IMG/VR virus record: IMGVR_UViG_3300032237_000091
Coordinates: 1-36,688 of that record
Direction: 5' to 3' (one strand)
Length of the DNA stretch: 36,688 nt
From: a virus
Taxonomy: Duplodnaviria; Caudoviricetes
Below are positions 1 through 36,688 of this stretch, in pieces. The position numbers and the translations under genes are program-made. How positions within the stretch are numbered: position 1 is the stretch's first letter; each line of letters starts with the position of its first letter. The notes beneath the pieces are model-generated. The model worked only from the letters and a program-made list of their open reading frames with translations, was not told the DNA's origin and did no database searches.

Positions 1-47
1 ATTATACGCTTGCAAGTAATCATATCTTATTTAGAAGGGAGGAAGTA

Positions 48-1031
48 ATGGCACAAACATATGCAACATCAATGTATAACTCGGCAAGAATTAAACCGAT
101 AGCAAACTACGAGGAGGCTAAACATCGGTTTGATAGTGTCGTGCCTATTCGTGGTAGGTTGGAAGATGTTAGACCTCTTGGCGAGAAGCGTAGGTTTTCT
201 TGGTATCACATAAAGAAAAGTCTTATATCTGTCGAACATCCTGACGAGCCGTTGGGTGTGTACGAGTACGCTTACTCATGCAACATAAGCGAGCGTAAGA
301 TTATAGAGTTCTTTAGTAACGGCGACATAGGTTTGTACTTTAACTATTGGAAAGGTCCGACGCTGTTTGGATTCGTAACCTATACTCTAGCAACAGACAT
401 AGGCAGAATAGAATCTTGTCAAGGCAAGTGGTACTTTATCAATACTAAGGGCGAGGGCTTTCCTTTTGTTGGCAATATGATACTGACTAAAGTTGAAGAC
501 ATATTCAGACCTAAAGGTGTGCAACCTGAGAAGAAGTACGCACTTAACCGTAAGATGATGAACGCATTACGCAAGAGGTATTCGTTCTTTACCGACTACG
601 GTAAGACCTGCTTGTCTATGAATCCTAAAGTGCAAAGGATTAAAGAACCTGTCGCAGTTAAGAATGTGCCTGATGCTTTCGTAAAGTTAGGTCTTAACTT
701 CGAACGACTTGAGTTATTACCGTATAAGTATTCGAACCATGATAATGATGGTAGCAAACTGGGTAGGTTAGGATTACTTGGTGGCTTAGCATACTTTGAG
801 AAGCATCAAGACTTAGAACTTCTGTATGAACTGATGGTGTACGTTGCTACATATTCAGGCAGATGGATTTGGTCGAATAACAACGAGGTACATTGTGACC
901 CTGACGATTTTGTAGGGACATTCGAAGAAGTATTGAAGTATCAGTATAAAGATAGTTTGTTTGTATCAGCCGAACAACCTATCGGGTCTATCTTTAAGGA
1001 CAATAACAAGAAGTATTTTAATGTTGTATAA
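48..1031 (+). CDS. hypothetical early phage protein (327 aa)
   Basis: Long ORF with GGAGG SD just upstream; no family recognised. Confidence 0.85.
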   Translation: MAQTYATSMYNSARIKPIANYEEAKHRFDSVVPIRGRLEDVRPLGEKRRFSWYHIKKSLISVEHPDEPLGVYEYAYSCNISERKIIEFFSNGDIGLYFNYWKGPTLFGFVTYTLATDIGRIESCQGKWYFINTKGEGFPFVGNMILTKVEDIFRPKGVQPEKKYALNRKMMNALRKRYSFFTDYGKTCLSMNPKVQRIKEPVAVKNVPDAFVKLGLNFERLELLPYKYSNHDNDGSKLGRLGLLGGLAYFEKHQDLELLYELMVYVATYSGRWIWSNNNEVHCDPDDFVGTFEEVLKYQYKDSLFVSAEQPIGSIFKDNNKKYFNVV

Positions 1032-1037
1032 CCACCT

Positions 1038-1062
1038 ACTTTGCGACATCATGTCGCCAAGT
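1038..1062. repeat. 25-bp palindrome copy 1 (ACTTTGCGACA-TCA-TGTCGCCAAGT)
   Basis: Intergenic inverted repeat, 11-bp arms with one mismatch; near-identical copies at 2199, 3815 and 5897. Confidence 0.95.
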
Positions 1063-1066
1063 AACT

Positions 1067-1080
1067 TAACCAAGAAGGAG
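1067..1080 (+). promoter_or_regulatory. conserved RBS leader TAACCAAGAAGGAG copy 1
   Basis: Identical 14-mer precedes the ATGs at 1089, 2247 and 3871. Confidence 0.9.
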
Positions 1081-1088
1081 AATTAAAT

Positions 1089-2183
1089 ATGGCAAATGTA
1101 TTTCTGAATAAAACTGCAACTCTCAAAGAAGCAGAAGACTTAATCCTCGCAGTAGGCTCTGATACCACGTTTCATTTGATGGGTGAGCCAGGGGTTGGTA
1201 AAACTTCAATGTTCAAGAACCTCGTGCGTCGCACAGGGTACAGGGGTATCTACATTGACGCACCGAACGTAGAGTTGGGTGAGTTGGGTATTCCAATTCC
1301 TGACCATGAGACTAAGACTACTCGCATCTATCCGAACGAGCAGTGGGGTTTCCATATAGATGAACCGAAGGTAATCTTTATCGACGAGTTTACTAAGGCT
1401 CATCAAGCAGTTAAGAACATGATGCATCCAATGCTTAACGACCCACGCATGATTATGGGTATGCCGTTGCATCCTGATGACATCGTGATAACTGCAGGTA
1501 ATTATACAGGCGACGGGGTAGGCGATACGATGATGGCTCACTCCAGAAACCGTATAAGCATAATCAATATTAAGAAACCACACGCTGGGTTTAATGTTGA
1601 TGGCTCTATTGATGGTGATTCATGGGGTGCGTGGGCTATCGCTAATGATATTGCACCTGAGATATTGGCATGGGTTAAGCAACATCCTGAGTTGTTGGCA
1701 TCTTATCTTGACACAGCGCAAGAGCAGAACAAGTACATCTTCAATCCCAAAGAAGCACAGAAGTCTTTTGTTTCACCACGTTCTCTTGCTAGAGCATCAA
1801 ATATTATTAACAAACGGGATAAGGTAACGGAGAACGTAATCGTTTGTGCGTTAGAAGGTACGATCGGGGCAGCAGCCGCTCGTGACTTGATGACCTTTGT
1901 ATCCGTAGCCGATTCACTTCCAAGTTGGGAGGACATCGTTAAGAATCCACAGATTGCACAAGTACCTGACTCACCCGTTGCGTTATGTATGCTTGCTTTC
2001 AGTGCAGTACAAAGAGTCGAGCGAGATACCATCGGTAAGTTCTTTACATATCTTAAGAGAACACCGAAGGAGTTGCAGTCTGTGTTCTGCCTTACAGGTA
2101 TGAAGAACGATGATAAGAAGAAGTTGTTTCTTACAAGCCAACCGTTCGTGGATTGGATGCGTGAGAACCAATACTTATTCTAG
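1089..2183 (+). CDS. MoxR/CobS-like AAA+ ATPase
   Basis: Walker A GEPGVGKT, Walker B IFIDE, AGN sensor, SPRS motif; a vWA gene lies nearby. Confidence 0.9.
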   Translation: MANVFLNKTATLKEAEDLILAVGSDTTFHLMGEPGVGKTSMFKNLVRRTGYRGIYIDAPNVELGELGIPIPDHETKTTRIYPNEQWGFHIDEPKVIFIDEFTKAHQAVKNMMHPMLNDPRMIMGMPLHPDDIVITAGNYTGDGVGDTMMAHSRNRISIINIKKPHAGFNVDGSIDGDSWGAWAIANDIAPEILAWVKQHPELLASYLDTAQEQNKYIFNPKEAQKSFVSPRSLARASNIINKRDKVTENVIVCALEGTIGAAAARDLMTFVSVADSLPSWEDIVKNPQIAQVPDSPVALCMLAFSAVQRVERDTIGKFFTYLKRTPKELQSVFCLTGMKNDDKKKLFLTSQPFVDWMRENQYLF

Positions 2184-2198
2184 TAGTAAAGCAGTAGA

Positions 2199-2223
2199 AC
2201 TTGGCGACATCGTGTCGCTAAGT
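2199..2223. repeat. 25-bp palindrome copy 2 (ACTTGGCGACA-TCG-TGTCGCTAAGT)
   Basis: Intergenic inverted repeat with one G-T pair. Confidence 0.95.
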
Positions 2224-2227
2224 AACT

Positions 2228-2241
2228 TAACCAAGAAGGAG
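2228..2241 (+). promoter_or_regulatory. conserved RBS leader TAACCAAGAAGGAG copy 2
   Basis: Exact copy upstream of ATG 2247. Confidence 0.9.
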
Positions 2242-2246
2242 TAACC

Positions 2247-2543
2247 ATGTTTATAAAAGGCAAAGAAATGGCTGATGAAGCACGTGATTTGAGAGATGCA
2301 CTTGCTGAAGTATGTGGTGAAGGTGACCATAGTTTAGGTGTAGTTATGACTTCACTTAGTGCGTTGCTAGTAGACACTGCATTAGAGCAAGCAGAAATAG
2401 AACCTTACGAACTAATAGGTAAGTTCGCAGGTATAGTTATGGCTTTCGTAAAAGTAATGGAAGAAGCCGAAACCGAAGTCGAAGTCGAAGAAAGAGTTGA
2501 AGAAGCACTTAACGAGAAAGGAGCATTACAATGGCTAAACTAA
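2247..2543 (+). CDS. small acidic hypothetical protein (98 aa)
   Basis: Strong SD; ORF overlaps the next gene; Glu-rich C-terminus. Confidence 0.8.
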   Translation: MFIKGKEMADEARDLRDALAEVCGEGDHSLGVVMTSLSALLVDTALEQAEIEPYELIGKFAGIVMAFVKVMEEAETEVEVEERVEEALNEKGALQWLN

Positions 2544-3802
2544 CGGCAGAACAACGCATCGAGAGATGCCACGTACAACTAATGAAACATCCGAACTTCT
2601 GTTTGTTCTCAGGATTGTTTATGATTGGTAAGGTAAGCGTGCAAGATGATATACGAACGGCTAAGACCAACGGCTTAGACGTTATCTATGGGCGTGATTT
2701 TGTGGATAGACTTACTGACAAGGCTCTAGGCTTTCTTATCTTGCATGAGAATATGCACAAGGCTTATCGTCATATGATTGTATGGAAATCTTTATACAAG
2801 AAGAACGCAACGCTTGCTAACATTGCATGTGATTTTGTTATCAACATACAGTTACATGACTACGACCCTGAGAGAAAGGTTATAGAGTTTCCTCTTGATG
2901 AGAACGGTCAACCTATGGGGTGTCTTGATGAGTCGTTTCGGGGTATGGATGCACATCAAGTCTTCTTGATACTAGAAGAGAAGTTGGGAGCTGACTACGG
3001 CAAACCTAAAATCTTTAAAGTCAAGGGTGTTGGTAATGGCGAAGGTGATGGTAAAGGTGAAGGTGATGGTGAAGAAGGCGATGAGCAAGCCCAGTCTTTA
3101 GATGACCATGACTGGGAAGGTGCTGATGCTATGTCAGAGAAGGAGGTGCAGGCTAACGCTAAAGAGATTGAAGACGCATTACGTCAAGGCTCTATGCTAG
3201 CAGGTAAGATGAACGGCAATGTATCCAGAGAGATAGACGAATTGCTCACACCTAAGATTGATTGGAAGGAAGCATTGCGTGAGTTCATCAAGACATCTAC
3301 TCAAGGCAAAGACCAAACAACATGGAAGCGATTGCATAAGCGTTACATCGGTATGGATATTATTATGCCGTCATCATACTCTGAGAAGATTGGTTCTATC
3401 GTTGTTGGTGTTGACGTATCAGGGTCATGCTATCACGACTTACCTAACTTCTTATCAGAGTTTAAATCTATCTGCGATGAAGTAAGTCCTGAGTGCGTGC
3501 ATCTATTGTATTGGGATTCAGCAATCGAGAAGCATGAGGTATATGTGGGCAACGAAGTAGCAGATGCAATCAATGTTACTCAAGCAGTAGGTGGTGGAGG
3601 TACTAACCCTGAGTGTGTGCCTATATACTTGAACAAAGAATCTATATCACCTGAGTGCTTAGTCGTATTCACCGACGGGTATATAGGTTCGCAGAATCGT
3701 AAGCACTGGGATTTAATATCACCTATTCCTGTGCTATGGTGCATCAAAGGCAATTCAAATTTTGATTTAGATGTAGTAGGTAAAGTTGTATACGTAGAGT
3801 AA
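2531..3802 (+). CDS. DUF2201-type metallopeptidase + vWA domain protein
   Basis: HENMH zincin motif, acidic Gly-rich linker, MIDAS DVSGS, GGGGT and VFTDG. Confidence 0.9.
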   Translation: MAKLTAEQRIERCHVQLMKHPNFCLFSGLFMIGKVSVQDDIRTAKTNGLDVIYGRDFVDRLTDKALGFLILHENMHKAYRHMIVWKSLYKKNATLANIACDFVINIQLHDYDPERKVIEFPLDENGQPMGCLDESFRGMDAHQVFLILEEKLGADYGKPKIFKVKGVGNGEGDGKGEGDGEEGDEQAQSLDDHDWEGADAMSEKEVQANAKEIEDALRQGSMLAGKMNGNVSREIDELLTPKIDWKEALREFIKTSTQGKDQTTWKRLHKRYIGMDIIMPSSYSEKIGSIVVGVDVSGSCYHDLPNFLSEFKSICDEVSPECVHLLYWDSAIEKHEVYVGNEVADAINVTQAVGGGGTNPECVPIYLNKESISPECLVVFTDGYIGSQNRKHWDLISPIPVLWCIKGNSNFDLDVVGKVVYVE

Positions 3803-3814
3803 TAACCAATAGGA

Positions 3815-3839
3815 ACTTGGCGACATCGTGTCGCCAAGT
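3815..3839. repeat. 25-bp palindrome copy 3 (ACTTGGCGACA-TCG-TGTCGCCAAGT)
   Basis: Intergenic; perfect 11-bp arms. Confidence 0.95.
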
Positions 3840-3850
3840 ATCCACCAACA

Positions 3851-3864
3851 TAACCAAGAAGGAG
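3851..3864 (+). promoter_or_regulatory. conserved RBS leader TAACCAAGAAGGAG copy 3
   Basis: Exact copy upstream of ATG 3871. Confidence 0.9.
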
Positions 3865-3870
3865 TAATAT

Positions 3871-4773
3871 ATGTCAGAAAATAATATTAGTATTGCATCA
3901 TCAGCGATGTTAGTCGAGATGTCTATCAGCACATGGACTGCACGCAAGTTAGATAAGAAGGTATCAGCCGAGGTTGATGTATCGAAAGGTACTAAGACTA
4001 ACGCAGGTAACTACAACAAAAACTTACTTGCTGGTACAGGCTTTCTTGATACGATAATAAAGTATGCGGCTAACGCTAGGGCGTGGCACATCTCTCAGAC
4101 TTTGCCGTGGTCTGATAATGGGTTACGCTTACTCCCAGTATCTAACTTCATCAACTACAAGAAGCAACTTACTGTGCTTGAAGAAAACTACATGGCTCTG
4201 GTAGATAAGTTTCTCATAGCATATCCTAACCTAGTGAGTGCGGCGGCTTTTCAGTTAGGTGATTTGTTTAATCGTGACGAGTATCCTGAAGCAGATAAGA
4301 TAGCGACTAGGTTCAAGTTCAACGTAAACTTTATGCCCGTGCCTACTAGTGGTGACTTCCGTATTGACATAGGCGAAGAAGCGAAGAATGAAATCATGCA
4401 GTCGTGCAACAACGCTTACGATGAACGTCTTAACATAGCAATGCGTCATGCGTGGGATAGGCTACATGAATGTCTCGTGCGTATGAGCGACAGGCTACAA
4501 GTTGATTTAGTTGATAGCGAAGAAGATGATGGGGGTACAGGTAAGAAGTTTAAACCCCGTGTATTCAGAGATACCTTAGTAGAGAACGCTGTGGAATTAG
4601 TAGACATGCTAAAACACTTTAACCTTACTAACGACACAACGCTTGAGCAAGCACGGCTTGATTTGCATAACGCAATCATGCACCAAGATGCCGACTCGCT
4701 AAGAGATAACATGCACGCTCGTGAAGAAGTAAAGCGTAAGGTAGATAGTATTTTAAATAAGTTTAACTTTTGA
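3871..4773 (+). CDS. DUF3150-like phage protein
   Basis: Motifs WTARKLDK, TLPW.D.G.RLLP and LGDLF...YP are typical of the protein found after AAA/vWA pairs; family recalled, not searched. Confidence 0.7.
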   Translation: MSENNISIASSAMLVEMSISTWTARKLDKKVSAEVDVSKGTKTNAGNYNKNLLAGTGFLDTIIKYAANARAWHISQTLPWSDNGLRLLPVSNFINYKKQLTVLEENYMALVDKFLIAYPNLVSAAAFQLGDLFNRDEYPEADKIATRFKFNVNFMPVPTSGDFRIDIGEEAKNEIMQSCNNAYDERLNIAMRHAWDRLHECLVRMSDRLQVDLVDSEEDDGGTGKKFKPRVFRDTLVENAVELVDMLKHFNLTNDTTLEQARLDLHNAIMHQDADSLRDNMHAREEVKRKVDSILNKFNF

Positions 4774-4785
4774 TAGGAGGTATAT

Positions 4786-5739
4786 ATGTTGACACAAATT
4801 GATAAGAGCAATATGTCTAATGCTAAGAGGTCTATAGAACTTGACCCCAAGTTAGGTGAGTACGTTGATGCAGTCGCAATGCTTAAGCCCTTATGCAACT
4901 TTGTTGCAGAAGATAATAACGTATCACAACATTGGGGGGACTTCATAAACGAAGAGGGTAAGAAAGATCGAAAGATATTTGAGTTTCTATCTTCTGTGCA
5001 AGTGTATGAAAATGGTGAACGTCTAGGCGATGTAGGTATAGCACACGTATATCGTAGAAACGAAGGTGGGCATGTGTTTGTTTACTTTGTAGATTCTTTT
5101 CGTATCTCTAAGGAAAGAGGTCAGCACAACAGGACCTTAAGCAAACACTTGAAGGTAGCATTACGGCATGTTAATAAAGCCTTTATACCTAGAGCAAACC
5201 AAGAACTAATCGAACAGATTAGTCAGCATGTTAGTTATAGACTTGGTCATGTTATGGGTAACAATCACAATCAAGCAAGGTGGTGTATAGACTGCGATAC
5301 CGAAGCGATGAACTATGCGTATTTAGCATACAAGGCTAGGTTGCGTGGCGAGACTACCGTAACGCTACCGACTGTGTTGGCTACTTCAAAAAAACGCAAT
5401 GACAATGACTTTGACAAATATATGGAAAGGTATGACGAAGCCAAGAAACTTACCGACCACTATAACAATATTGGTAGCAACGGCAACATAGGGTATGCAG
5501 TACAAGGCAAGTCAGATAAAAGTTTTGTTGTATGCAACTATGACAAGAACGACCCTAATACTTTATACAAATATAAATCATTAGATGATATGCCCAAACA
5601 TCTAGCCGATAAAATATCTGTTCTAAAGTTATTAGATATTGATGAGCCTGTTGGACACATTGGAGTTAAGTTACATTCTGATGGTGATATTAATCTTGAA
5701 TACTATTATTTAGTTTCGGGTGATATAATATTTGAGTAA
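4786..5739 (+). CDS. hypothetical protein (317 aa)
   Basis: AGGAGG SD and long ORF; no family recognised. Confidence 0.85.
   Translation: MLTQIDKSNMSNAKRSIELDPKLGEYVDAVAMLKPLCNFVAEDNNVSQHWGDFINEEGKKDRKIFEFLSSVQVYENGERLGDVGIAHVYRRNEGGHVFVYFVDSFRISKERGQHNRTLSKHLKVALRHVNKAFIPRANQELIEQISQHVSYRLGHVMGNNHNQARWCIDCDTEAMNYAYLAYKARLRGETTVTLPTVLATSKKRNDNDFDKYMERYDEAKKLTDHYNNIGSNGNIGYAVQGKSDKSFVVCNYDKNDPNTLYKYKSLDDMPKHLADKISVLKLLDIDEPVGHIGVKLHSDGDINLEYYYLVSGDIIFE
5721..5729 (+). promoter_or_regulatory. extended -10 sigma70 promoter (TGaTATAAT) for candidate sRNA1
   Basis: Perfect TGnTATAAT inside the last codons of ORF 4786; predicted start about G5736; no good -35. Confidence 0.6.
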
Positions 5740-5889
5740 CCCTTCTTGGTTACAGATACTAATGTAATGCCGTATACCTATATAGCATGATGTAGATATA
5801 TGGCGTCGGGAAACCGAGCATCTCCAATAACACAAGTAGGATGTGAATCTGCTTTAGCCTACACTAAGCCCTCTTCGGAGGGCTTTTTT
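5736..5889 (+). ncRNA. candidate structured antisense small RNA 1 (~154 nt)
   Basis: Flanked by a promoter and a terminator; several stems with G-U pairs; 5741-5752 is the exact reverse complement of three RBS leaders. Confidence 0.65.
5866..5889 (+). terminator. Rho-independent terminator
   Basis: AAGCCCTC-TTCG-GAGGGCTT followed by a T run. Confidence 0.92.
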
Positions 5890-5896
5890 ATTGGCT

Positions 5897-5921
5897 ACTT
5901 GGCGACATCATGTCGCTAAGT
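5897..5921. repeat. 25-bp palindrome copy 4 (ACTTGGCGACA-TCA-TGTCGCTAAGT)
   Basis: Lies between the terminator and the next promoter; not followed by the RBS leader. Confidence 0.95.
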
Positions 5922-5960
5922 TACTAGGGTTTGCACCTATAAAATATTTTTAAAAACCTC

Positions 5961-5990
5961 TTGCAATTATGGTTTGCTTAAGACTATACT
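5961..5990 (+). promoter_or_regulatory. sigma70-type promoter of the replication block
   Basis: TTGCAA-N18-TATACT with an AT-rich UP-like tract at 5939-5956. Confidence 0.6.
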
Positions 5991-6028
5991 GTGTCAATAG
6001 ATTAAAAATAAATAGGAAAAGTTAAACC

Positions 6029-6349
6029 ATGTCTACACCTGAATATAAGGTCAAGGCTATTGTCACCGACATACTTGATGAACACGATGTATATTATTTC
6101 AAACCTGCAACGCATGGCTACGGTAGGTCAGGAGTTCCTGATGTAGTTGCGTGCTACAACGGCACGTTCATTGCGATTGAATGTAAGGCAGGCTCAAACA
6201 AACCAACTAAATTACAAGAGCGAGAGATAGCCCGCATCAAAGAAGCAGGGGGCATTGCACTCGTCATCAACGCTGACAACACGAGCGACTTAGTTAAACT
6301 AATCGCTCGACTTAGCACCAGTTCTTTGAAAGGAAACCAAGATGAATGA
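6029..6349 (+). CDS. VRR-NUC / Holliday-junction resolvase-like nuclease
   Basis: GVPD...FIAIECKA...PTKLQ PD-(D/E)XK signature. Confidence 0.88.
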   Translation: MSTPEYKVKAIVTDILDEHDVYYFKPATHGYGRSGVPDVVACYNGTFIAIECKAGSNKPTKLQEREIARIKEAGGIALVINADNTSDLVKLIARLSTSSLKGNQDE

Positions 6350-6623
6350 TGGAATAGCAATAGTATTAGCACGCATGGAAACACACCCCGAAGAGTTTTA
6401 CACAACTGCAACGGATAAGTGGAAGTTTATTTATAGCGACTACTTTAAAGATGCAATGAGCGAAACTGAAAAAGGTATGATTTACGACAAGATTAAAGAG
6501 ATTCGTAAAGCAGAGTTCACTGCAAGGGTTATGCAAACCATGACTGCTGACATAACGAGTGATGAACTACGATTAGACTTTGGCAATGCACCTATGGCAG
6601 GTTCAAGAGTAGTTTACAAATGA
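6342..6623 (+). CDS. hypothetical protein (93 aa)
   Basis: AAGGA SD; overlaps both neighbours. Confidence 0.8.
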   Translation: MNDGIAIVLARMETHPEEFYTTATDKWKFIYSDYFKDAMSETEKGMIYDKIKEIRKAEFTARVMQTMTADITSDELRLDFGNAPMAGSRVVYK

Positions 6624-8449
6624 ACATAATCACATTAGATTTTGAAACGTATTACTCACAGGACTTTAGTCTTACTAAGATGACTACTGAAGAGTATGTT
6701 CGCAGTGATGATTTTCAAGTAATAGGCGTTGCTATTAAGGAGAATGATGGTGAAACTAAATGGTTTGATGGACAAAATAATAAATTGGGTGATGTGCTTG
6801 CTAGGTATAACTTTGCTGATTCTTTTGTCCTCGCTCACAATGCTATGTTTGACAGCGCTATATTATCTTGGCACTATGATATTAAACCCTTCGCATGGCT
6901 CGATACCTTGTCTATGGCAAGGGCAACTGATGGGTTAGAAGTTGGTAATAGTTTGGCTAAGTTGGCTGAACGCTATGGCCTAGGCGTAAAGGGTTCTGAA
7001 GTAATAGACGCTAAAGGTAAACGAATTGCTGACTTTACCGAAACGGAATTAAAACAGTATGGCGAATATTGTAAAAATGATGTTGAGATGACCTATAAAC
7101 TTTTTGACATTCTTGTTGACCGTTTTAGTAAATCTGAATTGCAATTAATCAGTTTAACTATCAAAATGTTTTCCGAGCCAGTTCTTCTCCTTGATAGCCT
7201 TTTGCTTGAACAACATCTTATGGAAGTTAAAGAACGCAAAGAAAAATTACTTGATGCTTGCATATCAGACAAAGATACATTGATGAGCAACCCAAAGTTT
7301 GCCGAATTGTTAATTAGTCTAGGCGTTGAGCCACCAATGAAAGAAAGCCCTGCCAATGGAAGACAAACATTTGCCTTTGCTAAAAACGATGAAGGTTTCA
7401 AAGCCCTCGCCGAACATCCCGACGAAAGAGTTCAAGCTCTTGTCTCGGCACGAATGGGAACTAAGTCAACGCTTGAAGAAACAAGAACTCAACGATTCAT
7501 TGATATCTCATTTCGAGGCAAAATGCCTGTCCCCTTGCGATATTACGCCGCACACACAGGAAGATGGGGAGGTGATGACAAACTTAATCTCCAAAATCTC
7601 CCAAGGAAATCACTCCTTAAATCGAGCATTATTGGACCTAATAAATTCATCCTTGTTGACGCCGACTCGTCCCAAATCGAAGCGAGGACGGTAGCGTGGC
7701 TTGCTGGTCAGAACGATCTCGTTTTAGCCTTTGAAAGGAAAGAAGATGTCTATAAGATTATGGCTAGCAGTATTTACAACAAAGCGGTCGAAGACATCAC
7801 GGACTCGGAAAGGTTCGTGGGCAAGACGACAATCCTCGGCGCAGGCTACGGCATGGGTGCAACAAAGTTTGCTATACAACTCAAAACTTTTGGCGTGGAA
7901 ATCGAGGAGCAGGAAGCGAAGAGAATTATCGACGTATACCGTGCAACCTATCCAAGAATCCCCGAACTGTGGAAGGAAGCAAATCGTTCCCTTGACGCTA
8001 TGGCACAAAAGAAAACTTGTGAAGTTGGGTGTCAACCCGAAGCACTTAGCCTTACGGCATCAGGTTTTCTACTCCCGAGCGGACTTTACCTCAATTACAA
8101 CGACCTTAGACGAGACGATGACGCATATAGTTATGGAAGTAGACGAGGGCGTGTGAAGATTTATGGCGGGAAGGTAGTGGAAAACTTATGTCAGGCTGTA
8201 GCACGATGCATTATTGGTGAGCAGATGTTGCGTATAGCCAAGCGTTACAAGGTAGCACTAACGGTTCACGATGCGGTCATGGCAGTTGTACCCGAAGAAG
8301 AACGTGATGAAGCTATTAAGTATATACATGATTGTATGAGTTGGCGTCCAAGCTGGGCTAAAACATTACCTCTTGCTTGTGAAATAGGTGCGGGTAAAAG
8401 CTATGCTGATTGCGGTAAGAAAATGTCAATAGAAAAATGGGGGTTGTGA
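6620..8449 (+). CDS. polA: family A DNA polymerase with 3'-5' exonuclease
   Basis: ExoI DFETY, ExoII HNAMFD, TGRW, NLQNLP, motif A DSSQIEAR, motif B RFVGKTTILGAGYG, motif C VHDA. Confidence 0.95.
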   Translation: MNIITLDFETYYSQDFSLTKMTTEEYVRSDDFQVIGVAIKENDGETKWFDGQNNKLGDVLARYNFADSFVLAHNAMFDSAILSWHYDIKPFAWLDTLSMARATDGLEVGNSLAKLAERYGLGVKGSEVIDAKGKRIADFTETELKQYGEYCKNDVEMTYKLFDILVDRFSKSELQLISLTIKMFSEPVLLLDSLLLEQHLMEVKERKEKLLDACISDKDTLMSNPKFAELLISLGVEPPMKESPANGRQTFAFAKNDEGFKALAEHPDERVQALVSARMGTKSTLEETRTQRFIDISFRGKMPVPLRYYAAHTGRWGGDDKLNLQNLPRKSLLKSSIIGPNKFILVDADSSQIEARTVAWLAGQNDLVLAFERKEDVYKIMASSIYNKAVEDITDSERFVGKTTILGAGYGMGATKFAIQLKTFGVEIEEQEAKRIIDVYRATYPRIPELWKEANRSLDAMAQKKTCEVGCQPEALSLTASGFLLPSGLYLNYNDLRRDDDAYSYGSRRGRVKIYGGKVVENLCQAVARCIIGEQMLRIAKRYKVALTVHDAVMAVVPEEERDEAIKYIHDCMSWRPSWAKTLPLACEIGAGKSYADCGKKMSIEKWGL

Positions 8450-8709
8450 TGGGTAAAAGAAGAAACATTAAAGGTTGGGATGTAATGTGTAACGTAGAAG
8501 CAATTGTTTTTGATGTAAAAAATTACATGGGTATATTACATGTAAATGAATTTAATAGCCCTGACATGGCTAAAACTATTTATTGTTTTCAATCAGTAGA
8601 CCCTAGTATAAAACGTATAGATGTATACACAAATAATGAACCTGACGTTATGTATTTAAAACAAACTGATGATGATACATGGCGAGCAATTAATTTAATA
8701 AACGAATAA
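8449..8709 (+). CDS. hypothetical protein
   Basis: Start moved to ATG 8449 (TGATG overlap with the polA stop, GGGGG SD). Confidence 0.7.
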   Translation: MGKRRNIKGWDVMCNVEAIVFDVKNYMGILHVNEFNSPDMAKTIYCFQSVDPSIKRIDVYTNNEPDVMYLKQTDDDTWRAINLINE

Positions 8710-8723
8710 GAATGGGGGTTGTG

Positions 8724-9851
8724 ATGACTGAACTATTAGAAAGATTAAGTAGTGGGTTGTTAAAAATACTAGACATGTTTAAAAAACCTGAGTTAATTAA
8801 ACCTGTTGATGAAGGCGTTGAGATTAAAGTCGTTGACCCAAGTGATAAAAAGCTTGATGAAAAAGAAGACTTCCCTGAAACGCTAAGTGAGTTACTTGAT
8901 CACTTAGATTTTACATTTGATGCATATAGTATGCGTTCTTTTAGTACAAGCTGGCTAGATGCTGATAGCCGTAATGGTTTAAAAAAGTTAGGCGCACATG
9001 TACCAAATCCGTGGCAACATGTATGGTATGAGGACACTAGCAAATTAAAAGTTGATGTATCTAAGGGCATGCCGTCCATTATATTTATAGCCACACCACA
9101 CACAAAAACAGAAGGTAGAGTTGCACCAGCATATTTTTTTGCTATTAAGCATAGTAAGTTACCGTGGCATATAGAACAAAAGGAAGGTACTCCATATCAA
9201 TTCGGTATGGCTTTTGCCGACAACAAATTATTTTGGCATTGTTCTTGGGTTGTAGTTAGAAAAGATGGTGCATTTGATTTTTGTAAAGAACACGTACACA
9301 AAACTATACCTATTGTTTATAAGGGTAAATACAAAGGTAATTATATGAAGCCTGTATTTAAAGAAACCACAATGATTGAAGATTATAGTGAAGATAAAAA
9401 GAATGGCGAAGCAATTATGAAGAACTCGTTTAAATCTGCTTTTGATTGGTGGGTTAACCGCAACGACCGTTGGAATGTAGCAGTTAAGAAAGGTAATGAC
9501 AGGGTTACGTTTTGCGTTGACAAAACACTAACTAAAAAATATTTTGCCGATAGAGATAAAACTGCAGTAACACCGACAGGGCAAAAGAAAAAGATTATAC
9601 ATTATGTAAAAATGCATGAACGAAAAGTCAAAGATAAGATTAGTACAGTTAGAGAACACATACGAGGCATGAATAAGTTTGAGTGGAAAGGGTATAAATG
9701 CACTGTGTCTGCTCCTGAGTTTGGTATGCAAATCACTAGTACTTTTACTGCTGAAGCACATATTTTAGAAAAGAAAACAAAAGAGTTTGTATCCATGAGT
9801 AGAGTTGGCAGTATGTTAGCCGCAAACGAAGAAAGCAGAGCGCAAAGATGA
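8724..9851 (+). CDS. hypothetical protein with paired VxxHxR motifs
   Basis: Long ORF; start probably ATG 8724; VKMHER and VREHIRG near the C-terminus. Confidence 0.8.
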   Translation: MTELLERLSSGLLKILDMFKKPELIKPVDEGVEIKVVDPSDKKLDEKEDFPETLSELLDHLDFTFDAYSMRSFSTSWLDADSRNGLKKLGAHVPNPWQHVWYEDTSKLKVDVSKGMPSIIFIATPHTKTEGRVAPAYFFAIKHSKLPWHIEQKEGTPYQFGMAFADNKLFWHCSWVVVRKDGAFDFCKEHVHKTIPIVYKGKYKGNYMKPVFKETTMIEDYSEDKKNGEAIMKNSFKSAFDWWVNRNDRWNVAVKKGNDRVTFCVDKTLTKKYFADRDKTAVTPTGQKKKIIHYVKMHERKVKDKISTVREHIRGMNKFEWKGYKCTVSAPEFGMQITSTFTAEAHILEKKTKEFVSMSRVGSMLAANEESRAQR

Positions 9852-10513
9852 AGTGGTCATATTCCTCAATTAGTTTGTTTCAACAGTGCCCACGCAAGTA
9901 TTACCATCTGCGTGTAGTTAAAGATATTGTTGAGCCTGAGTCAGAAGCTATGCTATACGGCACACTCGTGCATAAGGCTGCGGAAGACTATATTAATAGT
10001 GACATCCAGATCCCTGAGAAGTTCTCATACATTACGCCAGCATTGGATATGTTAAAGAAGATCCCGGGTGAAAAGCTATGCGAATACAAAATGGGTTTGA
10101 CGCAAGATTTAAAACCATGCGATTTCTTTGGCGAGGATGTTTGGTTCAGGGGTGTGGCTGACTTGCTTGTCATTCAAGACGATATTGCACATATTGTTGA
10201 CTATAAAACAGGTAAGAGTTCACAGTATGCCGATGTTAAGCAACTAGAACTTATGGCATTGGCGGTGTTTAAACACTTCCCTCAGATAACAAAAGTTAAA
10301 GCTGGACTTGCTTTCTTGGTTGCTGAAGATTTAGTAACTGCTTCATACAAAAAAGAAGCGGAAGCCGAGTCATGGGTTAAGTGGATGCAAGAAACGGATA
10401 GGTTGCAAGCGTCATACGATAACGACGTGTGGAACGCTAAGCCTAACTTTACTTGCAAAAAGTTTTGTGCAGTAAAAACATGTGAACATAATGGAAAAGG
10501 ACAGTGGCGATGA
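9848..10513 (+). CDS. Cas4/RecB-like PD-(D/E)XK exonuclease
   Basis: WSYS...CPRKY, GTLVH, GVAD...IVDYKTGK, QL, C-terminal CxxxCxxxxC. Confidence 0.9.
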   Translation: MKWSYSSISLFQQCPRKYYHLRVVKDIVEPESEAMLYGTLVHKAAEDYINSDIQIPEKFSYITPALDMLKKIPGEKLCEYKMGLTQDLKPCDFFGEDVWFRGVADLLVIQDDIAHIVDYKTGKSSQYADVKQLELMALAVFKHFPQITKVKAGLAFLVAEDLVTASYKKEAEAESWVKWMQETDRLQASYDNDVWNAKPNFTCKKFCAVKTCEHNGKGQWR

Positions 10514-10692
10514 TAGGTGATGATGATTTACGAGATTTGTTTGCCATGTTTAAGTCAGTAACAGGTGTTAATGCAGAAGAATGTTATAAGTTTGCAGATG
10601 CAATGATGGAAGCACGGATTAAAGAGGAAAGTTATGCCGAAAAAGGGATTACCGCAATTAAAAAAAGAACCGCAACAAGAAAGATGGATTAG
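10510..10692 (+). CDS. small hypothetical protein
   Basis: ATGA overlap at 10510; LRDLFA...YKFADAMMEAR pattern is common in small phage proteins. Confidence 0.7.
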   Translation: MIGDDDLRDLFAMFKSVTGVNAEECYKFADAMMEARIKEESYAEKGITAIKKRTATRKMD

Positions 10693-10828
10693 TGACGGTA
10701 TGACTCAAGATGAAGTTGCAGAAGCTTTGGGTATGAAGAGACACCAAGTGGATAAACTTGAGAAATTAGCGTTGCGTAAGTTGAAATACATTGTTTTGCG
10801 GAAAAACAAAAAAGAAGATTTTTTATAA
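10634..10828 (+). CDS. sigma-region-4-like HTH protein
   Basis: MTQDEVAEALGMKRHQVDKLEKLALRKLK. Confidence 0.75.
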   Translation: MPKKGLPQLKKEPQQERWISDGMTQDEVAEALGMKRHQVDKLEKLALRKLKYIVLRKNKKEDFL

Positions 10829-10837
10829 GGGGTGTAT

Positions 10838-10999
10838 ATGTACAAGATATACAACGAATACGATGAGTTGATACGAGTAGTTAAGCACAAAGAAGAAGCC
10901 GATCACTTTGTCAATGACTACGGTTGGACTAAGAAGTTTTTTAAGCAAGAAAACAAGACGAAAGAAGTATTACAAAACATGGAGGAAGCAATGCTATGA
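10838..10999 (+). CDS. small hypothetical protein (53 aa, MYKIYNEYDELIRVV...)
   Basis: Hand-translated; AAGGGG SD; ATGA overlap with the next gene. Confidence 0.7.
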   Translation: MYKIYNEYDELIRVVKHKEEADHFVNDYGWTKKFFKQENKTKEVLQNMEEAML

Positions 11000-11187
11000 G
11001 TGATACGTTATATAAAGTTGCAGGGTTTATTTCTATTATTGTTTGCTTGTACCTCATCTTTATGACGGAACTTGCTCGTAGAGAAACGCAGACCCATTGG
11101 GGTACAAAGAACTGTGAACTGTCGGAGATTAGCCCTGACTTTACACCACAAGAGAAAGCTGATTGTAGAATAGCGAGGAAGAAATGA
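10996..11187 (+). CDS. small membrane-anchored hypothetical protein
   Basis: N-terminal hydrophobic helix; C..SEISPDF.....C motif. Confidence 0.75.
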   Translation: MSDTLYKVAGFISIIVCLYLIFMTELARRETQTHWGTKNCELSEISPDFTPQEKADCRIARKK

Positions 11188-11327
11188 ATGACTTTGAAAA
11201 ATGGGTGTTGATGTTAGATGATGAGTTTAAACACATTCACAAAAACGAGTTGCTAGATATTTTTTTAGAGTTTATGTTGCACTGGATAGGCATTGTTGGT
11301 TGGCAAGAGAAAGCGAGTGAGAAATGA
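11184..11327 (+). CDS. small hypothetical protein (47 aa, ends KASEK)
   Basis: Hand-translated; ATGA overlaps at both ends. Confidence 0.65.
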   Translation: MNDFEKWVLMLDDEFKHIHKNELLDIFLEFMLHWIGIVGWQEKASEK

Positions 11328-11605
11328 ATGTAAATGATTTAGCAGATAGATTAGAGCAGTTTTATATAGGCACTCATATTGACAAAGCGGCTGAAACATT
11401 ACGTCAACAAGCCCAAGAAATAGAAGCGTTAAAAAAAGCAATTGTAGAATATGCTGACTGTGTAGGCTCTATAGAAGGAAAGGATTTTATTGGCGACTTA
11501 AAATATATGGGCACATCAAAAGAATCAATTGCGTTGTTGTATAAACTTAATGGTTATGACGAGAATGGGTATTGGATACACACAAGAAAGGAGAATGGGG
11601 AATGA
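11324..11605 (+). CDS. hypothetical protein
   Basis: Coupled ORF; MNxNDLAD...AAETLRQQAQEIEALK coiled-coil start. Confidence 0.75.
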   Translation: MNVNDLADRLEQFYIGTHIDKAAETLRQQAQEIEALKKAIVEYADCVGSIEGKDFIGDLKYMGTSKESIALLYKLNGYDENGYWIHTRKENGE

Positions 11606-11946
11606 TACCAACGTGGCAAGAACGATGCGAAAAGTTTGAAGATGGTGAAATTGTTACTAACGCAAAAATTCAACAGGCAATGCAAGAAGAGATTGATGAG
11701 TTGCGTAAAGAACTAGCACTACAAAAGTTATCTGATATTAGTCAAGCGATTGAAGATCGAGACTCTGCTCTATACGCTACTGGGTATTGGAAAGGTATTG
11801 AATATAAAAGAATGCGTGAACTAACTGATGAGGAAATAATGGAAATATACGATAGAGTAGAGTTGTACAACATTGATGAAGGGCAAATGTATTTAAAGCC
11901 AATTGAGTTTGCTAAAGAGTTATTAAAGAAAGCGAGTGAGAAATGA
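11602..11946 (+). CDS. hypothetical protein (LTDEEI motif, ends KASEK)
   Basis: Start moved to the ATGA overlap at 11602. Confidence 0.75.
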   Translation: MIPTWQERCEKFEDGEIVTNAKIQQAMQEEIDELRKELALQKLSDISQAIEDRDSALYATGYWKGIEYKRMRELTDEEIMEIYDRVELYNIDEGQMYLKPIEFAKELLKKASEK

Positions 11947-12014
11947 CCGAGTTTGAAGACAAAGTGCTTGAACTTTTAAAAGAAATATTAGCTTTGTTAA
12001 AGGCGGGTAAATGA
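11943..12014 (+). CDS. very small hypothetical peptide (23 aa)
   Basis: MTEFEDKVLELLKEILALLKAGK; ATGA overlaps at both ends. Confidence 0.5.
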   Translation: MTEFEDKVLELLKEILALLKAGK

Positions 12015-12202
12015 CTAGCGAAGAAGTTGTGCAAATACTCAAGGAAATTACCGATTGTTACGGTAAAGAATCTATGCCAAAATACATAGTGTTAAACGAT
12101 GGAACAGTGTATTTTTACATGAAAGATGAGGATAAGTATGCCCTATGTAACCAAACCCCGCCCGTACAAGAAAGAATATCAGCAACAGAAGGAGCGAAAT
12201 GA
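12011..12202 (+). CDS. small hypothetical protein
   Basis: Coupled ORF whose 3' end overlaps the HNH gene. Confidence 0.55.
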   Translation: MTSEEVVQILKEITDCYGKESMPKYIVLNDGTVYFYMKDEDKYALCNQTPPVQERISATEGAK

Positions 12203-12419
12203 ACAGCCCTCAAGGAACGCTCGTGCCCGAGCAAGATACGAAATGGATGCCAAAGGAGTCGATCGAACAGGTAAAGACATCGACCACACCATCCCCCTTA
12301 GCAAAGGTGGGACTAACGCCAAGTCAAACCTCAAACTTAAATCTCCAAGCGCAAACCGTTCCTTTTCCCGAAACTCAGACCACACAGTCAAAAAGAACAA
12401 ACCAAAGAATGCTAGATGA
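12138..12419 (+). CDS. small HNH endonuclease
   Basis: DIDHTIPLSKGGTNAKSNL...NR motif; start ATG 12138 after GAGGA. Confidence 0.85.
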   Translation: MPYVTKPRPYKKEYQQQKERNEQPSRNARARARYEMDAKGVDRTGKDIDHTIPLSKGGTNAKSNLKLKSPSANRSFSRNSDHTVKKNKPKNAR

Positions 12420-13785
12420 TTATTCATGGCCTGGTGTTTATCCTCCTATGGTACACCAGAAAGACACGGCAGATTTTTTAGTCCGCAATAAACGTTCATT
12501 TTGTTTTAATGAGCAAGGTACAGGTAAAACTGCGTCAGCTATATGGGCGGCAGATTACTTATTAGAAAACAAAGCAATTAAGCGTGTTCTAATTGTATGC
12601 CCTTTATCTATCATGCAGTCAGCATGGCAAGCCGACTTGTTTAAGTTTGCAGTACACCGCAAAGTTGGTGTGGCGTATGGCGACAGAAATAAACGCAAAG
12701 CAATTATTAATAGTGATGCTGAGTTTGTCATTATTAATTATGACGGTGTTGAGATTGTTGCAGATGATATATCTAGAGGTAAGTTTGATTTAATAATTAT
12801 TGACGAAGCTAACGCATACAAAACAGTAACCACTAATCGTTGGAAGATTATGAATAAGTTAGTTACTCCGACTACAGGGTTATGGCTTATGACAGGGACG
12901 CCAGCCGCTCAATCTCCTACCGATGCCTACGGCTTAGCCAAACTATGCGTGCCCAATAGAGTGCCTAGATTCTTTGGTGCTTTTAGGGATAAGACAATGA
13001 CTAATATAAGTCAATTTAGATGGATACCTAAACCAAACGCTAACGAAGTTGTGTTTGATGCATTACAACCAGCTATTCGATATATTAAAAAAGATTGTTT
13101 AGATTTACCAGAGGTTACTCACGTATACCGTGATGCTCCACTTACTGCACAACAAGAAAAATACTACAAGCTTCTAAAGAAAGAAATGCTTATGGTAGCT
13201 GGCGGTGAAGAAATTAGTGCAGTTAACGCAGCGGTTAACCTTAATAAACTTTTGCAGATTAGTGGTGGCGCAGTTTATAGCGACAACGGCAGTGTGGTGG
13301 AGTTTGATGTATCTAACCGATTAAAAGTTATTGAAGAAGTAATTAATGAGTCGAGCAATAAAGTCCTTGTGTTCGTACCGTTTACGCATACAATAGAATT
13401 GCTTAGATCACATTTGAAAAAGGCGGGTATTAGTTGTGAAGTTATCAATGGTAGCGTAACGGTTAATAAACGCACTGAAATATTTAAAAGGTTTCAAGAA
13501 GCTAATGATATTAAAGTGCTTATCATACAGCCTCAAGCAGCGTCACACGGCGTCACATTAACTGCTGCGGATACAATCATATGGTACGCACCAGTTACCT
13601 CTATAGAAACTTATCTACAAGCTAATGCACGCATAGATAGACAAGGTCAGAAAAACAAAATGACTGTTGTGCATATTAAGGGTAGTCCCGTAGAGACAAG
13701 GATGTATGGTATGTTGCAAAATAAACTAGATGTGCATACAAAAATAATTGATTTATACAAAAAAGAAGTTGAAGAAAACACTTGA
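12409..13785 (+). CDS. SNF2-family (SF2) helicase
   Basis: QGTGKT, DEAN, MTGTP, HGVTLT, QANARIDRQGQ; start moved to ATG 12409. Confidence 0.92.
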   Translation: MLDDYSWPGVYPPMVHQKDTADFLVRNKRSFCFNEQGTGKTASAIWAADYLLENKAIKRVLIVCPLSIMQSAWQADLFKFAVHRKVGVAYGDRNKRKAIINSDAEFVIINYDGVEIVADDISRGKFDLIIIDEANAYKTVTTNRWKIMNKLVTPTTGLWLMTGTPAAQSPTDAYGLAKLCVPNRVPRFFGAFRDKTMTNISQFRWIPKPNANEVVFDALQPAIRYIKKDCLDLPEVTHVYRDAPLTAQQEKYYKLLKKEMLMVAGGEEISAVNAAVNLNKLLQISGGAVYSDNGSVVEFDVSNRLKVIEEVINESSNKVLVFVPFTHTIELLRSHLKKAGISCEVINGSVTVNKRTEIFKRFQEANDIKVLIIQPQAASHGVTLTAADTIIWYAPVTSIETYLQANARIDRQGQKNKMTVVHIKGSPVETRMYGMLQNKLDVHTKIIDLYKKEVEENT

Positions 13786-13809
13786 CAGTGTAAATAGTTG
13801 TGGTAAAGT
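13782..13809 (+). promoter_or_regulatory. sigma70-type promoter
   Basis: TTGACA-N16-TAAAGT with extended -10 TG. Confidence 0.55.
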
Positions 13810-13853
13810 AATTATTAACGAACAAAGATTCGTTTTTATTTGAAAGGAAAAGT

Positions 13854-14258
13854 ATGGAACCAAATGACGGCATCAACGTCGAGAAACTCGTCTCCGTCTT
13901 TATTAAGATTAGGGATGCACGAGAAGAAGCTAAGCGTGAATGGGAAGAGATTGATAGCGATTTTGCTACCAAGCTGGATCTTATTAACCAAGAGCTTTTA
14001 GACATATGTAAAGATACAGGAGCCGATAGCATTAAGACTAAATTCGGCACTGCTATTCGCACAATCAAATCCAAATATTGGACTAACGATTGGGAAAAGT
14101 TTCATGGTTGGTTGCTTGATAACAAGATACCTGAAGTTTTAGAAAAGCGTATCCATCAAACAAACATGAAACAATTTCTAGAAGAAAATCCGGACTTGTT
14201 GCCCCCCGGACTAAACGTGGACAACGCATATCACATAACTGTAAGGAGAAGTAAATGA
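13854..14258 (+). CDS. conserved phage replication-module protein (134 aa)
   Basis: Coiled-coil N-terminus; SIKTKFGT, DW..F and PPGL motifs. Confidence 0.8.
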   Translation: MEPNDGINVEKLVSVFIKIRDAREEAKREWEEIDSDFATKLDLINQELLDICKDTGADSIKTKFGTAIRTIKSKYWTNDWEKFHGWLLDNKIPEVLEKRIHQTNMKQFLEENPDLLPPGLNVDNAYHITVRRSK

Positions 14259-15106
14259 GTGAATTAGCTCTGTTTAACCAAAATCTGCCCGAGTATTTAA
14301 AAGATGTAAAGCTTGATGATGTAACTAAAGCCCTCACGGGTAATGGTGGAAGCAAGCGCATTTCTTTGCGTGGCAGTAAATTTCGTATGGTAGTTAACGG
14401 CGAAGAAATTGTTACAAGCAAAAACGAAGCAATGAATGTTGTTATTGTTAATGCGGCTAAAAATATTTCACGTCAGTTCTACGCTAAATCATATAACCCA
14501 AATGAAGAGGCTACTGCACCTGATTGTTGGTCTAATGATGGCGTAACACCTGATGCCTCTATTAAAGAAGCACAGCATCATAACTGTACCGATTGCCCAC
14601 AAAACATTAAAGGGTCTGGTCAAGGCGATAGTCGTGCTTGTCGTCACCGTCGTAAGTTAGCAGTTGTATTAGCTGATGATGTTGGTGGAGATGTATATCA
14701 ATTAGAGTTAGCATCAAAATCTATTTTTGGTAAAGGCGAATTAAATACTATGCCATTTGAGCAGTTTGCTAAGTATGTTGGCTCACAAGGGTATAACTTA
14801 AATACGCTAGTAACCGAAATTCGTTTTGACGACAACAGTGATGTTGCTAAAGTGTATTTCCGCCCTATTAAGTTTTTAAGCAAAGAAGAATGGGAAGTTG
14901 CTAAACGTCAAGGCGACACACCTGCGGCTAAGAATGCGGTTGTTATGACTGCTGCGCAAACTGATGGTGTAGCTAAGAAAGCTATTGGAGTAACTACACC
15001 AGCTGTAGTAGAAGCTGAAGCTGAGCCAAAAAAGCGTGAAGACAAAAAAGCTGAGCCTACTCCTAAACGTGATTTAAAAGCAGCTTTAGGTGATTGGGCA
15101 AACTAA
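14255..15106 (+). CDS. putative ssDNA-binding/annealing protein with Cys cluster
   Basis: PDCWSNDG...CTDCPQN..GS...RAC; flexible charged tail ending in W; position in the replication module. Confidence 0.6.
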   Translation: MSELALFNQNLPEYLKDVKLDDVTKALTGNGGSKRISLRGSKFRMVVNGEEIVTSKNEAMNVVIVNAAKNISRQFYAKSYNPNEEATAPDCWSNDGVTPDASIKEAQHHNCTDCPQNIKGSGQGDSRACRHRRKLAVVLADDVGGDVYQLELASKSIFGKGELNTMPFEQFAKYVGSQGYNLNTLVTEIRFDDNSDVAKVYFRPIKFLSKEEWEVAKRQGDTPAAKNAVVMTAAQTDGVAKKAIGVTTPAVVEAEAEPKKREDKKAEPTPKRDLKAALGDWAN

Positions 15107-15107
15107 A

Positions 15108-15359
15108 ATGAGCTTGAGAGGTTATAGCTTTCATCTTGTTAAGGCTAACCAAGAAGCAGATACCAAGAAAAATATTGGTGTCCTTCTTGGGAGGGTCTGT
15201 ATTGATAACGACGTACCCGTGGCTAAAGTTGCAAAATATTTTAATGTATCTCGCATGACTATATACTCGTGGTTTACTGGTACGTCAATACCGCACAAGA
15301 ACAAAGCCGAAAAAATTAAAAAACTATTAGACAAACTCCTACCAAATGCGGAAGCATAA
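15108..15359 (+). CDS. Cro/XRE-like HTH protein
   Basis: VAKVAKYFNVSRMTIYSWFTG; start moved to ATG 15108. Confidence 0.8.
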   Translation: MSLRGYSFHLVKANQEADTKKNIGVLLGRVCIDNDVPVAKVAKYFNVSRMTIYSWFTGTSIPHKNKAEKIKKLLDKLLPNAEA

Positions 15360-15371
15360 TTTAAAGGAAAT

Positions 15372-18191
15372 ATGGCAACGACAGACTTACTCAAGGCAGT
15401 GCTGCCTCCTGAAGGGGAAGGTGTCTACTGCATAATCGGTTTAAAAGATGGAATTTATCCTAAGCAATTTTTTGTTGATACATTAACAGAAGTTGAAAAG
15501 CTTATAGATGATTTACTAGCCGATTCAAGGAATGTCTATTTTGGTTGCGCCAAATATATAAACGATACAGACGGAAGAACTCAAAAGAATAGCAATTTTT
15601 TTAGATCCTTTTGGATTGATATTGATTGCGGTTTAGGAAAACCATATGCTACACAAGCTGATGGGTTAGATGCACTTAAAACATTTTGTAACGACATTCA
15701 TTTACCTTTGCCTACCATCGTTAATAGCGGGCGAGGTATACATGCTTATTGGCGTTTATCTAGCACAATTGATCGTGTAAATTGGAAGCCTGTAGCCGAG
15801 CGTATTAAGAGCTTATGTGTAGAGCATGAGTTTAATGCAGACCCATCAAGGACTGCGGATAGTGCTTCTATTTTAAGAGTACCTGAAACTTGGAATCATA
15901 AGGAAGACCAGCCTTTACCTGTAGATTTATTGGCGTTAAGCAAAGAAATAGATTATGAAGATTTAAAACAAATACTTGGCATACTAGTTGCACCTGACTA
16001 TATACCGAGACAATTAAACGAAGTTACTCGTGCATTACTAGGTAATAGGCAAAGTAGGTTTAAAACTATAATGCTCAAGACCATGAACGGCAATGGATGT
16101 AAGCAGTTAGAAAACATTGTACTTGACCAAGAAACTATAGAGGAGCCACTATGGAGGGCAGGATTATCAATCGCCGCACATTGTGTAGACGCAGATGACG
16201 CTATACATAAAATATCATCAAAGCATCCGGAGTACGATCCGACCGAAACCGAAAAGAAAGCCTATTCAACAAAAGGTCCGTACACCTGTCAGACATTTGA
16301 AAAACTTAACCCAAAAGGTTGTGCGGAGTGCGCCCACAAAAATAACATTACATCACCCATACAACTTGGTTCTGAAATTGCTAGTTCGGAAGAAAATCAA
16401 ATCGTTGTTGAGACGGAGGATAATAGGGCGGAAACTTTCGAAGTTCCACAGTATCCATTTCCGTATTTTAGGGGCAAGAACGGAGGCGTCTATATAAGGA
16501 CTGAAGATGAAGATGGTAATCAAGATGCAGCAAATATTTATGAGCATGACTTGTATGTAGTTAAAAGATTATATGACCCTGTAAAAGGCGATACGGTATG
16601 GATAAGATTGCATTTACCTAGAGACGGTATGCGTGAATTTGCTATGCCACAAACTGATGCATTAACATACGAAAAGTTACGGGATAAATTAGCTTGGTAT
16701 GGTGTAGCCGCACCTAAACATCAAATGGCAAATATTATGCAGTACGTTATTACGTTTATTAAAGAAAGTCAACATAGAGATAAGGTAGAAATTATGAGAA
16801 CACAATTTGGTTGGACAGAAGAAAACGATAAATTTATTTTAGGGGAGCAAGAAATCTCCGCTACAGGAACAAGCTATAGCCCACCGTCAACATCAACAGG
16901 TAGCCTAGCAGAATGGTTAAAGCCTACAGGTGACTTCGAGATATGGAAGAAGACCGCAAAGACTTATGATAGACCGGGATTTGAGCCACACGCATTTGGG
17001 TTTTTTACTGCATTCGGTGCGCCACTAATTAAACACCTTAACTTAAAAGGCGCAATTATAAATCTAATCAATAACGAGTCTGGTACAGGTAAGTCAACAA
17101 TATTAAAGATGTGCAATAGTGTATGGGGGCATCCTGAAGAAGTAATGATGCAGTGGAAAGATACGCAGAACACTATCATTCATAGGCTTGGTATCTTAAA
17201 CAATTTACCTGCAACTATTGACGAAGTTACTAAGCTTACACCCGAAGACTTTTCAGATCTTGTATATAGTATCTCGCAAGGTCGTGGTAAAAACCGAATG
17301 AAGCAACATGAAAACGCCGAACGAGTTAACTTTACCAAATGGGCGCTTATAGCTTTATGCAGTTCTAATGCATCATTCTACGATAAGCTATCTAGTCTTA
17401 AGTCTACGCCTGATGGTGAGTTTATGCGGTTGATTGAGTATCGTATTGATAGAACAAATAACTTAACTAAACAAGAAGCAGACGAAATATTTGATACATT
17501 ATACAGCAATTACGGTCATGCTGGGGAAGCTTACGCTAAGTATTTAGTATCTGATTTAGAGTCAGCAATAGATTTAGTTAAACAGATACAACAACGAATT
17601 GATGCTGATGTAGGGTTTACTAGCCGTGAAAGGTTTTGGTCAGGTGTGGTTGCTTGCAACATAGCCGGTGCTTTGATTGCTAAAGATTTAGGCATCATTG
17701 ATTTTAATATTAAGCGAGTATACGATTGGATTTTAGCCGAGCTTAAAGTGATGCGTACTGAAGTTAAAGCGCCAACGCAATCACAGACTAGTGTTATTGG
17801 TGAGTTTATGAATGAGCATCGTGCAGCTACTTTAGTTATTAATGGGGCGGCAGATGCTAGATCAGGTATGGAACAATTGCCTATAGTAGAGCCTAAGTTT
17901 AATGATTTGTACATTAGGATTGAGCCGGATACAAAACGAATGTTTATAAACGCAAAACAACTTAGAACATACTGTACTAAACAACAGATAACTTTAAAAG
18001 AAACATTAAAGAACCTAGCTTTAGAAGGAGTGTACTTGGGTAATGTTAAAAAGCGTATCACAAAAGGTACAAAGATTGTATCGCCTCCAGTAGACGTGCA
18101 TGTATTTGTGTTGGATGCGCCTAATTTTATTGATGCAGAAACTTATATAGAAGCGGCTAAAGCGGATACAAATGCTGATATACGGGATTGA
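15372..18191 (+). CDS. primase-helicase fusion (RepB/AEP-like primase, Cys cluster, DUF927-type helicase)
   Basis: WIDID, SGRGIHAYW, LRVP; PYTC...CAEC; SGTGKST, TIDE. Confidence 0.9.
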   Translation: MATTDLLKAVLPPEGEGVYCIIGLKDGIYPKQFFVDTLTEVEKLIDDLLADSRNVYFGCAKYINDTDGRTQKNSNFFRSFWIDIDCGLGKPYATQADGLDALKTFCNDIHLPLPTIVNSGRGIHAYWRLSSTIDRVNWKPVAERIKSLCVEHEFNADPSRTADSASILRVPETWNHKEDQPLPVDLLALSKEIDYEDLKQILGILVAPDYIPRQLNEVTRALLGNRQSRFKTIMLKTMNGNGCKQLENIVLDQETIEEPLWRAGLSIAAHCVDADDAIHKISSKHPEYDPTETEKKAYSTKGPYTCQTFEKLNPKGCAECAHKNNITSPIQLGSEIASSEENQIVVETEDNRAETFEVPQYPFPYFRGKNGGVYIRTEDEDGNQDAANIYEHDLYVVKRLYDPVKGDTVWIRLHLPRDGMREFAMPQTDALTYEKLRDKLAWYGVAAPKHQMANIMQYVITFIKESQHRDKVEIMRTQFGWTEENDKFILGEQEISATGTSYSPPSTSTGSLAEWLKPTGDFEIWKKTAKTYDRPGFEPHAFGFFTAFGAPLIKHLNLKGAIINLINNESGTGKSTILKMCNSVWGHPEEVMMQWKDTQNTIIHRLGILNNLPATIDEVTKLTPEDFSDLVYSISQGRGKNRMKQHENAERVNFTKWALIALCSSNASFYDKLSSLKSTPDGEFMRLIEYRIDRTNNLTKQEADEIFDTLYSNYGHAGEAYAKYLVSDLESAIDLVKQIQQRIDADVGFTSRERFWSGVVACNIAGALIAKDLGIIDFNIKRVYDWILAELKVMRTEVKAPTQSQTSVIGEFMNEHRAATLVINGAADARSGMEQLPIVEPKFNDLYIRIEPDTKRMFINAKQLRTYCTKQQITLKETLKNLALEGVYLGNVKKRITKGTKIVSPPVDVHVFVLDAPNFIDAETYIEAAKADTNADIRD

Positions 18192-18369
18192 TTTCAATAT
18201 TAATTGGAGTAAGTTTATTGTTGGGGCTTCGTTCTTTATACCGTGCTTAGACTCTGACATGGCTTTAAAACAGATCAAAAGAGCAACAAGACGGCTTAAA
18301 TTTCGTATAAAAACGCAAGTTGTAATAGAAAGAGGCATCCAAGGCTTGCGTGTTTGGAGAATTAAGTAG
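18172..18369 (+). CDS. small basic hypothetical protein
   Basis: W..F.VG.SFFIP...GLRVWR pattern; possibly DNA-binding. Confidence 0.75.
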   Translation: MLIYGIDFNINWSKFIVGASFFIPCLDSDMALKQIKRATRRLKFRIKTQVVIERGIQGLRVWRIK

Positions 18370-18375
18370 TATGAT
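18346..18375 (+). promoter_or_regulatory. sigma70-type promoter for candidate sRNA2
   Basis: TTGCGT-N18-TATGAT; predicted start about G18382; no plus-strand gene follows. Confidence 0.55.
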
Positions 18376-18381
18376 GTAGGT

Positions 18382-18444
18382 GTAACTTCATGGTTACTTT
18401 TCCTTTCGTGAGAACTTTATACCCCACTACGGTGGGGTTTTTTT
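18382..18444 (+). ncRNA. candidate antisense small RNA 2 (~63 nt)
   Basis: Promoter, 5' hairpin, tract CATGGTTACTTTTCCTTTC complementary to several phage RBS/start regions, then a terminator. Confidence 0.6.
18421..18444 (+). terminator. Rho-independent terminator at the junction of the two arms
   Basis: ACCCCAC-TACG-GTGGGGT followed by a T run. Confidence 0.9.
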
Positions 18445-21400
18445 ATTCGTCGCCGTAAGCTGCCATACCGCCAAGTTCACCAATCAGTTTCTTTTGAATG
18501 TTCATGCCGCCAGTAATCTGTGCAAGTGATCGTTGTCTGTATCGGTTAAGAACAGAACGAGATAAATTACTTCCTGTTATGCTTGCCCCTGGATTTGAGC
18601 TATTAAACTTAATAATTTTTTCTATTGTTCTTTCTCTTAAATCATCATCACTATTATCTATGCTCATAAAGAATGCGTTTAAGAGCGCTTGACGTTTTGT
18701 TAAAATTTCTTGTTCCGCAGTTTTCATTTCAATATTGGCTTTTTGTCTTTGCGCTAACCGTTCGGATGAGAAACCAAGCGCTTGGGCAGCAACTTCACCT
18801 ACACCAAAATCGTCAATAAGCACATCACCTTTTAGCGTAGTAGCTTTACCTTCACCAAAAGTTTCCGAGAACCTACCCGCCTTGAGAATATCTTTTAATA
18901 TAGCAGGAGACATTGTTTCCATTGCACGTTCAAGATGCCCTTCACGCATTTGCTTCATAGCGTCGGTAGCACTAACCATTAAACCTACGGATGGACCCAT
19001 TAAACCTATTAACATATTTTGTAGCGCATCAGTCTCATCTTTGCTTGCACGTGGGTCACGGAACCATAAATCGTTAAGCCCCATACGGTCGGCTAAGTTA
19101 ACTCCTGATACTTGAGACATAATGCCTCGTGAGATAGAATCGCCCCAGAAACCACCGAAGTTATCCGACAACCAATTCTTGTACCAATTATTAAAGTCAA
19201 ATGGTTTTTCATCATCGGCATCATCGCAGAATACAGCTTCTAATGCTTCGGCTAATTTACTTAATGCCCACCATCCAGGTAAACCCGTAGTGCCAGCAAA
19301 AGCAAATGTCATGCCTAGTGTGCCATATAAACGGTCACGGCCTTCTCTACGCAATTCATCATAGTATTTTTTAAGTTGTGCTTCTAAAGCAGCTCCTTGA
19401 TATTCCGGCTCACCGTTATCTCTTTGGATAGCATTGATCTGTTGGCGAACCTCTTCCAATTCAGGCAACTGCTGATTTGGTCCTAACTGTTTTTCTTTTG
19501 CAATTAAAACATCATAGTTGTACATCTTTGAAAAACCTTCTAGACCACTACGACCAATTAAATATGACATTTGCTGCGAGAACTGTTTAAATTGCAACGC
19601 TACTTTAGCCCATTTACCTTGAAAGAATCTAGGCTTGTTAAGCGTAGAGTAGTCGAACATAGACTTGTAAGTTAGATCTTTGGTAACTTCAACCGCTTTT
19701 TTAAACAGCTTATCACCTTTATACCCACCATTTTCCGGCTTAGCATATTTCTCCATAGCCATATCAAACGCAGACATGGCAACTACTTCACGGTTAAACT
19801 TTTCTGCGCCGTGAAAAAGGCCGCTTAATACGCCCATAACTTTTTGACTTCTGCCTGTGTATAGGTTAGAAGAAGATTCAGCTAAGCCGACAATGTCATG
19901 GCTAAGTGTAATGTCAAATAATCCATCAGCAGTAAATCGTTCAATTGCTTTTTTCTGCACATCAGTTAAATTGGGGTCTCTAGCTATAGAAGGAAACGCC
20001 CAAGTTTCATTGCCGTTTTCGTCTTTAGCTTTAAAACCACTCTTACCAACTCGTTTAGCGTAACCTATCATAGTCTTTGCGGTTTGCGCTTGACCAAACC
20101 TAGTTGCTAAAACAGGCTGACCGACTGCAACTACCCCTAACATATTAACAAGCGCAGAAGCTGGTGCAGTCATATACCAAATAAAGGATACGTTAGAAAG
20201 GAACGAAGGCAACTTTCCGGTATCGGGCGGGTTCATAATAAAGTCTACCCGTTTAGATAATTCATTAATATAATCCCGCAATTTCTTTTCTTCAGCTGGG
20301 TTGCCCATGCCAGTTAAATAATCTTCAGATTGTTTAACTGAAGTAAATAACTTAGGTCCAAATGTAAAACGTGAATGTTGATACGCCATATGAAATGCGG
20401 ATGAACTAAACGCACGAAGCATATCTTGATCCATACCTGCTGTATTTTTACGTGGTAAAAACATTTTGCGTACGTTTTGATCAGGCAACTGCAATAAATA
20501 TAAATTTTCTAAGGCTTCTTCTAAATTGCCTTTTAATGTTTTAACGTCATCGCCTTTACCTGTTCGAACAAGGTCTTTTAATTCCTTTAAAAATTCTAAA
20601 TCTTTTATACTGCTTTTCCATTTAGCATCACGCAAACTATTACCCATATCTATTTCTACATCTTTACCGATTTCTTCTTTACGTTTCTTAGCGAACGCAT
20701 TACGCTCTAACGCAGATTCAAACTGATAAAATTCTTTAGCTTGTCCTTTACTTTTGTTTACCACTAACCAATAATCACCAAAACGTTTTAATGGAAAGTA
20801 TGGTTCTAAAGTATGGCGTTTGAAGTACTCGTCTATTTTTTTATAACTAGGATGCGCTTTAATTTCTTCTTCGGTAATATTTTGTTTTTCGGGTGTAATA
20901 AGTTCAGCTTTAATAACTTCACTAACCCTAGCTAAAAGCGATTCTTTATATGCGGCAAGTCTATCAGCATAAAAATCTTTAACTTTGTTGTATATGTTTT
21001 GCCCATCTACACCAATATCTTTATACGATTTATCTAAAGCTCTACGTTTATTTTTATCGTTATCACTTAATGCATTAAAAGCATCTAAGCTGCCCATACC
21101 ATAATAGTTAGTTGCAGTAAATTTACTAGGGTCTATAGTTTCTACAGTAGCATCAATCATTAAAAGATTAAGTGTTTTAGCTAATTCCGGATGTTTTTCT
21201 TGAAATTTTTGCCACGGTTTAATAACTTTTTTAGTTTCAGTTAATACAGAATTTCTTGCATCAAGCATGTTTTCTACGTTTTGAATAAATTCGGTAAATG
21301 GCGGTAATCTTCTGCCGACCATATCGTCTAACTGACGTAATGTAAATGCACCCAAGTAATGTTTGCGTAAAGAGTCGTCTAAACTTTCTAACCAAAAAGG

Positions 21401-24400
21401 CATAGAAGTTTTCATTGCTTCCCATGTAGGTCTACCACTAAATATACGATCTACAAAACCTTGTCTTGGTGGCGCTGTTTGTCTAGTACCATTTAACGCC
21501 ATAGTATTAGGCTTACCTTTACTTGCATACACCAAAGCATTTTGCACATCAGAAGCATAGTCAACCGCAGGCGTTGCTTGCAGAATAATATTTGCATTAG
21601 CTAAAGTATGCCCAAGTACATTATCTAAACCAATAAGACGTGAAATTAAATTAGTAAATTTATCCCATAAATTTTCTGCCGGCGGACTTACAGGTTTGTC
21701 TAATATGGGGAATGTAACAAACTCTTTTTTATTTACGGGAAATTTAAACGAAGATTGCCCCCTATCTTTTGCTTGATTATATGCGTACTCAAAGTCTTCT
21801 TTTTTATTTTCTGGAAATCTAATTTTGTCATAATACCCAGGCGCACCTTCACGAGGTATATCGTCGTTATAGAAAAGGTCTAAATAATTATCTACGTTAA
21901 ACTTATTGTCAACATATACAAACTCGCTAAACGCACTTGTATCTACTTCGTATTCTTTAATACCAGCTTTTTTACGTTGCTGTGCAGCTCTTCTTTCTGC
22001 ACGAGCTATAGCAAGTTCATTATCTTCTTGTAAGGTTCTAACTTCTTGTTCTTTAGTAATGTCAAATTCTTCACCAAATAAATCTTTCTGTGTTTGCTTT
22101 TGAGCTTTAGGGCTAAACCCAATAGGTTCTAAAACATTAGTTGCTTGAGCGTACAAATCAGCTAGTTCTTTTTCAAATGCAGCTAAAACTCTTTCTCTTT
22201 TAGCTTTTTGTTCCAGCGATATACTATTAGGTATTAAATCATTTTTTAACTCAGCAATTTGCATCTCTTTAAAATCAATCGACGGTATTATTTTTGTTTT
22301 TAATTTTAAAGACGCATCCCATAATAGGTTATTATCTTGTTTAAAATAGTTATCTTTATATAGCTTTTCTGCTAAAGTTTTTATTGTTTCTAAAGTAGTT
22401 TGCTTTTGAGCTTTAGGGCTAAGAACAGCATCCCTATTTTCCGCACCTTTAAACAAAGGAGCATTTTTTGCGTTCATTTTAGTTGGGTCAAAATACCGTT
22501 TGTATGGAATACGTTTTAATAAACGTTGAAATTCAACATTAGAAAAAGCTTCTGCTACAAATTCGTCTATATCAGTTAACCCGTAAGTATCTAATATGTT
22601 TTGACCTTCAATACTATTCTTAGCTATTTCAAATAATTTTTTTAGCTCTGAAACTGCTTTTTGTTGTTTAGGTGTTAGCTTTTCAAAATTACTTGGGGCT
22701 AAAGCATAGACACTAGCAGCATGAGCTACTTCGTGTATAAAATCATTGTTTGATATTACAAGATTTCTATTTAGATTGATTGTGTCTATTCCGGAGTAGT
22801 ACGCACCTTTAGCAGTGAAATAAACATCTAACACATTTGAATAAGACTTAATTACCGCTTCTAAGTCTAGTTTTATTGGAGTAATTAAATCATAATTTTG
22901 AAGATTTTCTAACATACTAAGTTGTTCTTGCATTTCCGCAATAGTAGTTGGAATCTTAATAACGTTAGTTTCTAAATTAGGCACCGTATCTTTTAAAAAA
23001 TTAAATACTTTTGCACGTGAAGAGTTCTCGGAGCTATAAGCCCAGTTTATATAATCTATACTTATCGTATCTTGTTTATCAAAAACAGTAGCTGTTTTTA
23101 AGCCTAAAGATAAAAATTTCTCTGCAACACCTCTAGTGTACGCATCTGCACTTGTAGCTATTATTTTTAAAGCGCCGTTTAAATCGTTATTGGCAATACA
23201 AGATTCTACCGCAGGATGTAATGGAGCAAATGCATCTGGGTTTAATAGATCTGGTCTTAATACTTGCCCACGTTTTCCAATTAAATCTATATTTACACCA
23301 AGCTCAACAAAATCTTCTGGGTTTATTACTGTACCCTTACTTTCTTTCATATATTTTGTAAGACCAGCTCCAGGCTGTAGACCTTGCGTTTTGCCTGTTG
23401 GTTCTCTATACAACCACGGCATATATCTACCAGAAACACCTTCTTTTGTTGCGGCTTTATTCTTTCTCATTTGTTCTGAGATTTTTTCGGCTTTTTCAAA
23501 TTGAGTTCTAAAGTCTTGAGCAGTTGCATCAAAATAATCTAGGATTTTATCCGGCGCATTTTCTTTTAGCCATTTTCTAAATAGAACTGCATTTTCTTTT
23601 GTCTCACCTTTGTATACAGGTCCTTGCTTAATTAACTCGCCTTTTTTATTTATCTTACTTTTATTTAACAAATACGCTGCGTTTCTTAACGCAAAAACAA
23701 ATGGCTGCTCGTATGGTGATTTACGGCTAAAGAATATATACGCAGCTTTTTCTTCAGGCGTGCGTTGGTCTGGGTGCTTGCTTTTTAGTCTATCTAGCGC
23801 AGCTTTCATTACTGGACCAAAATTAATTTTATCTCCAGTCCTAACTACATACTGCCCTTTTCTCCAGCCAATACCATATCTGCCTTCACCTAAAACAGCA
23901 TTACCTTTTCCTTCGCCTAATAAAGCGCCTTCATATTTGTCTAGCCATTCTTCTAAGCTAGAACGTAACTCTTTAATACCACGGGCACTGTTTAAGTTTT
24001 TAATATTAAAGAATTCGGCAAAGGCTTGTTTTTGTTGCTGAACATTTAGTCCCGGTAAAGCTTTACGCAAATCCTGTAATCTTTGTTGGCGTTCTTGCGG
24101 AGCTAAACTTAATGTATTAAAAAAAGTATTAATAACACCTAGACGACGGTTAAATGTATCTTCATCAAGTTCGGCACCTCTTTCAATAGCTAAAGGTTTC
24201 TCTGTAATACCCTGTGCTTTTTCTTCTTCAGTAAGTTGTGGCTTATAAGTAATGGGTAAACCAAGAAACTCTTTAATTGTTTTTAATATAGATTTTTTAT
24301 CTACATCAATATTTTGTAACTGTTGTTCAGTTTGTGTATCAGGTTTAATTGAATTTATAAACGCTTCTACTGAATCAATATTTTCTGTGGCTAAATCAAG

Positions 24401-26260
24401 TTTAGCGATAGGTGGTCCATCAATGATTTCTATGCCATTACCTTTAAGCACTTGTCCTGATGGTGCGGATAATTCAAACCCTTTAGACGGCGTTTCGTCA
24501 ATTATTTCTCTTTGTGTATTAGTATCCGCTGTGCCAAAATCAAATCCTTCTTGTTTAAAAGAAACTTTAGGCGGTGTCGGCGTAGTTTGGTCAGGTGTAG
24601 TTTGGTCAGGTGTAGTTTGGTCAGGCGCATTAAAATCAAATCCACCTTGTTTTGAAACACCTTTAGAAGCTAAAACTTTAGGTTCTGGTGTTGTTTGTTG
24701 TGTTTCTTGTAAAGCTTTTAACGCCGCCCTATTACGATTTACTACGTTAACAGCTTCTTGATAGTGTGCATCATCTGGGTTTTCTCGCAGCCAATTTTCA
24801 CCACTTCTAATGACTTTAATAAGATTTTGTTCTTCTTCTGTAACTTCTCGTTTTGCAGCTTGACCTTTATCTACTGTAGTGGCACCCGTAAGGTTTTGCT
24901 CACGTCTCCACATATCCTCGTACATATTAATTTCTTTTTCCGAGGTAGGGATTATGTCGTGCTCTTTTAACCAATTATTAAATTGTTCTTTTTCAATTAA
25001 TGCACGCTGCTGTACGCTTTCTCCACCTGCAGTTCCTTCAGTAGATGTATTAGTTGTATCCAGTCCTGATGCGTTAAGTTCTCCAGTTCCTCCGGCAGTT
25101 TGGTCTGTTCCGACTTCTTGCTCGTTAAATGCAAGAACGCCCTGCTTACTAACTCCGGTGTCAGCTCCAGTACTCTCATATTCGGCTCCTTCATCAAAAG
25201 TATTTTTACCTGTTGATTGCGCTTCTTCCCTAGCTTGAATATTTTCTACCTTAGCTTGTGCGTATCCTTTTATACTTCTAGATGCAGCACCTATACTACC
25301 TCCAGCAGCGGCAGCTCCAAAAAATGCTTCTTTGTATTCTTTATAAGCATCTTCGCCAGTAAGAGATAATCCCGCTTGATATCGTTCAGCTGCCTGCTCT
25401 AAAACTTCTAGTGGGGCTTCAGCAATAATACCAACACCTGCTCCTACAGCGGCACGTTTACCTACCTGTGCCGCTATCTGTCTTGCACTTAATTCTTTTA
25501 GTATTTCTTGTCCAGCTTTTTTCTCTGCCATACCACCAAGCCCAGCAGTAAACCTATCAGCAAAATATCCAAGTGGTGCAGTTCCTGCAGCAACTAAAGC
25601 GGCTTTAGTTACTTCTAATTCTTTGGGGTCTTGTTTTTCTTCAGCTTGTCGGGCTAAAAAATGTCCAAACTGTTGAATACCATAAGTACCAATACCAACT
25701 AATGCCCCTCCAACTGGAGATAAAAATGGAGTTGCAACGGCACCAGCGGCTAAAGGTCCAGCCATTTCAGGAGCGGATTGTAAAAGCTGTTGTGATATAT
25801 ATTTTGGTACTTGTCCAGCTGCTGATGCTAAACCTTTCTCTTCGTATATGCGTTCTAAATCAGCAACACTTAATCCGGGTTTTTCTTCAACTTTTTTATT
25901 CTCGGCTTTGATTGCTTCCATTTTTTTGCGGGCAGCTTCTTCATTGCCTAACACAGATGATGCGGCTAGGCTTATACCTGCACCGGATTCTTCGTATCCA
26001 CCAAGACCACGTTTTAATGATTCTAAAGAGCCTTCAAGGTAACCAACATCTTCAGGTTTTTTCTGTTGTACTATTGGTTTCTCTTCTTCTTTTTTAACTC
26101 CACCAAATCCATACTTAGCCCGTATAGCTTCTTGTGTAGCTGGGTTAGCATCGGCATATAGCGGATCTTGAGGCGCATACTTATTAAATATGGCTTCTTT
26201 AGTTGCTTGGTTAGCACCCGTATAGTTTGGGTCTTGTAAAACTTCTAGTAAGCTAGGCAT
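18443..26260 (-). CDS. giant internal virion / polyvalent protein (2605 aa)
   Basis: Ala/Gly-rich N-terminus; HEVAH...DEFVAEAF zincin; PLKRFG motif; helical C-terminal region; last gene of the ejection cluster. Confidence 0.85.
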   Translation of the reverse strand: MPSLLEVLQDPNYTGANQATKEAIFNKYAPQDPLYADANPATQEAIRAKYGFGGVKKEEEKPIVQQKKPEDVGYLEGSLESLKRGLGGYEESGAGISLAASSVLGNEEAARKKMEAIKAENKKVEEKPGLSVADLERIYEEKGLASAAGQVPKYISQQLLQSAPEMAGPLAAGAVATPFLSPVGGALVGIGTYGIQQFGHFLARQAEEKQDPKELEVTKAALVAAGTAPLGYFADRFTAGLGGMAEKKAGQEILKELSARQIAAQVGKRAAVGAGVGIIAEAPLEVLEQAAERYQAGLSLTGEDAYKEYKEAFFGAAAAGGSIGAASRSIKGYAQAKVENIQAREEAQSTGKNTFDEGAEYESTGADTGVSKQGVLAFNEQEVGTDQTAGGTGELNASGLDTTNTSTEGTAGGESVQQRALIEKEQFNNWLKEHDIIPTSEKEINMYEDMWRREQNLTGATTVDKGQAAKREVTEEEQNLIKVIRSGENWLRENPDDAHYQEAVNVVNRNRAALKALQETQQTTPEPKVLASKGVSKQGGFDFNAPDQTTPDQTTPDQTTPTPPKVSFKQEGFDFGTADTNTQREIIDETPSKGFELSAPSGQVLKGNGIEIIDGPPIAKLDLATENIDSVEAFINSIKPDTQTEQQLQNIDVDKKSILKTIKEFLGLPITYKPQLTEEEKAQGITEKPLAIERGAELDEDTFNRRLGVINTFFNTLSLAPQERQQRLQDLRKALPGLNVQQQKQAFAEFFNIKNLNSARGIKELRSSLEEWLDKYEGALLGEGKGNAVLGEGRYGIGWRKGQYVVRTGDKINFGPVMKAALDRLKSKHPDQRTPEEKAAYIFFSRKSPYEQPFVFALRNAAYLLNKSKINKKGELIKQGPVYKGETKENAVLFRKWLKENAPDKILDYFDATAQDFRTQFEKAEKISEQMRKNKAATKEGVSGRYMPWLYREPTGKTQGLQPGAGLTKYMKESKGTVINPEDFVELGVNIDLIGKRGQVLRPDLLNPDAFAPLHPAVESCIANNDLNGALKIIATSADAYTRGVAEKFLSLGLKTATVFDKQDTISIDYINWAYSSENSSRAKVFNFLKDTVPNLETNVIKIPTTIAEMQEQLSMLENLQNYDLITPIKLDLEAVIKSYSNVLDVYFTAKGAYYSGIDTINLNRNLVISNNDFIHEVAHAASVYALAPSNFEKLTPKQQKAVSELKKLFEIAKNSIEGQNILDTYGLTDIDEFVAEAFSNVEFQRLLKRIPYKRYFDPTKMNAKNAPLFKGAENRDAVLSPKAQKQTTLETIKTLAEKLYKDNYFKQDNNLLWDASLKLKTKIIPSIDFKEMQIAELKNDLIPNSISLEQKAKRERVLAAFEKELADLYAQATNVLEPIGFSPKAQKQTQKDLFGEEFDITKEQEVRTLQEDNELAIARAERRAAQQRKKAGIKEYEVDTSAFSEFVYVDNKFNVDNYLDLFYNDDIPREGAPGYYDKIRFPENKKEDFEYAYNQAKDRGQSSFKFPVNKKEFVTFPILDKPVSPPAENLWDKFTNLISRLIGLDNVLGHTLANANIILQATPAVDYASDVQNALVYASKGKPNTMALNGTRQTAPPRQGFVDRIFSGRPTWEAMKTSMPFWLESLDDSLRKHYLGAFTLRQLDDMVGRRLPPFTEFIQNVENMLDARNSVLTETKKVIKPWQKFQEKHPELAKTLNLLMIDATVETIDPSKFTATNYYGMGSLDAFNALSDNDKNKRRALDKSYKDIGVDGQNIYNKVKDFYADRLAAYKESLLARVSEVIKAELITPEKQNITEEEIKAHPSYKKIDEYFKRHTLEPYFPLKRFGDYWLVVNKSKGQAKEFYQFESALERNAFAKKRKEEIGKDVEIDMGNSLRDAKWKSSIKDLEFLKELKDLVRTGKGDDVKTLKGNLEEALENLYLLQLPDQNVRKMFLPRKNTAGMDQDMLRAFSSSAFHMAYQHSRFTFGPKLFTSVKQSEDYLTGMGNPAEEKKLRDYINELSKRVDFIMNPPDTGKLPSFLSNVSFIWYMTAPASALVNMLGVVAVGQPVLATRFGQAQTAKTMIGYAKRVGKSGFKAKDENGNETWAFPSIARDPNLTDVQKKAIERFTADGLFDITLSHDIVGLAESSSNLYTGRSQKVMGVLSGLFHGAEKFNREVVAMSAFDMAMEKYAKPENGGYKGDKLFKKAVEVTKDLTYKSMFDYSTLNKPRFFQGKWAKVALQFKQFSQQMSYLIGRSGLEGFSKMYNYDVLIAKEKQLGPNQQLPELEEVRQQINAIQRDNGEPEYQGAALEAQLKKYYDELRREGRDRLYGTLGMTFAFAGTTGLPGWWALSKLAEALEAVFCDDADDEKPFDFNNWYKNWLSDNFGGFWGDSISRGIMSQVSGVNLADRMGLNDLWFRDPRASKDETDALQNMLIGLMGPSVGLMVSATDAMKQMREGHLERAMETMSPAILKDILKAGRFSETFGEGKATTLKGDVLIDDFGVGEVAAQALGFSSERLAQRQKANIEMKTAEQEILTKRQALLNAFFMSIDNSDDDLRERTIEKIIKFNSSNPGASITGSNLSRSVLNRYRQRSLAQITGGMNIQKKLIGELGGMAAYGDE
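24582..24625. repeat. 15-bp tandem repeat x3 encoding PDQTT
   Basis: GTAGTTTGGTCAGG(T) repeated three times. Confidence 0.95.
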
Positions 26261-29100
26261 TATTTTCCACCAAGTAATGGATTTTTAGTATCTACTGTTC
26301 CCTTATCTTTTGTTGATGCTGGCGGTGGTGGCGTTATTAATGAACTACCTGAATTTGCATAAGCTAAATATTCATTAATTAAATCTTGACGCATAGTTTT
26401 AGCTTTTTCTCTATCTTCAGGTTTTTTACTATTTAAAAGCGCCATATATTGTGTAGCCATACCTCCAGTACCTAAAGTCTGGTCTGCAAAGTGAGCCGCA
26501 TTAAGTTTAAGTGTAGCATCTTTATTACCAACGCCTTTAAACACAGCAAGCGCATCGCCAATAGATACTTTATGAGTTTCAGCATAATCCCTAACAGCGT
26601 CTTCTTCAAATTTACGAGCAGCATTATGGGCAGCTGCGGTAGTAGCCGCAGATCTTTCACGACTTGCATTATCCATTCTATGTGTTTCAAGTGTGTTTAA
26701 CAAAGTAGCATTATCTTTAACCGCTGCCAATTTATAGCTTTCAGCTTTTTCATAATGTGTTTGAGCTTTATCAATATCACCTTTAGCTTCAGCACGTTGT
26801 GCTTTTTTAATCTCAGCAGCTTGTTTAATTAAACTATCATTAAGATCATCGTACTTGTTTTGGATTTCGCCTTGACCCAACATATAAGATTTAGCGCCTT
26901 CAGTTGCCGCAGTACCTAAACCACCAACAGTACTACCAAATTTTAAAAATGCTAAAGCCTCATTCATTCGCTCTGCTCGGCGTTGTTTGTCAGATAAACC
27001 TGCCCTACGTTCTTGAACATATTTTTGTTGTTCTAATTCTTCAGGAGAAAGATTAGCTTGTACATTCTGCAGCCCCGATGACATTAACGCTTGTTGCGTT
27101 GCAAGAGCTTCTTGAGGAGTTGCAAATCCTTTTGTTGCTTCAGCAGCGGCGGCATTTAACCCATACGGGTCTTTAACTTCAGTTCCTGTAGCAAATCTAG
27201 GTATAATTCCTCCCTCAGCCATGTTCATGCCTAAGTCACCAGTATTGCCCGCAGCTACGCCAGACATATTTTGACCAAGTTGGTCTTCTGCTTGTTTAGT
27301 AGCAATAAGTTGTTTAATGCCGGGGCTAGTTGTTTGTTGCATTAACTTAGGTAATTGCTTTTGTCCTTGTTGAGCATAAGCATCAGACTGTGCAATATCA
27401 TCAATCTTATTTTCTAAGCCAACTAAAACACCAGACTTATATCTTGGTATATCTGCAATACCGCCTTTAGCCATTGCTTTAATTTCACCGCCTTTTTTCT
27501 TACCAGCATAAGCGTTATATGCACCCAATAATCCGGCAGCTTGTTGCGCAACAGGAGCTTGAGCTTGATAAGATTGAACCGCAGTCGATTGCATTGGCAG
27601 ACCACGCAACATGTTAGACATTAAGCCTAATTGCATCATCGGATATTGCTGAGCCGTACCGTAATCTTGAACAGCTTGATTAATCTTGCTTTGTTCCAAC
27701 GCTTGTTGTTGACCGCCAAGCTGGTTTTGCATATTGTAAATACTTTGCTGACCAGAAAGTTGTTGTCCGCCTAATTGACCTAAGTTTTGTGCTGCTTGGT
27801 TAGCTTGTTGTAAACCCTGCATTCTATAGTTAGCACCAAACTGTTGCTGTCCAATGTTAGCTTGTTGCGCTTGTAATGCCGCCTGTTGATTAGCCAAAGC
27901 CGCTTGATTACGTGATTGTTGATTAGCAAGATTAGCTGCTTGACCAAACTGTCCCTGTTGAAGACCGTACTGCCCTGCTAATTGTTGATTGGCAAGGTTA
28001 GCTTGTTGTTGATTAGCCGCATTAAATTGATTTGCAGCTTGCCCAAACTGACCTTGTTGTAATCCATATTGCCCCAACAAACCTTGATTTGCAAGATTAG
28101 TTTGTTGCTGAAGTTGTGCATTCTGTAAGCCCGTGTTATAGCCCATCTGTTGATTAGCAAGACCAGCCTGTAAGTTAGCACCTTGATTAGCTTGTTGAGC
28201 CTGTAAGTTAGCTTGTTGTTGCGCATTAAACTGTTGCTGTGCATTTTGAAATGCGTTTTGATAACCCTGTCCAAGTGTAGAACCTATGGCAGTATTTAAA
28301 TTACGTTGATTTTCAGCCGCCATCAATGCTTCACGGCTACCACCAAATGCACCTTGTTTAGCCGCTTGACTTTGTTGTTGTGCGCCAGTAATACCATACT
28401 GTCTACGCATTTCAGCAATCTGTGGGTCTAATGCGCCCTGTAAATAAGGTGACATGTAGTTTTGTACATTTTGACCAGTAAAGTCTTGTGTACCTACATT
28501 TTGCGCATTTACGTTTTGTGGGCCACCAAATTGTGATGCCTGTGCTAAAGGTGCGCCTCCTAACTGTGCAGCTTGCATAGCAGCCGCTTGTGCTTGTGGA
28601 GAATTACCCAACTGAGCAGCTTGTGCTTGAGCGCCCCGCACTTGATTATATCCCGCAGACATTGGATTATAACTTGAATTTAATGCTTCTAATCCAGCCT
28701 GTTGTGCCATATTAGAGGCATCTGCAATTTGTCCGGGCATTTGCATGTTTGCTGCACCAGATTGTGCTTGTTGTTGCAACGGGCTAAATCCAGCGTAGTA
28801 ATCAGATGGACTAGAACTATATGGTTTGAAAGGCTTAAACCCAGTTATTTCTGTACTTGTTTCTCCAGTATCGGGATTAGTTGTTTTTTGTGTGTTAAAT
28901 AGTTGATTCTGTGTTGCATTAAGCATGTTTTGAACATACGGCTTAGCATACTCAGGCACATTAGTTTGATATGAAGTTGCTTGTGTTGGGGCTGGAGTTC
29001 CGCCGCCCTTACCGCCACCTTCTAAAGTTGCGGGAGCATTTTTAAATAAACTTTTTTTAAAAGCCCGTTCAGGCAGTGTTGATTCTAAATCATATCTCAT
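26260..29100 (-). CDS. Gln/Ala-rich DNA-transfer (ejection) protein, P22 gp7-like N-terminus
   Basis: Leader ending LE-GGGKGG; YMSPY...GAFGGSR motif; ANLANQQ repeats; follows a GNAT gene. Confidence 0.7.
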   Translation of the reverse strand: MRYDLESTLPERAFKKSLFKNAPATLEGGGKGGGTPAPTQATSYQTNVPEYAKPYVQNMLNATQNQLFNTQKTTNPDTGETSTEITGFKPFKPYSSSPSDYYAGFSPLQQQAQSGAANMQMPGQIADASNMAQQAGLEALNSSYNPMSAGYNQVRGAQAQAAQLGNSPQAQAAAMQAAQLGGAPLAQASQFGGPQNVNAQNVGTQDFTGQNVQNYMSPYLQGALDPQIAEMRRQYGITGAQQQSQAAKQGAFGGSREALMAAENQRNLNTAIGSTLGQGYQNAFQNAQQQFNAQQQANLQAQQANQGANLQAGLANQQMGYNTGLQNAQLQQQTNLANQGLLGQYGLQQGQFGQAANQFNAANQQQANLANQQLAGQYGLQQGQFGQAANLANQQSRNQAALANQQAALQAQQANIGQQQFGANYRMQGLQQANQAAQNLGQLGGQQLSGQQSIYNMQNQLGGQQQALEQSKINQAVQDYGTAQQYPMMQLGLMSNMLRGLPMQSTAVQSYQAQAPVAQQAAGLLGAYNAYAGKKKGGEIKAMAKGGIADIPRYKSGVLVGLENKIDDIAQSDAYAQQGQKQLPKLMQQTTSPGIKQLIATKQAEDQLGQNMSGVAAGNTGDLGMNMAEGGIIPRFATGTEVKDPYGLNAAAAEATKGFATPQEALATQQALMSSGLQNVQANLSPEELEQQKYVQERRAGLSDKQRRAERMNEALAFLKFGSTVGGLGTAATEGAKSYMLGQGEIQNKYDDLNDSLIKQAAEIKKAQRAEAKGDIDKAQTHYEKAESYKLAAVKDNATLLNTLETHRMDNASRERSAATTAAAHNAARKFEEDAVRDYAETHKVSIGDALAVFKGVGNKDATLKLNAAHFADQTLGTGGMATQYMALLNSKKPEDREKAKTMRQDLINEYLAYANSGSSLITPPPPASTKDKGTVDTKNPLLGGK

Positions 29101-29528
29101 TTTCTACGCTCCACAATCCATTTACAGTCGGCTTTATCCATATGTAATACCACTAGGTCACCACCATTATCATGCATACCTTCAAACCTTAAAGCTTCTT
29201 TAAACCCAAGCTTTCGGTCATACTCCATAGCTTTTGTATTCTTACTATTAACTATACCAAATACCTTTTCTAATCCGCAATGATTAAACGGAAAATCAAA
29301 AGCACCAAACAATAATCCTTTAGGGGTATACCCGCCCTTTAAGTTGACCATGTGCATCTGACAGGTCTTACCTATAAAAGCCGTGTACCCAATAACCCAT
29401 TCAATATTGTTATCTTGGTCAACCCAAAACAACGCTTGCAAATCATTGCAAGGCTCAACCCCAATATTATTGAGTAATATATTAGCCGCTATTTGCTTAG
29501 CTTCTAATGATTGAGCGCTTTGCAGCAT
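29097..29528 (-). CDS. GNAT-fold virion assembly protein (P22 gp14-like)
   Basis: FDFPF...V.G.V...N.KA.....KLGFK...CKW. Confidence 0.75.
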   Translation of the reverse strand: MLQSAQSLEAKQIAANILLNNIGVEPCNDLQALFWVDQDNNIEWVIGYTAFIGKTCQMHMVNLKGGYTPKGLLFGAFDFPFNHCGLEKVFGIVNSKNTKAMEYDRKLGFKEALRFEGMHDNGGDLVVLHMDKADCKWIVERRK

Positions 29529-31073
29529 TTACGCAGGCAAAAACTTATTTGCGTTAATTTGTTTGCCTTGAGCTTTTTTACCAGTTCTTGCTTGTCTTAC
29601 TTTATCCATCATAGAATATAATTTTTTAGCACCGGCTTCAGTCGAGCCATTACCTAAATGCGACACAACATCAGCAGGCACAACAAATTCACCGTCAGCT
29701 AAACGTGCTGGTTGGCGTTTTCCAATCTGTGCAGGTATATTATCGCTCATGCCGTCACCCGGACCCTTAAGCAAACGTCCACCGTCGGAATAAGAACCTA
29801 GTGTTGCAATACCACCAGATGCACCTGTATCTGAATAGTCACCGCCTAGTTTTTCTATAGCCGTTTTAGGTAAATCCGTATTTTTAACTTTTGATCTAGA
29901 TGCAATTTGTTTGTACCCAGCTTGAGCTGCGTTCCATGCAGGTAAATTTTTAGTTGTTAAGCTGGTATCGTAGAAAATACCAACATCGGGAATACCCGCA
30001 GAAGATGGTAAATGCCCACCAGAAACATAACCAGCAATACCGCCTTCACGCATAGGCTTAGTCATACCGCCTGTCATTGGGTTAGTAGCAGGTTCATAGT
30101 TTCTTACTTCCATAGCACTTGCTGGCAATTGAGTCGGATCCATAAAGTTGGTATGTTCTTGCTGACTCATTGGGTACATCTGATTAGGCTGCCCACCCAT
30201 TGCCATACCGCCTTCAGCCATTTGTCTAGGAGCATATGGGTTTTGCGCATAGTTTGCGTACTGTGCGCTATAGTATGGGTTTGGCTGGTCTGGTTGATAA
30301 CCTTTAAAATCTTTTGATAATCTAGCAAACCCCATTGGATTACTATCGGGAGATGCAAGTTGGTTTGGTACACCTTGTTGTGGTGATAAAGCGTTAGCAA
30401 CAGTATATCCAGCAGCTGGTATTGTTCCTGTTGGTGCCGCCGCCATAAATGCACTGCGTCCTGCTTCCTTACCAAGCGAAGTTACCCCTCTACCAACATT
30501 CTCTAAATAACTAGGCGAAGCAGGTATTGCAGCTTGTGCACCCGCCCCTGTAGCTGTTGATGCAGCATTACCAACACTTTGTAATCCTTGAGTGCCCATA
30601 CCTGCATTTTGCTCTGCTAACATAGCTGCTTGAGAGCCAGCTCCTGTTGACGCACCTTCTACACCTAATTGGGCTGCTGTGTTTGCCGCTGTATTTGTAG
30701 CCGCATCAGCCGCCGCTGCCCCCGCACCAGCAAGCCCACCAGCAAGCCCCGCACCACCATAAGCACCAAGACCTGCCATTAAGCCAGCATTTAAATCGTG
30801 TTTAGCTATACCGTAACCAGCACCAACCATTAAAGCCGCAGCGGGTGCGCCTATACCAGTCATCATTAAACCAGCGCCAAGCACCATAGGTAAAACAGAA
30901 TCTAAAAAGCCAGCTTCGGGTAAACCCGTATGTGGGTTAATTGTTAAAGAACCACCATGAGCCATCGCTAAATTTTGAAGTCCACGCAGTTCATTAGACG
31001 ACATATGCACGAGCTGATCATCTGGACCACGCCCATGTTTTTTTAGGTATTCCGCAGTATGTGCCAGACTCAT
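29529..31073 (-). CDS. putative internal virion protein (514 aa)
   Basis: GRGPD..LVHM, TINPHTGLPEA, Gly/Ala hydrophobic segment, GPGDGMSDNIPA..ARLADGEFVVPADVV. Confidence 0.75.
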   Translation of the reverse strand: MSLAHTAEYLKKHGRGPDDQLVHMSSNELRGLQNLAMAHGGSLTINPHTGLPEAGFLDSVLPMVLGAGLMMTGIGAPAAALMVGAGYGIAKHDLNAGLMAGLGAYGGAGLAGGLAGAGAAAADAATNTAANTAAQLGVEGASTGAGSQAAMLAEQNAGMGTQGLQSVGNAASTATGAGAQAAIPASPSYLENVGRGVTSLGKEAGRSAFMAAAPTGTIPAAGYTVANALSPQQGVPNQLASPDSNPMGFARLSKDFKGYQPDQPNPYYSAQYANYAQNPYAPRQMAEGGMAMGGQPNQMYPMSQQEHTNFMDPTQLPASAMEVRNYEPATNPMTGGMTKPMREGGIAGYVSGGHLPSSAGIPDVGIFYDTSLTTKNLPAWNAAQAGYKQIASRSKVKNTDLPKTAIEKLGGDYSDTGASGGIATLGSYSDGGRLLKGPGDGMSDNIPAQIGKRQPARLADGEFVVPADVVSHLGNGSTEAGAKKLYSMMDKVRQARTGKKAQGKQINANKFLPA

Positions 31074-31106
31074 TTTACACCTCTCTTAATTTATCATATA
31101 TTAACA

Positions 31107-31790
31107 TTAATATAACGCAGATACAAACTGGATTGTTGCAACAACCGACTGTGTAGAAGGTTTAGTTGGTGTACCGCTTGCCGCATAAAAAGGTATGGTT
31201 ACGTTGGTGCCGTCTGTCGTTGACCACACAATCTGCAAATAATCTCCTGCCGCCAAAGAAACAAAGTAATTCCAGCCTTTAATATCATGTGATGGATTAC
31301 CTGCCGACTTTCTAGGTAACATACCGACCAACCCTGTAGAACCTGAAATATCCGCTAAAGTAGCAGTTTTTGCCGTATATTGTCTTAACCAAATAAATAC
31401 ATCTTCTGTAGAATTGGCAAGGTTTTGTAACTGAACACTAAATTGTAAGTTATATAGCCCTGCGTAAGTAGGTGTAATGTTTGTATTACTAGCCACAGTA
31501 AAGCCGTTTGCAAAGTCTATTGTATTAAATGTTAATAATGTAGCCGTGTTAGTTGTTGCTGTTTGAGTTACGCTTGAAGATATAGCCGCATAAGGAAAGT
31601 TAATATACGTACCGCCAGCACCTGTACTTAACGGGGCAGCAAAGTTATCAATCTGGTTAAAGTAAAGACGTAGTACGTTAGTTAGGTTCTCTACGTATAA
31701 CTGAGTAATTTCCGTAGGCGCAACAGGTAAGTTGGGAGCCTTGGGCGGGCGTAGCGGTATTGTTTTTTGTGGGGTGACAGATGTGACCAT
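31107..31790 (-). CDS. virion structural protein with C1q/TNF-like beta-sandwich
   Basis: PNLP.AP...LRLYF N-terminus; AGLYNLQFSVQ...L.AGDY motif. Confidence 0.65.
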   Translation of the reverse strand: MVTSVTPQKTIPLRPPKAPNLPVAPTEITQLYVENLTNVLRLYFNQIDNFAAPLSTGAGGTYINFPYAAISSSVTQTATTNTATLLTFNTIDFANGFTVASNTNITPTYAGLYNLQFSVQLQNLANSTEDVFIWLRQYTAKTATLADISGSTGLVGMLPRKSAGNPSHDIKGWNYFVSLAAGDYLQIVWSTTDGTNVTIPFYAASGTPTKPSTQSVVATIQFVSALY

Positions 31791-33877
31791 TATCTTCTTC
31801 CGTCAGGTCTGATATCTATACGAGGACTACCCAACTGCCAAGCTACCCCAACACTATTGGACTCAATCCTAAATGCTAATTGACGACCTCTTAGCCGTGT
31901 GTATACCTGACCTGTAAACTGTTGAATGTTATAAAGTCTTGATGCACCGTAATTGTCGGCACTTTGTACAGTTGGACTATCGGCTTGACCATATGCAGTT
32001 CCTGAGTTAACTCTAGGTTTTACGGTCATTGTGCAATACGGTTGATTAACGTAAGAACCGTTAAAGTTTACGTCTGGCAGAATTCTCCATACAAATCCAA
32101 AATTGTGTCCATCACCAATATCAAAGTCGGAAGACTGAACATAAGCATCAATAGGCAACGCAGATCCTGTAGCGACATCATCTACTCCATTTTCGTGATT
32201 AAGGAGCCTACTATTATAATCTGCCGCAATAGGATATGTCTTAATTGTAGAAGATAACCACGCTGTACGTGCCATAGAACCGTAATACCACACTTGATCT
32301 AGGTAGTTATAGATGACATAACTATCAATTGTATTTGAATTAGCCGAACAGTAGAACCACCAAACCTCGTTATATCCTTCGTTAGATCCGCAGAATACTT
32401 GGAAGTTTTGGTTGATGTTTAAACCATCAAATACGTATTGACGGACTGAACAAGGTAGGGTTTGTACTGTACCTGAATAGACATAGAACTTATCACGCCC
32501 CATCCAATAAGTCACGTTATTTACTGTAATCATAGCGTTAGGTGACATGATGGTAATATTGTCCATCAAAATCTGAAAACCCCAAACATAAGGCGCACCT
32601 AAATACTGCATGGAATATATGGCAGAATCAGTCCAAACTAGAATTTCTTGGCGGGTTGCACGAGCGCCCATAATATAAGAACCGTTTGTTAATGCAAATT
32701 CACCAGATTGATTAGTTACTGCGGGTGTCCAATTTACAGGGTTAGCTTGGTCTGACCATCTAACAAGCATAGGGTTAAATGTATGTGTAGCGTCAGTATA
32801 CGAATCAGCGCCCATACAAATAATAAACTGTTGAATAGGGGCACTTAATACTTGATTCGTTTTTAATGGTACAGAAGATGCACCCGCTAAACTAGATAAC
32901 AATACTGCCCTTGTAGCCAAACCGTTTGCATCTTGCCACACATAAACACCACCGCCACGAGGTGCAATATATAAATCTTGTCCATAGTTGTCATTAGACC
33001 AAAGACGTAGTGTAGTAGTAACCCCAATGCCGGGACCAGCAGAACTCCACGTACCACGACTCCATGCCCCTGTGCTCCAACCTGTACCAACAACGTTTAC
33101 ATCTGTTCCTGTAGGATATAAATATTTAGCAGTTACAGTACTACCACCATTGGCGGAGGCAGTTGAAAAAACCGGAGTTGTTGTATTAATATCTGTGGTT
33201 GAAATATAATAAGTTGAACTTGATCCGTTGGGTATATTAATTACAATATATTGTCCACTAATTGTAATTCCATTAACTGCCGAAGCGCCTGAATATAAAA
33301 TATAATCGCCAACGCTAGGTTGATAAGTAGCGTCCGTAACCAACATAGAAGAACTACCTACTGCCGCACCTGTCGTATGACTAGCTACCGTTGTACTATT
33401 GTATCCACGGGTTAACCCTGATAAGACATTGCCCGCTATGGTTGTATATGCAATCTGTTCTGAATCAATTTTAATGACACCATTCACAGGAAATGATGCG
33501 GCTGAAGTTAAAGTAAGCGAAGTTGCAGTGCTAGTAATCGTACCATTTAAAGTGCTATACGCAGTAGTAAACGGGTTGGTTAATGTATCTGTTTGGTATA
33601 CAGGAGTTATGTCGTTATATATTCCACCTTGTTCAATATAATATTTGGAACTTGTTCCAACACCTAGATAGTTATTCCCAGCTAAATCAACCCAAGTCCA
33701 AAGTGCACGGGCGGTTCCTAAAAATTGATTAGACGCATATTGAGTCCAACCACCAATCTTTTCAGGAAAGCCTGAACGAAATCGTATTTTGTCACAGTCA
33801 TAGTATCCACCCTCGTTAGAGTAGTCGGTACCCTCTCGGTTAATTCCGGGTCTAAACTGTAACTTCTGTAATGGCAT
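31790..33877 (-). CDS. head-closure / tail tube protein (P22 gp10-like)
   Basis: RFRSG.PEKIGGW, VRWSDQ, EVWWFY, RLRGRQ; beta-rich; expected gene position. Confidence 0.75.
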   Translation of the reverse strand: MPLQKLQFRPGINREGTDYSNEGGYYDCDKIRFRSGFPEKIGGWTQYASNQFLGTARALWTWVDLAGNNYLGVGTSSKYYIEQGGIYNDITPVYQTDTLTNPFTTAYSTLNGTITSTATSLTLTSAASFPVNGVIKIDSEQIAYTTIAGNVLSGLTRGYNSTTVASHTTGAAVGSSSMLVTDATYQPSVGDYILYSGASAVNGITISGQYIVINIPNGSSSTYYISTTDINTTTPVFSTASANGGSTVTAKYLYPTGTDVNVVGTGWSTGAWSRGTWSSAGPGIGVTTTLRLWSNDNYGQDLYIAPRGGGVYVWQDANGLATRAVLLSSLAGASSVPLKTNQVLSAPIQQFIICMGADSYTDATHTFNPMLVRWSDQANPVNWTPAVTNQSGEFALTNGSYIMGARATRQEILVWTDSAIYSMQYLGAPYVWGFQILMDNITIMSPNAMITVNNVTYWMGRDKFYVYSGTVQTLPCSVRQYVFDGLNINQNFQVFCGSNEGYNEVWWFYCSANSNTIDSYVIYNYLDQVWYYGSMARTAWLSSTIKTYPIAADYNSRLLNHENGVDDVATGSALPIDAYVQSSDFDIGDGHNFGFVWRILPDVNFNGSYVNQPYCTMTVKPRVNSGTAYGQADSPTVQSADNYGASRLYNIQQFTGQVYTRLRGRQLAFRIESNSVGVAWQLGSPRIDIRPDGRR

Positions 33878-33880
33878 GGT

Positions 33881-34399
33881 TTACCCTAACATTGAATCGG
33901 CAGTAACTTTAACTTCTGCAACACGTCTTAACCATCCTACTCCAAATGTAGGGAAAGTACCTAATGATCTATAAAAAACTTCTTTTAAATGACTAAACTT
34001 TTGGAGTAAATCTCTATGGTTTTGTTTTTCAATGGCTTGCATTGTGCCTGAACCTATAACACCGTCCGCAGTAACTCCAGCAGCTTCTTGAATAAGTTTT
34101 GCGGCTCTGCCTACGCCCATGTTAACAGCACTATCAAATACAGCATAGTCAATACCGGCAGGTAAATCATCGCCATGAATCTTGTCCCAGTAAAGTTGTT
34201 TATAAAGGTCATGTACATCTTGGTCGCTTATATTCTTTAAGTCATCTTTAGTTAAATGTGGATTACGTTTCCATTCTTTAAATACGGCAAACGTAATGCC
34301 TTTCATCGTAGCTCCACCTGGGTCTTTTGGATTATCACTCCATAATCCTTCTGACTTTAATACGTGTGCTAAAGCTGTATCAAAATTATTTTTCATCAT
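33881..34399 (-). CDS. endolysin, glycoside hydrolase family 108 with peptidoglycan-binding domain
   Basis: EG.WSDNPKDPGGAT.KGIT, FD.AVN.G, DGVIG..T, FG.GWLRR. Confidence 0.92.
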   Translation of the reverse strand: MMKNNFDTALAHVLKSEGLWSDNPKDPGGATMKGITFAVFKEWKRNPHLTKDDLKNISDQDVHDLYKQLYWDKIHGDDLPAGIDYAVFDSAVNMGVGRAAKLIQEAAGVTADGVIGSGTMQAIEKQNHRDLLQKFSHLKEVFYRSLGTFPTFGVGWLRRVAEVKVTADSMLG

Positions 34400-34598
34400 C
34401 GCTTCCTATCTTAATCCCTGTAATTAATCCAATAAATCCACCAATCACCGTTTGAAATGCTGGTCCAATAATCTGAAATACTTTATCTGTATCAAAGTTT
34501 GGGTCAATGACTGCATACGCAAACATAAGAAGCATACTAATTACAACAGCCACCAATGACCAAGCGGCAATTAACATAACGTGTTCTTTTGTATTCAT
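34386..34598 (-). CDS. small 2-TM membrane protein (holin/antiholin candidate)
   Basis: Two hydrophobic segments; adjacent to the endolysin. Confidence 0.7.
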   Translation of the reverse strand: MNTKEHVMLIAAWSLVAVVISMLLMFAYAVIDPNFDTDKVFQIIGPAFQTVIGGFIGLITGIKIGSDDEK

Positions 34599-34993
34599 TT
34601 ATCACCTTTCTTAGCCATAATCTTTTCAAGTGTTCTACCACCAAAATATGCTGACATAATAAGCATCCCCCACTGTCCAAGTAGTTCTACATACGCTTGA
34701 TTAACATTTACATCAAATGCAGAAAATCCAGCAAAGGTAGTGTAAACACCTAAAATGAATATAAGCGTCATAGGTCGTATATTTTTACTTAGCCAAGAGT
34801 CAGATGCCAAGTCGGCTTTCCAACGGTCTGAGACGTTATTTTGCTCGTTCATGTCGGCTTGTAATTCTGCCAACTGTCCATCATTAGCAAGTTTTTGAAG
34901 TTCTAATTGAGCCTGTGCTTTGGCTTGTGGGTCAGGAATTACCTTGTCAATTATCTTAAGACCTGCACCAACGATATCGTCTATACCAAACAT
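34595..34993 (-). CDS. 3TM-family holin
   Basis: IIDKVIPDP..KA.A.L.L, SWLSKNIRP, YFGGRTLEK. Confidence 0.85.
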   Translation of the reverse strand: MFGIDDIVGAGLKIIDKVIPDPQAKAQAQLELQKLANDGQLAELQADMNEQNNVSDRWKADLASDSWLSKNIRPMTLIFILGVYTTFAGFSAFDVNVNQAYVELLGQWGMLIMSAYFGGRTLEKIMAKKGDK

Positions 34994-35000
34994 AGATACC

Positions 35001-35075
35001 TCATTTTAAAAGTAACATAATCATCATACAAATTAATGCAAACATTGTCCACCAGCGAAACACATCCTCATCCAC
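35001..35075 (-). CDS. tiny hydrophobic peptide (24 aa)
   Basis: Hand-translated from GTG: MDEDVFRWWTMFALICMMIMLLLK; fills the gap before the holin. Confidence 0.4.
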   Translation of the reverse strand: MDEDVFRWWTMFALICMMIMLLLK

Positions 35076-35232
35076 GGACTATATCCCTCTTGGTTCGCAC
35101 TACAACTTTAGTTTGTTTAGGAAATTTCATTTTTGTTTGATCTATCTTTTCTGCTAAATGTAAATAAACTACGCATCCCCATATCACCAATTCTATGAGA
35201 TAAAGAATAAAACACAATGTTAACCATGTCAT
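35068..35232 (-). CDS. small single-TM protein (54 aa)
   Basis: Hand-translated MTWLTLCFILYLIELVIWGCVVYL...; ATGA overlap with the upstream gene. Confidence 0.6.
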   Translation of the reverse strand: MTWLTLCFILYLIELVIWGCVVYLHLAEKIDQTKMKFPKQTKVVVRTKRDIVRG

Positions 35233-35681
35233 ACAAGGTCAAACTTCCACAAAAGATAGGTGATGAAAGCCGCTACTACCCAACAATAAAACTGCACCCT
35301 CTTTACATCATCTAACTTATGCCCGTAATACTTCTTGTTATCTTTGTGTTCTTTCTCAACAACTTCTTTTAACTCTAAAACCTTGTTCCATTCCTTCTCA
35401 CCGTATCGCTGTTTAAATTCTTCTTCAGCTTTATTCTCGGCAATGATGACGGCTTTCTGTGCTTCGTATTCTTGGATGGCTCTATATATCATAGAGTTTT
35501 CCGATGCTTCTTCTACTAACCGCTTACGCTTCAGCGTTTCTAATTCCTGCCTTGCTACCTCTACTCCGTCATGCTGTATATCTTCAATGCTTTTGGTAAG
35601 GCTTTTACCTGCTTCACGAGCCTGACTCAGACCTTCGCTTAACGACTTTGCACCTTCGGCAATCGGATTGATCTCTGGCAT
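35229..35681 (-). CDS. coiled-coil protein with C-terminal TM helix
   Basis: 150-aa ORF with a hydrophobic C-terminus. Confidence 0.75.
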   Translation of the reverse strand: MPEINPIAEGAKSLSEGLSQAREAGKSLTKSIEDIQHDGVEVARQELETLKRKRLVEEASENSMIYRAIQEYEAQKAVIIAENKAEEEFKQRYGEKEWNKVLELKEVVEKEHKDNKKYYGHKLDDVKRVQFYCWVVAAFITYLLWKFDLV

Positions 35682-35692
35682 TCACTTAGTAT

Positions 35693-36688
35693 TTAACCTT
35701 TCAACGCAGCAAGTTCAGTTTTTAAAGAATCTACCTCTGCTTTAAGTTCTTGTATTGCTTTCATTGCAACATATAAAAGTTTATCTGTACTTGGTTGTTT
35801 TAAATCACCAACTTCCATAACAAGATTAGGGTCAACTGTTTCTAATTGTTGAGAAGTTACACCGCAATCAATATGTTCAGATAAAAATGTTTTTGTTGGA
35901 TCATAATCAAAAGATTTAAATTGAATTTTATCAATTGTATCTAAAGCATTATATGTAGATGGCTCAATGTTTTTCTTTAATGATTCATCAGATGGGACAA
36001 AATTAATACCATAAGCAGTGCCGTCAATAATTACTGCCAAATAAGAACCACTACCAACGGTCCAGCCTCCAAGTCTTCCATCGGTATTAACCATAGCCCA
36101 ACCTTGTTGACCCAAGTTATCACCAGCAAAACACCAAATACCACCATTACCATTACTATTTCCTACAGTAACGGATGCCCCATAAGCAGGACCAGCAACT
36201 CCGCCAATTAATAGCGGACTTATATTGCCGATACCCAACCAACGAGATGTAGTGTTTGCCCCATTTACCGCATCAATTCTTCCTATACTTCCTGAAGAAG
36301 AAATATGAACATAAGCATCTGCCGAATACCCTAAAAACGCATCACTTTGTTGTATTAATTGCCCAGTAATTGTCATACCAGAACACTGATATGCATTACT
36401 TGTATTTAAAGCATTTGCATAACCAGCAAAGGTGGCTGAACCTGCATTGCCGCCAATGTTAATGTTATAAGAACCACCATCAGACCTAACAATTTGATAG
36501 TAAGTACCATTATTTATAGACATTGTGCCGTTATATCTTAATGCTACCCATTGTGATGCTAAATTACCAATTTGCAAATCACCAGAACTAATTGCTACGT
36601 TTGCTGCCCCACTTACATTTAACGATGCAACACTATAAGAATTGCTAGTATTTAAAGCATTTGCAGAACTAGCAGTTGCGGCATTGCC
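35693..36688 (-). CDS. tail fibre C-terminus with peptidase S74 intramolecular chaperone (5'-truncated by the window)
   Basis: SDESLKKNI...G..SQ.L..V.P..V...AIQEL; ANALNTSN repeated; frame open to the window edge. Confidence 0.85.
   Translation of the reverse strand, partial: GNAATASSANALNTSNSYSVASLNVSGAANVAISSGDLQIGNLASQWVALRYNGTMSINNGTYYQIVRSDGGSYNINIGGNAGSATFAGYANALNTSNAYQCSGMTITGQLIQQSDAFLGYSADAYVHISSSGSIGRIDAVNGANTTSRWLGIGNISPLLIGGVAGPAYGASVTVGNSNGNGGIWCFAGDNLGQQGWAMVNTDGRLGGWTVGSGSYLAVIIDGTAYGINFVPSDESLKKNIEPSTYNALDTIDKIQFKSFDYDPTKTFLSEHIDCGVTSQQLETVDPNLVMEVGDLKQPSTDKLLYVAMKAIQELKAEVDSLKTELAALKG

What the first reader, a model, noticed from the sequence alone, without database searches (positions are those of the whole stretch)
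5736..5753. Candidate sRNA1 is perfectly antisense to the shared RBS of three early genes
Seen: CCTTCTTGGTTA (5741-5752) is the exact reverse complement of TAACCAAGAAGG at 1067-1078, 2228-2239 and 3851-3862. These are the SD regions of the AAA ATPase, 98-aa and DUF3150-like genes. The antisense tract sits in a hairpin GTAACC-CTTCTT-GGTTAC that exposes the anti-SD CUUCUU in its loop. The hairpin starts 7 nt after a perfect extended -10, and the region ends in a terminator. The leader of gene 48 also matches 7 nt (AGAAGGG, 33-39). Established: loop-exposed seeds that block the SD are how antisense RNAs repress translation. Inference: one phage sRNA shuts off a set of early genes that carry a standardised target site, which would explain why the leaders are identical well beyond the SD core.
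Basis: partly seen in the sequence, partly recalled or inferred. Interest (0 to 1): 0.9.

Follow-up and report, generated by a model that had tools for sequence, protein, structure and literature searches.

The report
Pseudoknotted phage RNA targeting early genes
At the end of its early genes, a family of uncultured phages carries a folded non-coding element whose front hairpin is the mirror image of the ribosome-landing signal of the phage's own early genes and changes along with that signal between relatives, so it is likely a small RNA that shuts down a set of early proteins, though no transcript or effect has been measured.

Summary
The 12-mer occurs exactly three times in early leaders and once reversed at 5741-5752. 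The three genes rank 1-3 of 35 start regions for pairing. A homologous 130-195-nt element lies at the same place in 52 of 53 distinct relatives' intergenic sequences. It has a -10 box, a variable 5' module, a conserved core with two covarying pseudoknots, and a terminator; Rfam has no match. The 5' module tracks each phage's own AAA and DUF3150 leaders across 19 clusters (z 7.3; five control leaders z -0.4 to 1.0 by length; 9 of 10 disjoint pairs). About a third of types fit poorly. Best reading (0.72): a trans-acting antisense RNA that damps early translation in an apparently lytic phage. It works like P1 c4 and Vibrio OppZ but belongs to neither family. Corrections: the duplex covers only 4 of 6 SD bases, gene 48 shows no family-wide covariation, and most leader identity is a separate palindrome cassette. 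No RNA data exist. The scan noted this before on other DNA (e1-6266495, and analogues in other phages).

The parts
5721..5729 (+). Extended -10 promoter element TG-A-TATAAT (predicted promoter of the RNA), inside the last codons of the 317-aa gene
   Evidence: Sequence. A -10-like hexamer lies 4-8 nt before the first hairpin in 20 of 22 types examined (the other two have no 5' hairpin); TG is present in 9 of 22; hexamers were chosen automatically except 12 of 52 set by hand
5736..5889 (+). Predicted ~154-nt non-coding RNA: 5' antisense hairpin, conserved core, terminator
   Evidence: Fold z -4.07; homologues in 52 of 53 distinct intergenic sequences; covariance model R1; no Rfam family
5736..5753 (+). 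5' targeting hairpin; the tract 5741-5752 is antisense to three leaders; loop 5742-5747
5767..5821 (+). Core domain 1: three-way junction (P1 5767-5770/5818-5821, P2 about 5771-5775/5798-5802, P3 5806-5809/5814-5817); its large loop carries the first pseudoknot strand 5785-5791
   Evidence: Hand-drawn structure counted on alignment A3: P1 87.5%, P2 75%, P3 67% of cells paired; one subgroup of relatives lacks P3
5785..5852 (+). Pseudoknot 1: 5785-5791 (one bulged base) pairs with 5847-5852
   Evidence: 6 pairs, 100% paired in 26 of 26 sequences, 3 pairs with changes on both sides; 6 bp in 45 of 48 distinct RNAs
5831..5862 (+). Hairpin P4 (5831-5834/5842-5845) whose loop 5836-5840 pairs with 5858-5862 (pseudoknot 2)
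   Evidence: P4 99% paired; the two PK2 helices 89% and 95% paired, 4 of 5 pairs with changes on both sides; at least 5 bp in 43 of 48; variants listed
5866..5889 (+). Intrinsic terminator
   Evidence: found in 52 of 53
1067..1078 (+). Target site in the leader of the AAA ATPase gene (start 1089)
   Evidence: rank 1 of 35
2228..2239 (+). Target site in the leader of the 98-aa gene (start 2247)
   Evidence: rank 2 of 35
3851..3862 (+). Target site in the leader of the DUF3150-like gene (start 3871)
   Evidence: rank 3 of 35
33..39 (+). Weak 7-nt match in the gene-48 leader; doubtful target
   Evidence: Rank 4 of 35; no co-variation in relatives
1037..1063 (.). 27-bp palindrome (11-5-11) before the AAA leader
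2198..2224 (.). 27-bp palindrome before the 98-aa gene leader
3814..3840 (.). 27-bp palindrome before the DUF3150-like leader
5896..5922 (.). Fourth palindrome copy, just after the RNA's terminator
4786..5739 (+). 317-aa gene directly upstream of the RNA in the relatives examined (it was used as the anchor); no fold assigned
   Evidence: model pLDDT 88; weak YjbR/CyaY-like N-terminal match Z 5.7-6.9; 39 homologues, none with a Pfam domain or a name beyond 'hypothetical protein'
5961..5990 (+). Sigma-70-type promoter (TTGCAA-18-TATACT) of the downstream resolvase/polymerase operon, separate from the RNA

Best explanation
The region 5736-5889 is a conserved structured element whose 5' hairpin is complementary to the leaders of the phage's own palindrome-marked early genes, and it is likely a trans-acting small RNA that would pair with those leaders and block ribosome loading. 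Shown: the complementarity, its co-variation with the leaders across relatives, the conserved order (-10 box, variable 5' module, double-pseudoknot core, terminator), and the position at the 3' end of the early block. Inferred: the RNA is made from the extended -10 promoter, or cut from the 3' end of the early transcript, or both. The loop CUUCUU would first pair with AAGAAG in the unstructured leader just after the palindrome. The stem would then open to give a 12-bp duplex over part of the SD (net -11 to -12 kcal/mol), and translation of the AAA ATPase, 98-aa and DUF3150-like genes would fall. Genes next in line (the VWA/DUF2201 gene overlaps the 98-aa gene's end) might fall through coupling or polarity. 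Because the RNA gene is the last of the early block, it would act as a delayed negative feedback marking the early-to-middle switch. The pseudoknotted core is predicted to be a constant scaffold (stability or protein binding) that carries exchangeable targeting modules; its role is not shown.
For: In the window the three genes rank 1-3 of 35 start regions, at -11.3, -10.9 and -10.7 kcal/mol after unfolding costs; the next is -7.0. Matched versus mismatched test, 19 clusters from 45 loci: mean longest complement 7.95 nt to own AAA and DUF3150 leaders against 5.92 to other phages' leaders (z 7.3; by energy z 6.9; 0 of 20000 permutations). The g48, VWA, g317, Hjc and polymerase leaders give z -0.4 to 1.0 by length and -1.1 to 1.6 by energy. 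Disjoint close-relative pairs with different modules: own beats swapped in 9 of 10 by energy (p 0.011); controls 5:5 and 6:4. Distinct perfect matches: W 12 nt, L029 11 nt, L044 12-13 nt, L032 9-10 nt, and L013 with two tandem tracts of 13 and 10 nt matching two leader classes. Antisense beats direct orientation in 19 of 19, and the best complement lies in the 5' module (19% of the RNA) in 29 of 38 cases. Across whole records, early genes top the list in G004, G005, G009 and G002, of 68-83 genes each. Core co-variation: 22 of 35 pairs changed on both sides, 0 of 500 shuffles as high, slid controls far lower. No conserved minus-strand ORF, and none in this window. Loop-exposed pairing at a ribosome-binding site is the c4 mechanism (PMC12197685, section 9 read).
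Against: No transcript, 5' end or regulatory effect is shown. By length alone the disjoint-pair test is not significant (7 for, 2 against, 1 tie; p 0.09). Own leaders rank first in only 8 of 19 clusters and in the top three in 11 of 19. Several types fit poorly: L036 5 nt; L030 4-5 nt (it pairs better with its VWA and g317 leaders); L073 4 nt for DUF3150; L015 and L046 types have only a 6-7-nt unstructured 5' end. G003, G006 and G007 show no preference for early genes, and G001 and G008 only a partial one. In L004 the perfect tract ends at the first SD bases. Module boundaries and 12 of 52 start points were set by me with the motif in view. The pseudoknot strands were located with patterns that presuppose them. 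A second antisense-like module 3' of the core in some relatives does not track own leaders (z -1.0 to 0.5, 12-13 loci), so self-regulation may not be the whole job.
Confidence: 0.72

Rival explanations
1. The RNA pairs with ribosome-binding sites, but its main job is exclusion of other phages. It would silence the early genes of later-arriving kin or competitors (c4-like heteroimmunity), and some modules would aim at other phage types or host genes.
For: 20 module types occur among phages whose AAA proteins are 72% or more identical to the window's, while the core stays constant; fast change of matched pairs is what conflict would produce (inference). The extra 3' module of L122/L050 pairs at -25 kcal/mol with the AAA leaders of two other types against -11 with its own, and its best 4 of 1393 start windows are early genes of other types. 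c4 underlies P1/P7 heteroimmunity (PMC12197685 section 9).
Against: The 3' modules show no enrichment for palindrome-marked leaders overall (0-4 of the top 15 for 11 modules, p 0.22 or more). The records carrying them are 19-46% complete, so own targets may be missing. No tyrosine integrase or resolvase in 5 of 5 near-complete relatives. This window's RNA has no 3' module.
Confidence: 0.14
2. The pseudoknotted core is the functional unit, acting in cis (antiterminator, riboswitch-like switch or self-cleaving ribozyme) on read-through into the replication genes, and the antisense hairpin is secondary.
For: The core is far more conserved than the 5' module and has near-invariant unpaired bases; it sits just before a terminator.
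Against: The downstream operon has its own conserved promoter. Up to about 40 nt can be inserted between core and terminator. No Rfam riboswitch or ribozyme matches. This reading does not explain the co-variation with leaders.
Confidence: 0.06
3. The 12-mer is a DNA protein-binding site present in three leaders and, inverted, at the promoter's start site; no RNA pairing is involved.
For: The neighbouring palindromes look like DNA sites (116 copies; mismatches A.A 68, T.T 36, G.T 41, A.C 24), so a DNA-binding regulator probably exists here.
Against: The copy is antisense in 19 of 19 clusters; the better matches centre on the SD or start codon; it is folded into a 5' hairpin in 20 of 22 types; it sits inside a co-varying RNA structure.
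Confidence: 0.04
4. The pairing raises or stabilises early expression, or guides a phage protein (for example the 317-aa neighbour) to these mRNAs, instead of simply blocking ribosomes.
For: The duplex lies partly upstream of the SD core; a constant scaffold plus a variable guide is the layout of guide RNAs (general knowledge).
Against: Target leaders are predicted open, so there is no inhibitory fold to relieve. In several types the module covers the SD through the AUG.
Confidence: 0.06
5. Chance match, or a relic ribosome-binding site of a minus-strand gene.
For: All SD regions resemble each other; some relatives have a 4-8-codon minus-strand ORF behind the tract.
Against: Expectation 2e-5; control leaders with SDs show no effect; no ORF here and none conserved.
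Confidence: 0.02

Closest known systems
c4 antisense RNA of phages P1 and P7 (Rfam RF01695). Seen: PMC12197685 section 9 and passages; PMC8201110 passages; PMC2864571 passages
   Same: Phage-made structured RNA; complementary tracts in loops; pairs at ribosome-binding regions of the phage's own mRNA; specificity differs between related phages
   Different: No sequence or structure match to RF01695. c4 controls antirepressor synthesis in a temperate phage; here the targets are several separate early leaders (up to about six) in phages without a detectable integrase. The core has two pseudoknots.
OppZ and CarZ, 3' UTR-derived autoregulatory sRNAs of Vibrio cholerae (PMC7398697; abstract and outline seen)
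   Same: RNA at the 3' end of an operon, sharing its terminator, that pairs with upstream translation-initiation regions of its own transcript (negative feedback)
   Different: Those are bacterial and made by RNase E processing. This one has its own predicted promoter, several targets, a protected hairpin seed and a pseudoknotted core. Processing and Hfq use are untested.
STnc6030 (BTP1) and sas (P22) superinfection-exclusion antisense RNAs (PMC12197685 passages)
   Same: Phage RNAs that act on phage mRNA by pairing; relevant to the exclusion rival
   Different: Those are cis-encoded in prophages with one target; this is trans-encoded with short seeds and several targets
Polynucleobacter-1 motif (RF01718; table line in PMC2864571)
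   Same: Freshwater structured RNA motif of unknown function
   Different: Not matched in the Rfam scans of the window or of 8 relatives' loci

Membership tests
c4 antisense RNA (RF01695) | Match to the C4 covariance model | tested here: not met
   No C4 hit at E <= 1 in window 1-7000 or in 8 relatives' loci. The genome search was also blank, but its control genomes did not ring.
c4 antisense RNA (RF01695) | Loop-exposed tracts complementary to own ribosome-binding regions | tested here: met
c4 antisense RNA (RF01695) | Target is the antirepressor (icd-ant) operon of a temperate phage | tested here: not met
   Targets are AAA ATPase, 98-aa and DUF3150-like genes; no integrase or resolvase in 5 of 5 near-complete relatives; a plasmid-prophage state is not excluded
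3' UTR-derived autoregulatory sRNA (OppZ/CarZ type) | Lies at the operon's 3' end and pairs with upstream translation-initiation regions of the same operon | tested here: met
   Same strand, directly after the last early gene, ends in the terminator; co-transcription itself not shown
3' UTR-derived autoregulatory sRNA (OppZ/CarZ type) | Released by RNase E processing; Hfq-bound (Hfq dependence recalled; the paper lists Hfq as keyword and method) | not testable with these tools
   No RNA data. A conserved -10 box suggests a primary transcript.
Trans-acting translational repressor sRNA (general class) | Discrete transcript that lowers target translation by pairing | not testable with these tools
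   Only sequence evidence:
Known self-cleaving ribozymes and riboswitches in Rfam | Match to a family model | tested here: not met
   Only sub-threshold terminator matches (SpF51 E 0.064, STnc100 E 0.23). My comparison by eye with pistol, twister, hammerhead and HDV-like layouts is from recall; an unknown class is not excluded.
RNA-guided protein system (scaffold plus variable guide) | A linked effector protein of a known RNA-guided fold | tested here: inconclusive
   The 317-aa neighbour has no clear fold match (Foldseek none at E <= 0.001; best Z 7.0); other early proteins were not folded

The most novel reading that the evidence does not exclude
These phages carry a modular RNA platform: one constant double-pseudoknot core, probably protein-binding or catalytic, fitted with exchangeable anti-ribosome-site hairpins at either end. 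The front module silences the phage's own early regulon, and the extra rear modules are aimed at competing phage types or host genes. That would be RNA-guided phage-versus-phage conflict in lytic phages, with leader tags and seeds diversifying like an immunity code.
Probability: 0.17. Interest if true: 0.92.

Novelty: new variant of a known kind. Interest (0 to 1): 0.7.

Why it matters
How lytic phages that lack their own RNA polymerase turn off early genes is mostly unknown (own knowledge; I did not check these phages for an RNA polymerase beyond the window's Pfam scan). This family offers a one-RNA, many-leader switch with natural compensatory changes that name the targets in advance, so it can be tested with reporters and no cultured host. 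The core is an uncatalogued double-pseudoknot fold with strong co-variation. The natural series of matched seed-leader pairs is also a ready set of candidate orthogonal translational repressors.

Tried and rejected
Expression: the look-up of sequencing runs listed no RNA holder, so no reads were laid; this says nothing either way. Host and isolates: no relative in GTDB genomes; GenBank phages give only 25-26% AAA and 36% polymerase matches, and the RNA region matches only terminators or AT-rich stretches there. Wider spread of the core: of 115 further loci scanned with model R1, 4 scored 40 bits or more and 2 scored weakly; I did not check their gene context, and pattern scan 85 covered only 17 of 64 parts of the collection. 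Weak second hits in the early region are terminators. The 317-aa neighbour as protein partner: no fold named, Atlas hits under 0.9; gene 48 gave no usable Atlas hit. Palindromes as RNA hairpins: disfavoured because A.A and T.T mismatches dominate, though G.T exceeds A.C (41 against 24); the reference palindrome was mis-picked in 4 of 20 loci there. Gene 48 as a conserved target: not supported. 3' modules as repressors of six own leaders: not supported. Prior description: searches found no paper on this RNA. The catalogue of 10,000 viral RNA candidates (PMC10690425) could not be checked by sequence: its alignment archives were too large or unreadable and one table was not searched, so the core may be an unnamed entry there.

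Full report
Setting. The window is a 36.7-kb fragment of a phage record, estimated 58% complete. It begins inside an early block: gene 48, AAA ATPase, 98-aa gene, DUF2201/VWA gene, DUF3150-like gene (sub-threshold match), and a 317-aa gene. A 290-nt gap follows, then resolvase, DNA polymerase A, nuclease, SNF2 helicase and a DUF927 gene. Searches with the AAA and DUF3150-like proteins and one core motif returned 146 loci from IMG/VR and metagenome contigs, many redundant. The gene order is kept in the first 20 wherever the contigs reach. There is no relative in GTDB genomes and no close isolate. Five near-complete relatives lack a tyrosine integrase and a resolvase, so the family is probably lytic; a plasmid-prophage state is not excluded.

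Observation. The expectation of the inverted 12-mer in the gap is about 2e-5. Three refinements: the hairpin overlaps the stop codon of the 317-aa gene; six of the twelve complementary bases are in the loop, five in the 3' arm and one in the 5' arm; and the duplex covers AAGG of AAGGAG. The leaders share up to 43 bases, of which 25-27 are a palindrome that also stands after the terminator.

The RNA family. 86 loci held the 317-aa gene and gave 53 distinct downstream sequences. One ends at the contig edge; the other 52 have a terminator and the core motif, giving 48 distinct RNAs of about 130-195 nt. The order is constant: -10 box, variable 5' module, core, optional extra module, terminator. 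A -10-like hexamer lies 4-8 nt before the first hairpin in 20 of 22 types examined; the other two have a short unstructured 5' end. Twelve of 52 start points and two stop positions were set by hand. On a 26-sequence alignment of one subgroup, a hand-drawn structure has 89% of cells paired and 22 of 35 pairs changed on both sides; no shuffle of 500 reached this and slid controls fell to 33-46% paired (the shuffle ignores relatedness). Pseudoknot 1 is fully paired in all 26, with three compensated pairs. It reaches 6 bp in 45 of 48 RNAs, and pseudoknot 2 reaches 5 bp in 43 of 48 (G-U and one bulge allowed, strands located by pattern). The model finds one strong hit per locus; weaker hits are terminators. 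Rfam has no match.

Does the 5' module track the leaders? 45 loci had a full AAA gene and both leader calls; loci with a truncated AAA gene or a missing call were left out. They form 19 clusters at 90% identity. The module's longest perfect complement to its own AAA and DUF3150 leaders averages 7.95 nt against 5.92 for other clusters (z 7.3; energy z 6.9; 0 of 20000 permutations). Five control leaders on the same genomes show nothing (z -1.1 to 1.6 over both measures). In ten disjoint pairs of close relatives with different modules, own beats swapped in 9 by energy (p 0.011) and in 7 of 9 untied by length (p 0.09); controls are flat. The matches are different words in different lineages, and L013 carries two tandem tracts that match two leader classes. 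The match is antisense, not direct, in 19 of 19, and lies in the 5' fifth of the RNA in 29 of 38 cases. In this window the three genes rank 1-3 of 35 start regions (my own gene calls and an approximate accessibility model, not IntaRNA). In nine longer records, early genes head the ranking in four, partly in two, and not in three whose 5' modules are short. Against the reading: own leaders rank first in only 8 of 19 clusters, and L036, L030 and L073 fit poorly.

Mechanism. Shown: complementarity, co-variation, conserved architecture and position. Inferred: the RNA is transcribed from the extended -10 or released from the early transcript. The loop seeds on the open stretch behind the palindrome, the stem opens, and a 12-bp duplex with net -11 to -12 kcal/mol forms on the three targets against -0.2 to -5.3 on five other leaders. 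This would lower translation. Being last in the early block, the RNA would act with a delay and help end the early phase. The core is best read as a constant scaffold; catalysis or protein binding is open. The 317-aa neighbour gave a confident model but only weak YjbR/CyaY-like similarity.

Second layer and odd modules. The palindromes are lineage-specific, 3-11 copies per locus where detected, with mismatches dominated by A.A and T.T, which fits DNA operators better than RNA stems. Earlier notes of the scan read them the same way. About a dozen relatives carry a second module, often a hairpin with CAU and a pyrimidine tract, between core and terminator. It does not track six own leaders. In L122/L050 it fits early leaders of other phage types best, but there is no enrichment overall and the records are incomplete. 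This is the basis of the exclusion rival and of the novel case, and is a lead only.

Comparison. It works like c4 of P1/P7 (PMC12197685: first part, passages and section 9 read; PMC8201110 and PMC2864571: passages) and, in position, like OppZ and CarZ (PMC7398697: abstract and outline). It fails membership in C4 and cannot be tested for RNase E processing. Searches found no description; PreS (10.1101/2024.10.31.621285) was seen only as a search listing and in the review, and targets a host gene. The viral RNA catalogue PMC10690425 could not be searched by sequence. The scan's own notes report the same RNA type in one related genome and analogous RNAs in other phages; these are unchecked and not counted as evidence.

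Verdict. A real, uncatalogued phage RNA family with good comparative evidence for pairing to its own early ribosome-binding sites, and no direct evidence of expression or repression. New variant of a known kind; interest 0.70; confidence in the repressor reading 0.72.

Noticed in passing
window 1037-1063, 2198-2224, 3814-3840, 5896-5922; up to 11 copies in L026: Lineage-specific 27-bp (11-5-11) palindrome before many early genes and after the RNA's terminator; mismatch pattern fits a DNA operator; binding protein unknown
   Followed up: partly
L009, L011, L014, L021, L031, L035, L043, L049, L050, L056, L114, L122, L127 (between core and terminator, e.g. L122 about 7190-7220): Second antisense-like module that reads as the mirror of an SD plus start codon but has no perfect own target in the DNA held; the L122/L050 version fits other phage types' early leaders
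   Followed up: partly
window 5925-5939 and 5961-5998: A TAGGG...CCTA-like dyad, then a promoter whose -10 and start region (GACTATACTGTGTCAAT) is strongly conserved across relatives; a candidate middle promoter
   Followed up: no
window 4786-5739: 317-aa protein apparently confined to this family; the N-terminal part weakly resembles YjbR/CyaY folds (Z 5.7-6.9). That T4 MotA has a related fold is recalled, not tested.
   Followed up: partly
L005, L011, L045, L036 5' modules: The loop ACUUC may pair with GAAGU in codons 3-4 of the AAA gene, so some types may reach past the start codon
   Followed up: partly
window 2531-3802: DUF2201 metallopeptidase-like plus VWA protein (HENMH motif) beside the AAA ATPase and DUF3150-like gene; a conserved early module of unknown function
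   Followed up: no
L001 about 5900-6300; L019 about 6200-6650: Gene-free stretch before the early operon with many GTTC/GAAC-containing repeats, then a near-consensus TTGACA...TATACT promoter
   Followed up: no
window 15090-15359: 89-aa helix-turn-helix protein in the replication block; a possible reader of the palindromes, untested
   Followed up: no

What the first reader, a model, noticed from the sequence alone, without database searches (positions are those of the whole stretch)
5721..18444. Two parallel sRNA cassettes suggest an RNA-based timing circuit
Seen: both loci share one layout. The promoter overlaps the end of the last gene of a block. The predicted start is 7 nt after the -10, at GTAAC. 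A 5' hairpin closes with GGTTAC, an anti-RBS tract lies in or next to it, and the terminator has a C-UNCG-G loop. Leaders fall into two classes, AAGAAGGAG (early) and AGGAAA (replication), each matched by the RNA at the end of its own block. Inference: each block encodes its own translational off-switch, used for temporal shut-off or for a quiescent/carrier state. I do not recall a described system of this form, but could not search for one.
Basis: inference. Interest (0 to 1): 0.85.

Follow-up and report, generated by a model that had tools for sequence, protein, structure and literature searches.

The report
Twin phage RNAs target own genes
An uncultured phage carries two predicted small RNA genes, one at the end of its early genes and one at the end of its DNA-replication genes, each complementary to the ribosome-binding sites of lead genes in its own block; the match changes in step across related phages, so the RNAs likely switch those gene blocks off, though no transcript has been seen.

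Summary
RNA1 (about 5736-5889) is the exact 12-nt complement of three early leaders; RNA2 (about 18382-18444) matches the 13854 leader over 13 nt and, in two blocks, the 6029 leader through its AUG. Across relatives each RNA fits its own genome's leaders better than others': RNA1-early and RNA2-replication p<=5e-5; RNA1-replication p=0.77; RNA2-early p=0.16. The signal sits on four genes that head expression units. RNA2 passes a sister-swap test (13 of 13 untied pairs); RNA1 does not (10 vs 6). GTAAC/GGTTAC are lineage details, block exclusivity has exceptions, and G-U pairs are not enriched. No integrase, resolvase or ParA in 5 of 5 near-complete relatives, so a lytic shut-off is favoured over a carrier state; timing itself is untested. 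It works like P1/P7 C4 RNA but is not a member. This scan noted similar anti-RBS RNAs on other phages' DNA. The SAS repeats of cluster K mycobacteriophages offer a lab test.

The parts
5721..5729 (+). Predicted extended -10 promoter of RNA1, inside the 3' end of ORF 4786-5739
   Evidence: Sequence; a TAnnnT hexamer lies near the stop in most homologues by eye; not listed by the promoter scan
5736..5889 (+). Predicted RNA1: 5' seed hairpin, double-pseudoknot core, terminator
   Evidence: Fold z -3.85; parsed in 42 genome groups; one core copy in 5 of 5 near-complete relatives
5741..5752 (+). RNA1 seed, exact complement of three early leaders; 6 nt exposed in the loop
5762..5862 (+). RNA1 core: P2 hairpin whose loop (5784-5791) pairs with 5847-5853; P4 stem (5831-5845) whose loop (5836-5840) pairs with 5858-5862; linker 5820-5825 is a second anti-SD-like tract
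   Evidence: 89% of cells paired, 12 of 15 pairs with double changes, 0 of 500 shuffles
5866..5889 (+). Intrinsic terminator of RNA1 and of the early block
   Evidence: cUNCGg loop in 35 of 42 homologues
1067..1078 (+). Target: leader of AAA ATPase gene 1089-2183
   Evidence: 12-nt complement; cognate tracking p=1e-4
2228..2249 (+). Target: leader of ORF 2247-2543 (12 nt to RNA1; also 10 nt to RNA2 across the AUG)
3851..3862 (+). Target: leader of the DUF3150-like gene 3871-4773
   Evidence: 12-nt complement; p=1e-4; weak Pfam match
1043..1057 (.). Palindrome copy 1, just upstream of a targeted leader
2204..2218 (.). Palindrome copy 2, just upstream of a targeted leader
3820..3834 (.). Palindrome copy 3, just upstream of a targeted leader
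5902..5916 (.). Palindrome copy 4, between the RNA1 terminator and the replication promoter
5961..5990 (+). Sigma70-type promoter ahead of the first replication gene
6014..6031 (+). Target: leader of VRR-NUC/Hjc nuclease gene 6029-6349; 9 nt over the SD plus a second block through the AUG
   Evidence: p=1e-4
13782..13809 (+). Sigma70-type promoter ahead of gene 13854
13842..13854 (+). Target: leader of gene 13854-14258, head of the run that ends in the primase
   Evidence: 13-nt complement; p=1e-4
18346..18375 (+). Predicted promoter of RNA2 (-35-like in the last codons of ORF 18172-18369; -10 right after its stop)
   Evidence: The -10 and an RNA body before the terminator go together in 29 of 45 distinct loci and are both absent in 13
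18382..18444 (+). Predicted RNA2: 5' stem, anti-AUG and anti-SD tract (18389-18407), terminator 18421-18438

Best explanation
Two predicted small RNAs, likely made from host-polymerase promoters at the ends of the early and the replication blocks, are complementary to the ribosome-binding regions of the genes that head the phage's own expression units and would block their translation by base pairing. RNA1 would silence the AAA ATPase, DUF3150-like and neighbouring early genes; RNA2 would silence the VRR-NUC gene and gene 13854, each of which lies directly behind a sigma70-type promoter and heads a run of overlapping or closely spaced genes, so blocking two ribosome sites could turn down most of the replication block. 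Because all these promoters are of the host type, the RNAs likely accumulate during infection and act as delayed or threshold negative feedback in a lytic cycle. Shown: the sequences, the complementarity, its co-variation, its gene specificity, the covarying RNA1 structure. Inferred: transcription, pairing in the cell, repression, coupling of downstream genes, timing.
For: 12-13 nt exact complements confined to leaders; all 11 late-gene leaders reach at most 6 (RNA1) and 7 (RNA2) nt. Own versus other genomes: RNA1-early 8.33 vs 6.93 nt (21 clusters) and RNA2-replication 8.56 vs 6.56 nt (27 clusters), both p<=5e-5; RNA1-replication 6.69 vs 6.79, p=0.77. Per gene, p=1e-4 on both measures only for AAA and DUF3150 (RNA1) and VRR-NUC and g13854 (RNA2). 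Second, partly independent set of 13: DUF3150 p=0.004/0.007, AAA p=0.007/0.005. RNA2 sister swaps 13 up, 0 down of 14 pairs. Anti-AUG placed 5' of anti-SD in 6 of 25 RNA1 and 6 of 27 RNA2 against about 1 expected, 0 of 500 shuffles; reverse order not enriched; anti-SD core in 27 of 27 RNA2. RNA2 -10 and body co-occur. No integrase, resolvase or ParA in 5 of 5 relatives 96-100% complete.
Against: No expression data. RNA1 fails the sister-swap test (6 vs 4 of 11 pairs; 10 vs 6 of 20). G-U pairs are not enriched at mismatches (14 of 134 own vs 310 of 2147 other; 11 of 62 vs 296 of 1693). Own leaders rank first for only 6 of 21 RNA1 and 13 of 27 RNA2. A clean two-by-two pattern holds in 5 of 8 genomes with both RNAs and early leaders; L013 crosses over. 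Some RNA1 homologues keep the core but have no 5' seed hairpin (L011, L047, L059). Half of the RNA1 seed is in a stem and the RNA2 anti-SD is partly paired in the predicted folds. Distant relatives lack one or both RNAs, so they are dispensable for the family. Clusters are not fully independent.
Confidence: 0.6

Rival explanations
1. Kin exclusion: the same pairing serves mainly to silence the lead genes of a later-arriving phage of the same lineage, and fast seed and leader change lets lineages escape each other, as with C4 specificity in P1 and P7.
For: Seeds and leaders diverge quickly and in step. PMC5320573 (passages) describes C4 as an immunity RNA whose specificity region differs by 4 nt between P1 and P7, in the RNA and in its targets.
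Against: No lysogeny genes in 5 of 5 near-complete relatives. Some RNAs match other lineages' leaders as well as their own (L037 RNA1 with L242 leaders 16 nt vs 13 own). It does not explain one RNA per block.
Confidence: 0.14
2. The RNAs are constitutive threshold setters that hold early or replication genes down from the start (a quiescent or carrier state, or prevention of premature replication) rather than shutting them off late.
For: Both promoters are host-type and need no phage factor (sequence). sRNA control gives a threshold-linear response (PMC1994261, abstract). Operator-like palindromes cover the early arm.
Against: No integrase, resolvase or ParA; no clear prophage hit among GTDB genomes (one weak 19-aa hit).
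Confidence: 0.12
3. The RNAs are general anti-SD decoys aimed chiefly at host mRNAs; the match to phage leaders follows from shared SD use.
For: The anti-SD core is present in 27 of 27 RNA2. Host mRNAs could not be examined (host unknown).
Against: Tracking is specific to four genes and extends outside the SD, upstream and through the AUG; other SD-bearing leaders of the same genome are not tracked (RNA1-replication p=0.77).
Confidence: 0.06
4. A DNA-level or historical effect: seeds are inverted copies of a repeated leader (gene conversion) or protein-binding sites in reverse orientation, and the elements are only terminators with a structured 3' UTR.
For: No G-U enrichment. Leaders are themselves repeats tied to palindromes. 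RNA1 sister test not significant.
Against: Seeds always lie between a -10 and a terminator on one strand, often in hairpin loops, are often bipartite, and keep anti-AUG before anti-SD. RNA2's -10 is kept with sequence variation and lost with the body.
Confidence: 0.08

Closest known systems
C4 antisense RNA of phages P1 and P7 (PMC5320573, passages; Rfam number RF01695 recalled and also named in scan notes)
   Same: Phage-encoded structured RNA that pairs with the phage's own mRNA, occludes a ribosome-binding site, and has lineage-specific seed and target sequences.
   Different: C4 has three stem-loops, is cut from a precursor by RNase P and controls immunity in a temperate phage. Here there are two unrelated RNAs with their own promoter and terminator, multi-gene targets at the heads of early and replication units, a double-pseudoknot core, no Rfam match and no lysogeny genes.
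Cis-antisense phage RNAs: lambda OOP and aQ, P22 sar and sas, BTP1 STnc6030 (PMC12197685, parts 1-2 of 6 read)
   Same: Phage RNA that represses phage genes after transcription and shapes development or exclusion.
   Different: Those are each described against one target gene; these RNAs lie kilobases from several targets and pair through 8-14 nt seeds.
Start-associated sequences (SAS) and extended SAS of cluster K mycobacteriophages (PMC3203893, passages; PMC11373665, passages)
   Same: A conserved leader longer than the SD on non-structural genes, often preceded by an inverted repeat; role stated as unknown; a single reverse-oriented copy noted in four K1 phages.
   Different: No sequence similarity to the RNA1 core. 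No antisense RNA is proposed in the passages read. The reverse copy in Adephagia lies in a hairpin loop, which suggests the same design but is untested.
Bacterial trans-encoded seed-pairing sRNAs (PMC12197685 introduction; PMC1994261 abstract)
   Same: Short seed over SD and AUG, several targets, intrinsic terminator with a U run, predicted threshold response.
   Different: Here regulator and targets are on one phage genome and the targets carry lineage-private leader extensions that change with the seed. Hfq dependence is unknown.

Membership tests
C4 antisense RNA (P1/P7) | Match to the family covariance model | tested here: not met
   Whole-window Rfam scan to E=5 gave 4 weak hits, none C4; the two at these loci fall on or include the terminators and are far below gathering score
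C4 antisense RNA (P1/P7) | Three stem-loops with a' and b' loops | tested here: not met
   RNA1 is seed hairpin plus double pseudoknot; RNA2 is a short 5' stem, a linker and a terminator
C4 antisense RNA (P1/P7) | Processing by RNase P from a longer precursor | not testable with these tools
   No RNA reads; own promoters predicted instead
C4 antisense RNA (P1/P7) | Pairs with own-phage mRNA over a ribosome-binding site, with lineage-specific co-variation | tested here: met
   Computational only:
C4 antisense RNA (P1/P7) | Temperate immunity context | tested here: not met
   0 of 5 near-complete relatives carry PF00589, PF00239 or PF13614; antirepressor families were not searched
Trans-encoded seed-pairing sRNA | Own promoter and intrinsic terminator, no ORF | tested here: met
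   Terminators; -10 conserved with the RNA2 body; no ORF of 50 aa or more over either RNA; promoters are below the scan's cut-off
Trans-encoded seed-pairing sRNA | Seed complementary to distant translation-initiation regions beyond chance | tested here: met
Trans-encoded seed-pairing sRNA | RNA-type pairing (G-U tolerated) | tested here: inconclusive
   No G-U enrichment over other-genome pairs; few mismatches to count
Trans-encoded seed-pairing sRNA | Discrete transcript, repression of targets, chaperone dependence | not testable with these tools
Cis-antisense phage RNA (OOP, sar, aQ) | Transcribed opposite its target at the same locus | tested here: not met
   Both RNAs are on the same strand as, and 1.9-12 kb from, their targets
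Known small ribozymes and riboswitches in Rfam 15 | Covariance-model match to the RNA1 core | tested here: not met
   No hit over 5762-5862 other than a terminator-driven 28-bit hit to SpF51; catalytic or ligand activity is untested
Cluster K SAS/ESAS | The 13-bp SAS consensus at gene starts | not tested
   The consensus was searched only in Adephagia; the window's targeted leaders are a different sequence, so the likeness is one of anatomy

The most novel reading that the evidence does not exclude
A lytic phage family runs its gene programme with a pair of RNA switches instead of its own polymerase or sigma cascade: each block ends in an RNA that silences that block's lead genes, RNA1 is a new double-pseudoknot scaffold carrying swappable seeds, and the same design explains the long-unexplained SAS leaders of cluster K mycobacteriophages, whose single reversed copy sits in a hairpin loop of a widely kept intergenic region.
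Probability: 0.3. Interest if true: 0.9.

Novelty: new variant of a known kind. Interest (0 to 1): 0.74.

Why it matters
Phage timing is usually credited to polymerases, sigma or antitermination factors and protein repressors. A pair of phage RNAs, each co-evolving with private tags on the lead genes of one block, would add RNA feedback as a way to order a lytic cycle. The RNA1 core is a well-supported new pseudoknotted RNA with exchangeable seeds, of interest for RNA structure and for programmable silencing tools. The anatomy also gives a concrete hypothesis for an open question in print: what reads the SAS leaders of cluster K mycobacteriophages. That can be tested in M. smegmatis with existing phages.

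Tried and rejected
Expression: no RNA holder was listed for window 1000-10900; this is no evidence either way, and no reads were laid. A degenerate core pattern in viral contigs returned 120 loci, nearly all chance hits outside the family. blastn of RNA1 against isolated phages hit only the terminator in the 20 of 492 records listed, and none covered 80%; the primase has only distant relatives there (31% or less). Host search: one weak 19-aa hit in GTDB contigs, not used. Structure searches for the two proteins whose genes hold the promoters gave nothing clear (317 aa: no Foldseek E<=0.001; 65 aa: best Z 5.4), so no RNA-chaperone role is claimed. G-U tests were negative. RNA1 sister-swap tests were not significant. 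GTAAC/GGTTAC as a shared functional element was rejected. HDV-like, twister, pistol and hammerhead topologies were compared from memory and do not fit the helix order; Rfam gave no such hit. Literature: nine full-text searches showed no description of this system or phage family; most were seen as listings only. The Fremin 2023 catalogue (PMC10690425) showed no core motif in 6 supplementary files, but 3 files could not be searched and may hold the RNA1 core as an unnamed candidate. Passages of bioRxiv 10.64898/2026.09.22.753630 do not cover it; its supplements were not seen. Automatic start picking was wrong for some leaders (for example g13854 in L013 and L047; several window ORFs), and three RNA2 bodies were over-trimmed and corrected; these errors were left in the counts and work against the signal.

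Full report
Context. The window is a 36.7-kb virus record, 58% complete. It has an early block (AAA ATPase, DUF2201 metallopeptidase/VWA, DUF3150-like, unknowns), a replication block (VRR-NUC/Hjc nuclease, DNA polymerase, exonuclease, helicase, HTH protein, DUF927 primase) and, on the other strand, virion and lysis genes. Isolated phages are only distantly related. Many relatives were found in IMG/VR and metagenomes; I take them to be freshwater phages from recall of such datasets and from scan notes, not from a call of mine.

Observation. Both cassettes are as described. RNA1 positions 5741-5752 are the exact complement of a 12-mer found at three other places in the window, all early leaders (1067, 2228, 3851). 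RNA2 read backwards spells a whole leader with its AUG; it matches the 13854 leader over 13 nt and the 6029 leader over 9 nt plus a second block through the AUG. Of 37 leaders examined, the 11 late-gene leaders reach at most 6 and 7 nt (a few starts were mis-picked). Against neat classes: RNA2 also matches the early 2247 leader over 10 nt, and RNA1 has an 11-nt match inside the HTH gene.

Homologues. From 217 loci with two or more marker genes (153 groups), RNA1 was parsed in 42 groups and RNA2 in 34. For RNA2, a TAnnnT hexamer directly after the stop codon and a body before the terminator occur together in 29 of 45 distinct loci; both are missing in 13, and 3 are discordant, one of them through a parsing error. 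RNA2 keeps a 4-bp 5' stem and the terminator (12 sequences).

Co-variation with own leaders. After clustering RNAs at 75% identity, each RNA was scored against the leaders of every genome. RNA1 against early leaders: own 8.33 nt, other 6.93 (21 clusters from 32 genomes), p<=5e-5. RNA2 against replication leaders: 8.56 vs 6.56 (27 from 34), p<=5e-5. The crossed tests were null: RNA1-replication 6.69 vs 6.79, p=0.77; RNA2-early 7.17 vs 6.81, p=0.16, with only 9 clusters. Duplex energies agreed. Per gene (26 tests, two measures), both measures reached p=1e-4 only for AAA and DUF3150 with RNA1 and for VRR-NUC and g13854 with RNA2. Weaker one-measure signals were RNA1-VWA 0.02, -e6 0.03, -VRR 0.03 and RNA2-VWA 0.006, -r2 0.008, -ssb 0.006, -pol 0.02. 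A second set from metagenomes (13 representatives of 20 loci; 8 of the 13 are 85-91% identical to a discovery RNA, so only partly independent) repeated DUF3150 (p=0.004/0.007) and AAA (n=7, 0.007/0.005), added e6 (0.0005/0.0003), and was null for VWA, pol and VRR. In hand-picked matrices of distinct seed types the own genome was the strict best in 6 of 10 RNA1 rows (3 ties) and 10 of 12 RNA2 rows (2 ties). Sister swaps control for kinship: RNA2 13 up and 0 down of 14 pairs by energy, 11 and 0 by length. RNA1 was not significant: 6 vs 4 of 11 pairs and 10 vs 6 of 20; many sisters share a seed, and the large positive differences come from pairs whose seeds differ.

Is it RNA pairing? For: the seeds lie between a -10 and a terminator on one strand, often in loops, and an anti-AUG lies 5' of an anti-SD in 6 of 25 RNA1 and 6 of 27 RNA2 against about 1 in shuffles (0 of 500), while the reverse order is not enriched. 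Against: G-U pairs are no commoner at own-genome mismatches than at other-genome ones.

Which genes. VRR-NUC and g13854 each lie directly behind a sigma70-type promoter and head runs of overlapping or closely spaced genes. AAA and DUF3150 leaders follow a palindrome found 3-11 times per early arm in 19 of 28 groups examined; in the other 9 my detector found 1-2 copies. So the targets are lead genes of expression units. Blocking them could turn down coupled downstream genes; that step is inference. In 5 of 8 genomes with both RNAs and early leaders the two-by-two pattern is clean; L013 crosses over (RNA2-AAA 12 nt), and L027 and L047 are weak.

Positions 5762-5862 form a hairpin whose loop pairs over 7 bp with 5847-5853, and a second hairpin whose loop pairs with 5858-5862 (68 distinct cores; the parser required the first pairing motifs, which favours that helix). 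On a 35-sequence MAFFT alignment not fitted to the structure, 89% of cells pair, 12 of 15 pairs show double changes, 0 of 500 shuffles reach this, and slid controls give 33-45%. A sequence model finds one copy in 5 of 5 near-complete relatives and hits in 15 of 85 sources, none among the 19 unrelated phage loci or Adephagia. The core persists where the 5' seed hairpin is absent, and its linker can itself match a leader (L027, L013, L235). No Rfam family matches. It most likely is a stabilising or protein-binding scaffold; catalysis is not excluded.

Function. No tyrosine integrase, serine resolvase or ParA was found in 5 relatives 96-100% complete, which favours a lytic cycle over lysogeny or carriage. 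With host-type promoters throughout, accumulating sRNAs would give delayed or threshold repression (threshold behaviour: PMC1994261, abstract only). I put about 0.85 on real antisense RNAs and 0.6 on feedback shut-off as their main role; kin exclusion and early threshold are the main rivals.

Known systems. It works like C4 RNA of P1/P7 (PMC5320573, passages) but fails membership on model match, structure and context. A 2025 review (PMC12197685, parts 1-2 of 6) lists single-target and host-directed phage RNAs in the parts read, none of this form. Cluster K SAS/ESAS leaders (PMC3203893 and PMC11373665, passages) share the leader-plus-palindrome anatomy, with role unknown. In Adephagia 16 of 17 SAS matches in the right arm are forward and one is reversed; the reversed one fills a 10-nt hairpin loop in the gene 92-93 gap (z -6.0; no Rfam match of note), and that region has matches in 184 Mycobacterium phage records, some of which annotate a small ORF there. 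Nine searches found no paper on this system (listed under Tried and rejected). The scan's own notes describe similar anti-RBS RNAs on other phages and the palindromes in this family; they are unchecked and are not counted as support.

Verdict. Real, conserved and co-evolving; a new variant of phage antisense control with a new RNA fold in one of the two RNAs. Transcription and timing remain to be shown. Interest 0.74.

Noticed in passing
window 1043-1057, 2204-2218, 3820-3834, 5902-5916; L215, L256, L228, L255 and others: Lineage-specific palindrome with a free 3-bp centre, repeated across the early arm ahead of leaders and after the RNA1 terminator. Arm mismatches are 79 G-T and 53 A-C, more like a DNA operator than an RNA hairpin.
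   Followed up: partly
window 13782-13794 (+) and 5985-5997 (-): A second near-palindromic motif, defined after the fact, occurs exactly twice in the window, overlapping the two replication promoters; perfect in L015. Candidate operator for the HTH protein 15090-15359.
   Followed up: partly
L426:30592-30760 (Adephagia JF704105, about 58590-58760): The single reversed SAS sits in a 10-nt loop of a strong hairpin in the gene 92-93 gap; the region is widespread in Mycobacterium phage records. Candidate anti-SAS RNA.
   Followed up: partly
L219, L232, L234, L242, L258, L261, L270 (RNA1 3' part): Several RNA1 homologues carry an extra domain between core and terminator with another anti-SD-like tract; L037 carries two 5' seeds, one per target. 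The scaffold looks modular.
   Followed up: partly
L265, L266, L407-L415: A short-core lineage lacks the 5' seed and P3; by eye its linker matches the leader of the gene directly upstream (e6), which may explain the e6 signal.
   Followed up: partly
window 18382-18444 and ORF 18443-26260 (-): The giant virion gene stops at the RNA2 terminator, which has no U run on the minus strand, so late transcripts may run through RNA2 as an antisense copy and could titrate it.
   Followed up: no
L290, L294, L298, L315, L320: More distant relatives have longer RNA2 versions with two or three anti-SD tracts; L290 shows RNA2 but no RNA1 core hit.
   Followed up: no
L256:2362-4450: Terminase-like genes lie divergent from the early arm, which fixes the early block near one genome end (names by eye, not searched).
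   Followed up: no
window 4786-5739 and 18172-18369: The two proteins whose genes hold the RNA promoters fold with good confidence (pLDDT 83 and 86) but have no clear structural match.
   Followed up: partly

Follow-up and report, generated by a model that had tools for sequence, protein, structure and literature searches.

The phage RNA C4 acts in trans on the phage's own mRNA via short, imperfect pairing, and it represents a processed cloverleaf RNA controlling an antirepressor in the immunity region of a temperate phage. Other antisense RNAs of phages, namely sar, OOP, aQ and PAK_P4, overlap their targets. C4 is known from the phages P1 and P7 and corresponds to the Rfam family RF01695 (PMC2864571), while sar of P22, OOP and aQ of lambda, and PAK_P4 are treated in a 2025 review as antisense RNAs that mostly serve lysis-lysogeny control (PMC12197685). 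According to the same review, most phage sRNAs with a described function target host genes or the lysis-lysogeny switch in temperate phages. Moreover, the PLE satellite encodes SviR, a trans-acting sRNA that lowers the translation of lytic-phage genes, also regulates the PLE and is conserved across PLEs (10.1101/2022.04.08.487710). In Vibrio cholerae, OppZ and CarZ have been experimentally shown to be autoregulatory 3'-end sRNAs, which are cut by RNase E and bound by Hfq (PMC7398697). A full-text literature search on phage sRNAs, judged at the level of its listings, returned no paper on the RNA family reported here. Its structure may be included unnamed in the viral RNA catalogue from 2023, which was built on IMG/VR intergenic regions (PMC10690425).

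The present study deals with a plus-strand tract, named sRNA2, on a linear virus record of 36.7 kb with an estimated completeness of 58%; the entire record was analyzed and is called the window. Judged from sequence comparisons, the tract is a real, conserved element, and we consider it rather likely that it encodes a trans-acting, self-targeting phage sRNA that represses translation at two start regions. The plus strand carries an early block including an AAA ATPase and a VWA-like protein, and a replication block. The latter encodes an Hjc/VRR-NUC-like nuclease, a family A polymerase, a PD-(D/E)XK exonuclease and an SNF2 helicase, followed by a 134-aa and a 283-aa protein, an HTH protein, the primase-helicase and a 65-aa protein. 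Virion and lysis genes are situated on the minus strand, and the sRNA2 tract is found in a gap of 73 bases, in which the plus and minus arms converge. A palindrome of 25 bp precedes three early genes and the nuclease promoter (1038-1062, 2199-2223, 3815-3839 and 5897-5921); relatives have different palindromes in the same places, and it probably represents an operator. The term replication genes is used here for the operons and not for the main target, because the 134-aa protein (model pLDDT 83, no match by fold or by sequence) is without assigned function, and the 283-aa protein (model pLDDT 61) gave exclusively sub-threshold hits, several of them to single-strand-binding OB folds, which is at best a lead towards a single-strand-binding protein.

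The phage group is distant from cultured phages, the closest primase of which shares 31% identity, and a DNA search against them gave nothing beyond chance matches of 29 nt. The search of a prokaryote collection found two contigs with 26-27% identity and revealed neither a host nor a prophage. Tyrosine integrases and serine recombinases (PF00589, PF07508) were found in none of five near-complete relatives. Hence, the gene content suggests an apparently lytic group, while the absence of these two families would still be compatible with a plasmid-like lysogeny.

The predicted RNA of 63 nt (18382-18444, plus strand) has a fold z-score of -3.80 on this strand, and the same build is found in 91 distinct sequences with a median length of 70 nt. 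It begins with a 5' hairpin (18382-18397), whose loop and 3' arm hold the anti-AUG part of the seed in the window genome. The complete seed, consisting of the anti-AUG and anti-Shine-Dalgarno (SD) tract, covers positions 18389-18407 and is defined by exact matches and co-variation. An intrinsic terminator-like hairpin with U run follows at 18421-18444, the hairpin of which (18421-18438) was called on the plus strand only; it would also end the replication-block mRNA. A stem of 5 bp at the predicted RNA start occurs in 79 of the 91 sequences, compared to a mean of 27 and a maximum of 40 among shuffles, and the stem positions 2 to 5 show five to six pair types each, i.e. compensatory changes. 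These stems were scored sequence by sequence and without a covariance model, because the plain MAFFT alignment failed to bring the variable 5' hairpin into register. Over 51 representatives the average unpaired probability of the anti-SD core was 0.86, hence this part is largely accessible. The sequence-only reading had regarded the tract as a minimal RNA composed of seed and terminator, which is correct for both parts but not for the minimal size, since the conserved 5' hairpin precedes them. Its claim that a promoter and a terminator flank the tract with no plus-strand ORF between them holds for the terminator and, by conservation, for the promoter, but not for the ORF, because an ORF of 22 codons without upstream SD spans the terminator. 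Taken together, sRNA2 shows features of the trans-acting sRNA class, namely an own transcription unit with promoter and intrinsic terminator, as given by prediction and conservation, and a seed that is exposed and whose complementarity to a remote translation start is conserved. In Rfam no family scored above its gathering threshold, the best overlap being TarB with 23.8 bits at a threshold of 80, and the C4 model RF01695 gave no hit at E<=1 in the window and none at E<=10 in the 3.2-kb locus.

The predicted promoter is interwoven with the 65-aa gene (18172-18369), the last gene of the replication block. The -35 box (18346-18351) is placed within its final codons and the -10 box (18370-18375) immediately 3' of its TAG stop, separated by a spacer of 18 nt. 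In the window, this promoter matches 8 of 12 consensus positions and scored below the threshold of the promoter scan; hence, its assignment rests on conservation. All 62 distinct copies of the 65-aa gene use TTG for the Leu that underlies the -35 box, whereas TTG makes up 17% of the Leu codons in primase genes, and the following Arg is always encoded by CGN. The stop codon is likewise TAG in 62 of 62 copies, compared to 5 of 69 primase stops. Relatedness explains part of the fixed TTG, because another conserved Leu of the same gene is also encoded by TTG in 46 of 62 copies. Furthermore, the -10 hexamer reads TAnnnT in 92 of 92 loci with six variants, and 50 of 53 distinct sequences have a purine 7 positions downstream of it. 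These features bear on the question of how the RNA is made. The tract between the last gene and the shared terminator becomes operon 3' UTR whenever the operon is read, and the promoter in the window is modest, so that the same pairing could be exerted by an RNA derived solely from the long replication mRNA, the 3' end of which would serve either after RNase E-type cleavage or as intact tail, without a separate promoter. Such an exclusive origin appears unlikely, because the fixed TTG and TAG, the TAnnnT hexamer and the purine 7 bases on, at which the hairpin starts, are signatures of a promoter. These conserved signatures point to sRNA2 as a primary transcript, and both routes may coexist.

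The conservation of sRNA2 was evaluated in 148 loci obtained by two protein searches. Among those with a detected 65-aa gene, the element is present in 92 loci (window included), 3 loci are truncated, and 7 distant ones, the primases of which are about 40% identical where measured, have neither the element nor the gap. In these distant loci (L136, L138, L140, L144-L146 and L148) the 65-aa gene is kept without gap, sRNA2 and fixed TTG, which indicates that the RNA has been gained or lost within the group. A second scan by the promoter pattern alone yielded 116 further loci, many of them on the same contigs as before. Three of them are cut off, and the build was found in all 113 untruncated ones, 108 by a script asking for the anti-SD core and the terminator, and 5, which failed the core pattern, by eye. 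In three more distant loci (L189, L206 and L175) the stretch matching the start of the 134-aa gene is located in or near the 5' hairpin loop and not after it.

The complementarity within the window, on which the sequence-only reading had built its proposal, was confirmed. Positions 18395-18407 are the exact 13-nt complement of 13842-13854, and neither strand of the window contains a longer exact match. Positions 18389-18404 pair with 6014-6031 as 9 plus 7 bp with a bulge of 2 nt, i.e. over 16 bp. The first site belongs to the main predicted target, the SD and start codon (13842-13856, plus strand) of the 134-aa gene (13854-14258; Pam3 gp33-like), and the second one comprises SD and start (6014-6031, plus strand) of the nuclease gene (6029-6349), situated upstream of the family A polymerase. 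Both assignments are supported by pairing and co-variation. As had been proposed, they are the first genes after promoter-like sites (13782-13809 and 5961-5990, respectively), which are conserved among relatives. Both genes overlap the next gene, by 4 and 8 nt. A small hairpin (13817-13835) at the predicted 5' end of the mRNA for the 134-aa protein, the stem of which changes on both sides among relatives, is perhaps a 5' stabiliser. In the duplex model, which takes no account of target accessibility or chaperones, the start at 13854 reached -23.7 kcal/mol, the best value of 37 start regions (one of them mis-set) and of 7311 sliding windows, while the nuclease start at 6029 reached -19.3 kcal/mol and rank 5 of 37. 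The observed pairing also surpassed composition-matched controls, the check suggested together with the original proposal. Among 1000 free shuffles none paired as well with 13854 and two did so with 6029; when the anti-SD core was kept, the numbers were 1 and 0 of 1000. Any two starts were paired as well by 9 of 1000 free and 29 of 1000 core-keeping shuffles. The shorter matches at 6328-6336 (9 nt) and 15363-15370 (8 nt, primase) do exist, and two matches had not been listed, one of 10 nt at the early-gene start 2240-2249 and one of 9 nt within the polymerase ORF (7733-7741). The unlisted ones demonstrate that chance alone produces matches of 8-9 nt, hence the two short ones mean little by themselves.

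The main support for the two targets comes from co-variation, since for the two best targets of the initial reading the complementarity is kept through sequence change among relatives, which that reading had named as a check. For the 134-aa gene the duplex energy averaged -16.6 kcal/mol within the same genome versus -12.3 kcal/mol across genomes (30 seed clusters), and for the nuclease gene -17.9 versus -11.4 kcal/mol (13 seed clusters); in both cases the advantage of the own genome was at the floor of 20,000 permutations (p<1e-4). Six of the other eight genes, i.e. the 93-aa, helicase, polymerase, exonuclease, HTH and 65-aa genes, gave no such signal. When branch-disjoint pairs from a FastTree primase tree were compared, the 134-aa gene was better in 14, worse in 2 and tied in 1 of 17 pairs (p=0.002; L123 with its miscalled start omitted), the nuclease gene was better in 5 of 6 pairs (p=0.11), and the other eight genes showed no excess. 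The result for the 134-aa gene was repeated among the later loci, with -17.6 versus -12.6 kcal/mol in 12 seed clusters (p<1e-4), some of which are kin of earlier lineages. Exact runs of at least 9 nt were found in 46% of own pairs versus 10% of foreign pairs. In a gene-by-gene scan of the window and 13 records (two in part), done with a simple ORF caller that missed genes across stretch borders, the 134-aa gene was within the top four start regions in 12 of 14 records, and the nuclease gene ranked first in 5 and within the top five in 7 of 12 records. Both kept their top ranks when the comparison was restricted to SD-bearing genes (Fisher p 9e-7 and 8e-5).

Some records deviate from this pattern. 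The 134-aa gene drops to rank 22 of 62 in G008, where an early gene pairs best, and to rank 11 of 87 in G005; in G019 another gene and the 283-aa gene pair best. In G014 (L306) and L076 the nuclease start codon follows the -10 box by 7 bases, thus this mRNA looks leaderless, and the pairing with sRNA2 is lost there (rank 59 of 60; -5.5 kcal/mol). Regarding the targets that had been derived from the short matches, the start at 6342 was rejected (p=0.99; 2 of 7 branch-disjoint pairs), and the primase start is a weakly supported candidate, with p=0.011 in the first set and p=0.006 in the gene-by-gene records, 10 of 17 branch-disjoint pairs and p=0.26 in the later loci. The 283-aa gene is perhaps a target in some lineages; it reached p=0.005 in the first set and p=0.001 in the later loci, with 7 better and 7 worse of 16 branch-disjoint pairs and p=0.62 in the gene-by-gene records.

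A companion element, sRNA1 (5736-5890, plus strand), was detected at the end of the early block. It is longer than sRNA2, has no match in Rfam, and shows a conserved build of a 5' hairpin with anti-SD tract, a structured middle and a terminator; in the middle part, both partners of an apparent loop-loop pairing are altered in L085 and L119. Co-variation of the 5' part of sRNA1 was seen with the start regions of two early genes, 1089 and 3871 (9 records, p=0.0002 for each). The two elements display a double dissociation, because sRNA1 does not co-vary with the starts of the 134-aa and nuclease genes, whereas sRNA2 co-varies with these but not with genes 1089 and 3871. In the same 24 tests sRNA2 gave also p=0.006 for the primase and p=0.03 for gene 4786. 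sRNA1 seems to be absent or much shorter in G006, G007, G008 and G019; among the start regions paired by sRNA2, an early gene takes rank 3 in G007 and rank 1 in G008.

Another aspect concerns the working strand. The gap between own and foreign pairs is nearly as large on the opposite strands. The minus strand could be the active one, if late read-through transcripts carried a copy of the start-region motif that titrates a translational repressor protein or neutralises the plus-strand RNA; then the conserved property would be identity and not pairing. The eight bases before the terminator stem hold at most 4 A in 91 of 91 sequences, hence the minus strand lacks a U tail and late transcripts may run through the locus, yielding RNA complementary to sRNA2 and to the primase gene. 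On the minus strand, the 2605-aa late gene ends with a stop codon that overlaps the U run (18421-18445), and no minus-strand terminator is predicted there. Counts of G-U versus A-C also favour neither strand, with 33 versus 32 and 4 versus 9 in the pairing, and 27 versus 11 (background 1207 versus 786) and 5 versus 7 inside the alignments. Since these counts are even or mixed, the strand assignment is based on the promoter, the terminator and the 5' stem. Promoter boxes and terminator face the plus strand, which folds better than the minus strand in 69 of 91 sequences; the U run on the plus strand was a selection criterion for these sequences and is no independent evidence. The 5' stems contain G-U pairs whose minus-strand counterparts do not pair, and a protein would need a new binding sequence in every lineage. 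Collectively, these points make a working minus strand quite improbable.

Similarly small is the probability that sRNA2 is a real sRNA with mRNAs of the host or of other phages as main targets, the match to its own genes being secondary. Many messages could indeed be bound by an anti-SD core, and distant lineages differ in their best partner, but the co-variation singles out two start regions of the phage itself and is distinct from the one seen with sRNA1. Finally, the tract might provide a tiny minus-strand ORF of 9 codons with its SD and start codon, as the minus strand of the window does show an SD followed by ATG, or it might be a chance anti-SD match in an ordinary terminator spacer; this is highly implausible, because SD and ATG occur in just 30 of 91 sequences with unrelated peptides of often 2 residues, core-keeping shuffles rarely pair as well, and chance gives no genome-specific co-variation.

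Returning to a plus-strand sRNA acting on the phage's own start regions, the following mechanism might be assumed. The host sigma-70 polymerase would start at 18382 and produce the RNA of about 63 nt from the promoter of sRNA2. Pairing would begin between the single-stranded U/C tract of this RNA and the SD sequence of the target mRNA; in the case of the nuclease mRNA it could proceed across the AUG, for which the 3' arm of the 5' hairpin would be opened. The pairing would block loading of the 30S subunit. The target start regions are unstructured (fold z-scores of 0.51 and 0.88), hence there is nothing an activator would have to open, which favours blocking over activation. Because both targets lead predicted transcripts and overlap the next gene, repression may pass on to downstream genes by translational coupling; this step is uncertain, since the downstream genes also have their own SDs. 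The lack of integrase in all five near-complete relatives suggests a role in lytic growth, most simply as a delayed brake: a stable sRNA2, made together with its targets and rising with genome copy number, would slow down the synthesis of replication proteins with delay.

If this interpretation is true, sRNA2 would be an RNA acting in trans with which a phage of apparently lytic lifestyle restrains its own replication genes, and the natural compensatory changes across dozens of lineages support such a self-limiting RNA. The exact seed-target pairs are suitable for ordinary reporter assays without the native host, for which a natural set of matched and mismatched RNA-target pairs is available. 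Moreover, sRNA1 and sRNA2 suggest that in some phages the shut-off of middle genes could be achieved via RNA instead of a protein regulator. A rather doubtful extension would be that lytic phages time their gene programme by two self-targeting sRNAs that silence the lead genes of their own block, with sRNA1 closing the early and sRNA2 the replication block, and that rapid joint rewriting of seeds and targets leads to RNA specificity groups. In such a case, a resident phage would shut off the replication genes of close kin, but not those of diverged relatives.

Compared with the described systems, sRNA2 resembles OppZ and CarZ as an RNA at the 3' end of an operon, which shares the terminator and is predicted to pair with the mRNA of its own operon, so that inhibited translation would result in negative feedback (PMC7398697). 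Its complementarity to the own mRNA is in accordance with this type of regulation, and the U tail together with the AU-rich linker would be compatible with Hfq dependence. Unlike OppZ and CarZ, sRNA2 has its own predicted promoter within the codons of the last gene, is situated in a phage, is predicted to act on two transcripts with target sites 4.5 and 12.4 kb upstream, and carries a seed that changes from lineage to lineage. With C4 it has in common that it is predicted to act in trans on the phage's own mRNA via short, imperfect pairing, however, it has two hairpins, its predicted targets are replication-block genes, and no integrase was found in the five near-complete relatives. Like sar, OOP, aQ and PAK_P4, it is predicted to be a phage RNA lowering phage-gene expression through base pairing, but it is located kilobases away from its targets and pairs over 10-20 nt. 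Finally, sRNA2 shares with SviR the predicted function as a trans-acting sRNA of a mobile element that lowers the translation of lytic-phage genes, whereas SviR is directed from a satellite against its helper phage and sRNA2 would be directed by the phage, with a variable seed, against itself.
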